Source: Azolla caroliniana (lineage: Eukaryota; Plantae; Polypodiophyta). From it: a stretch of 64,000 bases of DNA. Within the stretch, counting starts at the first letter, position 1. The number at the start of each line of letters is the position of its first letter. The stretch spans positions 14,694,001-14,758,000 of the forward strand of contig JBHGNT010000014.1 of the NCBI GenBank assembly GCA_043228905.1, read 5' to 3'. The notes under the pieces are model-generated. The model was not told where the DNA came from. It saw nothing but the letters and a program-made list of their open reading frames with translations, and searched no databases. The translations under genes and the position numbers were made by a program. Of the stretch, positions 1 to 64,000 are shown in pieces.

Positions 1-1571
1 AAGTGATGTTAACGGCTCGAGAGTGGTTGACAACCACTCTCGCCCAACTCGCCATCAATAGGGCATACCACACGGTCCAAAACCCTTTGCCTCATGATAT
101 CACTGTGGAGGTAAAACTCAACCTATAGAAAGACATGTACTTGATGCAAACATCTTCAACTTGACACAATTGTAAATACAATTATCATTAATTTATAGTT
201 TCCATGTGTATCAAATAAAAGGATAGAAACTTCAGTTGATGTTTCACATCACTAATACCTCGAAAAAGCAACGCAATCATTGAATGGATTATTGTCCAAC
301 TTGTTATCATCTAGAAAATACAAGAAAATAATATTATCATTACAAAATCATTCAGTTTTTGTTATTTTCACACATGATTGGTTCTATATTATGATGTTAA
401 AAATCTTCCAAACTATACTAGAACTTTGTTGAAAAAGCAACATGATCATTTAATGAGATAAAATGCTCATGTCTAATGTTGAGAACAAAGCTCACTTTAT
501 ATCCCAATGGTTCTCAAAGGATATGCAATTGTAACCTCAAATAAGGATATATATATATATATAATAAAAGTGAGGAGAGAAGAATTAGGAAATGGAGATG
601 AGGGAGAATAAAGTAACTAAGATGTAAGAGCTACATGTGTGAGTAAAGGGAAATGATTATCCTAGACACAAGTGATCTTGGATTACTGTCCTTGAAGCAA
701 CTAATATGTCGACAATATATCCTCTGTGCATTAATTTCCTATACTTAGTAATATATTTGTACATTTCACTTTCATAGATGCCATAACAACTAATATTCCT
801 ATATGCCGACTAGATGGTACATCCGTCATCCATCTTGTTGTTGAACCTAGGATAATTTCCTAGGTTCAACAACAAGATTTTCACTAAGAATAGAGATGAT
901 AAATCCCTTGAGGGAAATGATCACCATCAAAGCTTGTCATGTTTATATAATATGTAAGGGAAATGACTAGCTTAAAATAATGTTTTGTGTAGAGTGTTTT
1001 GGCGTAAAAGTAGAGGGAATTAGGATGTCCATTGTGTGCATGCAACTACCTAAATTTGATGAATAATTAAATGGTAAATGTTTCTTAAGATGTTAGGATA
1101 CTCTCTTTCAATGGTTGGAAGAAAAGTGTATCATTCATATGTAAACAGACCTATGTGGCTGCCTATAAAACCAAACTAGTGTACACATTATAATTTGTTC
1201 ACTTCATCTGGTTACATCAACCCATCTAATATAACAATGTAGATACTAGATAGTATAAATTATAATATAAATTGCTCGTCTTCTTGTTACATCAACCCAT
1301 CCTAAATAGCAAGGTACACAATACTATTCGCCCACATCTTTTAGTTAGATTAGGATGAGAATTAAGAAACCCTAAATAAAAGAAAAAAGTCGCAAGGCAG
1401 GATTAATGATTTACATGAACCCATCCCAAAGCCCCATGAGACACGTTATCTCTCTTTCTCTTTTTATTTAGCTTACCCTAGCTACTATTAGCGTTATGTC
1501 TTGGATTCGAAACCCAATCTCTCACCTCTCTATTACTTCATATATGTCTCTTGATTTACTAGATGCCACTG

Positions 1572-1644
1572 TGGAATGTAGGGGTTGAACCCATGTCCTC
1601 TTGGTCTCTATTGGGCAACCAACCTTACCAACTAAGCTACATCC
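1572..1644 (-). pseudogene. tRNA-derived sequence (tRNA pseudogene or SINE head), tRNA-Ala-like
   Basis: Minus strand GGATGTAGCTTAGTTGGTAAG...GAGGACATGGGTTCAACCCCTACATTCCA. A box TAGCTTAGTTGG, B box GGTTCAACCCC, and the ends can pair as an acceptor stem. The anticodon arm (TTGGT..ACCAA) has an abnormal 12-nt loop. Confidence 0.6.
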
Positions 1645-2299
1645 ATCTGGGGACACACACACATACACACACAAAAGCTATCACAAGATATTTCCCTTAT
1701 CGTAGGGTGATTCATTTATAGAAGAAGAAATGGTTATAGAACTAGCCATACATTCATGTGAATAAAAAAGTTTTCGTTTTTTTGGATATGAAAAGTTATT
1801 TCAATTATACTTTTATTATTAAGAAATATCAAAATGTTAAACATAAATAAAAAAGCTTACCCTAAATATATATGTTCTACATCCTTATTTAAGAAGGTTG
1901 GGGACAATTTTATTACTTCAATGTCATCAACACATTTGAAGAGTTTTTAACATTTGCTTGTGAGCCACCACTAGAAGAATTCATGAAATTGATGAGGCTA
2001 CTACCAAGATTGGATGATTGTCTTGAAAAGAAAATTTGAGTCTTTCTTGTGATTTTGGAAGATTTGCAAGAGTTATGGGCAAAGAGTTGTGGATAATACT
2101 TGGGAGCACTTTACTTTGATGCACAACTCATCTTTCTTGATGTCTATGCATACCGATCTTCATCCAAACGTAATATAGTCGATATTGAGGTGTTCCAAGA
2201 CAAACTACATTAGTAGAGATCAATTGTAAATAGAGAGTGATAACACCTATTTCTACATTTTGTTGACACTAACACCTAGCTCATTGTCTTGTAGTAGAA

Positions 2300-3625
2300 T
2301 TGAAATGAATGGATGTCTATACTACCCCATAGTCTACATTGGAGCATACCTCATGATTTGGGTTGGACATTACCATATCCTCATCAAACATAAAACATAT
2401 GCTAAATAATAATTCACGAGATTTGTAGGCTTTAAATCTCAATCATTCTTGTACTCAAAAGATGCATTTAAGAGCATCATGATGGTTTACTTTCTTCTTT
2501 TCTCCTCCAGAATATGGCTATGTGTGATGGGACCAAATACGCATAGATGACCAATATGTTGTACGATTGTAAAGCTAGTAAAATCATCTTAGATAACAAA
2601 GATGAAGTATCTGTTGCCATCCACCAATATAGTTTGCATTGGTCCACATAGATAGGAAAGAATTAGATGCAATGGTGTCTCCATTTTGTTGGTACTATTT
2701 GGAAACTTTTGTCAACTTTTTTTTCCATAAACATAACATTCATATAAGGACAAACATTTAAACAAGGCTCTAAAAGTGCCTTCAAATAGCTCATGAATTC
2801 TTCCTAATTTCATTGACTTTAGTTTTAAATGTAGAGTCAATGATGTAAAATTCATGTGCGATCAATGGTATGGTTTCTTGACATTGTATGGGTTGGACCT
2901 GCAACAATCACATGGGATCCATTATTTGATGAGGATAAATGTTAGTTAAGCTCTAGGCATCATGTTTTCTAGGCTTCATTGTTTCATAATTGATGAATCT
3001 GCATTATTTCACATTTAAAGTGAAATTCGGTTATGGTCTCACTCATTGATAATAATGTTATTGCTTGTCCTAGAACAAAATAGACAACTTGAGTGATAAT
3101 TGACCTTGTTTTGTTCATTGATAGGTGCCATGTTTTCTGGACTGCTTTGTTTCATAAATGAATGCAATACTTCATAATTAAAGTGAAATTTGATTATGGT
3201 TTCATTGGCTATGGTTTCACTTAGTGATAATAATGTTCATGCTTGTCCTAGAACAAAATAGATATTTTGAATGCTAATTGACCTTGTTTCATTCATTGAT
3301 AGGTTTGCTTCTCCTTTATACATGGCTTTCATGCAATTGTCTCTAAACCTAAGTTCTCGTGCTTTTGTAGAAGAGCTTTGTAATTGTGCGAGAGATTCTT
3401 GGGTTGTGCTAGGTAGTGTTTCACACTAGTATCAAATAACCAAAGGTTCTCAACACTCACCATATGTGTTTGGACAAATATAATTGTATTTCCTCGTTTC
3501 TTCTCACTTGATTTTGTTTCGTAATCGTCCATTTCATGCATGATGGCTTGAATAAAGTCTCCTTCTACTTCTTCGTGGTTCCTTTTAGAGACATGTAATG
3601 AAGAACAATGTGGAGGAAATCTTCT
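2300..3625 (-). mobile_element. Old, heavily decayed Ty1/copia remnant (protease/integrase fragments)
   Basis: Minus-strand translations: LWLFDTSVKHYL (protease-like), TPLHLI..LCGPMQT..GNRYFIFV (integrase) and HLCVFGPITHSHILEEKRRK (integrase C-terminus). Many stops and deletions. Confidence 0.6.
2961..3304. repeat. Diverged tandem duplication (~170 bp x2) inside the old copia remnant
   Basis: Blocks such as gcttgtcctagaacaaaataga and taattgaccttgttt..ttcattgataggt occur at ~3063 and again at ~3241. Confidence 0.75.
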
Positions 3626-5379
3626 TACTTTGCTCACGTTCCGCTCTTTCGGGAATGGGTGTCGGTGTTGCTTGCCGAATTGGCACGCTTCGCATACACC
3701 TTCAATCTCCTTCTCTTTGAATGTCGGAAGTCTGATGACGACTCCTTTCGATTTCATTGCTTTGAGTTTGTTGAGATTGATGTGGCCGATTCGCTTGTGC
3801 CATAGCTCTATGTCGGAGTCGGCTTTCGTGCCTTTCGCGAACATGGCAGATTTCATCTTGCGTGAATCGAGAATGAACATCCGGCCCTCTCTTCGTCTAC
3901 TTGCGATGAGTCGGCCCTCTTTTTCGATGAAGCAACTGCCTTGATTAAATTGAACTTGCATCCCTTGCTCTACAATTTGGCCAACGGAGACCAAATTCTT
4001 CGTAATGGTCGGTACATGCAATACATTTTTAATGTAATTTTGTTTACCTTCTTTTTCGAACAGAACATTGCCGATGTGCCGAATCGGGTGCGTAGTGTCG
4101 TCTCCAGTTTCGACATAGCCGGGTCGGTTCGGCTCTCGAAGTTCTCGGAACCATTCTTGATGCGATGTCATATGGTTCGAGGCACCGGAATCGACGAACC
4201 ATACGTCTTCCGGACCGGAGGAACTAGTTGAGGTAGAGGCCGACATAGAGTTTGCTCTATGTTTCATCATGAACATTCCGCCACGGTCGGAGTTGTTCCC
4301 GTACATTTCGCTATACTCTTCGTAGTCAGAATTGTGTGCGTAATTCGTGAGTTGTCGGCTTGTGGAAGCCGATTCACCGATCTTCTTTCGGCACTCTTCT
4401 TCGTGGTGGCCGAGCTTTTCGCAATATCCGCATTCGGTTGCATTTTGACGGCTCGAGCCGGAGTGGAAGCTCCCCCTTCTTGCAAAGGTTCCTCGTTGGC
4501 TTCCGTTTTGCGGCCGAAATTGGGAGTTGTTGTCGTAGGTCGGACCTCGTCCGCCTTGTCCTTGGCCGAATCGGCCTCTCGCTCGTTCGCGTCCTCACTC
4601 TAGAGCATGTTAGAGTGCGTGTAGAGCATGTGGCCTTCCAGCTCATTGCTCCTTGCACGCACGTGGTTTTCTTCGACCAATAGCATTGATTGGAGCTCGA
4701 AGAAGGAGGGAGATTTCTCCCGTGCTAGAACGGCGGTTCGTATCGCGCTAAACCGTGGTGCGAGGCCGCCGAGGCATATTTGCACCATTTCATCATCATC
4801 TATACTTACGCTTATTGAGCCGAGCGAGTCGCAAAGCTCCTTTATCTTCAAGGTGTATGTCGTGATGGACATGTCCCTTTGTTGAATGTTGTTCAACTCT
4901 TGGCGGAGTTGAAGCTTCCTCGCGGTTGTGTTAGCGGCGAAAATCTTTCGTAGATTTTCCCACGCTTCGTTCGGCGTCTTGGCTTCTCGAATGTAACCGA
5001 GCATGTGGTCGTGAACACATATTGCCAAGCAATACATCACGCGGCTTGCGGCTTATTCCCATGTCGCGTATCCGGGAGCCGCTTCGGCGGGCCGGTCTTC
5101 ATGCGCTCCTTTGATGTAGCTCCAATAGCCTTGTCCGACAAGGTATTGGTGCATCTTGTACTCCCAAGATGCGAAGTTGTTTCGATCCAACTTCTCGGTA
5201 GGGAGAGCACTCCCCATTTGAGTATTCATTATGTCGATTCTTCTTCTTCTTCTTCTTCTCTCTTCGAATGCGAGCTATGTAGCGAAGCTATGATAGCGAT
5301 GAGCCGGTTCTTGGTCGTCGGCGTGGAGCACAACACACGATCACGATGAGGCAAATGGGCTAGATCGAGCTACCAAATC

Positions 5380-5391
5380 GCTCTGATACCA
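5380..5391 (-). promoter_or_regulatory. Primer-binding site, tRNA-iMet
   Basis: gctctgatacca is the reverse complement of TGGTATCAGAGC. Confidence 0.9.
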
Positions 5392-5783
5392 TGTAAAGAA
5401 TCAAGAGATGGATTCTTGTGAAGCGGAAGAGATATGAGTTATGTGTGTGTATGTATGAGAGAGAGAGAGTGAGAGAGACAAGGAGTAAAACACAGAGAAT
5501 ACGCAAGGTTAAGTATATTAACAAAGGAGAAAGACTCAACATTATACAAGGTGGGAGGATAGTGCTTTATGTAGTCACCCTCTCTCTTCATTAACTATAA
5601 GACTCATGGAGCATGGGGAATGTGAAACCTCATAAGTTATGTGTCATAGAATATGACTCTATGACTCATACTAAATGCTAGAATATAAAGTGGTGACATA
5701 ATGGTGACTCTTGACCGTTTTAGTGTCTCTTCACTCTCAAGGTGAGTTCACACACTAGACCAAGTTAAGCTTGATTCTCAACA
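5392..5783 (-). repeat. 5' LTR of copia C1
   Basis: Begins tgtaaag directly after the reverse-complement PBS and ends ...ttctcaaca. Confidence 0.85.
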
Positions 5784-6836
5784 CATTGACTAGCTACATA
5801 TTTACCATTTCGTTTCTTCCTTCAGAATTCATCTTGCTCAAGTTTTGCTATTCAATTTTGTAAAGTTAGATTCTTTTCATCTTATGAAGTCGTATGAACG
5901 TGAACCAAGATAAGGGTATAACATGCATGAGTATCGCATGTTCTGATGTTTCTCGATAATGCTACAAGCCGTGATGGTCGCATCTCTTACCATGTGCTCC
6001 AAAGGCTAATGAAGATGTTGATTGGTTCCTCATTATGCATCTCCATGTTCATCAAGATTCGATATGAAAAGATTTTGATGATGACATTACAAGATTGGTG
6101 TAATTGCTTTACATAATCCTGCATATCTAGATTTCGAACTTGATTGATTTATCGACCACTTAGGTTTCTACTTTTTGACTCGGTAAGTATGGGTTCCCAT
6201 GTAGGAATGGGTAAGCATCCATGCATAATTTCTTATCGGTTTTGTTCTCAACTCTAAAATCAACTTGAAAGGTCAACTCTAGTCTCATTTCCCACATTCT
6301 ATAATTTCGGTATTTAAATTTCTCCACAAATATATTATTGCATGGATTGATCAGTCTACTTATTTATGCTTAGATTTGCCACCTAACCATTTAACGGTCA
6401 AATAATAATGAGCATACATATTAATGAAAGGAATATTACCAAAAGTAGGAACAAGGTCACCAATGATGTATGAATAAAGAGAAGAGGATTTTCTTAAACA
6501 ACTTTGAGAACCCCTAGTCCCCAATGTTGTGAGAAGGGTGATGAGCACTTAAAGAATTTCATTTGTTATTATAGCGAAACAACTATTCATGCACATTGTG
6601 GGTGTCCCGAAATGCTATCTCTAACAATTGTGTGATAGAGAGCATGTTGTTGTTGGAACTCAGAGGTGGGCGTGGTGTACAATTTTGAGGGGCAATGTCC
6701 AAAGTAAACCAACATTGACAACAAGAGTAATCAATACATATTGGTTACTTTTGAGTGGCATCTACCTAAGAAGCAAAAAGAATGAGGTGCATATAATGGA
6801 TAATATGTGCAAGAAAAGGGAAGGGGGGAGGGGGTT

Positions 6837-7157
6837 GGATTAATGGCGTGGTTTGATTTGGTTAAGACTAAGAAATGAATGCAATGGGTTCGACCACATT
6901 CCTGCCAAATTTCACATCTAAATGTGGTACGGGTGGGTCTACAAGTAACCTAAATAGATAACCTAAATAGATAGATTGGGTAAAAGAAAGGGGATTAATG
7001 GTGTGGTTTGATTTGGTTGAGACTAAGAAATGAATGCAATGGGTTCGACCACATTCCTGCCAAAATTCACATCTAAATGTGGTGGGGGTGGGTCTACAAG
7101 TAACCTAAATAGATAACCTAAATAGATAGATAGATAGATAGATTGGGTAAAAGAAAT
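6837..7157. repeat. Recent ~155-bp tandem duplication just 3' of the ERF gene
   Basis: ggattaatgg(c/t)gtggtttgatttggtt...gattgggtaaaagaaa at 6837 and 6992. Near-identical, with (GATA)n length variation. Confidence 0.9.
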
Positions 7158-7216
7158 GGGATGGGGTGCCATGTCCTTAAATTGCAATTTGTAAGGAAAA
7201 CAATGCATCAGCGACT

Positions 7217-8245
7217 TCAGTTGCTCCAAGAATCTCCACACCATAGCGCGGAGCTCAATTCCTGGTCAACGTCAATGTCAACGTCAACGTCGGTGGTGTC
7301 GATCCGCTTGGATGTCGTGACACCGGCCGAGATGGCGGTGAAGCCGTGGCGCGCCAGGCTGCCGAACGCCTGGAAAGGGTCGTCATCGAAGCCCGTGCAG
7401 GGGAGATAGCTGCCGCCCGGGGATGCCACTTGCGAGTAGGGGCTGAGCAGAGTGCTTGGATCCATGAATGCAGCAGCAGCAGATGTGCAATGGCCATGGC
7501 TATGGCTATGGCTATGGATATGGCTATGGTGGGGGTTCTTGTGGAGCAGCCGCAAGACTCTCTGAATCCATGCGGAGCTCCCAGGCGAGGCGGGGGTACT
7601 ACTGATTGGATGCATCATCTCCGGGGCGGCGGCGGGGGCGGAGGAGGAGGAGGAGGAGGGGGAGGAAGAGGAGACAGGAAGGGAAACAGGCGTGGATCCT
7701 GATCTTGCTGCTCCTCCACCTGAGCCTTTGATTAGTAGGCGGGGTCGGAGGGGATGATGATCCGGCGGCGGAAAGAAGGAAGAAGGCGGCGGAGGAGGAG
7801 GAGGAGGAGGAGGAGGAGGGGGAAGAGGTGAGGAGGCGGAGGAAGTGGCGATGGCGGCGGCGGTGGCTTGGACGGTGCGAGGGGAGAAGAGGCATGGCGT
7901 TGGGGCGGGTGGGAAGACGAGGCGGGTGGAGTCGGAGAAATTGAGGAAGGAGGCAGCGGCGGCGGAGCCGCGGAGGAGGACAGCGGCCACATCGTAGGCG
8001 CGGGCCGCCTGCTCCGGGCTATTGTAGGAGCCCAGCCATATCTTGTGGCGGGAGTGGGGTATGCGTATCTCCGACACCCACCGCCCGAAGCTGCGCTTGC
8101 GGACGCCCTTGAATCGCCCCCCGCAGCCGCCGCCGCCGCCACTTGTAGAGGAGGAGGTGGTGGTGGAGGTGGAGGTGGAGGTGGAGGGGGCGGAGGAGGA
8201 GAAAGCTAGGGCGAGGGGAGAGGGGCGGAAGCCTCGTTTAACCAT
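7217..8245 (-). CDS. AP2/ERF transcription factor, DREB subfamily (group II/A-5, ERF017/ORA47-like), intronless, 342 aa
   Basis: AP2 domain [53 protein letters not shown] with the DREB-diagnostic V and E (WVSEIR..). MVK start, Pro/Ser/His-rich region, acidic C-terminus with LW motif. GC-rich island. Confidence 0.93.
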
Positions 8246-8278
8246 ACCTTTCTTTTTAAGGGGGGGCTGGGGGTGGGA

Positions 8279-8287
8279 TGACGTGGC
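8279..8287 (-). promoter_or_regulatory. ACGT-core bZIP element (GCCACGTCA) upstream of the ERF ATG
   Basis: tgacgtggc on the + strand, ~35 bp upstream of the start codon. Confidence 0.4.
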
Positions 8288-8727
8288 TCAAGGGGGGGGG
8301 GGGGAGAAAGGTGAGAGAGAGATAAGCCGTTTCTTTCCTTCTTTAGTAAAAGTGTCGCTAATTCTAGAGGGGGAGGTGTGCTCTTTTTCTCTTTTGTTTT
8401 AGGGGGGGTCTTTCTTTTTTGTTTTTCCCTTCACACAATTGGGGGAGGTATTTTTTTTGGCTTGGCTTGGCTTGGGGGGGGGGGGGGCGGTCTTTGTTTT
8501 TTGTTTTTCCCTTCACAATTGTCAACTCTGGCAATTGCTGAAGAAGGAAGGGAAAAACAAAATGAAGAGAGGGGTATGTGTGTGTGGGTTTTGTTGTTCT
8601 CTCGCCTCACCTCGCCCCGTGTGTGAATGCAACGAAACACGGGGTTGGGAGGAGAGGAGAGGGGGGGGAGTGGGGCAGTCTGGCACTCCCCTAAGCCCTT
8701 TTGGGTTTTTTCTTTGTTTTTTGGCCT

Positions 8728-8744
8728 CCACGTGTCATCACGTC
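8728..8744 (-). promoter_or_regulatory. ABRE/G-box (GACACGTGG) plus a second ACGT core in the ERF promoter
   Basis: ccacgtgtcatcacgtc on the + strand, ~490 bp upstream of the ATG. Confidence 0.45.
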
Positions 8745-8840
8745 CCACCATGTCCCCCCGTCCTTTTTTGTCGCTTTTTCCTTTTCTGCTTTTTTAGCCT
8801 CATTTCATTTGTCACTCCCGAGTCCCACCCTTCGTCATAG

Positions 8841-8841
8841 C

Positions 8842-8879
<38 letters not shown>

Positions 8880-8897
8880 TCTCTCTCTCTCTCTCTC
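8841..8897. repeat. Compound (CT)n(CA)n(CT)n microsatellite; a second (CT)n(CA)n lies at ~9075-9113
   Basis: Seen directly. Confidence 0.95.
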
Positions 8898-10293
8898 AAG
8901 TCAAAACTGGTAAACAAAAACACATAAAACAAGTAGAAATGTAGTCAAAACAAAAAAGAAAAGAAATCCTTTTTGGAATAAAAAAAAGAAAAAGAAAAGA
9001 AAAGAAAGCCATCGTTGTCCTCCTCCTCATCACCAGCCACTTCCTTTTCCGTATATCATATAATATCTTAATAACTCTCTCTCTCTCTCTCTCTCTCTCT
9101 CCACACACACACACTTTTTTATGTCCTAATCTCTTCCTCTCCCCCTCCCACCCCCAAAATCTAAAGCAGAACATCATGTGGTTCATTTCGTGACCCACAA
9201 TCGGGCCCCGCAAAACACACCCAAATAGAACAATTGTTGTTTACAGCTTCTTTCTTACCCCTTGCTCCCAACCTAGGGCCAAACACACCCCCAAAACAAA
9301 AAGAAAATTCTTTTTGGTGGTGGTGGGGGGGGGGGGGGGAAAGGACGTACATCGGTCACAAATGAGTGTTTGCATCATACACCAATGCACATACGACACA
9401 CACAAAGGAGATCTTGCACTCGTCACCAACAACAATTCTTTATAAGAACAATCCAAACGGAAGCATACCTCATCAATTCTCACTTAATACATATTAGCCA
9501 TGTGTTTATTGGGGGGCATCATCCACAAGTTCGAATCATTTATTGTTCGATTACTTAATTGTGAGATGCATAATCATATACGTATGCATTACGTATCGCA
9601 ATATATTATAAACCTAAATATTAGCACTTCATTATTATACTTGTATTATTACAAATAAATATTCAATATGATGCATTGCTCTTTTCTACATAATTTTGTG
9701 CCATAAAGAAATGTTCTCGACTTCGTTTGTAAGTTCTTAGTTATGAAAAATGGGGATTTCGTATACAAAGATAAATTACATAGAAATTAAACTCTAGTTC
9801 AATCTAGGGCCAATATATATGTAAATTCTAATCTAAGAAAATATAGTTGATCTAGATCACACAAAACATCCAATTGATTTGTGGTTTGATGAAATGTGAG
9901 TATCCTTCAAAGATGAGCACAATGCAACCCACCTTGTTGCCTAGACTTGTCAAAGACAAAAAATTTGTTTCGTAACAATAATATAGCTATAATTATTAAC
10001 TTTTCTGGAAAAAAGATCACATGTACTGGACTACTCACAATAAGTGTGTATATTTTGGTCCCTTTGTAAACATTGCTTGTAGAAATTCAACATCTCATAC
10101 AAGATAACTTACAAAGAAATATAGTGGATAAGACAAGAATGCTTTAGCCTTGATCACTCATTAGATTATCTTACCCATGCTACTCGTACAGAGAAAACTG
10201 TTTCTTTAAATGTTCATTTGGTGAGGTAGGATCGAATTTAAATGTGCATAAAATGTTTGCCATGCTACAAATGAAATTTAGGATTGGACATTA

Positions 10294-10481
10294 GGGACTT
10301 GATGTTGGATACTATGACTTGAGGAATCAAATGATAGTGTTGTAAACTAATAACTACATATAGGCCACCACCTTTACATGAAATCTTGGGAGTTGATGTC
10401 AGATACTATGGCTTGAGGAACTAAATGATAGGGTTGTAAACTAATGACTACATATAGGCCCCCACCTGTACATGAAATCTT
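10294..10481. repeat. 94-bp tandem duplication
   Basis: ggga(c/g)ttgatgt...gatactatg(a/g)cttgaggaa...tacatgaaatctt at 10294 and 10388. Confidence 0.85.
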
Positions 10482-10765
10482 TCCCCCTCTATCATTATAT
10501 ATTAAAAATATTTGCTATCTTTGTCCATCTTACAAGTCAAATTGTGCCAATGGACACTAGATATTCATTTCCAAACTTATTCATGAAAGCTTTCCTTGTT
10601 TGTAAAACACAACATTTTATGATGATTAGAGGCTCTACAAAGATCAATTTTATTAAACCTTAAGAATTAATAAATATTAACAAACATAATGGCAATTATA
10701 AATCATGAAAATTATGGACCATAAAATCTTGGTGAGAGTTTTAAACTTTTGCTTGAAATTGTATG

Positions 10766-11400
10766 CTAGATGTACGGGTAGTGACATGGACCCCTTAAAC
10801 GAATTTTAATTTAGTTGCTAGTTTTGAATCGTAGCTTGAAACTTTATACTAAATATACCGGTTTAGGGAGCATGGACCACTTAAGAATCAAGATTATGAA
10901 TCTTATGAATTGATTGTGTTTCTTCACATTACAAGTTTTGTTTCCTTGCATGCCCATATGAATACAACACATAAGAGTTTTCCTTTCCATTTTTGGCTCC
11001 ATGTGGCACAATTTACTCGTGCAACTAATTTCTCTCTTCAACCTTTGTCATGCCTCACTTCCAATAACGAAAACGAGCAAACAAAAAAGTTGAAAAAGAA
11101 AACAATCCACTTCCTTTTCGTAACATGTTGAGTTGTGCAATAATAATACACACACATTTTGTCGCAATCTAAACCCACCCAAACTACTATCAAAGAAAAT
11201 GTGTGTGCTTTGATTTGTAGCGACAAGTCAGTTTTCGTGATGTTCCCCCCATCGCTCCCAAAGAAACATACTTGGGTCCTTACATTGGTCACAATTGAGC
11301 ACTTGTGTACTAGATGTACGAGTATATTGAGCATGGACCCCTTGAATCAAATTTAATCTAGTTGCGAGTTTTAAACTGTAAGTTCAAATTTCATTCTAAA
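10766..11400. repeat. Two diverged copies of a ~90-bp dispersed repeat (10766-10852, 11310-11400)
   Basis: ctagatgtacg...catggaccccttaa/ga...tagttgc..gtttt in both copies. Confidence 0.65.
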
Positions 11401-11784
11401 TGTACTTGATTAGAAGGAGAAATTAGGAGATCCTTTTAAGGATTTAATGTATGCAAAAAATTCGAACAAAAGGTGTGAAATCATGACAGTATCAGCATGG
11501 AGGATAGTCTCCATAATGAGGACACCGCCTCATCTCCCCATTAGGCCACATATTCTACCAGTAGCCAACAAGCCCGTAGTTTACCAAAACATTGCAACAC
11601 AGTTGGTGTCGACTCACCTTTGGTGACTACACCTAGTCAACCAAGAATCCTTAATGAAACACTTGGGCTCTCTAAATCCTTTTCAATTTCCTCTAAAGAC
11701 GAGATGACCCTGAAGAACATCTAATACCTTTCCTTACAAATGATCATGTGTTTCTAAGTGGCATGTCTAAGTGGCACAACTCTT

Positions 11785-12560
11785 TTTTATAACTAGGAAA
11801 CTAAAAAGGAGGGAGTTTATAAACTCTTTTTTATTTATTTTTACGAATACTTTTTTCATGCGTTCGTATTCATATTTGTATGGAAGGCTCCAATGTGAAG
11901 TCCCTTTTTTATTGCAAAGTAAAAATATCCCCCCTTCTTACTACTTCCATTACTTAAGTCAATGTGATAATATACACTATATTATCCTATGCATTTGTTT
12001 GGAACGCCCCAATGTGAAGTCCTTGTTTTATTGTAAAGTAAAAATATCCCGCTTTGTTTTTTTTCCCAAAAAATTTATTACTTCCATTAGTTAAGTCAAT
12101 GTACATAGGATAATATACAACTCATTCTTCAGTTATGGAAAAAAGTTGCCCCTGTTTACAGAGTCAACTCAAGGGCCTCAATGGCACTATCGACTTCCAT
12201 GGACCCTTTCTTGAATGTTAGTAAATGATGGCAGTGTGCATCAACAAATTCCAACACCTTCTCCACAGTCCTATCTTTGGTCTTAGGATTACTATACATC
12301 ATTGTACATAAATAGTTGTAAGCTTCTGGGTTGACAAGCTCAAGTTGTTGCCTTCGAGCATTTTTTCTTAATATGTACTATTGAAGAAAATCTTTGAAGG
12401 AAAAAAAAGAGTACATCAACTCATATCTTAAAATATCCCCTTTTTATTGTCAAGTGCCTTTTTCTATAACTAGGAAACTAAATAAGATGGAATTTATGAA
12501 CTATTTTTCGTTTTAATTTTTCTTTATGAATACTTTTTCATGCATTCGTTTGGAAGGCCC
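11785..12560. repeat. Local repeat cluster (11785-11890 resembles 12465-12560; 11880-11980 resembles 11999-12100)
   Basis: tataactaggaaactaaa..., tggaaggc..caatgtgaagtcc and aaaatatccc each recur. Confidence 0.65.
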
Positions 12561-13079
12561 AACGAATGCGAATATGTCAATCTATGGTCACAATATTGGA
12601 AGTTGTCACGTAAACATGCATGCGTTTGCTACTCAAGCTCGACAATGCGATCTCTAAACTTACGAGTGTGTGATGTTGTCCGAAGGTACTTCCAAGGGCT
12701 TCACCCAAAGCCCATCGTGCAATGTATGGGCTCTTGATAAATCAGCCAAGACATGCAAAACGAATGAGCATGCGAGTGTTCAAGGGGCGCTCATGCTTTT
12801 GAAGGGGCGTGTGGGCAACCAAGGGGAGCGTGTACTTTCGAAGGGGTGTGTGGGCTGTGAATGGGTACACATGCTTTCGGGAGAGCAAGCGGGCAACAAA
12901 TCAACCCGAAGAAAGCATTGCTGCGCTTACACGTGTGTGTGTGTGTGTGTGTGCACTACTCGAGTGAAATCGTAGGGAACTTGACTAGGAGGGATATGAT
13001 GCCATTATAGAAGACTTGAAACCCTTCGTTGATTGTCTCATGTAGAATCCCCTTCATGTGTATAACATTTGGCATTAGT

Positions 13080-13540
13080 CACACATACATATACATAGTT
13101 AGGTTTAGGGTTAGTATTAGGGTTAATTAACAATAAAGCCAAACAAGAATTAGGATACACATACACATACACACAAATTAACATAGGCTGAAATTAACAT
13201 TCATACACATATATAGTTAAGTTTAGGGTAGTCTTAGGATTAATTAACCATAAAGCCACACAAAAATTCTGAAGCACATACACAAACACACAAATTAACA
13301 TAGGCTAAATTTAACATTCATACCCATACACCAATTAACATAGGTTGTAAATATAAGGATGGGGATTATGCTTAGTTTTGTGTGGAGTAGTGTGAGTTTT
13401 GCTGATTAATGGTTGAACTTTGATGTACTTCGTTTGCTAACTAATGGGAAGTAGTGTTTTTTTTGGAAAAAAAAAAAAACATAGGTTGAAATTAACATTC
13501 ATACATACACGTACTCAAATTAACTATCACATATACATAT
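13080..13540. repeat. Degenerate minisatellite of aaattaacatagg/cattcatacacat units with ttagggtt-like motifs
   Basis: aattaacatagg recurs at ~13176, 13293, 13333 and, in part, 13478. Confidence 0.7.
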
Positions 13541-14851
13541 TTGAAGTGAGCTTTATCAAGCACCATCTCACATGAACATTTCTTTCCAAGTTAAATTATT
13601 GCTAGGTTTTGTGGATATAAAGGTCCAAGGTATTGCCACCAATGGCATGAGGTTCATTTACCTTCTACAAATTGGATTGTGATTCCCCGAATTATGTATA
13701 AGCCACCTTGTCAAGTCTTTCTGTAATAATCTCTCCTAACTAATGGGAAAGTAGCTTCTTTTTGTAAAAAAAAGTAAGTGTAATTTGAAAGCCCAAATTT
13801 TCTTTTCTTTTATAACTCCCTAGTACTCCAATGAACCTTATGTTCACAATATTTGTTTCCATTGTTTTGGATGTAATGTATATGTTTCATGTTTTTTTTA
13901 CTTGCACCTTGTAGGGGGTATGCATGGTAATGCGTTACTCTCTTTCGTGCAAACAAAAACCAAAGTTTCTTATCATGTTCTCTAACTGTAGCAAAATATT
14001 TCCAAAGTTTTCTTCTATCTCACCACATAGTATTTGCATTTGGTTACTTCTATAGTTCTTGAATAACATTGGTATGAGGGTTCATGTTGTATCCATCCAT
14101 ATAGAAATACGCTCCAAACACAATTTTATAGGAATAGATACAACTTGAGCAATCGTATCAATGTAATTCAAGAACTATAGAAGTAACCAAATGCAAATAT
14201 TGTGTACCATGATACAAATAAACTTTGCAAAAACTTTGCTAGAGTTAGAGAAGATTATAAGAAACTCTAGTTTTGGTTTGCAAAAAGAATATGATGTGAT
14301 AAACTCTGGTTTTCATCCGAAGTGTACTGCGTTTAGGAACCAAACTTGCCGCCCCTCTTATTGCCAATGTGTCTTTGAAGGTAGGTCCTCATCTTCATGT
14401 TAATTTTCTATTTTGGAAAAGTCTTGATTCCTCATGTTGTTTTATGCCGATTAATGAAATCCAAATTTAGATTTGATTGAAAATCAAAGCCTTCATCAAA
14501 GGTATATTCTTAGTTTTTGAAGGTGGTTCCATTTGCTTCAATTTTGCAATATGAACAAAGGTTCTCTTACAATTTTCATGAAAGATTAACGACTGTTTAG
14601 CTGAAGATACTTCCTTTCTACAACTAGATTTTGACTTCACATTCTTGGAGACCCTTTCACTATTGCGAAAGATGTGCGGAGTAAACAATGTTTACTTCAT
14701 TCGTTCTTTACATAAGTTCTTACTTTTGGTGTGCTCCATGCAATAGGTCTCGATGTCTCGATTGTATTAATTTGACACTAGAAGACGAGGGTGGTTAAAA
14801 TGTTTGTATTTTGAAATAAAGACGCACGCGTGCCTGTCTTGGGTGTTCGAA

Positions 14852-14946
14852 GGACTCGAATGTTCCCACGACTTGAAGGCTCGGAGGACTCGAAGGCTCA
14901 GAGGACTCGAATACTCGGAGGACTTGAACGTTACCAAGGACTCAAG
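14852..14946. repeat. Short GACTCG(A/G)A repeat cluster, possibly a DNA-transposon subterminal region
   Basis: About 8 copies of gactcgaa/ggctcgga/gactcaa. Confidence 0.5.
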
Positions 14947-15474
14947 CATAGACGATACGAATGTAGATGATGAAAATCCCGTGGTTAACAGTTAACACAT
15001 GAGATTAGCATACTAAACACCCAAATTTTAATGCCCAAAACATACTATTAGACAAACTTGAGAGATTTCATACATATTCTGAGCTGGCTCTTCCAAAATA
15101 ACACCACAAATGCGGTGGCTTTTACAATGTAAAGGAAGATAAACAAAATAAATAGGAAGTGGGAAAATGATTAAACGATTTGGAGCTTCCAGTGTGAAGG
15201 TGAGTTTAGTGGTCCGCCAAGACCATGACTACTACTGATGGGTACGAAGCCTCGGTGTTCGAGTACTGTCCACGGGCCACTCCATGCTCCCTTCAAAGGG
15301 TTGGAAAGAAAACTAGTTGAATCCCTTCGAGAAACTGTTGACGCTTAACGAGCTGTGTGATGATGAAGATAATAAGTGGAAGAAGAGGTAGTTAAGAACA
15401 AGGAACACTAGGACAATTGAAACAGGTAATATGTCACATTTTTGAGAACTGTTCATAAAAAAAGGGCACAATAG

Positions 15475-15633
15475 GTCGATTCACAAAAAGGGGTGCCGCA
15501 TCCGTAAAGGATTTTAAAAAATGACCCAAAAATATATTGATTTCTAACATGTTTGAAATTTTAGGACTTGCCAAAAATGCCTATTAAATAATGGACATGA
15601 CAAACCTATATTTATACAAATTCGTGAATCGAC
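15475..15633. repeat. 10-bp inverted repeat GTCGATTCAC...GTGAATCGAC just 3' of the transposase-like gene; candidate element terminus
   Basis: gtcgattcac at 15475-15484 and gtgaatcgac at 15624-15633. Confidence 0.45.
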
Positions 15634-17086
15634 ATTTTGATGTACAATACAATATCTACAATTCAAGTATAAGAACTATGGCTTTCCAAGTCTATGCCAT
15701 CATTTTCAGACCCATCAGATGAACTAGTGGGAGTTTGTGAGGTCTCATCCTCATCATCACCGACAACTAATTCACCATCTTCATCCAATTGCAATCCAAC
15801 CACACCGTGGTTATGAGACATGCTTCTTGTTTGTCTTTGTGTTGTGTCTAGAGCCACATTTGGGATCTTCTGTTTTAGTATCTCGATTGTGGTCTGTGCA
15901 AATGACCTGTTTTGATCAAAGCGAAGTTGAATACACTAGTATGTCAACATTATCCAATGTGATTGTACATGTACTCGCGACATTCTTTCTTCTTAGCTTT
16001 CTACTTGTATGTTAAGATTCTATTACTAATCAGTAGTCCAAAAAAAAGTGAAAAGAAGGAAAATAGATTGGATAGAAGAACCCGTTCCATCCGATCACCC
16101 CCGAGCTATGATCTAGACATAGCCAACCTACCACCGATGTCCCATACCATTGGATATTAGGATGACTAATATCTTGGAAGAGATAACACAATCGCCAAGA
16201 AGAAAGCCTTGTTCGCGCCACCGCTGTCTAAGACAAAAACCTTCCAACGTAATGTCCTTATGAGGGTAGCTAAGCCTCATATTTATACCTCTTCCTAGGC
16301 CCCCTGAATAGATGTGCATTTCTAAAAGACTCTCCATTCATTAGTTGTCCAAATCATGATAGTGCATGCACCTATCATTCCTTCTATCCAATCACATTAG
16401 TCCCTTTTTAACATTAGTGAACATACCCTTCACTTATGTAAATATTAGTGACCTACCCTCACCTACGTTATGTGTATATAACATACTCCCCTACATCAAA
16501 ATATTGCACTCTTGCAATATAAAGTGAGGAAATTTTGCCTTAAGAGTATGCTCACGTTCCCATGTGGCATCATCAATAGGTTTATCCATCCATTTGATCT
16601 TGAATAGCTAAATCTCTTTAGAACGTAAAAGTTGAGTATGAGAATCAAGAATTCGTTCAAGAACATGAGTTTTGTAAGAAAAATCCTCTAATGTTACAAG
16701 ATCTTGGATTGTGATGTTGTTATCACCAGAGTCTAAAAATGTGAAAAACAGGATGAATACCAACGTTACGGGGTAAGGCAAGGTGATAAGTAGATGACCT
16801 AACTCACTTAAGGATTTCAAATGGGCTACAATATCGTGGGGCTAACTTAGCACTCTTGGCCGTAGACAATGACGTAGAGTTAATAGGGACACGCAAAAAA
16901 ACTTTTTGACCAATAGTAAATGCACGAGGATGTCTATCTCGATCATCATAAAATTGAGCATGATCTTGAGCTGTCCGAACATTTTCTTTGGCAATATGCA
17001 ACATTTGGTTCATGTCTTGAAAAAAATTGCGTCACATACTATCTAATGTATCACGATGAATCGTGACATCGACCGAGGCACGTTGG

Positions 17087-20000
17087 CGTGACGTGGCTCG
17101 CCTAGAAGCGTAGTGTTGCGCAGACAAAAGATAACGTGAAAGTGAGGAAGGGATCGTTGGGATTATGGACGGAAGAGACGAAAGAGTAGAGATGGAGTGA
17201 ATAGAGATCAATAAGATATGACAAGATAGGATTTTTAAGGAATATAAGATATGATAAGATAAGATATAAAATAATATTTGAGAAAATATATGAAATTTAT
17301 AATCATTTTCATGAAAGGGTTACAAAATGGTTGCAAGCATCGTTGAACCTTCAATTCTTGTCGCGCTAGGTAACCACCTTCCTCCTTCCTCTTTCTTAAC
17401 AGTAGACCATAATCTTCCCTTTAATCTCTCGACAAGTATAAGATTTAAGACTCGAACCACCGCCCTTCCGTTGCGAGTTGAGGTCCACAACCACCAAGCT
17501 AGTTCTTCTCTTCTCTTGAATATACCTTTCTCTCTCTCTTTCTCTATTATAATATATCTTTCTCTAGATCCAATATAATCCTCTCAATCTTATTTCTTGG
17601 GTCCTTTTGTCTATACTTCCTTCTCCTTTTATAGGGAAGAGATGGTTCTACATGTGGGCCATGTGGTGCACATGCAGAGAGGCTCTTGCATGTGTGCTAT
17701 ATGGTGCACATGTAGCACGTTTGATGGTTTAAACCATATAATACTACTTCAAATGAAAACAAAACAAATATTTATACACATTATAAGTATAGGCTAAATA
17801 GTAAGGTTTGAAAGCCATAAGGTTGAGGTTGTTCGTTCAAGTCTTCTTTTGCCCATGTAATCTGTTATATGGTGTGTATGTATTATATTACATGGTTTAG
17901 ACTATAAAATACTACTTCAAATCATATATTATTTTGTAAATTATTAGTATAGGCTTAATGGTAACCTTTGAGTGTCATAAGGTAGGGTTTATTAGTTCAA
18001 GTCCTCTCTTGTCCATGTAATATAATATATATATATATATATATTTGTCTCTACATATAATGTATAATATTATCATAGTATGTTATTAACATTATAGAGG
18101 TTTATTTTATTTTCATTATGTATTTATCTTATTGTAGACTTTTAATGTGAAGCTTTCGTACTTCACCACATCCACCCCCTCTAAACCTGCACATCGTCCG
18201 ACATGTGCCATTATCTTTCATCATCATGTTGATCTATTGGAGGAGGTTCAAGCTCAAACCTTTTCTTAAATACTTTTATCCTCTTTCCAGCTACCACATT
18301 TAGGATTAGTGTCCCATCCAATTCACTAAGCTTATAAGTAAAGTTATCATATACTTTTCTTACTATGTAAGGCCCAAACCATCTTTCAGTGAACTTGTGG
18401 ATGATGCTATGTTGATTATCTAAACTGCTATCATACACAAGCACCCAAATCCCCTTCTTCTATCTTCTTAGGTTGAATTCTATGAGTTTTATCAAAACGA
18501 ATTTTATTCTTCAATCGAGCCTCCAATCGTTGGGTTGCTAATTCTACATCGTTAGGTCGACGCTCTAATTGTTGAATTCGCAAAGCCAACAATTCTTCTC
18601 TGCTCAACTCTTCTCTCCATGGAATAGATGTCCATGACATAATTGACCGTTCTATTGGCATGGTGGGCTTTTGGCCAAGTATCAATTCAGCTAGCATATA
18701 TCTTGTTACCGAACTATGTGTTGTCCGATCTGCCCATAGTGCATACGGTAGCATGCGTGGCCAATCTCTTATTTTACCTTTACAACTTTTCACAATCTCC
18801 TTAACTATTGGGCTATGTCCTCTTTCAATCTTTCCATTGGCTTTTGGATTATACGCAGTTGTAAGCGATAATTTGACCCCTATCCGGCTGAAGAATTCTC
18901 TAGCTTCATCAGAGTCAAGTTCTCCTCTATCTGCAAATTATTTTACCAACACACCCATAACGACATATTACATCTTCTAACAAAAATTTACATACAACTC
19001 TAGTTGTTTTTTGTTGTAGTGGTCTTCCTTCTACTTGGTTTGTAAGGTCTTCTCTTGCTAGTACTAAATATCGTATTTGATCTTCCCTAAGTGGCATTGT
19101 CACTAGATCAACCATCCATTTATAATGCATTGATGATGAATATGTTGGTTTTAGCTCATCTCGATATTGAATAGTTGAATACCTTTGACATATTTCACAA
19201 GTTTCCACAAATTTCATTACATCTTTATACATATGTGGCCACCAATACTTTTCTTTTAACTTCGTAAATGTCGCCCATATGCCTCTATATCATGCCCACA
19301 AACTATCATGGAATTCAGTAATTAATTTTCTTTTAATATCATTCTTACAAATGACTCGAAGAGGATTTTCAGTTGGCCTTTTTGGATGCCTCCATAGATG
19401 CCCTTCATGTAAATTTTTTTTGAATGCTCTTCTTTGAAATTCATTTAGTTGTTTCTTTGACCATGATGGGTCAACTTCTTGAGTCTTTAAAATTTTTCCT
19501 ATTTCTAACCATTGACTTTCATACTCTGTGTCTTTGAACATTATACTTACATTAAACTCATTATGAGGTTTAATAGATACTTGATGAGCAACTTGATGGC
19601 TTGTAGTTGCCCAGTTCTTATCTTAAGTTTGCATTAGCTTTTCATTTATGAACCTTGCCCTTGACAATATATCTGCGACAGGGTTCTCTTTGCCCTTTAT
19701 ATGCCGCAATTCTGGGTTCATGGTTCTGATGTATGCAATCCACCGAAGCATTGCAATATCTGGTGTTGTGCAACTTGCTATCATTCTGATGAGTGGCAAA
19801 CAATCTGTTTCAACCACTACATCTGCTCCAATCAAGTAATCTCTATCTGTTTTTGGTGCAGTAAGCAAACCTCACAATTCTCAACTATCAAAACTTCATT
19901 CTGCCCAAAACTTGACTTTGTTCCTGATAGTGTCAAATGTACCTGCTCAAGCTTATTTAAAATACTTTCACAATCATTAATGTGATCCATCACAAACTTT

Positions 20001-20334
20001 CTGCAATAATAGTCTCATCTTTCTCTCTTTCTAAGCATCCTTTGATAGGAATATCATCTAAAAATGGCATAGTTACCTTTGGGATGTACTCATGTAGAAC
20101 CTTGTTCATTGCATTCATCATATGAGCAACTAAATTTGTCGCACCTTGAGGTAGAGTACACATTCGAACCAACCCAATTGGTGTTTTCATTGTTGTGATA
20201 TTGCGACTATCAATTGCTAGTTGAAATTGGTTGTATCCTGAATATAGGTCTCCCATAGAGTAAATTGCTCTCCCAGCAAAAGCTTCTGCAAATTCATCAA
20301 TGATCGACCCGATTCCTGCATTTCGGATTGTGAC
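17087..20334 (-). mobile_element. Ty3/gypsy G2 pol (RT, RNase H, integrase fragments) and 3' LTR (~17087-18170)
   Basis: GDLYSGYNQF..LPQGATN..FLDD (RT), VVETDCLPL..KENPVADILSR (RH), YLVLAREDLTNQVEGR and LPYALWADRTT (INT). PPT agagggggtgga at ~18171-18182. Confidence 0.85.
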
Positions 20335-21677
20335 GTTATCTTTTGTCTGCGCAACGCTACGCTTCTAGGTGAGCCACGTCACGACACAATCTGGTGAACC
20401 CGACGTGAAATGGGGAAGTAGAAGAGACCTCTAAAGTAAAGATCAACATCAACATGGCAAGTACGAGTACAATGGATCCGGTAAGGTTATTTATTGAAAA
20501 ATTGAATCAAGATCAATTATTTCATGCCTTACGAGAAGTCCAAGAGAAGATTGGTGTGTTTGATGGCACAAATATCTCAAAGTATGTCAATATATATTAT
20601 GATGAAATGGAAATATTTGGTGTGAATGATGTCAATATGATAGCAAACTTTTATAAATTAGTGGAAATGGAATTAAGAGATAGAATTCATGAAATACAAG
20701 CATTGCATAGTTTGGATTGGAATGCCTTAAAAGAAGCGCTTGTGTCTGAATATTCTCGTGAAGATTTCTCTCAAGTTACTATGCGTTCATTTCATGAATG
20801 GATCTTAAAAGAAGATAAAGGGTTATCTGTGGCTGACACAAAAAAAGATTTTGATAGGATGTATGGATACTTAAAGCCAGAAGAAAGAAATTCTTTGTCT
20901 TGGCAAAAGGTTGCTTTATTTTTCCAGGCAATTGACAAGAGATATAGAAAAGAATTGGAATTTATGCTTGAAGTGCCAAATACCGAGGATGGTATAATGA
21001 TAGATTGGAATGAGGTAACAAATGCTTGTAATAAATTTATGAAAAGAATGCAAAGGAATGGTGTAATGCTACAAATACCACATGTGGGAATCATGAATCA
21101 ACTTGATCAAAACATCGAAGTTCAAAGACATGGTCGAGAACCATCACACGAAATGGTGCATCAACCACGCAAAATGATCGGAACTAAGAGTGAGTCTTTT
21201 CTTGATGATTTCGTTCAAAGTATGAAAGATCTAACCATTAAAATGGCAAAGCTTGAGAATGGTCAAACTTTGAGGTCAAGGGAACCATTTCGACCCCGAT
21301 GTAGGTGGTGCGATAGTCTTGAACATCGTCTATGTCATTGTGAAGAATATAAAGACATGGAAAATCGAGACTTGGTGTATTGAAAAAATGGTAACATTTA
21401 TTTAACTGAAACTAGAAGTCCACTTACAAAAAACTTTGGTGAAGGTGGTGTTAAGGTTAAATTTGAAGAAGCTGAAGCAAAGAAGGCTTCCGCAATGTAC
21501 TACTTGGCAACGACAGGAATGTGCCTCAATGACATACCATCCTGATCATCATTCTGGGAGAAGGTTGTAAGTACTGCACAAAAGCAAAAGATAAAGATGG
21601 AAGACCTTCGTGTTGCCAGAGATTCTATAAGGAAAAACATTGGATGGGATGTTCCAGTAGATGTTATGATAGTCTTT
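20335..21677 (+). mobile_element. Inverted 5' part of gypsy G2: LTR end, tRNA-Trp PBS, gag
   Basis: 20335-20383 is the reverse complement of LTR sequence 17089-17137. PBS TGGTGAACCCGACGTGA at 20392-20408. gag ORF 20454-21383 (FDGTNISKY, CRWCDSLEH knuckle-like). Confidence 0.8.
20392..20408 (+). promoter_or_regulatory. Primer-binding site complementary to the 3' end of plant tRNA-Trp
   Basis: TGGTGAACCCGACGTGA matches the recalled tRNA-Trp end ..TCACGTCGGGTTCACCA. Confidence 0.7.
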
Positions 21678-21814
21678 GCTCTTAGTGTAAACTCTACTCG
21701 ACTGTCTAGTATTCTTGTTTCTAAAACTTTCTTTAAATATGTATCTTTTTCAATATTAGACATTAATTTGAATGAAGGACCATATTTACCTTTTTCGACT
21801 TTTGTGTCCATCTC

Positions 21815-24800
21815 TCAAAATTGGCATCGTGGGGAATTAGAATTGTTCACCGGTAAGCCTCATGGTCAAAGAGTGAAGTGTGATATAAAGACAAGACAAT
21901 TACTTTATTTCCCAGTTGGTAGACTAGAAGAAGAAGGGCAAGATGGTGTTGAAGAATTTTCAGATGAGAAATCCCTTTCTTTAAGTGAAGAGGATGAGGT
22001 TGACGATGAGTATGAGGAATTACACATAGGACTCGACCTATGTGGTATTGGGTTAGAACCCACCAAAAGTCAGCCCAATGTGCCCAAGGAGGAACTCATG
22101 GTAATGTTATCTCCTAATTTGACTGAAGAAGAGAGAAACCAATATTCCTTGTTATTTGATAAGTATCCTAAGTTGTTTGCTACAGAGTATACTCACATGA
22201 GGGGAACACATTCTGTGTTACACGAGATAAAGTTGCATAGCAATGCAATGCCAGTTCCTCAAAAACTCAGAAGGTTAGGCAATATAAGAAGAGAGATTTT
22301 GGAGGAAGAGGTAAGAAAGTTGTTGACTGTTGGATTTATTCGACGTGTAGATGATGCTGATTGGATATCCCAAGTGGTTATAGTGCCTAAGAAGAGTGGC
22401 AAGTGGAGAGTATGTGTGGATTTCAGACCTTTAAATGCGGCAACCAAGCGACATCATTACCCAATGCCTTTCCAAGATGAAATATTGGATGAAGTGGCGG
22501 GACATGAAAGGTATTCAATATGTGATGGTTTTTCTGGATATTTTCAAATAGAGATTGCACCCGAAGATCAAAAGTTGACTAGTTTCATCACTCCATGGGG
22601 TGTATTTTGTTACATTAGGATGCCTTTTGGGTTGATTAATGCTTATGCAACTTTTCAAGGATGGATGGATAGGTTGTTAAGTCCTTTCTTTGGAAAATTT
22701 GCAAGGTCATTTATGGATGACATAGGAATATATAGTGATAGAAAGAGTCATGTAGAAAAGCTTGATCAAATTTTTGCTAAAATAGATGAAGATGGAGGTC
22801 AATTGAATCCTAATAAGTGCAAAATTGCACATAATAAAATTATTCTACTTGGGCATGAAGCTAGTGCTAATGGGATTGCCCCTGATCCAAGTAAAGTAGA
22901 ATCTTTACTATTGATGGATGCTCCGACTTCTACAAAGCAATCGTTAAGCTTCGTTCAAAAGGTACGATATCTTTCACGTTCATTTCAAATGTTGGTAGAG
23001 TATATTCAACCACTAAAAAGAGCCTCAATGAGAGATCCATTTGTGTGGGGAAGAGTGGAGCAAAATGCCTTTGAAGAAGTAAAAGATAGATTGAGTACTC
23101 TACCCATCCTAATGCCACCTAATTGGGATCAACCATTCTATGTTAGTTTGAGTGTGGGTGTTGAAGCAGTAGGTGCAATATTAATGCAAAAAAGTATTAA
23201 GCAATCATATATGTGTCCAATATATTATATTAGTAGGAAGATGTCAATGGTAGAGAAGACTTGGACACAAGAAGAAAAACTTGTATGGGCATTGGTGTTC
23301 TCCCTCCAAAAATGGAAGTCGTATTTGTTAGGAAGAATCACAATAGTTTTAACTTCATGTGCTTTGCTCCCTCATATGTTAAGATTTCTAGGAGATAACC
23401 CACGTATGAAACGGTGGATAATGATTATACAAGAGTTTGAATTAAGTTTTATTAAAGAAGAAACTACTAGGTCTAAGATGGCGGATTTGCTTACCTATAA
23501 GGAGCTTGTGCCAACTAAGAATGTAAAAGAGATAGATGATCATGTCGAACCAATCAATGAATCTGAAATAATGTTGAAAAAATTTGAAGGGGTATTATAT
23601 TTTGATGGTGCTTTTAAGCAAAAAATAAAGATGGCAGGAATTGGATATGCTTTCATGAATAGAGAATGCCATGAGTTATGGAGTGGAAGTGATCACATTG
23701 AAGCAAATAGTCACAATGAGGCTGAGTATCTTAGCTTAATTCATGCCTTACAAGTATGCATGGAAAAAGGAATTAGAAGTTTGATGGTAAAGGGAGATTC
23801 ATTGTTGATTATAAGACAAATGCAGGGGGTGTGGAAGGTGCAGGGGGTGTGGAATTAGAAGTTCTTGGAATGTCAATTTCAGCATATCCCAAGAGATAAG
23901 AATGCAAGGGCTCATGAGCTAGCAAGCAAGATAGTAGCACAAGAAGTGGGAGTGCATGTTATAAATATGCCATCATACAAAGGTCGAGAGAGCCTAGAAG
24001 AGGAAGAATATGTTTTAAGGACAGGAAGGGCTAGAAAAGAGCTCCCATATCATAAGCGTCTTGCCGTAACACGTTGTGCACAAAGGTATGTGATAATAAA
24101 TGATGATCTTTATTTCAAAGATATAGATGGGGTGCTTAAACGTGTATTATGGCATGATGAGATTCAAGAGTGTTTGTCTATGTGTCATAAGGAAGAATGT
24201 GGAGGCCATTTTGGAATAGAATATACTAAAAGGAAAATCATGCAAACTCAAGTAACATGGGCAAGCATGTATAGGGATGTGATACATTGGTGTAGGTCAT
24301 GTCATGAATGTCAATTATATCAACAAAGAAGATTAATACTTGAACCTCCAGGGATGATTGTTAGCTATAAGTGGGGTTTAGATATCATTGTGCCATTACC
24401 GAGTTCTACTAGTGGCAAAGTATACATTATGTCAGCAGTAGAATATGTTTCATGATGGCCAGAAGCACGGGCTACGTGTATTGCAACAAGCAAAGAAATG
24501 GCAAGGTTTGTTTTTGAACAAGTAGTATGTAGATTTGGTGTGCCTTTGGAGTTAGTTACAGATAATGGTCCTGAATTTAGAGGAGATTCTATTAAAGATT
24601 TGGTAACTCATTTGGAGATTGCACATAAAAGAGCTACTCCATATCACCCACAATGTAATGGATTGGTGGAGTCCTTTAATGGGACTATACAGAAGCTATT
24701 GTTCAAGCTTGTGGACTTGTATCCACGGAGTTGGGATAAAGAGTTAAACAAAGCACTATGGGCATGTAGGACACATAAGCTTTCCACAGGTTTTACTCCC

Positions 24801-26280
24801 TTCCACTTAGTATATGGGAAGGATGCAATGATGCCTGCAAATGTGTTGTTTCCTTCTATTCAAATAATGGAGTGTTTAGGAGTGCATGATGAATTTCAAA
24901 TGGATGTACGAAAAGAAGCTATGCATGATTTATTTTGGAAAAGAGATGAGGCAATACATTTCTATGAAGACTTGTGTCAACGATGGGATAAAAGAAGTCA
25001 AGCACTAGCAAGGAAAAAAAACATGATGGAGGGTATGTTGGTCTTAATATATAATAGTTCCTTGGATAAGACTTTTCAAAGAAAATTCAAGCATAGGTGG
25101 GATGGACCTTATTTAATCCACAAGAGGTTTACCAATGGTAATCCATATGTAATCCATATGTAATCCATATGAGCTAAAGCTTATGGATGGGTCATTAATG
25201 AGAGAAAGGATCAATGGGGTGAGATTAAAGCCATATCATTTACGCATAATGAGTTCCTCAATGACAATGACTTCTTAAAGTATAAAGAATAAAATGTTTA
25301 CTTGTACATATTTATGAAATGTTTTTAGGTATTTGTTGCTCAAGATAAGGATAAGGTATATATAGAGGATATTGGTAGTTTACTAGTGTTCAATTAGAAA
25401 AAGCTTTGACTTTATCAAAGCTTTACTTGGAGGGGGCTAAAGTGTTGTGTTGTAAATACTTGTGCTCAACAAAGTGGTTGAAAGATAGTAAAATATGGAC
25501 ACAAGCTAGTTATGACACTTTAGGCATGATGGTGGATGCTTTAGTCGAAGGTAGATGTGAAGAATCAAGATGAATTGATGTGACATAATCAAAGAGTGCC
25601 TTTACAATAGGCAGTCAATGTTTTTGTTGTAATATTTCAAGGGAATATTGGGTTTCAATAAATAAACATTCTTTGGAAAGCTTGCTCGATGTGCTACAAA
25701 TGTCTAGAAGGGGTCGTGGATAGAATCAAGCGTCTTCATACCCAAAATAGAAGATCTATCGGTTACATGCAAAGGAAAGTGGTTGAAGTGTTACATGTGC
25801 GATACGTGGCAAGAAACATGCAAGAACTTTACAATTAAGCCCCTATTGTATATAAGTATGACTGTGAAAGCCTTGAGAATAGAATAGCCATAGAATATCT
25901 CTTGATGTAGTGTGTGTTTTTATATCTGTCTTCTTAATAAATACTCTATTTTCATTCTCCTTTCCTCCTTTCATAGATTATGATACATATCTTTGTTAAT
26001 TCCAATCTCCTATTTGTTGTACATGAATGATTATCATAAATTATTGTAAACCCTCTTTGGTGTAGTGAGAATATATATATATAATATTATCAACTCTTGA
26101 TATAGATCCTCCCCTTTCATATTTCTTCATTGATTGTCTTTGTCATACCCATTCATCTCTTTTTGTGTTTGTGGTCTTTCTTAAACTCAAAGATGTTGTT
26201 ATGGTGCCCTATGATGATGTACCTTGTGTGTTTCTAGATGTATTGTGCTAGAGTTTTGAGAGGCAAATTCTTGCGCAACA
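21815..26280 (+). mobile_element. Tat-like Ty3/gypsy G3, 5'-truncated: RT, RNase H, second (archaeal-like) RNase H, integrase, PPT, 3' LTR (~25443-26280)
   Basis: WRVCVDFRPLN, DGFSGYFQI, MPFGLIN, FMDD (RT). YFDGA..NEAEY..KGDSLLIIRQ (second RH). CGGHFG..CRSCHEC, TDNGPEF, PQCNGLVE (INT). PPT ggagggggc at ~25429. Confidence 0.88.
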
Positions 26281-29200
26281 CCGGCAAGAGCAGAACCGAA
26301 GGTACAGAGACAATGACAACAATAGTTCCAAACCCTCCACAAGCAGGGGGAGTCAAGATAGTGCCGGAAATTGGCAAGGAAAGGCCGACACGGAATGTTG
26401 GTATTGTGGCAAGAAAGGCCACAGAGAAAGCGAGTGCTGGAAGAAGTGCGCCGATTCAGATAAATCCGGATCCGGCAAGACCAGACAAGGAAACCGGCAA
26501 AGGTCGCACTACGTAGAAGGATCAGAAGGATTCGGAACCGGGAAGACCAGAAAGGGGCCAGCCTTTGTGATGAAGCACAAGGCCAACTCGATGAAAAAGA
26601 CCACTTCCGAACCGGAGGAAGTGTGGTACATTGATTCTAGAGCATCTAACCATATGACGAGCCATGAAGAGTGGTTCTCGTTTTTAGAGAAACCAGAACA
26701 ACCGGGGATTGTCAAAAACGGAGACGACACCCCTCACCCAATTGTGCATGTCGGAGAAGTCCCTTTAAACAATGTTGGACAAAAGGGAATGGTGATGAAC
26801 GTATTACACGTTCCAACTATCACAAAGAACCTGGTATCGGTCGGACAAATAGTTGACTAGGGAATGCAGGTGCTTCATCGAGGAAGAAGGCCGGATAATT
26901 GCGCAAGGGCGCAAAGAAGGGAGGATGTTCATCCTCAACACAAATGACGTCAGCACCACCATGTTTGCCAAAGGACAGAAGATTGAATCGGACATCGATC
27001 TCTGGCATAAGTGGATCGGCCATGTCAACTACCGGAGGGTTGAAGATTTGCAATCGAAACAAGTCGTGTTCGGATTGCCGAAGTTTAGTGGCCGGAAGAC
27101 CCAAATATGTGAAGCCTGCCAACTTCGGAAGCAACACCGGCTTCCATTCCCCACCAAACGAAACTGGAGCCGTAGAAGCTCAATCTAATCCATTCGGATG
27201 TATGGGGACCGACACAGAATGTTAGTCTTGGCGGGAGTCGGTATTTCGTCTCCTTCATCGAAGACTACAACCCGCACATGTGGATCTACCTCATCAAGAA
27301 GAAAAACGAAGTCTTCAATTGTTTCCGAAACCTTCAAAGCTTAGTCAAAAGGGAAACAGAGAGGAAGATCAAGTGCCTATGGCCGGATGGCGGAAAAGAA
27401 TACTTTTCCGGCCAATTCAACTATTATTTGCAGCAGAACGGAATTCAAAGAGAATTCAGCTATTGATACACACCGGAACAAAACGGTGTGGCCGAGAGAA
27501 AGAACCGATCGATTGTCGATGCGGCAAGGGCAATGATGGAGGAGAAGAGCATGCCCAAATTCTACTGGGTTGAGGCGGTTCGGACGACCATCTACATCCA
27601 AAACCGGATCGGGGACGAGATGTCAGCACATGAGCTGTATTTTGGGCGGAAGTCGAATTTGAGACACCTTTGGATATTCGGTAGCATAGCATATGTGCAT
27701 GTACCGGATGAGAAGCGGAGGAAGAGGGATCCGAAATTGGAGAAGTGCATACTCGTCGGCTACTCGCATGAACAGAAGGGGTATAACTGTTATAACCCCC
27801 GAACTAAACAAGTACGAGTAAGTCGAGATGGCGAGTTTGATGAGTCGACATCATGGTACTGCCTACCGACTCCAACTCCCGATGAAGACCCGATTCCGGA
27901 GGATGAGGCTTGTGAACCCAGAGAGGTTCAAGAAGAAGTTGAAGGATTCGGTACTCTAGATGAGAGTCTGATCTCATTCCGGTTAAGTGGGCCAAATGAG
28001 CGGTTGAGTCGGGATGACCTGTCGGATGAAGAATCAGCAAGTAGTGGAGACTCTCCCGTGCTCTCCCTGCGCAAGGAACCGAGGAGACGATTCACGCACA
28101 AAGAGAAGGGGAAGAAGAAGATGTTGGAATACGATACCAGCAGTGAAGGGTCGGATCGGAACGAATCTGACCCCTGAAAGGAAGAAGTCAGATCTTCAGA
28201 AAGGAAGTTTGAACCGGCCAAGAAGGGCCTCAAACCGGGTAACGAAAAGTTACGCCTGTCAACCTGTCAAAAGAAACCTGTCATGAGGTACAGATACAAT
28301 GAGTACATGGCACATCACTCTGTGTACATGACTAAGGTGGCGGAAGTGCATGAGCCATAGAGCTACGTAGAAGCAGCAAAAGATGCAAATTGGCGTGTTG
28401 CTATGGAGGAAGAAATGTGGGCACTTGATGCCAATGACACATGGGACTTGGTTAACCCTCCCTGATAGTGTAAATCGATCAGTTGCAAATGGGTATATAA
28501 GGTGAAGTATAATGCCGACGGTTCGGTCAACTAGTACAAGGCCTGGTTAGTGGCAAAGGAATACGCACAGACCCACGGAATCGACTACGACGAGACCTTC
28601 GCTCCGGTAGCGAAGATGACGACGGTTCGTATGGTACTGGCTGTTGCTGTGGAAAGGGGATGACATGTTCACCAAATGGACGTGAAGAATGCGTTGCTGC
28701 AAGGTGACCTTGATGAACAGGTCTATATGATCCAACCCCCCGGTTTCCAATCGGAGATGAACAAGTCGGCAGAGTGGTGACTCAAGAAGTCGCCTTACGG
28801 TCTGAAGTAAGTCCCTTGAGATTGGAATGAGAAGATCACACACTGGTTGCGTAAGATGGGGTTTGCAGCCTCAAAGTCCGACTCGTCATTGGTCATCCGG
28901 AACAGTCCGGATGGTCTAGTTTGTATCCTGCTATATGTAGATGATTTAGTCATCACTGGACCCGGACTTAATGAAATCGGTCGAGTGAAGTCCAAGCTGT
29001 CAGACGCATTTGAAATGAAGGACCTGAGGGACCTTCATTATTCTCTTGGGATCGAGGTGATCCGGACCCCCGAAGGCATATTTCTCTCACAAAGACACTA
29101 TGTGCTGAATATGATGTACAAGTTCGGCATGACGGAGTGTTGACTGATCTCCACACCCCTGAACCTGAAGCTACGTCCTGACTACGGCCCGGCCTGCGAT

Positions 29201-30790
29201 GAGAAAGGGTTCCGAAAAATTGTTGGAAGACTCGTATACTTGACAAACACTCGACCCGACATCAGTTACCCTGTTGGAGTGATTAGCCAGTTCATGCAGA
29301 AGCCGACTGTCGTGCACCTTCAGTGCGCACGCCAGATACTTCGGTATGTTAGCGGCACGAAGGACCGGGGATTGTTATACAGACACGGTATAGCTAGGAA
29401 GCTAGTCGGATATACCGATGCTGACTAGGCTGGTGATGCATCGGATCGCCAATCCACCTCTGGTTACATGTTTTCTCTTGGTAGCGCAACTGTTGCGTGG
29501 AGCAGCAAAAAACAACCAACAATGGCTCTATCGAGCACTGAGGTTGATTACTAGGGCACTACCATTGCCACCTGAGAAGCCATCTGGCTTCAACGACTGC
29601 TGCGAGACCTCCGGATCGAGGTGCTGACCCCGATCCTGATTTATTGTGACAACGTAAGCAGCATACAACTCGCCAAGAACCCTGTATTCCATGCTCAGAC
29701 AAAGCACATAGAAGTGCATTATCTCCTTGTTCATGAGCGGGTCTTGAGCGGTGAAGTTGAACTTCGGCATGTTCACACAGATCGACGGGTCTTCACTAAT
29801 CCGCTCGGATCGGACAAGTTGCAGCATTTTTCGGAGATGCTCGACATTCAGCATCTCGATGTGCCACACTTGAGGGGGAGAACAAGAACGAGAATGGATG
29901 GCACCGGACAAGGAGCCGGAGAGGAAGAAAGAACCAAGGGGGGAGATGAGCAGATAAAGGAAGTCGAGCCGACCGAAGGAGTCAGCACATCCGAACAAGT
30001 CGGAGCAAATGGCAGTGGTGACAGAGTCAAGAATGACAGAGTCGACCAGAAGAATGCCAAGACCCGGACGTGGTCTGATGTGGTGAAGGGCCTCAAAACG
30101 GAAGACGAGTTGGAGACTACCAAATCGGACAAGAGTTGGAACGAATCAGAGGAAGCCGATTTGGTTCAAGATTCAAAGAAGCCGGATCAACTAAAGGCGA
30201 AGTGGACGAGAAGGTAGCAGAAGTCGACACCGACACGAAGGAACCAATGGATCGACAAACGCTAGAGTCATAGCAGCGAAGGAGCTGAAATGGGCCTATT
30301 GAGTAGACAAGCCGACCAAGGAGGTCAACGTGCATAGTACCGAATGGGTCGCGGGAAGCGGAACCGGACCGGACGAGGAGCGCGAGCAAGGCGGGAGGAC
30401 GTTAGAAGGAGCCGGAGGAAAGGACCGGTTACTGTAGACATTGACATCATGATCCGACCTCAAGTTGAGCTTGAGGGGGAGTGTTGAGCGAGCAACCTCA
30501 ACCGGATCCGGATCAGTTGAATAAGCCAGAGCCGAATCGGTATCCGGAACCAAGAGCCGGATCGGAGAGCCGGATCGGATTGAAACTGGTAGGCCGTTAG
30601 AGGCGTACGGATCCAGCCTAATACGTAGGCATATTTTTGGGAGTCAATGACAGTCGCTCGTATGAGCATTGAAGTACCTGTCAGTATTTCGGTCAGTCCT
30701 TTATGGACTTCTATAAAAGTGGTCTCTGAGCACATTCTATGTACAGAATATTGACAATATTATTTTGAATTGAGTTGTGTTTATGTTCTA

Positions 30791-30821
<31 letters not shown>

Positions 30822-30927
30822 GTGCATGCTTATTCTCTGGGTTAAGCTTCCATTAAACCTTCTTCTCTTTATTTTTATTATTCGGCAGAGCTAGTTTGGC
30901 ATACGCTTCCACACGCTAACTTTCACA
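26281..30927 (+). mobile_element. Ty1/copia C3, 5'-truncated and pseudogenised; 3' LTR 30482-30927
   Basis: CWYCGKKGH knuckle, WYIDSRASNHM, integrase, RT (LYVDDL), RH (YCDNVS..TKHIEVHY). PPT ttgagggggag at 30471-30481. LTR TG..CA. Numerous C>T-type stops. Confidence 0.92.
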
Positions 30928-31744
30928 ACTTTATTTTGGTCTATTGATTAGTAATAGTCTCTTAACATACAAGCAAAAAGCGAAGAAGAAAGAATGTACC
31001 GAGTACATGTACTCTGAAATTGGATTATGAGGGTAGCTAAGTCTCATATTTATACCTCTTCCTAAGCCCCTTGAATAGATGTGCCTTTCTAAAAGACTAT
31101 CCATTCATTGGTTGTCCAAATCATGATAGTGCATGCACCTATCATTCCTTCTATCCAATCACATTAGTCCCTTTTTAACATTAGTGGACATACCCTTCAC
31201 TTATGTACATATTAGTGACCTACCATCACCTGAGTTATGTGTACATAACATTGTACCTCAAACGTCCTTAACCATCCTTAACCATCTCTAGTAAATGCAC
31301 CAATGAACCACAATGGAGTTAACTTGATTGCATTGTTCATCCTTCATTATTTCTAGAATTTTAGCAATCCAAAATAGATGGCCTAACTCATCATCCTTGA
31401 CGAATGTTGCAAAGAACATCACAACTTGTAACTCGTGCAAATTGCCTTGCCATCTTGCCTCTAAAATACGTGAAATTCTTAATCCCACGTTAATATCTCT
31501 ATGTCATGGATGAATTAGATTATTAAGTTCAGTATTATCTAGTGATTGATGGTGAGCAGTGGACACCATTGACGATACACCAATATTCCATGTGAACACA
31601 TTTTAGTGTGGCTAGTATCCGGCAATGTAGTGATCTAAAATCATATGCTGATGGCTGAAGAAGAATTACCCCACCATTTTGCATTTTGATCATCTACATA
31701 CTTCTTTGTGCATTCAATATTTTTTTGTTTCTCTTTAAGGCATC

Positions 31745-34700
31745 TGTTAAGGATTAGGTAATTAATTAAGGAATAATTATTACATAATTATGTGATTAAT
31801 TTAAGCGGAAGATTATGTGATATGTGTGTGAGAGGAAGAGAGAGTGAGAAAGAGAGAGAGAGACTTATGAATAACACAAGATGGGGGATGAGTAAACTAG
31901 AGTGTATATTATAAAACATCATCAACTATCATCAAATACAAAAATACCTTCAATGAGGTATATATAGGTTTCATGTGCAAGGGTGCACATGTGCTAGGAG
32001 AATATAGGTAAAACGTATAAGTCCTACATTAAATGAGCATGGAGTGGTGGATCTACAATGTATCCCACTTGAGTACAAAATCCTATTTAAGGCTTTATGG
32101 TCAACACCCTAACTAGATTCTTTCTAGGTAACTACTAAGTTACATGTGTTGACTAACTAACTAAACTAAGTTGAGCTTGATCTCTCAAAAAGCCCCCTCA
32201 AACTCAAGTGTGAGGCGTTTGACATCCGGCGTTGTTTTCAGCGTTGTCCGGCTTTCGATGTCGGCTTCTGTGTGGCTTCCGTCCGGCCTTCGGCTTTCTT
32301 CATCGTGGCAATCTCGGGTCCTCCCCCTCAAGCCAGTGACGAAGGCTTGTAGTGTGTGGGCGAAGGCCGACTACTTCCACCCATCATGGGTGACGAGCCG
32401 CTTTGTTCCGCCGCTACCTTCATCGCGAAGGCATAGTGATGGGCCATATACTTGTTGTAGTCGAACCGCGTGACGGGGTTCTTAGCTCTAGATGAGCGTC
32501 AAAGTTTTTCGCTCGCCGATGTGAGCGCCTTCTTTACTTCGGGTGTTTGCATGATGGGTACACCGAACTCACTGTCTAGTGAGGGAGCCGATCCATCCAA
32601 ATCATTATCGTCGGGGTGGTCGATTTCGTATTCGGGCATCTTGCCCTTGCCCTTGTCCGATTTCGGACTTGGCCGCGACGTGGTTGGGTCGCGTGAAGAT
32701 TCTTGTGGCTCACAAGGCTTTGCCATAATCAGACTTTCTTCGTTCATATGCGCAACTTGATCTTCGGTTCTTGTTCGGCGTAATCCGCATCGAGCGTAGT
32801 CGGAGTCGAAGAGGTGTTTGGTGCGTACCAGGATGTGTACTCGTCGAAGACTATGTCTCAACTTACGCGAACTTATCGCGTCGACGGGTTGTAGCACTTG
32901 TACGCCTTCTTCTCAGACGCGTATCCTATGAGGATACATTTCTCCGACTTCGCGTCGGGCTTCTGTCGTTGTTTGTTCGGGATGCATACATTCGCAATGC
33001 TTCCGAACACTTTGAGATGCAACAGGATCGGCTTCCTTCTGACGAGGAGCTCGTAGGGAGTTAGCTCATGGACTCCATTGGTGGTGCATCGATTCATGAG
33101 ATAGATGGCTGTGGATGCCGCTTTGGCCCAATAGAAGTTCGGCATGTGCTTCTCATGCATCATGGCGCGTGCTACCTCAAGTATTTGCCGATTCTTCCTT
33201 TCGGCGACTCCATTTTGTTGGGGTGTGTGTCGGCACGAGAATTCTCTACGAATGCCTTCACTTTGGAGGTAGGAGATGAACTCGTCGGAGAAGTACCCTT
33301 TCCTCTATCCGATCGTAGGCATCGAATGTGCCGACCGATTTCTTTTTCAACTTGCCCATTAAGCTTTTGGAAGTGGGAGAACACTTCGCTCTTCTTCTTC
33401 ATCGGGTAGATCCACATGTAGCGCGAGTAGTCATTGATGAAGGTTACATAGTATCAGCATCCGCCGATCGTCGGCGTTTGAGCCGGTTCCCATACATCCG
33501 AGTGAATGACGTCGAGGAGGCCTTTCCTCGCGTGGCTCTCCTTCGGGAATGGGAGTCGATGTTGTTTTCCGAGTTGACACGCTTCGCATACTCGGTCGAC
33601 TCGTTTCGACTCGAATGTTGGAAGTCCGATGACGATTCCCTTTGTTTGCATAGCTCGAAGCCGTTGGAGGTTGATGTGGCCAATTCCTTTGTGCCACAAC
33701 TCGATGTTCGTCTCGTTTTTGAGACCTTTAGCGTACATTGCCGATTTCACCTCGTTCGAATCGAGGATGAACATTTGGCCTTCTCTCCGCCCCTTAGCTA
33801 CGACTAGACCATCTTTCTCGATGAAGCATCCTTCTTTGGTGAAGCGGACTTGCATGCCTTGCTCCACGATTTGGCTGACCGAGACCAAATTCTTTGTTAT
33901 TGTGGGCACGTGCAAGACATTCTTGATGCAAGTTTGCTCGCCTTCTTTCCCGAATGGGACATTGCCGATAAGCCGAATGGGATGCGTGGTGTCGTCTCCC
34001 GTCTCTATAAAGCTGGGTCGATCCGGCGTTTGTAAATCGCGAAACCACTCTTCGTGGGATGTCATGTGATGTGAGGCGCCGGAATCTACGAACCACACGT
34101 CTTCCGGATTGGAGATGCTTGCGGAGTCGGAGACCGTCATAGAGTTCACTCTATGCCGCATTATGAATAGTTCGCCGTAATCCTCGTATTCGGAGTTGTT
34201 GGCGTAGTTTGTGAGTTGTCGGCTTGTCGACGCTGACTCGCTTCTTTTCTTCCGACACTCCACCTCATAGTGGCCGATTTTGCCGCAATAATTGCAAGTT
34301 GCGGGCCTCGTTTGCCGACCTTGTTTGGCTTGGAAGCTCCCCCTTCTTTCGAAGGTTCCTCGATGGCTTCCTCTTCTACCGCCACGACCTCATCCACGAC
34401 CACCGTCCGAATTCAAGAAGAACATTTGTCCTTCCGGTGCCTTGATTTTGTTTCGGACGTGGTTTTCTTCGACCAATAACATCGATTGGAGGTCGAAGAA
34501 CGAAGGAGGTTTTTCTCTCGCCAAGATTGCCGTCCGTAGTGGATCAAATCGTTGTGCGAGGCTGCCCAAGCATACTTGAACCATCTCGTCTTCGTCGACG
34601 TTTATGTTGATGGAGCCAAGGGAGTCACAAATGCTCTTGATTTTGGCAGTGTAGTCCGACACGGACGTGTCTTTTTGCCGAATGTTATTCAACTCTTCCC

Positions 34701-35650
34701 GGAGTTGAAGTTTGCGGGCGGTTGTGTTGGCAGCGAACATTTTCTTTAAGTTCTCCCACGCCTCTTTAGGCGTCTTGGCGTCTCGAATGTGGCTAAGCAT
34801 ATGGTCGTGGACACATGTCGCCAAGCAATACATTACCCGACTCGCTCCTTGCTCCCACATTGGGTAATTGGCGTTTGTGTTGTCGGGCTTGTTCTCGAGT
34901 ATGCCGTTGATGTAGCTCCAATACCCTTGGCTGACGAGGTATTGGGTCATCTTGTACTCCCAAGATGAAAAATTGCTCCGGTCTAGCTTTTCGCTAGGGA
35001 GCGAGCTACCCATTTGTGTGTTCATATTGTTTTGTGTCTTCCTTGTTGGCTCTTCTTTCTTCGATCACGTACTTGTGCTATGTAGCGACACTATGGTAGC
35101 GGATGGCCGGAATTTGTCATCGGCGTTTCGAACACACAATCACGAAGAGTCGGGTGGGCTTAGTGGATATGCTAAACCACACGCTCCGATACCATGTGAA
35201 GGATTAGGTAATTAATTAAGGAATAATTATTACCTAATTATGTGATTAAGTTAAGCGGAAGATTATGTGATATGTGTGTGTATGTGTGTGAGAGGAAGAG
35301 AGAGTGAGAGAGAGAGAGAGAGACTTATGAATAACACAAGATGGGGGATGAGTAAACTAGAGTGTATATTATAAAACATCATCAACTATCATCAAATACA
35401 AAAATACCTTCAATGAGGTATATATAGGTTTCATGTGCAAGGGTGCACATGTGCTAGGAGAATATAGGTACACCGTGTAAGTCCTATATTAAATGAGCAT
35501 GGAGTGGTGGATCTACAATGTATCCCACTCGAGTACAAAATCCTATTTAAGGATTTATGGTCAACACACTAACTAGATTCTATCTAGGTAACTACTAAGT
35601 TACATGTGTTGACTAACTAATTAAACTAAGTTGAGCTTGATCTCTCAACA
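31745..35650 (-). mobile_element. Ty1/copia C2 with two LTRs and a TSD but no RT/RNase H (gag-PR-INT only, ~3.9 kb)
   Basis: LTRs 31745-32190 and 35195-35650 are near-identical. TSD gcatc/acatc. PBS TGGTATCGGAGC at 35194-35183. PPT at ~32191-32200. gag ORF 34390-35025, PR/INT 34263-32870. No RT after MAHHYAF. Confidence 0.92.
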
Positions 35651-38600
35651 ACATCACATCCAATACATCCTTTGATCATTAATAGAGTTGCCAGGAGCCA
35701 TTTTTTTATGGTCATCATACGGCATTTGTTTTGCACCATGGATTTGAGCATTTGGAAAATGAAGTAAGTCTAACCTACAACCCTCTTGTGGCTCCCATTG
35801 TGTACTAGTCGAGTACCGTCATGTTGTGGCTAACAACACATCGTTTTATTAGGAAAACATGGTTGAAACTTATATTATTAAGAGGTGCAAGAACCCTATA
35901 TTTAGTCCCATCACCATCCATGCACAAGTGTTTGAAATCATACACTTCATTCAAATGATGTAATTCGGGCTTCGGTTTATAAGCTTCACTAATGAACTTT
36001 GGTGGCATGGGAAGCGTGAAAGCACACATCGTGCTAATTTCTTTAAGAATCTATTGAACATTTGATCTATATGATCATGGGTATGACCAACTAGGAAGAT
36101 GTTGACCTTAATCTTCTTAAATATGCCATTCTCTATGACCACACATAAATCACCAAAAACGGTCGACATCTTATTTTCTCTAGCTGTGTTGTTGAGTTGC
36201 AGATATTGCACGGGCATGAGTATACTGGCCAAGATTGTAACACTCTTTGCATGACTGTGGCTGTAAGGTTAGGGTCGTTGTGGATATTAGGATAAGTTAA
36301 GAATACTTGGGAACACAGTCACGTTCAAAAGTGGAAGGATCACACAATCCACTTTTAGATTCTGTTCACAATTGTGCAAATTTATGCAATATATAGAAAC
36401 TTGTTACACCAGTGTCGCATGTTCGTCAACCCATATAGAATTTGCTAAACTATTAATATTTAACAAGTTTCAAAGTAAAAAACATGTATTGTTTTGAACA
36501 TTGTTAAAGTTGATGATCGCCAAATACGAAACTTATTTAAAATTATATCATATGACAATTCTTTATTCAATTGACAATAGTTAAACTTTCAGAATGTATG
36601 ATGCAATTTTCAAAGTTGGTTGAGATGTTGAGAAAATCATGATCTTCAGACATAAAATGTAGTTAAATTACAAACTATGCACATGGTCTATACAACAATT
36701 GATCTCCAGGTTTAACCATCGTGCGGAGGTGTAGGGAGAAGAAATGGAAGTGATAGCTATAGTTAGTGATTATGTGTTATGCACTCTAATACTTAGTGAA
36801 TGTTGCACGATATACACACTGATGAGACAGTTTCCCCAATACACACCCATGAGAGAGAACACCCATACACACGTATCATATACTGGATACACTTGGACAC
36901 TCATTATGGTCACACACCCAAAAGTAAGGTGGGTCCGAATTGTAGAACATATTCGATGATCAAAAGTGAAGCTTGGATTAAAACAATTATAACAAGTACG
37001 TCGATTAAAACATGTAGCTTAGTAAAGCTTAGTAATGTTATAACGTCGATAGCAACAACACAAATTTAACAATATAAACATCAGTAGATATATTTAAAGA
37101 AACAATATAAACATGGAATCAAACTTACTTTACAGAGAATAAAACTTTGATTACAATGTTTTTTATAAAATACAAAATTCATTACATTGCTATAAGTTCA
37201 TCATTTTATTCGTCTTCCTTTTGAGAAATGTCCTCAGAATTTTGTGCATCGGCATCCACTCTAGTTAGGTTGGCTACCGTGGGGTCCTCCAAAACCTCAT
37301 CATCTAGTTCTATAAGCTCCCAAGGTTCACCAGCCAAGGGAGGAATAGGCCCACAAGAGGCCGCTTGAAACCGTTATGTATCCGTGACATGCTTTGCCCC
37401 TACCTCCTCGTCTTGATCTGGGCACTCCTATAAGGCTTTAATCCGTATACTAATGAAACATACTTGCTCCTCGTCTGTCTCCAATGCAACTGTATTCTGA
37501 AATAGTTTCAAGGCGCATGCAAATGTCGTACCTATCATGAAAATAATAAGATCATAGCTTCAATTAGACAACCAATAAGTATATACTTTTGTAGAGCAAA
37601 GTCTAAGAACATAGTCGTGCCAAAAAACAAATCTAAAATCCAATCTTCTTCGTTAGAGAACATTTCGATAAGGCGCATCATGAGTCGTTGGGGCTTTTGG
37701 TAAGGATTGATTAGGCCACGTTCAGTCATTGTGACATGTCGCAATTTCTGTGTAACTACTGGGTACACTAACAGATTTGAACCTTTGACCTCATTTGAAT
37801 GTTCCTTTATCCTTTGATTCTTTATTTCATCATAATAACCAACAATTATGTATTCAATAGCATTGACAAAACAAAAGTTCGGTCCTCTATTAACATTGGT
37901 TTTGATCCTATAAATGACAAAAAGAAAACAAAAGATAGAGACTCAAGTATTAGTTACATAAACTGACAAGAATTGTAATGCAACCAAAATTGAATTAGTC
38001 TTTGTATAACCCTTACCAAGCAAGCTTCTCTACACCATGAAAACGTGATCTCAATGCTTGAGCCACATAATATCCTTGGTCCATACTATGAAAGACCACT
38101 ATTCTCCACAAGCTTGTTGTGGTTAACTCCGCGAAATCCTTCACCAGTTTCTCCAATTGTTTGAACCTATATGGTTCATCATCGTAAGAAGATCCAACCA
38201 TATAGAATCCATATGGAATATCTGCAATGAGTAACGTGTACTCCTTCGGCAACTTCTGGATCATCTCCGCAACATCACCGCAATACAGATTATAATACAA
38301 TTCTTGGGTAATATCCTTTTTGTAGCTGAACTTCTTGAAAGTTTTGTCGTCTTCCACATCGAATGCCTTCACTAAGCGTAGGTCCTTTTCTTTCCGTGCT
38401 CTTTCAAGATGGGTAAGAAAGGAAGTTGGAAAATCATGTATATCTTTGACTTCTCCAGGCTTCTTGCTACGACATGGTTTCTATGTGAAACAACAAAACA
38501 CATAACTCATACTTAATATTCAAATATGTAATACATTAGAATGGCAAATATCAAATATGTAATATTAACCCAATGCTTAAAAGCAATAAAATATTCCGAT

Positions 38601-38944
38601 AGCGCCTTGTATGAAGACGTAATCGGATACTCTTCAGTCACTTGTGCCCATGTTAGGCAACCAAGTTGCTTCATAATCACCTCCTGAATTTTCATATACA
38701 CCTTGTGACTAGAAAAGCATAAACAACCATTAGCACTTATAAATTCAAAGACAAAACATGTAATAAGAACAAAAGTATTAGGCTTACTTATTGAACTCTG
38801 TGGTCAACCATTTCTTCTAAGCTTAGCTCTTTCGCCACGGCGGACACAAGTAGTTGCTCTTCTTTTATACCTTGCATGGCTCTCCATGGTGTTAGCTCTT
38901 TGAGAGATCTTTCTAAAGAATGTTCATTTACTGAATTCTGTTAT

Positions 38945-41900
38945 CGTGACGAGAAGTTATGAGCATTTTCATCCGCATCCATCTTTGCCCCACGGTTCCT
39001 CAAACGGAAGGTAGATTTTGAAGCCCTAAATCGAGTGAAAGGTACATTCTCTCTCCTTCCTTCTCTGTCTCTCTTTTCCTGTAGGTTTGTCCCTACAATG
39101 GCAAATACTCGTAAAACCGCCGCAAAGTTCGGGGGTATGATTGATAATGAGCCGAGATCACCAACAAATCTCAATTCTAATGCAATGGACAAAATGCTTA
39201 TGAGTCACTTGATTTCTCTTCAAAAAACCATAAACAAGCAAGGTGAAGAGATTAGGACGTTAATGAAAGAGAATACTAAGCTCCAAAGTGTTGTCATTGA
39301 GAATGAAAGTCTTAAACAAGTGGTTGCAAAACTTCAAGAAGAGATTCAAGAATGTAAAAGAGCTTCTTTTGAAACAAATGAGTGCCTTAACAAGATTGAG
39401 TTAAAGGAAGCATTAAAAGAAGAAAAATCGGACACGATGATGCGGGATGTAAGTGAGATGAAAAATGTATGTATAACGAAGTCATGGGCTGATGTATGTG
39501 GTGGGGATGTGCTATCAAACTCATCTAATATGCATGTGATGCATCAAGCGAAGAATATAGAAAGCATAGATGTCCGAGAATTGAAAGAACGGGAACAAAG
39601 ATCAAAGAACATTGTCGTCCATGGGATTAAAGAAGAGAGTATGGAAATTTTTGAGCATGCATTATGGGATGTCAGATGTGAATGTATATGGGGCACACCA
39701 AATTGGGAAACATGGTGATACTTGCTCCGGAGAAAGGCCTATTGTATGCACAATGACAGATGATACAAAGCGGCGGATCATACTCGAAAATAGTTGGGTA
39801 TACCTCAAAGGTACACAACGCTTTGTGAGTGAAGATCGTACTATCTCACAACAAAATGCTCATCGTAAAGCATATGAAGAAAGATTGAAAAACAAGGTTA
39901 AGGATGTGCCTAAAGATGGAAATGTAGGCAAATAGGGACACGCGATCTATGAGACTAACCCATGCCTTTTACGACTATGCTTTTAGAATTGCAATGGATA
40001 CCCATGGAATGCGGGATTTGGCATAGAGGAGTTCACCAATGACTCGGATATCATACTTCTTGTTGAAACATGGGAGCATGATACTCAAAGGATTCAAGGT
40101 TTAGGAAACTATAATGTACACTTTGATATGGAAGAAAAATCTAAGACAAAGAAGAGGACAAGGAGGGGTGGCATGTTTGATTAAGAAGGAAATAGAGAAA
40201 TATGTGTCAATCATAAAAAATGATGAAAATAAATGCTACATATGGCTCAAAATAGAAACACCTAATGATTTGCCCGCTTTTGTAGTTGGATGTTACATTC
40301 CTCATCAAGATTCTAACTTTTATGCTTGTTTGGATAAAGATCAACCGTTTGCCAATCTAGAAGATGATATTGCTTATTTCAAATCCAAAGGGGAAGTTAT
40401 TGTCTTTGGTGACATGAATGCTCGTACAATAAGTTTCCAACTTGATTTACAAGAATCTTTCATGCCACATATCTCAAGGATGCAAGAGGATATGCAAATG
40501 TATAACCGCTGTTCTAGCGATGAAAAAGATCCGGACCAATTTGGGAAGTTACTCCTACAAATGTGCAATAGTACTGGATTGCTTATTGCAAATGGTATTT
40601 CCTTATGGCCCAACACTAATGGTTTTACATGTAGAAAACACAACGGAAATAGTGTGATTGACTATGTGCTACTTTCCGAAGGTATTTTGGATCGTATACA
40701 TAAATTCTCACTTGGTGAATGGACACCGGAATCCGATCATAGGCCTTTATGCATTGATCTCAAATGTATGCATAGGTTTGATTGTGAGAAGGCTATTGAA
40801 GATAATAAACAATCGCACTTGAGCATGAACCTTGAATGGACACCGGAATCCGATCATAGGCCTTTATGCATTGATCTCAAATGTATGCATAGGTTTGATT
40901 GTGAGAAGGCTATTGAAGATAATAAACAACCGCACTTGAGCATGAACCTTAAGCGAGCACCCATGTATTCCAAGATGGTTGAGGATATGTTACAAATGAC
41001 AAAGATACAACATGGTGCCACACTAGAATGCAAATGGGAAGCTTTCAAGAAAGTCATTCTCTCATGTACAAACAAATGTTTTTCGACCAACCGCACATCT
41101 TGAAAGTGCACCAAGAAACTTAGGAAAAAATGGTTTGATAAAGAATGTCGTGAAGCTTGAAAGTGCCTTATGGTTTTGGATGTAGTTAAGGATAAAGAGA
41201 ATTACCAAAAGCATTTGCATGAGTATAAAAGGCTTATTCAAAGAAAGAGAAGAATATGGGAAGTTACTCAACAATTTATCCAAATGCAAGAGAAAGCACA
41301 TGCATGTGCTAAATTTTGGGGAAATCTAAAGGGAAAATGTGTTGAGAGTTATGGTGACTTAACTCTTCACGACTTGTCTATGGATTGTAAGAATTTATAT
41401 GAGTTATCTCTTGCCGGAAAGATGATGTGTTATGGTTCTCTTTCACATATGCCTCCCTTGTTTACAATTGAAGATATATGCATAGGACTTAAGAAATTGG
41501 CCTCTCGAAAGGCAAGCGATCTTCAATGCATAAAGGCTGAAATGCTCAAATGGACGAGAAAGGAAGCACATATATGGATAAGCGATATGTTTAATGATGC
41601 ATTGCAACATGGTATGCTGTACGATTGGACTACAAATTGGATCAAACCTTTACATAAAGGTGGAGATATAAATAATGTAAACAACTACCGAACCATCATG
41701 GTTGGCTCATTAAATAAGTGTATGGGCTGAAAAAAGTGGTAAGAGAGCTTATGGACAAGCTGGCTTTCGGAAACACCATAGCACCATTGATCACCTTATC
41801 ACCCTTCGAGTATTAATGGAGGAAAGTCGCCTTAGAGGTAAAGGTTTATATTGTTGCTTTGTAGACTTCAAGAAAGCTTTTGATATGGTACCTCGTGAGC

Positions 41901-43430
41901 ATCTTTGGAGGCGAATGGAAGAACTTGAGGTCCCAAGTGAATATATGCTTGCAATTTCCTGAATTTATGAGAAGGTTATATGTTGTGTGTGCACGAGAGA
42001 TAAACTTTCAGATTTTTTCAAAAGCACTATTGGTGTTAAGCAAGGATGCCCACTCTCACCAACACTATTTGGTCTATGCATTGATGAATTGGAAGAAATG
42101 GTTACCAAGTTTGCAAAGGAAGAATGTGTTGAAGAAGTTGCCATTGGGAATGTTGTGATTATGCTTTTGCTATATGCAGATGATGTAGTGCTTTTTGGAA
42201 ATACTTTAGGAGATGCACAAAAGCTTATGAAGGCATTGGAATTTTTTTGCATGCATACTAAATTAAGTGTCAATAGCTCTAAAACAAAGATTATGCTTGT
42301 AAAGAGACAAAAAAGAGATAAACCATGCATTATGTACAACAATAAGCAACTCAGATGTTTGGAAAGCTTCACATATCTTGGCCTTGAAGTTCCTTCAAAT
42401 CATAGATGGAATGAATGTGCTAGACGCCGTTTAGAGGCGGGTAAACGAACATACTATGCATTTGAGAACACATGCAATCTTGGAGATATTAAGTGTTGGG
42501 TCCTCAAGAAATATCTCTTCGACACTTTGGTGACACCGGTTCTTCTCTATGGGGTGGAAGTATGGGGCGGTAGCATCCCTAAATCTATGTGGAAAGAGTT
42601 TGAAAATGTCGAGAAACATTTTCCTACAAAGTTTCTACAAGTTAAGAAACAAACACCCTACACACTCCTCCTTGAGATGGGATCGCTTCCCATTGAGATC
42701 ATGGCCATGGAAAGGGTTGTTGAATACATGCTTAAGGTTCAAAAAAGTCCCTCACATCGACTTCCTAGAATTGCATGGGAAGCAAGCAAAAAGATCCAAA
42801 AGACGTATAAAAGCAAAATTTTGTGTTCCGGTTGGATGGAATGCGAGACACTTGCTTCATGATGCATCACTAAATTCCTTTGTAAATGAGGCCTTTTTGC
42901 AACGCCAATGTATCATTACATGGGACAAATGTGGAGGCTCATGCTTCCATTATTCTACACATGTTGCACCTAACTACAAAACCATATTCTTTGCGGAATG
43001 GGGAAACCATACACATCGATACATGTTAGAGCCCATACCGTTATCTACCATTCGAACCATTGCTTCCATGCGACTTAGCTCACATGCATTGCGATGTGAG
43101 ACAGAGGGTTGGGGCACAAGTGATGAGAGTGGTCGACTATGCACACTTTTCCCTAAACAAGTTCACGTGTATGAGTATTACACTTTGATACAATGCTCTG
43201 CGTTTGATCATATCTGACCATGCTTTCCACATCTCTTCGATTGGACCCAATCCTTGCATGAATTCCTCTCACAAGCACAATGTGCACTGTCGATTGCAAC
43301 ATTCATTGGTAAAGTTCTTGAACATCGAGAGTCACTACTCACTTTCACACGTATCACATGAAATGTAATATTTTTGGTCTCATAGGTCATATTTGACCTC
43401 CGAAGACGATAATATAATCTATCTATCTAT
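38945..43430 (+). mobile_element. LINE retrotransposon (RTEX/L2-like), near full length, pseudogenised: ORF1 ~39098-39935, ORF2 ~39950-43360
   Basis: ORF1: coiled coil, RSKNIVVHGIKEE, RPIV, SEDRT. ORF2 APE: ETW, GDMNART, IDYVL, SDHRPL. ORF2 RT: QAGFR, FVDFKKAFD, GVKQGCPLSP, YADD, YLG. C-terminal Cys/His motif. Ends in an (ATCT)n/(CT)n tail. Confidence 0.9.
40717..40950 (+). repeat. 117-bp in-frame tandem duplication in LINE ORF2
   Basis: EWTPESDHRPLCIDLK..SMNL occurs twice, with units starting at 40717 and 40834. Confidence 0.95.
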
Positions 43431-46400
43431 CTCTCTCTGTCTCCTTCTCTCAAGAATTCTACACCCTCATTTCCTCTTAGTATTAATCCTCATCTGTAGT
43501 ACTAATTCCTTCTCTATCTTAGTACTATTCCTAACAGTTTGAACCGAATTCCTTCCTTCTTATCTTTGTATCCCTCATTCCCTTCATAGAAATATTCTTA
43601 TCCGTCCTTCCTCCAATACTATGGCAATTGCTAGCGCTCAAGAATACCAATATGAGATTAGTAGGCACGTTGCTCAGTGGCCCAGCTTTGGCATGGTTCA
43701 CACCTTTATTAGAGCAACAATCCCTATTGTTAAATAAATTTGAGGAATTTATTAACGAGTTTAAAGCCTGTTTCGGGGACACCGATAATGTTAGGACGAC
43801 AATCAATAAAATCTGAAGGTTGTGTCAAGGTGACCATCCAGGCTTATCCTTTGAAATGATGTCAAAGATTTACTCCTGATTTTTGCCGAAGAACCAAAGT
43901 CGCTCATAGAGGCAATCAGTCGAGCGGTGCGTTGCGATAACAGACTTTTCGAACGATGTTCGAAATGTCAATTACAAATGCCAAGAACAAGATCGAAGCC
44001 CACATATGCCTTAGTCGTAGCAAAGCCATTTGCAAGGGATTCATATAATGCGTCTCCAGCAAATATACCAACCCCGATGGAAATCAACAGAGACCATTAT
44101 CGGAAAAGGAAAAGCAGTGACGCCGAGCAAATCGACTATGTCTTTATTGCGGTGGACCGGGGCATATTGCAGTAAACTGTCCCCATAGGCCAAGAAGACA
44201 TGAAAATCAAATAGCCGCTAGTACTAATAGTATTAAGCCCGAATCTATTTCATTAGTTCTAATAGCCCAAGCCTATCAAACAAATTTGAAGTCCTTAGTC
44301 AACTAGAAGAAGAGTTAAACAACTAAGTCCAGCCAAAATAGGAGCCGTTTGGTTGGACATCCCTAGATCTGTGCAACCCATTAGTGGTTCCATTCCCTCT
44401 AAGCAAGTTAGCAATGTCTTCCTAGCTCAAGTAACAATTAGTACTAAAACTACTCCTCTAGTACATGTCGTAGCACTCCTAGATTCCGAAGCTAATTCTT
44501 GCTTCATGGATAAGAATTTTGCCCAAGTTCATAATATATCCTTAAGAAAACTCCCTTGCCCAGCCTCTGTAGTCATTGATGGTCGCCCCATTGCTTCCAG
44601 AAACATCCTAGAAGAGTTAGAGCCAATTAGTGTTGTCCTAGATAATTTGGCATGTGTAGTATCATTCAATATAATTAGTAGTCCAGAACATCCCATTGTT
44701 TTGGGGTTACCATGGTTCGTGTTACAAAATCCGGATTAATGTTGTAAAGTTCTTCACAAACATCGACATACGAGGCACATATAACCTCGTACGGATCCGA
44801 CCGGGAGATGAATGGAAGACCTCTTTTCGCACCTAATACGCGCACTTCGAGTATACGGTTTTGCATTCGGTCTAACCACATGGCAAATGATATATTCTGT
44901 GATATCTGTTTGATCATCTAATTGGATGATCTACTAGTTTATTCGAAGAATCAAGAAGACCTTGATTCTCATGTACTATTAGTACTAAATGACTTGGAAA
45001 ACATGGTCTTTATGCAAAACTGGAAAAATTGTAAAAGAATATGTTGTGCATAAGCGTATGCGTAAACATAGAGTACACAACTCGGAGGAATAAGACAATT
45101 CGGTAAAACATAGAAAACGCAAAGATGGAGATGGAGATGGAGAGAGAGAGCAGACAACAGAAAAAACTTAGATTCAAAATAATGACTCTCTGTCTGTGTA
45201 CATACATCGTGCTCAGTGAACACATTTTATACAAGCCCTTACAATTGGGCTGACACAAGTACTGACAGTACTTGAATGCTCATAAATGAGCTGACTACAA
45301 AAACTCCCAAAATTATTCCTTTACAAGGAATAACACTCTAACGGCCTCTTCGGTTTTCACACCGATGCAGCCTTGTTGTGGGTACTTTTTCACGCACCCA
45401 GTCTACGCACTGGGTTACGCTGCGTACTTCGCACCAAATGTTGAGCTTGTCTCTCAATACTCCCCCTAAAGCTCAACTTGAGGTTCCAGTTGCTCCGCCG
45501 GATCTACGCTCCGGTTCCTTCTGGCTTCACGCCTCGCTCGCGCTCCTCGACCTGTTCGATTCCGCGAGCTTCGACCCTTTCGGTCGGCTTGTTTGCTCGT
45601 TCGGCCCTTCTCAGCTCCCTTGCTGTCGCGGTGTCGACACATCCTTCACTGCCCTTTTCTCCGCATGGCCTTCAATTGATTCGGCATATCCGAATCGAAC
45701 ATACCAATTGAATCAAACTCTTCAGATTCAATATCACTCTCATCCGAATTGGTTGTCTCCAATTCGTCCTCAATCTTCAAGCCCCTGATAACATCCGACC
45801 ACGTCTTAGTCTTGGTGTTATCTCCCCCTGTTTCGGCTGTCCTCGGCTCCTTATGCTTATGGCCCGTGCTTCTGTCTTCGGCTTCTTTAGCCGGTTCGAA
45901 GTCAAATTCTCCATCTGACTCCGCATCTCGGTCACTTCCGCTGTGATGCTTACCTTCACTCCTTTCACGCTCTTGTCCCTGTTCTTCCTTTCTCCCCCTC
46001 AAGTTCGGCATGTCGAGGTGACGCAACCCAAGCGCACCCGAGAAATGCCATAACTTGTCGAGACCAAGAGGTTTTGTGAAGATGTCGGCAATCTGCCAAC
46101 CAGTCGAAACATGCACCAATTCAACTTCTCCTGGAAGGACCCGTGCACAGACAAAATGGTAATGCACCTCGATGTGCTTGGTCCGGGCGTGGAACACAGG
46201 GTTTTTCACAAGGTGGATACTGCTACGGTTGTCGCAATAGATCGTCGTCGGATCAGACACCTCTACCTGTAGATCCCATAATAGCCATTTCAGCCAAATG
46301 AGTTCGCACGTAGCGACAGTGGCCCCTCGATATTCGGCCTCCGTGCTCGACAGTGTTATTGTCGGCTGCTTTTTGCTGCTCCACATGATCGCCACACTTC

Positions 46401-49400
46401 CTAATGAGAAGGCGTATCTGGATGTGGATTGATGATCGCTGGCGTTTCCGGCCAAATAGGCATTCGTGTAGCCGACTAACTGTTCAGTTACGCCTGCTCG
46501 ATATAGCAACGCCATGTCTTTCGTGCCGTTTACATATCGCAATATTCTTTGCGGGCACTGAAGGTGTTTGGTCGTAGGCTGCAACTTGAATTAACTGATT
46601 AGGCTAACTAGATAACTAAGATCTGGTTGAGTAATCGTCAAATAGATAAGGCTGCCAAGAACCTATCGGAACCGTGTCAGGTCGCACGCCTTTCCCGAAT
46701 CTTGTCGACGCTTTACATTTCTGTCCAAAGGGGTCGAGATGGGCTTACAATTTTCCATCTCGAACTTGAAGAGCATATTCAGCGCGTAATGACGCTGAAT
46801 AAACGATACCGCAAGCTGAGACTTCACGTGACGGATTTCTTCAAGGTCGGCCCTGGTGATGACTAAATCATCAACGTACAAGAGTAGGTTGACCGGTCCA
46901 TATTGACCTTGCTAAACAAATAGAGAAGAGTCTAATTTCGACGGCGCAAAACCCATCCTACGCAACTGCTGCATAATCTTTGCGTTCCAAGCTCACGGGG
47001 CTTGCTTTAGTCCATATAAGAACTTCTTCAATCGGAAAACTACTGAGGTGTTTTGTTCGGATAGAAATCCGAGGGGCTGTATCATGTACACCTGCTCCTC
47101 AAGATAACCTTGCAGGAACGCGTTCTTTACATCCATCTGATGTAAGTGCCACCCCTTTGTCGCTGCTACGGCTAGTAGGACTCACACGGTAGTCATCTTC
47201 GGGACAGGCGCGAAGGTTTCATCATAGTCCACATCGTGCTGCTATCCGTAGCCTTTCGCTACTAAACAAGCCTTGTAGCGGTTGACAGAGCCATCGGTGT
47301 TGTATTTCACCTTATACACCCATCTACATCCAATCGGCTTTACACACTTCGGTGCGTCAACTAGGTCCCATGTCTCGTTCTGCGTGAAGGCGCGCATCTC
47401 TTCCTCCATCACGGCACGCCAATTTGCGTCTTCCGCTGTTTCTACATAGCTCTCCGGCTCACGCACTTCCGCCACTCGCGTCATGTACGCGTAATGGTGC
47501 GCCATGTACTCATTATACCCGTACCTCTTTACAGGGTTCTTTGGGCGGGTAGATCGGCGTAATTCGTGATTACCCGATTTTGTGACCTTTTTGACCGATT
47601 TTGACCTCTTTCATGGAGGTTCCTTTTCGACTAGCTCGAGGTCAGATTCACTCCGAACTGACTCGGCACTACCAAAATCGTATTCCGGCGTATTCTTCTT
47701 CCCCTTCTCCTTGTATGTAAACCGTCTCCTTGGTTCTTTACACGGGGACATTACGGCCGAGTCTCCACTACTCACCGCCTCATCATCTGGTTGGTCATCT
47801 CGACCCAACCCCTCATTCGGCCCACTCAGTCGAAATGAGATCGGACTCTCTCTTAGAGCTTCGATGTCCTCATCATGTGGAGGCATCTCAGCCTCGTTGA
47901 CTTTGTCTTCAGAAATCAGAATGGAGTCATGAGGTTCTGGAGGAGAAGGCAAGTACCACGAAGCGAACTTGTCAAATACGACATCACGGCTTCAATGTAC
48001 TTCCTTCGTTTGGGGGTTATAGCACTTATACCCCTTCTGCTCGTCTGAATAGCCGACCAAGATACATTTCTCGGCCTTGGCATCCAGCTTCCTCCTTTTC
48101 TCCCTCGGCACGTGCACAAACGCAATGTTGCCGAAAATCCTCAAGTGTGCCAAGTTCGGCTTCTTTCCGAAATATAGCTCATGTGGCGACACTCCTCCAT
48201 TAGCAGAAGTCCGATTCTGCAAGTAGACAACCGTCTTCACGGCTTCAGCCCAATAGAATTTCGGCATATGCTTCTCTTCAAGCATTCCCCTGGCCGCTTC
48301 TTTAATCGTTCGATTCTTCCGCTCGGCCACGCCGTTCTATTGCGGCATGTATCTACACGAGAATTCGCGTCGAATTCCCTCCTTTTGTAGATAACATGTG
48401 AACTGGTCGAAGAAGTAATCCTTTCCGCCATCAGACCGTAGGCATTTGATGTTACGCCCGGTTTCCCTTTCCGCAAGGCTCTTCACCTCCAAGAAACATG
48501 CGAAAACTTCGCTCTTCTTTGCGATCGTGCATGCCCACGTGTGCCGAGTGAAGTCATCGATGAAGGTTACAAAGTAACGGCTTCCACCGAGACTTGCGTT
48601 CTGTGTAGGACCCCGCACATCCGAATTGATCAAATCCAGTAGACTTCGACTACGATTACGCTCATTGGGGAATGGAAGTCGGTGTTGTTTTCCCATCTAA
48701 TAGGCTTTGCAGACTTGGGCATTACGGCCCCAAAATTTCGGCAATCCGGATACGATGTTCTTCGTCTGCATTTCACGTAGCTATGGGAAATTTATGTGGC
48801 CAAACTGCTTGTGCCACAGGTCGATATCCGATTTGACCTTTTGTCCTTTCGCCTACAACACGGTGCCGGCTGGATTAGTGTCGAGGATAAACATCCTCCC
48901 TTCACGGCGCCCTTGTGCGATCACTTTGCCTTCCTCTCTTATGAAGCAATCGAGATGCGTGAATCGAACTTGCATACCTTGGTCAACGATCTGTCCGACC
49001 GACACAAGGTTCTTGGTTATTGTCGGGACGTGCAATACGTTCATGAGTTTCCCTTTCTGCCTAACTTGGCTGAGGGGAACTTCTCCGACATGTTCGATGG
49101 TATGCGTAGTGTCGTCTCCCGTTTCGACCACTCCTTGCGATTCCGGTTTCTCCAAGTACGAGAACCATTCCTCGTGACTCCTCATATAATTTGACGCTCC
49201 GGAATCAACATACCACACTTCGCTCGATTTCGAGGTGTTCACGGCCATAGAATTGGCCTTATGCTTCATTACGAAGGTTGGGCCCGATTTATTTTCGGCT
49301 CGTTCAGAGCCTTTTGCGTAGTGCGACTTCTGATGCCTTCCTGCGTCTCTTCCGCTCGATCCAACTTTGTCTGAATCAGTTTGTTTCTTCCAGCACTCGC

Positions 49401-52400
49401 TCTCCTTGTGGCCTTTTTTGCCACAGTACCAGCAATCCGGTCCGGTATTCTCTTGCCGTCTTCCGGCGCCGCCATGACTCCCCTTGCTTGCGGAGGGTTC
49501 GGAATTGCTTCCGGCATCTCGATCATGCCATAAATTCTGCTCTTTTCGGCCGCCTCCATTGCGCGTTGATCCGTCTCGTCCACCACGACCACGGGGCCTA
49601 TCATCCTCCGTGTAAAGCATCTTGCCATCGGCGTGCGCACCCGCGTGGTTTTCTTCTACGAGCAACATTGACTGAAGCGTAATATCCCTCATGCAGATTG
49701 CCATTCGGAAAGGTCTGAACTTTGACACCAAGCCACCAAGACAAACTTGCACCATTTCATCTTCCTCGACGTTCACGTTGATGGAGGCGAGAGAGTTGCA
49801 GATTTCTTTGATCTTGGTGGTGTAATCAGCCACCGACATATCTCTTTGTCGTACATTGCTGAGCTCCTGTCACAGCTGCAGCTTTCTGGCCATTGTGTTG
49901 GCGGCGAAAATCCTTTTGAGATTTACCCACGCGTCCTTTGGCGTCTTGGGATCCTGGATATAGCTCAAAAGTTGATCGCTCACACAGGACACGAAGTAGT
50001 ACAACACTCTGCTTGCCACTTATTCTCAAGCCGGAAAGTCCCTCTGTGTCGAGTCGAGTGCTACATTGTTTGCTCCTTCGACATAACTCCAGTAGCCATG
50101 GCCGAGCAGGTACTGGTGCATCTTGTAAGACCAAGATGCGTAGTTGCTTCTATCAAGCTTTTCAGTCAGAAGTGAGCTTCCCATTCCTCTGTCCGTAGTA
50201 TTGTCTTTTTCTTCTCCGAAAGCGAACAACTTCAACTCTGTTTCGTCACAAACTTTTCTTGTGGGCTGCAGAGGACTTCAACCCTCGCGCTCTGATACCA
50301 TGTAAAAGAATACGTTGTGCAGAAGCGTATGCGTAAACACAGAGTACACAGTTCAGAGGAATAAGACAATTCGGTAAAACACAGAAAATGCAAAGATGGA
50401 GATGGACATGGAGAGAGAGAGCAGACAACAGAAAAAACTCAAATTCAAAATAATGACTCTCTGTTCTGTGTACATACCCCGTGCTCAGTGAGCACCTTTT
50501 ATACAAGCCCTGACAATCGGGCCGAATTTCAGTTTTTCTTGTTGTCTGCTCTCTCTGTTCTGTGTACATACACCGTGCTCAGTGAGCACCTTTTATACAA
50601 GCCATGACAATCGGGCTGACACAAGTACTGACAGTACTTGAATGCTCATAAATGAGCCGACTACACAAACTCCCAAAATTATTCCATTACGAGGAATAAC
50701 ACTCTAATGGCCTCTTCGGTTTTCACACCGATGCGGCCCTGTTGTGCGTACTTTTTCACGCACCCACCCAGTCTACGCACTGGGTTACTGAATTTGAGTT
50801 TTTTTTGTTGTCTGATCTCTCTGCTTTGTGTACATACATCGTGCTCAGTGAGCACCTTTTATACAAGCCCTGACAATCGGGCTGACACAAGTACTGATAG
50901 TACTTGAATGCTCATAAATGAGCCGACTACACAAACTCCCAAAATTATTCCTTTACGAGGAATAACGCTCTAACGGCCTCTTCGGTTTTCACACCGATGC
51001 GGCCCTATTGTGCGCACTTTTTCACGCACCCACCCAGTCTACGCACTGGGTTACCCAGTACATGTAGTTTGTTGTGTGCAACCAAGTGGAATTTCTAGGC
51101 TCTGTCATCTCCTCGGAAGGCATCTCTATGGGTCCAGCTAAGGTCAAAATTGTGGTAGAGTGACAGACTCCCGTTCGTTGCAAGATGTGCAATGTTTTTT
51201 AGGCTTCGCAAATATTTTTTATACAAAAATGCTCAAAGGTTATTTTGCCTCTCACACAACTTACCAAGAAGGGGAAGTTGTTTTGTTTGGTTTCAGGAAG
51301 TGGACATGGCTTTTGTAAGTCTTAAGAAAGCATTTACATCAGGTCCTATTCTAGCTCATGTTGATCCGAATAAACCATTCATCATGGAGGCAGACACATC
51401 GGATTTCGCCCTTGGTAGCATTCTATCACAACAAGGCGATGATGAAAAACTACATCTGGTGGCTTTCCACTCGCGAAAGTTTGACGCCGCCAAAATCAAC
51501 TACGAGATACATGAAAAGGAGCTATTGGCAATAGTGGACTCTTTTGCACAATAGAGGCATTTTTTTAGAGGGATATTCTCATCAAGTCACAATATTCAGT
51601 GATCACAAAAACCTTGTTATTTCCAGAATGCTCGTGTATTGCTCACTTGTTTTGACTTCAAAATTACATATAGTCCTAGGAAGCAACAAGGAAAGGCAGA
51701 TACATTATTGCGACACTCGTGTCTAGCACCTTGTCCCAGTGATCCAACATTCGATAATCAAAAGCAAGTCATCCTAGGACCAACATGACTGCAAGCAACG
51801 TGGGTTTTTGACACTCCATTGGATTCCCGCATTATCGAGACTATACGTGAAGACTTGAAGACAGATGCTTTTGCTCAAGCCATTCTAGCGCAAATTGATC
51901 CCTTGCGGGCAACCTGCTCACAGTTGAAACAACCAGGTATGGACTATGGACAATTCGAATGGCATGATGGATTACAATTCTTTAAGAAACTCTTGTATGT
52001 TCCCAATGGTGCTTGTCGCCTTCGGGTAGTCCAAAGTTGTCATGGCACATATACAAATGGACATTTTGGTAGTACTAAAATGTTGGATTTAGTATAACGA
52101 TCATTTTGGTGGCCTCATATGCGACGATTTGTTGAAGACTATGTTCGGACATGTGTTACATGTTACAGAGCAAAGATGCCAAGACATCATCCATATGGTT
52201 TATTGGAACCATTACCAATTCCAAGCAAGCCGTGCCAGTCCATTTCTCTAAATTTTATCACATATTTTATCGGAAAAGTTAATGATGTCCCTTTTCATCT
52301 TGATCTACCTCCGCAACTATGGTTACATCCGGTTTTTCATAGTTCTCTTCTTGAACCCTATCAAGAAAACACTATTCCGAATTGTATTACACCATCTCCA

Positions 52401-52968
52401 CCCTCGAACGAGCTTGAAGCAGGACCAGAGTATGAAGTTGATGCCATCCTCGATTCCAGGATTGTTCGCAATAAACTATACTATTTGGTCGATTGGCTAG
52501 GCTATAGTCCAAGCCAGCATACTTGGGAACCAGTCAAGAATATCGCAAATGCTCGAGCTCTTATTGAGGACTTCCATCGAAAATATCCCGACAAACCAGG
52601 TCCTCCATCTAAGACGCCTCGTAACACTCGTCGTCTTGAGGGGGGGGTAGTGTCATGATATAGCTTGGTATGGCTTCAAAAAGATTTGAACCCATGACCT
52701 TCTGTCACATGGGTTGAAGCCCTACCATTAAGCTATATATTATAATACAAAGAATATTTTTTATTTACATTTATTATTTCACTTAGGAAATCCATGTATA
52801 TTCTAGATTTATCTGGAACATTTTAGAAATGTCAAGAGTACTCCTAAGCATACTAAAAAAAGAGGCACATGGTATTATTAAGAAATATTCGGTTCAACGC
52901 CTGTCTTAAGCCTTCTAGCTATTCTTGTATATTCTCTTCATATAATATAGCATATCATTTGTTATCAG

Positions 52969-53029
<61 letters not shown>

Positions 53030-53120
53030 TCTCTCGAGAATTCTACGCCCTCTTTTCCTCTTAGTACTAATCCTCATCTCGAGTACTAATACCCTCTCTG
53101 TCTTAGTACTATTCCTAACA
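43431..53120 (+). mobile_element. Chromovirus G4 (Tcn1-like): partial 5' LTR to 43536, gag, PR, RT/RH, partly deleted INT, chromodomain, 3' LTR 52651-53120; interrupted by copia C5
   Basis: LLSGPALAWF (gag), ALLDSEANSCF (PR), [22 protein letters not shown] (RH), EYEVDAILDSR..YLVDWLGY..TWEP (chromodomain). PPT at 52638-52650. Both LTRs end attcctaaca. Confidence 0.9.
45030..51054 (-). mobile_element. Ty1/copia C5, full domain set, pseudogenised; 3' LTR 45030-45459, rearranged 5' LTR from 50301
   Basis: PBS TGGTATCAGAGC at 50300-50289. gag, PR, INT, RT and RH ORF fragments. PPT at 45460-45467. Inserted in the G4 RT after LYAKLEK. Same family as C3. Confidence 0.92.
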
Positions 53121-53555
53121 AGTTGTGGGTTAAGTTTCCCTTTATTTGACGTTGACCTTTCACCTTGTTTTTCCACATTGTAAATATCTGGTCTTGGAAT
53201 TCCCAAACAACCCCATTTATGAAGGCAAGCTGGAACCACGACTCGTACATTCGAATACCATCAGACTTTACTGCATCATCCACAATGATCTCAACTTCAT
53301 GAAGACATTGACAACGAAGTGTTGGAAACATCTTTGGTCCAATTCTCTGCTTGACATCTAAGTATTCATGGTGAAAAAATCTGATGCGCTCTATCGATGA
53401 CATCTTTTGACGGTAGTCGTTGTCGTCGTTATGGTCCCATGCTAACAACTTCGCTTCATCCATTGTTAGGGACACGTAAATCTTACATTCAGCATACTTA
53501 AAGAAGTATGTTGTGGGATGTTCCAACTGCCTTCTTGCTTCTGCCGAGGGCAATT

Positions 53556-54955
53556 TGTTGGAAACACCGCCATCTAATGCGGAACTTAGTCGACCCTCCC
53601 TATTTGAAGATCATAAGATTATGTACAAACGAGAAAGATCAATGGCAACATGGGCCAAAAAGAAGATGCAACAAGTACGCAACAAAGAGTTAGAGACAAG
53701 TAGGCACAATGTCAACGAAGTTTATTTCCACTTTTTACAAAAATGAGCAACCATCCAGTAACTAGGTTACAAAGTCAACACTCCCCCATAATGGGCGTAT
53801 ACATCCAAAATCTATAATCCGAAATGAATGTACAATACAGATTGATACAAGGTTTACGAACAATCGAGAATTCATTCGAGTCAGTGAACTCCGAAGAGCA
53901 GAAGGTCAGATTGGCCGAGTTTGGAGAGACTGATGCCAGAGTTCGAACTATCCAGGTCTATTGTCCGAGAAATGTCCTGAGTGTTCGATTTAATTAGACT
54001 GATTCTTCATTACACCCATTCAATGCCAAAGTGATCGAAATCGATCCACCGGGAGACACTTGGTCATTGCATCCGCAACGTTATCGGTTGTAGGTACCTT
54101 CTCAAGGCTGATTTTCTCTGAATTGACACAGTCCCGAATGAAATGATATCGAACATCGATATGCTTGGAGGCATTGTGATGAACCGGAATTTTTGACAAA
54201 GCAACAACACCCTGACTATGACTGTAAACAATTGGAGCCGAGTTGATAATCGACTTGTCGAAATGTGTAGGCCAACCAACCGAACCATAAGACCTCTTTC
54301 GTTGTATCAGATGCGGCGACATATTCGGCCTCGGTCATTGATGTGGCGGTGCACTCTTGAAGTTTCGATTTCCATGAGATCGCTCCCTTGCCGAGTTTAA
54401 AACAATATCCGGTTGTCGATTTACGACTGTCTATGCAACTTGCAAAGTCCGAGTCAGTGTATCCGACTACGCTTGAGATGTCGTTCGGGCCGAATAGAAG
54501 ACCAAGATCTTTTCTGCCCACTAGATATTCACATGCTTGACTGCATTCCAGTGCGATTGGCCGAGATTATGCATAAATCTACTGACAACTCAAATGGCGT
54601 GAGTGATATCAGGTCGTGTCACGTCCATCTCGTACATTAGGGAGCCAATTGCCGGTGCATACAGTACCGACTTCATAATTTCCCCCTCCATACCGGATGT
54701 CATGCAGTCTCGTTGAGACAGTCGAGTACTAATAGGGAGCGGGGTGGAGGAAGATTTTGCCGATTGCATGTTGAAGTGTTCTAGGACACATCCAATGTAG
54801 TCGGATTGGGACAGAAACAATTGTCGTTGATTACGATTCCGACTTATCTTCATACCAAGAATGTGTCGTGCTGGACCGATATCCTTCATGGCAAACTTCA
54901 ACCGCAGTTGCCGAACAAGTTCAGCCAGTTCCCCTACATGGCGTCCACAGATTAG
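53556..54955 (-). mobile_element. Ty1/copia C6 fragment: RT C-terminus, RNase H, PPT, 3' LTR 53556-53780
   Basis: [41 protein letters not shown]. ctccccc PPT at 53781. LTR tgttgg..caaca. Confidence 0.85.
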
Positions 54956-56915
54956 AAATGATATGATGGTGACCTTATTCAAGCCACGGTAATCTATGAC
55001 GAGACGAAGTGATCCATCCTTTTTCTTGACGAAGAAAATAGGTGCGTCGGCCGGAGATTTCGAATGTCGAATGAAACCATTTGCCAAATTCTCCTTAAAT
55101 ATAGGCTCGAAGGACTTCTAGCTCGGTTGGTGACAAATTGTAGATCGGTCCCCATGGTGGCTCTTTTCCCGGTTGTAAATCGATGGGGCAATCATACAGT
55201 CGATGGTGAGGAAGCATATTGGCTTGTACTTTATCGAACACATCGGCATAATGACGATACTTCTCTGGAAGTTGAACGGTGGACTCCTCTTTAGTGGTGC
55301 TGGAGGGTTTTACTAATACTGAGAAGAGAAACATTTCTTCCTTGCATCTTTCCTCACGCAACTGATGTAGCGAAATGGTTGCAACCTTATGAGTAGATCC
55401 TCGGGTTTGTCGATACCGGATTTCTCCTGTTCTCCAATCTATGTTTGGGTTATGTAATTCAAACCATGGTAATCCCAAAACAATGGGATGTTATGGGATA
55501 CTAATTATATTAAAGGATACTACACACACTAAATTATCTAGGACAATATTAACGGGCTCTGACTCTTCTATGATATTTCCAGAAGCAATGAGATGACCAT
55601 CAATGCCTACTACAGAGGCTGGACACGGGAATTTTCTTAGGGATATCTTATGAGCTTGGGCAAAATTCCTATCCATGAAGCAAGAATTAGCTCCAGAATC
55701 TAGGAGTGCGGAGACATGTATTGGAGAGGTACTTTTAGTACTAACTGTTACTGGTGCTAAGAACACATTGCTAACTTTCTTAGAGGGAATGGAACCACTA
55801 ATGGGTTGCACAGATCTAGGGTTGTCCAACCAAACAACTCCTATTTTGGCTAGACTTAGTCATTTAACTCTTCTTCAAACTTACTAAGGACATCAAATTT
55901 GTTCAATAGATTTGGGCTATTAGTACTATTAGGACTGTCAGATATTCCTACTAAAATAGACTCGGGTTTAGTACAATTAGAACTAGCAACTATTTGGTTT
56001 ACCTGTTTTGGCCTATGGGGACAGTTCGCTGCAATATGCCTTGGTTCACCGCACTAAAGACATAGTCGATTTGCTCGGCATCACTGCTTTTCTTCTTCCG
56101 ATAATGGTCCACGATGATGTGTAGTGTCAATTTCCATCGGAGTTGGAGTATTCACTAGAGACGCATTATATGACTCCCTTGGAAAAGGTTTTGCTACCAC
56201 TGAGGCGTAGGTGGGCTCTGATCTTGCCCTTGGCATCTAGAACTGATGTTCCGAACGTCATTCAAAAAGATGGTTGTTGCATCTCACCGTGCAACCGATT
56301 GCTTCTGTCAATGACTTTGGTTCTTCGAGGAAGGTCAAGAGTAAATCCTTGACATCGTTACGTAGAACATAACGAAATTTCTTCGTTAGTGCTTGGTCAT
56401 CCCAGGGGATATCGGAGGCGAGTAGGCGGAAATCTGCAACGTATGTGGAAGCTGGACAATCACCTTGACGTAATCATTAGATTTTGTTGATTGTTGTCCT
56501 TATGCTCTCAGTATCTCCAAAACAGGCTTTAAACTCACATAAAAACTCTTCAAAATTGTTTAGTAAAGGAGATTCCTTTTCTAACAACGGAGTGAACCAT
56601 GCCAAAGTTGAGCCACTTAACAACATGCCTACTAAACCCACTCGTGATGCATCGGTGGGATACCGAGAAGGATGCATTTGAATGACTAATCGTACCTTAT
56701 TAAGGAATCCTCTAAACTGCGATCGCGTTCCATCAAATTTCATGGGAAGGCTGATCCTGGGTTCTTTATGAATCCCTTGCGTACTGGGTGGGTCCTTGTT
56801 GTTGCATCGTTACTATGGTTGCTTCAAGTTATTGCACGCGTAACGTTGTCGTGAAAATCCGTCACTATGTGAGGATCGCGAGGTGGAACCACCGGGGTTC
56901 TGGACTAGAAGGATT
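54956..56915 (-). mobile_element. Chromovirus G6 fragment (gag, PR, RT N-terminus), same family as G4
   Basis: [50 protein letters not shown]. Confidence 0.88.
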
Positions 56916-56918
56916 TAG

Positions 56919-59521
56919 TGCAACATGTACAACACAAGCAAAATTCACATATAAGATGACTAGATGAGAGAAAACGTTCGTTTATTGCATAAGAAAATAG
57001 ATTCTTTGTTAATTCAAGAATCTTTTTACAACGGGTCGGCGATGAAAATGAGAGATAGAATTTTTAAAGAAAGGAGCCAACAAACATGTAAAGAGTGGTC
57101 CAATATGAATACGAGAGATAATTTTTGACAAGAAAGATTGAGCAAGCCAATCCAAGAGTTTGATATCAATATAAGAGATAATTTGTTTTGGAATCCTCGA
57201 GAGAAGAAGAAGGAAAAAAAAACTAGAGGGAAAAAATGGAACATATATCGAGCTCTTTGTTGATCCTCCTTCCCAATGTTACTTTGCATGTCCACTTTTA
57301 GTTGCATGGCCTCTACTTTTAGTTGCATGCCTTTTACTTTTAGTTGCATGGCCTTGGCTTTTAGTTGCATGCGATCATCAGTATAATTCAGCCAAATGAC
57401 CCAATCATCCATAAAGTTTAGCCCGTGTGCAATCTGTACATGTGTCACAACCAAACCGTGATGCGTCCGCGCACAAAAGTCCCAACCACGCCCACGCAGT
57501 GTACGCACAAAAGTCCCAACCACGCCCACGGAGTGTACGCATCCACGCACGCACGCATCCTGACCACGCCACGTACGCATCCGCGCGCTTGTTCGAAACG
57601 TCCACGCGGCAATGCACGCGGACGCTCGAAACTTGCACACACGCATACGTCCAAAAACGTGCGTACGCATCCGCACGCTCCTCAGCACACACGCGTCCGT
57701 CCGAAAACGTCCACACGGTTGTGTATCACCACACAATGTAGCCCAAGTCACCTTTAACATTCTGTGGTCCACACATTTATATAACTAATATGTTTTGGTT
57801 TCCCTTATATATCTTGGGTTCGAATGTTGTCCTATCTATGTGGGATATCTCATAGTTTTGTCTTTCCTTTTATTTCTTCAAACTTCACACTCACATAACT
57901 TGATACTTGTTTATCCGTTTTATGCGTAGTAAAATACGTTATGAAGCTCTTGAAGACATCTATCTTCCCATATGAATACATGAAGCTAATCTTAAATAAT
58001 TGTTTTACTATTTTTCATATCGTGTGTGAAAAACCACACGACATTCACCCCCACCAAACCTACACATCCACCGATATGTGCCAATTGTGGTGAGGTTCCT
58101 CTTTTAATTACTCTTTTTCAACCTCAATGTTCGAGGCTCTTCTTTTAAAGATCTTGATTTGTTTTCCTGCAATTGGCAAAGCAAGTCGAGTTCCATCTAA
58201 CTCCGCTAAAAAATAGGTTGCATTGCTTTCTATTTTCTTGACCATATACGGGCCAAACCATCGTTTTGCGAACTTTCAAGCAGTGCTATATTGATTATTG
58301 AGACTACTATCATAGACAAGAACCCAATCTCCTTCTTCAATTTTTCTTTGTCGAAGACGATGCTTTCTATCAAAATTCTCCTTGTTCTTCAATCGAGCTT
58401 GGCGCAACCGTTCTATTGCCAACTCGACATCTTCGGGCCTCCGTTCTAGTTGTTGATTCCTCATGGCTAGCAAGTCTTCCCGACTCATTTCCTCTTGCCA
58501 TGGCAAAGATGTCCACGAAGCAACACTTTGCTCGATAGACATTATTGGTTTTTGCCCTAATATGAGTTCGGCCGGCATATATCCTGTAGTCGTGCTATGT
58601 GTAGTTTTATCAGCCCACAATGCATAAGGTAGTAATCGTGGCCAATTCCCCATCTTGCCATCGCGAGTCTTTGCTAAAGCTTTTACAATCGGACTATGTC
58701 CTCGTTCCACCTTCCCATTTGCGTCCAGGTTGTATGCCATGGTGAGCGATAGTTTGACGCCTATTCTTGAAAAGAATTCTTTAGCTTCATTTGCATCTAA
58801 TTCTCCCCTATCAGCTACTATTTTTCCAACACATCCGTATCGACAAATAACATCTTCAAGGAGAAACTTACAAACCGCCGAAGTTGTTTTATTCCTCAGC
58901 GTCCGTCCTTCTACTTGGTTGGTGAGATCCTCTCTTGCTAGCACGAGATACTTTGTTTGCCCCAGTCCCATCGGCATAACCACTATGTCTAATAACCGCT
59001 TATAGTGCATTGATAATGGATATGTCAGATGAATTTCATCCCTATGTTGAATATTCGAGTGTAATTGGCATTGCTCACATGTTTCAACATAGCTTGCTAC
59101 ATCTTTGTAAACTTCCATAGATGTCCTTCTTTGAGGAAGAACTTGTAGGCCTTCTTCCTAATTCGGTAGAAGTCTTCCTTTGACCATGATTCATCCTTTG
59201 AAAGAGAGCTTAAGTACTTTCCAATTTCGACGAATTCACCCTCATAATCTTCTACTTTAAACACGGCAAGCACCCGAGCACAAGAAACCGTAAAGAAGTT
59301 TAGGCCAACATCTTCTTCGTCGGAGTGCAAATCTTCTTCACCCTCATACCTTGCCCTTGATAACATATCGGCCACCACATTATGCTTCCCATTTATATGT
59401 CGAATCTCGGGGTTGAGGGACTTGATATAGGCAATCCATCGCAGCATAGCAATATCTGGTGTAGCACAACCGAATATCATTCCAAGAATAGGTAGACAAT
59501 CAGTCTCGATTATGACCTCTA
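56919..59521 (-). mobile_element. Ty3/gypsy G7 fragment (RH, INT, PPT, 3' LTR ~56919-58043), related to G2
   Basis: IETDCLPILGM, YLVLAREDLTNQVEGR, LPYALWADKTT. PPT tgggggtgaa next to 58043. The LTR contains 21-bp ttttagttgcatg repeats and CACG-rich repeats. The left LTR edge is uncertain. Confidence 0.82.
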
Positions 59522-59785
59522 TGTTGCAAAACAGTGCTCGGCCACAACCGAGGAATAGGATTACCTCACAGAAAACAGGAAATACTAAATGCACGAAGAC
59601 AATAGAGAGGAGGGTACACAGGGTGTTTACGTGGAAAACCCTAAATGGGAAAAACCACGGGAGTCCTCAGACTCCAACTATCACTATGAACAGAGATGTA
59701 CAATGGTGAAGCTACAAGGCAACAACCTTGAGTTCACTGTCTTCGCCACAGGCGGCGGTAATACACAGAGGCAACGACCTCTTCG

Positions 59786-59817
<32 letters not shown>

Positions 59818-59990
59818 GGCTGCTCTCACTTCGCATGAAAAATGAGCAACAACAAAAAACTGTTTGCCCTAAGTCATATTTATACACATATGACTTTCGG
59901 GCTATTTACAATTATAGCCTCAAGGGCCCTTGGCAAACATATTCACAAATATGTCCCCGCATCCGGATCTCTCTCTCCGGGTACATTCGT

Positions 59991-60175
59991 CATCCGGCTC
60001 CGTAGCCGGGGTCTTCATCATCCGGCTCCGTAACCGGGGACTTCATCATCCGGCTCCGTAACCGGGGACTTCATCATCCGGCTCCGTAGCCAGGGTCTTC
60101 ATCATCCGGATCCGTATCCGGGTACTCTTCATCCGGCTTCATGCCGGGTACTCTTCATCATCCGGTTCCGTAACC
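59991..60175. repeat. ~28-29-bp tandem repeats in the C8 LTR
   Basis: About 6 copies of catccggctccgta(g/a)ccgggg..cttcat. Confidence 0.9.
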
Positions 60176-60249
60176 GCAACCGGGCTTGCCGTCATTTATC
60201 TCCGGGGACATCCCATCCGGAGGGACCGAAATCCCAACAAACTCCCCCT

Positions 60250-63200
60250 TCACTTCGGCATGGGATGTCTCTCCAATCCAATCCTCTTCCGGCATGCTTC
60301 CAACTTGTCGGGTGTGAGCACTTTGGTCAGCATATCTGAGCCGTTCTCGTCCGTGTGGATCTTCGTCAGCACGAACTCCTGGTCTTCTATCCTTTCCCGG
60401 ATCCAGTGATATCTTCGCTGGATGTGCTTCGTCCGGGAGTGATAGGCCGCGTTCTTCGCAAGGTGGATGGACCTCTGACTGTCGCAGTAGAGTCGGTACT
60501 CCTCTTGTCGGATACCGAGCTCTCTAATGAAGTCCTTCATCCATATTATTTCCTTGCCGGCTTCAACAGCCGCCATGTACTCCGCCTCCGTGGTTGACAA
60601 CGCAACTGTCTTCTGCAGCCTCGACTGCCATGAAACAGCTCCCCCTGCATACGTCATCACATACCCTGATGTGGACCGGCTGGTATCTGCATCAGCCGAC
60701 ATATCCGAATCGGTAAAGCCGTCGAGTTCGGGCTTACCGGAGCCGAATCGGAGGCACACGTTTGCCGTGCCCTTCAGGTATCGGAGTATCCACTTGACCG
60801 CGTTCCAGTGCTCTTTGCCGGGATTGCTCATGTACCGGCTCACCACTCCGACTGCGTATCCTATGTCCGGTCTTGTACACACCATTGCGTACATCAAGCT
60901 TCCGACGGCAGAGGCATATGGTACTTTCATCATGTCCTCCTTCTCAGCCTTTGTCTTGGGGCTTTGCTTGCTGGACAACTTGCAGTTTGCCGGGAGGGTT
61001 GAACCGACCAGTCTTGCTTCCGACATGTTGAACCGGTGAAGCACCTTTGTCACGTACTTCTCCTGTGACAGCCACAACTGCTTCTTCTTCCGGTCCCGGA
61101 TGATGTGCATCCCTAGTATTTGCCTCGCCGGACCTAGGTCCTTCATTGAGAAAGTTCGGTGAAGTGCTTTCTTCAGCATCCGTATCTTGGCCTGGTCCCG
61201 TCCGACGATCAACATGTCGTCCACGTACAGGAGGAGTATTAGAAAGTCTCCTCCTTCGAACTTCTTCACAAACACGCAGTGATCGGACTGCGTTTTGTGG
61301 TAGCCTTCGTCGGTCATGAAAGAGTCGAACTTCCGGTACCATTGCCGGGGAGCCTGCTTCAGTCCGTAAAGGCTCTTCTTCAACCGGCATACTAGGTGCT
61401 CCTTCCCTTTCTTCTCGAATCCTTCAGGTTGCTGCATGTAGATCTCTTCTTCGAGGTCACCGTGAAGGAATGCCGTCTTCACGTCCATCTGTTCTACTTC
61501 GAGGTCACCGTGAAGGAATGCCGTCTTCACGTCCATCTGTTCTACCTCGAGGTCCATGCTTGCCGCTATGCTCAGCACCGTCCGGATGGAGGTCATCTTC
61601 ACTACCGGGGCAAATATCTCGTCGAAGTCGACGCCCTTCTTCTGCTGAAACCCCTTCACCACGATCCTGGCTTTGTATCTCGGGGGGTTTCCGGCATCTC
61701 CCGGTTTCAGCTTGAACACCCACTTGTTACGGAGTGCCCGTTTTCCTTTCGGCAACTCCACAAGTTCATATGTGTGGTTCTCATGCAGGGAATCCATCTC
61801 CTCCTGCATGGCACTTAACCACCTGCGGCTATGGGTGTCATACTTCGCTTCTTCAAAACTCTCCGGCTCCCCCTCGTCGGTTAGCAGCACGTGCTCTGGT
61901 TCCGGAAATCTCCGGGGAGCCCTTCTCTCTCTTAGAGGATATCTCCGTTCCGGAGCTTCGGTAACCGGTTCTTCCGATTCTTCTTCATCCGAATCCATTT
62001 CGGGATCGGGGCCGGTTCCGGTATCATTTTCATCTTCTTCAGCCGGTTCTGTTTCTTCACCGTCTTCGGCCGGATCCTCGAGTGCTAACCGGTCCCTTGC
62101 CGGTCGGGACTGCTCCTCGTAGAGTTTATCCTCACCGGTCGACTTGGAGCTCTTCATCTTCTTCTCCGACTCCCAGTCGGCGAGTGTCTTGTCCTCCATG
62201 AAGATGATATCTCGACTCCTGAACATCTTCTTGTCGACCGGGTCCCATACTCGGTAGCCGAACTCGTCGTCGCCGTAACCGAGGAATATGCATGGCCGGG
62301 TCTTTGGATCTAACTTTCCTCTCCGGTCCTTTGCCACATGCACGTATGCGAGACACCCGAACACCTTCAGATGCCGGTAGGACACTTCCTTACCGGTCCA
62401 CACTTTCTGCGGCGTGTCTCCATCCAGGGGTACTGAGGGTGATCTATTTATCACATACGTCGCCATCGACATTGCCTCAGCCCAAAATCCCTTGGGTAAC
62501 TTCGCATGCGCCAGCATACTCCGGACCCTCTCCATTATGGTCCGGTTCATCCTCTCGGCCAGCCCGTTCAGTTCCGGCGTCTTCGGCACAGTAAACTCGA
62601 GCCGGATTCCCTTCGAGCGACAGTACTCCTGGAACTGCCCCCGGTATTCCCCTCCGTTATCCGCTCGTATCACTTTCAGCTTCTTGCCGGATTCTCTTTC
62701 CACTCTCGCGTGGAGTTCTTTGAAGACGGACAACACTTGGTCCTTTGTCTTCAACGGTGCCGTCCACAGCTTCCGGCTGTGATCATCAATGAATGTCACG
62801 AAGTACTGGGCTCCGCCATGTGACTTCGTTTCTACCTGACACACATCAGTGTGCACCAGCTCCAAGGGTGCGCTACGTCTCGTCGGTGGCCTTGAGTGGA
62901 AGGAGGTCCGGTTTTGCTTACTGGCCAGGCAATCGGTGCACTTCTCCAGATGCACATGCTTCACTGGAATGAGGTTGTCTTCTGCAAGCCTCTTCATCCC
63001 CTTCTCGCTCATGTGGCACAGTCTCTTGTGCCACAGCTCACCGGCAGTGTCGGTTGCCACGTTCAGCTCCTCCGGACATAGCCGGGAATTCATCAGGTAC
63101 AGTGTGTTGATCTTCCGGGCCCGAGCCACTATCAGGCTCCCTTTGCTGAACTTCATGACACCGTTCCGGATGCTACCCATGTAGCCTTCATCGTCTAGCC

Positions 63201-63993
63201 TCCCGGCCGAAATCAGGTTCAATCGAACCTCCGGAACGTGTCGAACATCCTTCAGCAGCATCTTGCATCCGGTTGATGTCATCAGCCACACGTCTCCTAT
63301 GCCGGCAATCCGGCATGTGCCTTCATTTCCCATCCGGACACAGCCGTGCTCACCGGCTGTGTAGGATGAGAAGTATTTCTTCTCCGGGGTCAGGTGGAAC
63401 GACGCTCCGGAATTGACCACCCAGGTCATCTCTACACCGGCAAGGTTCAGCTCCCTCTCTTCGGTAATGAGCATTATCTCTTCTTCACTTGCCGCGAGTG
63501 CCGTCGTTCCTTTTCGGTCCTGCCCTCGCCGATCCGGACATCTCCGGTCCGTGGCTCCCCGGTATGCACCGTTTCTCTCCGGTGACTTCTTCGAATCGGT
63601 GTCGTCGGCTCCGTTGTCCTTTCGGTAATGCCGACAATTCTTCCGGAAGTGCCCCGGCTTCCCACAGTGGAAGCATGTGGGCCTTCCTCTTGACTGCGAC
63701 CGGGTCCCCGACTTCTCCCGTCTTTGCGGACTCCGGTTCCATTGTCTTCCCCGATCCGATTCGGTAAGCAGCGCCTTCGGATCGGAAACCTGTTCCTTAT
63801 CCCTCCGACGCGCTTCTTCGTTCAAAATGCTTGTCTTTACCGTTTGTAGAGACAAGTTATCTTCGGTGCAGGAGGTGCTGAGAGTCACGACCAAGTTCTC
63901 CCAGCTTTCGGGCAATGTACACATCAGAATGATGGCTTGCATTGCATCCTCCAACGGGAACTTGATCGCCGCAAGCTGGTTCACGAATCCCAT
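60250..63993 (-). CDS. Copia gag-pol polyprotein, 1247 aa in the window (true start lies beyond the window end)
   Basis: CFHCGKPGHFRKNC knuckle, WVVNSGASFH (protease Asp reads N), LELVHTDVC..ADNGGEY..NGLAER (INT), YVDDML (RT), TDSD..CDSQ..TKHI (RH). Confidence 0.93.
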   Translation of the reverse strand: MGFVNQLAAIKFPLEDAMQAIILMCTLPESWENLVVTLSTSCTEDNLSLQTVKTSILNEEARRRDKEQVSDPKALLTESDRGRQWNRSPQRREKSGTRSQSRGRPTCFHCGKPGHFRKNCRHYRKDNGADDTDSKKSPERNGAYRGATDRRCPDRRGQDRKGTTALAASEEEIMLITEERELNLAGVEMTWVVNSGASFHLTPEKKYFSSYTAGEHGCVRMGNEGTCRIAGIGDVWLMTSTGCKMLLKDVRHVPEVRLNLISAGRLDDEGYMGSIRNGVMKFSKGSLIVARARKINTLYLMNSRLCPEELNVATDTAGELWHKRLCHMSEKGMKRLAEDNLIPVKHVHLEKCTDCLASKQNRTSFHSRPPTRRSAPLELVHTDVCQVETKSHGGAQYFVTFIDDHSRKLWTAPLKTKDQVLSVFKELHARVERESGKKLKVIRADNGGEYRGQFQEYCRSKGIRLEFTVPKTPELNGLAERMNRTIMERVRSMLAHAKLPKGFWAEAMSMATYVINRSPSVPLDGDTPQKVWTGKEVSYRHLKVFGCLAYVHVAKDRRGKLDPKTRPCIFLGYGDDEFGYRVWDPVDKKMFRSRDIIFMEDKTLADWESEKKMKSSKSTGEDKLYEEQSRPARDRLALEDPAEDGEETEPAEEDENDTGTGPDPEMDSDEEESEEPVTEAPERRYPLRERRAPRRFPEPEHVLLTDEGEPESFEEAKYDTHSRRWLSAMQEEMDSLHENHTYELVELPKGKRALRNKWVFKLKPGDAGNPPRYKARIVVKGFQQKKGVDFDEIFAPVVKMTSIRTVLSIAASMDLEVEQMDVKTAFLHGDLEVEQMDVKTAFLHGDLEEEIYMQQPEGFEKKGKEHLVCRLKKSLYGLKQAPRQWYRKFDSFMTDEGYHKTQSDHCVFVKKFEGGDFLILLLYVDDMLIVGRDQAKIRMLKKALHRTFSMKDLGPARQILGMHIIRDRKKKQLWLSQEKYVTKVLHRFNMSEARLVGSTLPANCKLSSKQSPKTKAEKEDMMKVPYASAVGSLMYAMVCTRPDIGYAVGVVSRYMSNPGKEHWNAVKWILRYLKGTANVCLRFGSGKPELDGFTDSDMSADADTSRSTSGYVMTYAGGAVSWQSRLQKTVALSTTEAEYMAAVEAGKEIIWMKDFIRELGIRQEEYRLYCDSQRSIHLAKNAAYHSRTKHIQRRYHWIRERIEDQEFVLTKIHTDENGSDMLTKVLTPDKLEACRKRIGLERHPMPK

Positions 63994-64000
63994 GAACGTG

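Follow-up and report, generated by a model that had tools for sequence, protein, structure and literature searches.

The genome of the fern Azolla caroliniana carries, within a stretch of 64,000 nucleotides (contig JBHGNT010000014.1, positions 14,694,001 to 14,758,000 of the forward strand; hereafter the window), a gene for a DNA amino-methyltransferase of bacterial type that is interrupted by introns, and the question arises whether such a gene belongs to the plant or to one of its mobile elements. The original prediction was that of a stand-alone methyltransferase gene which the plant had acquired horizontally and which had then gained introns. Our analysis leads us to conclude that the locus is very probably the decayed accessory gene of a family of cut-and-paste DNA transposons present in ferns, Ginkgo and a liverwort, with single hits in a lycophyte and a charophyte.

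Results

On the minus strand between 37206 and 38940, five exons separated by four short introns (Table 1) encode a beta-class N6/N4 DNA methyltransferase, and the motifs quoted in the original prediction of such a four-intron, bacterial-type gene were all found on that strand. Motif IV (DIPYG, in E3) precedes motif I (FxGxG, here DLFFG|(S)TT at the junction of E4 and E5), that is, the motifs stand in permuted order. The splice sites of introns 1–3 are canonical (GT..AG) and lie in the frames demanded by homology, and intron 4 has a CT donor. At the junction of intron 1, the Ginkgo relative P0119 reads through as EFTNHKVYMKIQ; ahead of the donor, the EFN of E1 can be read in no frame other than +1, and at this place the EFNK of the relatives runs up to the donor position and on across it.

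Homology and profile searches were run one exon at a time. E4 by itself matches the Pfam family PF01555 (N6_N4_Mtase; E 1.3e-8, 35.5 bits for a cut-off of 26.7), the family against which the original prediction was to be checked, and gives weak NCBIfam matches of the CcrM and YhdJ type. The motif-IV exon has no methylase match in Pfam and NCBIfam; used as a query, this exon (E3) retrieved 114 relatives (top E 3e-44), and intact relatives match PF01555 with E-values down to 7.6e-18. The best matches of a family profile in the PDB are beta-class adenine methyltransferases, namely M1.HpyAVI/DpnA (1.5e-12) and also MboIIA, RsrI and CcrM. Of the 58 relatives in a motif census, 44 have D[IVAL]P[YHF] as motif IV, and the first Pro of the canonical motif is replaced by Ile, Val or Ala throughout the family. 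The initial caution that base specificity cannot be read from motif IV alone is upheld.

The extent first assigned to the gene (37206–38910) was too narrow and covered only its 3' two-thirds: 14 kb away from the methyltransferase exons the gene resumes with a ParB/Srx-like N-terminal part, which the prediction had missed. Since a single ORF spans the ParB part and E1 in the relatives P0241, P0242 and P0256, the two represent one exon split by insertion. The ParB-like remnant is 5'-truncated and lacks the first ~110–130 residues of intact relatives: relatives of 73–79% identity end their match abruptly at 53547, and a search across the whole window did not find the N-terminal ~110 residues. Moreover, at a candidate nucleotide-binding motif of the GxxR/GG type, for which relatives have V-I-G-G-S-H-S-A-E-A-R-R, the copy in the window shows GGVSNKLPS instead of GGSHS. 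An AlphaFold model of the intact relative P0244 (pLDDT 83.8) has Noc, ParB, Srx, PadC and KorB as top Foldseek matches (E 2.7e-4 and above, probability 1.00); as modeled, the N-terminal domain of the intact relatives has the ParB/Srx fold. A few weak, unannotated chains appear further down the same Foldseek list. Pfam ParBc does not match the N-terminal domain, and DUF6551 does so weakly (0.0039). The intact gene product is a fusion of this ParB/Srx-like domain with a beta-class N6/N4 DNA amino-methyltransferase having motif IV D-[IVA]-P-Y-G.

The copy in the window is dead. It exhibits (i) the 5' truncation, (ii) a 14.2-kb insertion, (iii) a frameshift, (iv) a GT to CT change in the donor of intron 4 (G|GT in relative L004, A|CT here), (v) a Gly to Ser substitution in motif I (codon GGT to AGT), and (vi) two premature in-frame stops in E5 (TAG 37428–37430 and TAA 37374–37376). 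The CT donor and the TAG had been named in the original prediction as signs of a dead copy and are confirmed; the TAA comes in addition. The inserted block consists of nested retroelements, and the end of its outer LTR element (53125) adjoins the exon break. The LTRs of this outer element are 88% identical, and the gene must therefore have been dead for a long time.

Table 1. Features of the window, and borders of two related units in Adiantum
Feature	Position	Strand	Remarks
C-terminal tail of the DUF7869 transposase	31300–31452	−	separated from the rest by the copia insertion
Copia element splitting the transposase remnant	LTRs 31745–32120 and 35195–35580		LTRs 97% identical
DUF7869 (DDD-type) transposase remnant, middle and C-terminal part	35657–36348	−	PF25273 E 2.8e-20; tblastn
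E5	37206–37531	−	GTTFACALKLFQNTVALETD..., then acidic C-terminal tail; terminal TAA 37206–37208
Intron 4	37532–37614	−	donor A|CTATGT (relative L004: G|GTAATA); acceptor AG intact
E4	37615–37907	−	IKTNVN...EYIIVG, NPYQKP...DWILDLFFG, NPYQKPQRLMMRLIEMFSNEEDWILDLFFGT; stops within SAM-binding motif I
Intron 3	37908–38016	−	GTAAGG...TATAG, phase 2; splits Trp codon of W-x-K-x-N
E3	38017–38480	−	N-terminal half of methyltransferase domain; NLYCGD, catalytic motif IV LLIADIPYG
Intron 2	38481–38569	−	GTTAAT...CATAG, phase 0
E2	38570–38708	−	HKVYMKIQEVIMKQLGCLTWAQVTEEYP...YFIAFKHW
Intron 1	38709–38787	−	donor GTAAGC, acceptor ...ttctAG, phase 2 (shifted frame)
E1	38788–38940	−	continues ParB exon, LTPWRAMQGIKEEQLLVSAVAKELSLEEMV; frameshift near 38800
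Nested retroelement block, 14.2 kb	38941–53130		within one exon, as judged from relatives
LINE	about 39035–43217	+	part of 14.2-kb block; Pfam matches
Outer LTR element	LTRs 43418–43541 and 53002–53125		chromo-integrase 52119–52655; Pfam, LTR pair
Nested copia element	LTRs about 45030–45422 and 50301–51054		inside outer LTR element; LTR pair
ParB/Srx-like N-terminal remnant	53131–53547	−	tblastn vs Ginkgo P0043 residues 145–286, 45% identity, E 4e-27
Adiantum unit	L002:4595–13711		TIRs, TSD CCAA
Adiantum unit	L006:68252–81692		TIRs, TSD GCTT

Relatives of the gene are multi-copy in Adiantum, Riccia and Ginkgo (five paralogs in the latter), with single matches in Chara and Diphasiastrum. The ParB exon falls into 127 clusters of copies, and 275–627 DNA contigs per run match this 1.7-kb part of the window with 90–99% identity. 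At four loci, two each in Adiantum and Riccia, the methylase gene lies head-to-head with a DUF7869 transposase gene; the Riccia transposase matches PF25273 (DUF7869) at 1.9e-50, and the transposase motifs DGMDQ, LDNT..ENK and GHTHDxxDQ are DDD-like. Two Adiantum copies have in common a 9.1-kb unit with the terminal inverted repeat (TIR) AACACTCGGTCATCAAAA and 4-bp target-site duplications (TSDs), borders that were seen in the Adiantum relatives only; the close relative L005 has no transposase within 4.6 kb of upstream sequence. Comparison of the two Adiantum copies yields dN/dS of about 0.4–1.9, which reflects neutral decay after insertion and is uninformative on selection in the active lineage. 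The introns of the methyltransferase domain are present in ferns and absent from the Riccia copies; hence, the family has either gained or lost introns in the course of its history.

The window, too, has a DUF7869 transposase remnant next to the methylase gene (tblastn to Riccia and Adiantum transposase exons, 58% identity across 53 aa), with its second catalytic Asp changed to Asn; the 5' half, sought throughout the window, is absent. The remnant is downstream of the methylase gene and on the same strand, whereas the intact relatives are arranged head-to-head, and this tandem-oriented remnant is probably a second, truncated copy or the result of a rearrangement. Neither TIRs nor TSDs were found for the copy in the window, and a search of the window with the Adiantum TIR returned a single match with three mismatches, which is chance level.

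Discussion

Our findings suggest that the transposon family with the DUF7869 transposase is most likely of the Sola1 type, an assignment which rests on the DUF7869 domain, the DDD-like motifs, the 4-bp TSDs and the definition of the superfamily, which reportedly (Bao et al. 2009) includes 4-bp TSDs. It is conceivable, but rather unlikely, that the gene is instead an accessory of another transposon superfamily or of a composite element, with DUF7869 not being Sola1 and the gene order in the window being a genuine variant architecture. The Sola1 label is a tentative one, the order in the window is unlike the head-to-head order of the relatives, and ParB or methyltransferase accessory genes also occur in red algal Plavaka and Mutator elements. 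However, the DDD-like motif set and the 4-bp TSDs are consistent with Sola, and a transposase remnant which lacks its entire 5' half and is split by a copia element is better explained by truncation than by a working variant.

A transposon-borne gene also has to be weighed against a host gene, that is, a bacterial beta-class DNA methyltransferase which was horizontally acquired by the plant, gained introns and then became a pseudogene. The domain is indeed of bacterial type and introns are present, with those of the methyltransferase domain differing between ferns and Riccia, and this much of the original view stands. Its stand-alone host gene does not: the hundreds of diverged copies per genome, the repeated linkage to a transposase in TIR/TSD-bounded units, the neutral decay of copy pairs, and a motif-IV half devoid of matches to bacterial profiles render a host gene very unlikely. 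Because this half no longer matches bacterial profiles, a bacterial transfer, if there was one, was ancient and into a mobile-element lineage. Homology with the eukaryotic N4-cytosine methyltransferases, Marchantia DN4MT1 and bdelloid N4CMT, and hence a function in writing 4mC, appears extremely improbable. These enzymes, which the original prediction had put forward as precedents, are likewise eukaryotic, of bacterial ancestry, and members of the same Pfam family with beta-class motif order, and the family profile matches bdelloid N4CMT (8s9m) with E 6.7e-5. Yet adenine-specific enzymes are the best PDB matches by 7 orders of magnitude, DN4MT1 has TSPPY in place of D-[IVA]-P-Y, and MpDN4MT1a/b and N4CMT, host genes whose motif is of the SPPY type and whose 4mC function has been demonstrated, possess neither a ParB domain nor a transposon context with a transposase partner. 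They are not the closest relatives of the transposon family; the published ParB-methylases of algal transposons appear closer.

It is in algae that the design of a ParB-methylase transposon gene is already known. Sola1-1_Ec32 of the brown alga Ectocarpus carries a gene with ParB and N4/N6 methyltransferase domains opposite its transposase, and the encoded accessory protein was proposed to bind and modify the element's own DNA (PMC12477816). Compared by description only, the Ectocarpus gene and the family described here have the identical two domains in identical order, in opposite orientation to a transposase in a large DNA transposon, and differ in protein length (1104 aa versus about 650–750 aa here); in contrast, the copy in the window is dead and its transposon borders were not located. 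ParB-fused DNA methylases of green-algal transposons were described by Iyer, Abhiman and Aravind (2011), as cited in PMC12477816, and the accessory genes PAG2/PAG3 belong to red-algal Plavaka elements (bioRxiv 10.1101/2025.02.11.637652). Both likewise are cases of a eukaryotic transposon with prokaryote-type ParB and DNA-modifying domains, although in Plavaka a ParB-2OG oxygenase and an adenine methylase-SET protein are two separate proteins. For the algal elements, inverted-repeat arrays that adjoin the ParB gene have been suggested to be docking sites; in contrast, no palindrome or tandem array that might serve as a ParB docking site was found in the window at 35–37.3 kb or 53–54.1 kb.

Like the bacterial beta-class N6-adenine methyltransferases (M1.HpyAVI/DpnA-type 5hek, M.MboIIA 1g60, M.RsrI 1eg2 and CcrM 6pbd), the family has the permuted order with motif IV ahead of motif I, a motif IV of the Asp type and a QKP...DxVLDxFxGSGTT block. 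It is unlike them in having D-I/V/A-P-Y where they have DPPY, an N-terminal half too diverged for Pfam, introns, an acidic eukaryote-type tail, and the ParB fusion.

One may speculate on the role of the intact protein. The ParB-like domain would dock it onto sites within the DNA of the element itself, the methyltransferase would then modify this DNA, with N6 of adenine being a likelier target than N4 of cytosine, and the modification might mark or shield the element. The copy in the window, with its 5' end lost, its exon split and further lesions, would be incapable of either docking or methylation. That the intact members of the family from ferns, Ginkgo, lycophytes and liverworts work in this manner, recognizing themselves via the ParB-like domain and placing 6mA (or 4mC) on their own DNA, is a tentative proposal which we regard as possible but doubtful.

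The literature searched here contained no report of ParB-methylase transposons from land plants. Among streptophytes, the design has been retained from Chara through to Ginkgo, with the catalytic motif being conserved and introns being acquired, and the copy in the window is a fossil whose value is that of a dated record. If the proposed role holds true, the transposons would constitute an element-encoded, unrecognized source of DNA methylation other than 5mC in land plants, which might protect the element against silencing by the host or control its transposition. Finally, a transposon-encoded source may underlie the 6mA or 4mC reported from gymnosperms and seed-free plants.

Methyltransferase exons and their lesions

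The methylase gene lies on the minus strand, where translation in three frames and a search for stop-free segments recover every motif quoted in the original prediction of a beta-class DNA methyltransferase: NLYCGDVAEMIQKLPKEYTLLIADIPYG is found at 38016-38480 (-), in the exon holding catalytic motif IV, the next exon holds W|IKTNVNRGPNFCFVNAIEYIIVG and NPYQKPQRLMMRLIEMFSNEEDWILDLFFG, and the last exon holds GTTFACALKLFQNTVALETD. Homology searches were run one exon at a time. Exon 4 alone matches the expected Pfam family, PF01555 (N6_N4_Mtase), above threshold (E 1.3e-8; 35.5 bits, cut-off 26.7), and weakly matches CcrM and a YhdJ-type adenine methylase in NCBIfam. Pfam gives no match for exon 3, the one with motif IV; a search of 1.84 billion representative proteins with this exon gives 114 relatives (best E 3e-44). 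The methylase gene is real, far beyond chance.

Introns were sought as GT/GC..AG pairs preserving the homology-defined frames (Table). In relatives, ...EEMV-I-EFNK runs up to and over the intron 1 donor, whereas the first window exon (E1) ends ...EEMV-DH-R, with EFN and the AA starting the split codon displaced by one base; because of this difference in frame, we place a frameshift near 38800. The CT donor and premature TAG from which the copy had been judged dead are both present. When aligned with L004, a contig of a relative, the intron 4 donor proves to have changed from G|GTAATA to A|CTATGT, which also converts the motif-I glycine codon to serine, and the last exon carries a TAA besides the TAG, ahead of the terminal stop.

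Features of the window
Feature	Position	Strand	Remarks
AP2/ERF ORF	7220-8245	-	intact, 342 aa; long-coverage matches come from ferns alone (Ceratopteris, 33% identity over 86%; Adiantum, 36% over 83%), which puts the window in a fern-like lineage remote from Polypodiales
Retroelement pol	20454-25163	+	RVT_1, RNase H and extra RVT_3/RNase H-like C-terminal domain; unrelated to methylase gene
Transposase C-terminal tail	31300-31452		tblastn
Copia between tail and remnant	LTRs 31745-32120 and 35195-35580		LTRs 97% identical
Transposase remnant	35657-36348	-	58% identity over 53 aa; 35954-36268 matches DUF7869 at 2.8e-20
Terminal TAA	37206-37208	-	last exon
In-frame TAA	37374-37376	-	last exon
In-frame TAG	37428-37430	-	last exon
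Intron 4	37532-37614	-	CT donor
Intron 3	37908-38016	-	phase 2, canonical sites
Intron 2	38481-38569	-	phase 0, canonical sites
Intron 1	38709-38787	-	GTAAGC...AG; fits only with end of E1 in +1 frame
LINE	about 39035-43217	+	endonuclease and RT domains; within split exon
Tandem 117-bp unit of LINE	40716-40949		within endonuclease ORF; 99% identical
LTR element	LTRs 43418-43541 and 53002-53125		LTRs 88% identical; within split exon; chromo-integrase at 52119-52655
Copia nested in LTR element	LTRs about 45030-45422 and 50301-51054		266-bp unit tandemly duplicated in one LTR, single in other (50524-51054 vs 45158-45422)
Copia polyprotein ORF	60250-63993	-	1247 aa, unbroken, apparently intact; gag, protease-like barrel, integrase, RT

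A ParB-like N-terminal part

The gene extends beyond the span originally assigned to it. When full-length relatives were compared with the window by tblastn, residues 145-286 of Ginkgo Gb_37443 matched 53140-53547 (-) at 45% identity (E 4e-27), a position 14 kb upstream from the methylase exons. On metagenome contigs, close relatives form 127 clusters (60-88% identity), and in the relatives P0241, P0242 and P0256 the N-terminal domain and the first predicted exon constitute one continuous ORF; in the window, therefore, what was one exon is now in two pieces, split between about 53131 and 38940. The 3' LTR of the LTR element lying within it ends six bases from the exon break. Homology to intact relatives ends abruptly at 53547, their first 110-130 or so residues were not found anywhere in the window, and a conserved VIGGSHSAEARR is replaced by GGVSNKLPSAEARR.

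Pfam does not recognise the N-terminal domain, the sole match being a weak one to DUF6551 (0.0039). The intact relative P0244 was modelled with AlphaFold2 (26 aligned sequences, mean pLDDT 83.8). Foldseek's top PDB matches to this model are members of the ParB/Srx superfamily, namely Noc, ParB with CDP or CTPγS, sulfiredoxin, PadC and KorB, with E-values from 2.7e-4, probability 1.00 and modest TM-scores (0.3-0.6); the few weak unannotated chains that also match all rank below these. A predicted ParB/Srx fold is thus supported by the model.

A two-gene transposon

At two Adiantum loci (L002, L006) and two Riccia loci (L003, L007), the ParB-methylase gene has upstream of it, in head-to-head orientation, a gene encoding the transposase domain DUF7869. 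The Pfam match of this gene reaches 1.9e-50 in Riccia, and its motifs include DGMDQ, LDNT..ENK and GHTHDxxDQ. The Adiantum loci share 90-95% identity over exactly one block (L002:4595-13711; L006 counterpart 68252-81692), which terminates in inverted repeats (TIRs; AACACTCGGTCATCAAAA) and has a 4-bp duplication at either side (CCAA for L002, GCTT for L006). The block is a cut-and-paste transposon of 9.1 kb, complete with its two genes, DUF7869 transposase and ParB-methylase; a putative Sola1 label is consistent with the DDD-like motifs and 4-bp duplications. The two copies have diverged with a dN/dS of about 1, and the L006 copy contains stops as well as 4.6 kb of DNA inserted into its ParB exon, decay of the kind that inserted copies are expected to show. 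In the ESM Atlas, most DUF7869 clusters come from animals, as expected for a widespread eukaryotic transposase.

Searches of the window with Riccia and Adiantum transposase exons (tblastn) revealed a remnant and a C-terminal tail (Table); the second catalytic Asp of the remnant reads Asn. No 5' half of the transposase was found in the window, and the remnant, which shares the strand of the methylase gene, follows that gene instead of facing it head-to-head. We read it as probably a second, truncated copy or the product of a rearrangement, rather than as a working variant architecture. TIRs and a repeat array were searched for at the window copy and not found.

Distribution of the family

Named relatives are confined to streptophytes other than flowering plants: Ginkgo biloba (5 paralogs), Adiantum nelumboides (at least 7), Riccia sorocarpa (at least 4), Chara braunii and Diphasiastrum complanatum; further members include some unnamed intronless proteins encoded on short metagenome contigs. 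In the annotated Chara protein (1825 aa), ParB-like and methylase-like matching segments occur twice each; either the gene model has joined a tandem pair or the duplication is real. Comparison of 37206-38910 with Logan contigs of four DNA runs yielded 275-627 pieces per run (90-99% identity, several related organisms), which makes the family a high-copy repeat in the lineage of the window.

A single unbroken tblastn match (L003:10954-11652) spans the methyltransferase domain in Riccia sorocarpa, which is hence intronless there, and an intron within SAM-binding motif I is common to ferns and the window copy; introns have been gained or lost inside the family. Motif IV reads D-[IVAL]-P-[YHF] in 44 of the 58 fragments covering it, a conservation which argues for long-term constraint on the active lineage.

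Comparison with known systems

The original prediction is borne out as an observation and partly right in its interpretation. What survives in the window is the fossil of a ParB-methylase gene of a transposon, adding a member to a kind already published for algae. Sola1-1_Ec32 of Ectocarpus, a 21.5-kb element, carries a 1104-aa ParB and N4/N6 methyltransferase gene opposite its transposase, and ParB-methyltransferase proteins were proposed to bind and modify their own element (PMC12477816). In Bostrychia, Plavaka accessory genes encoding ParB-oxygenase and adenine-methylase-SET stand beside inverted-repeat arrays (bioRxiv 10.1101/2025.02.11.637652). The Marchantia DN4MT1 enzymes, in contrast, have TSPPY and are host genes. 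We found no report of the ParB-methylase transposon design in land plants in the literature searched.

The family profile best matches adenine-specific beta-class enzymes (5hek, 1.5e-12, then MboIIA, RsrI and CcrM), whereas bdelloid N4CMT reaches only 6.7e-5; putative adenine specificity is therefore the better guess. Taken together, the members of the ParB-methylase family are a reasonable candidate source of element-encoded 6mA or 4mC for seed-free plants and Ginkgo.
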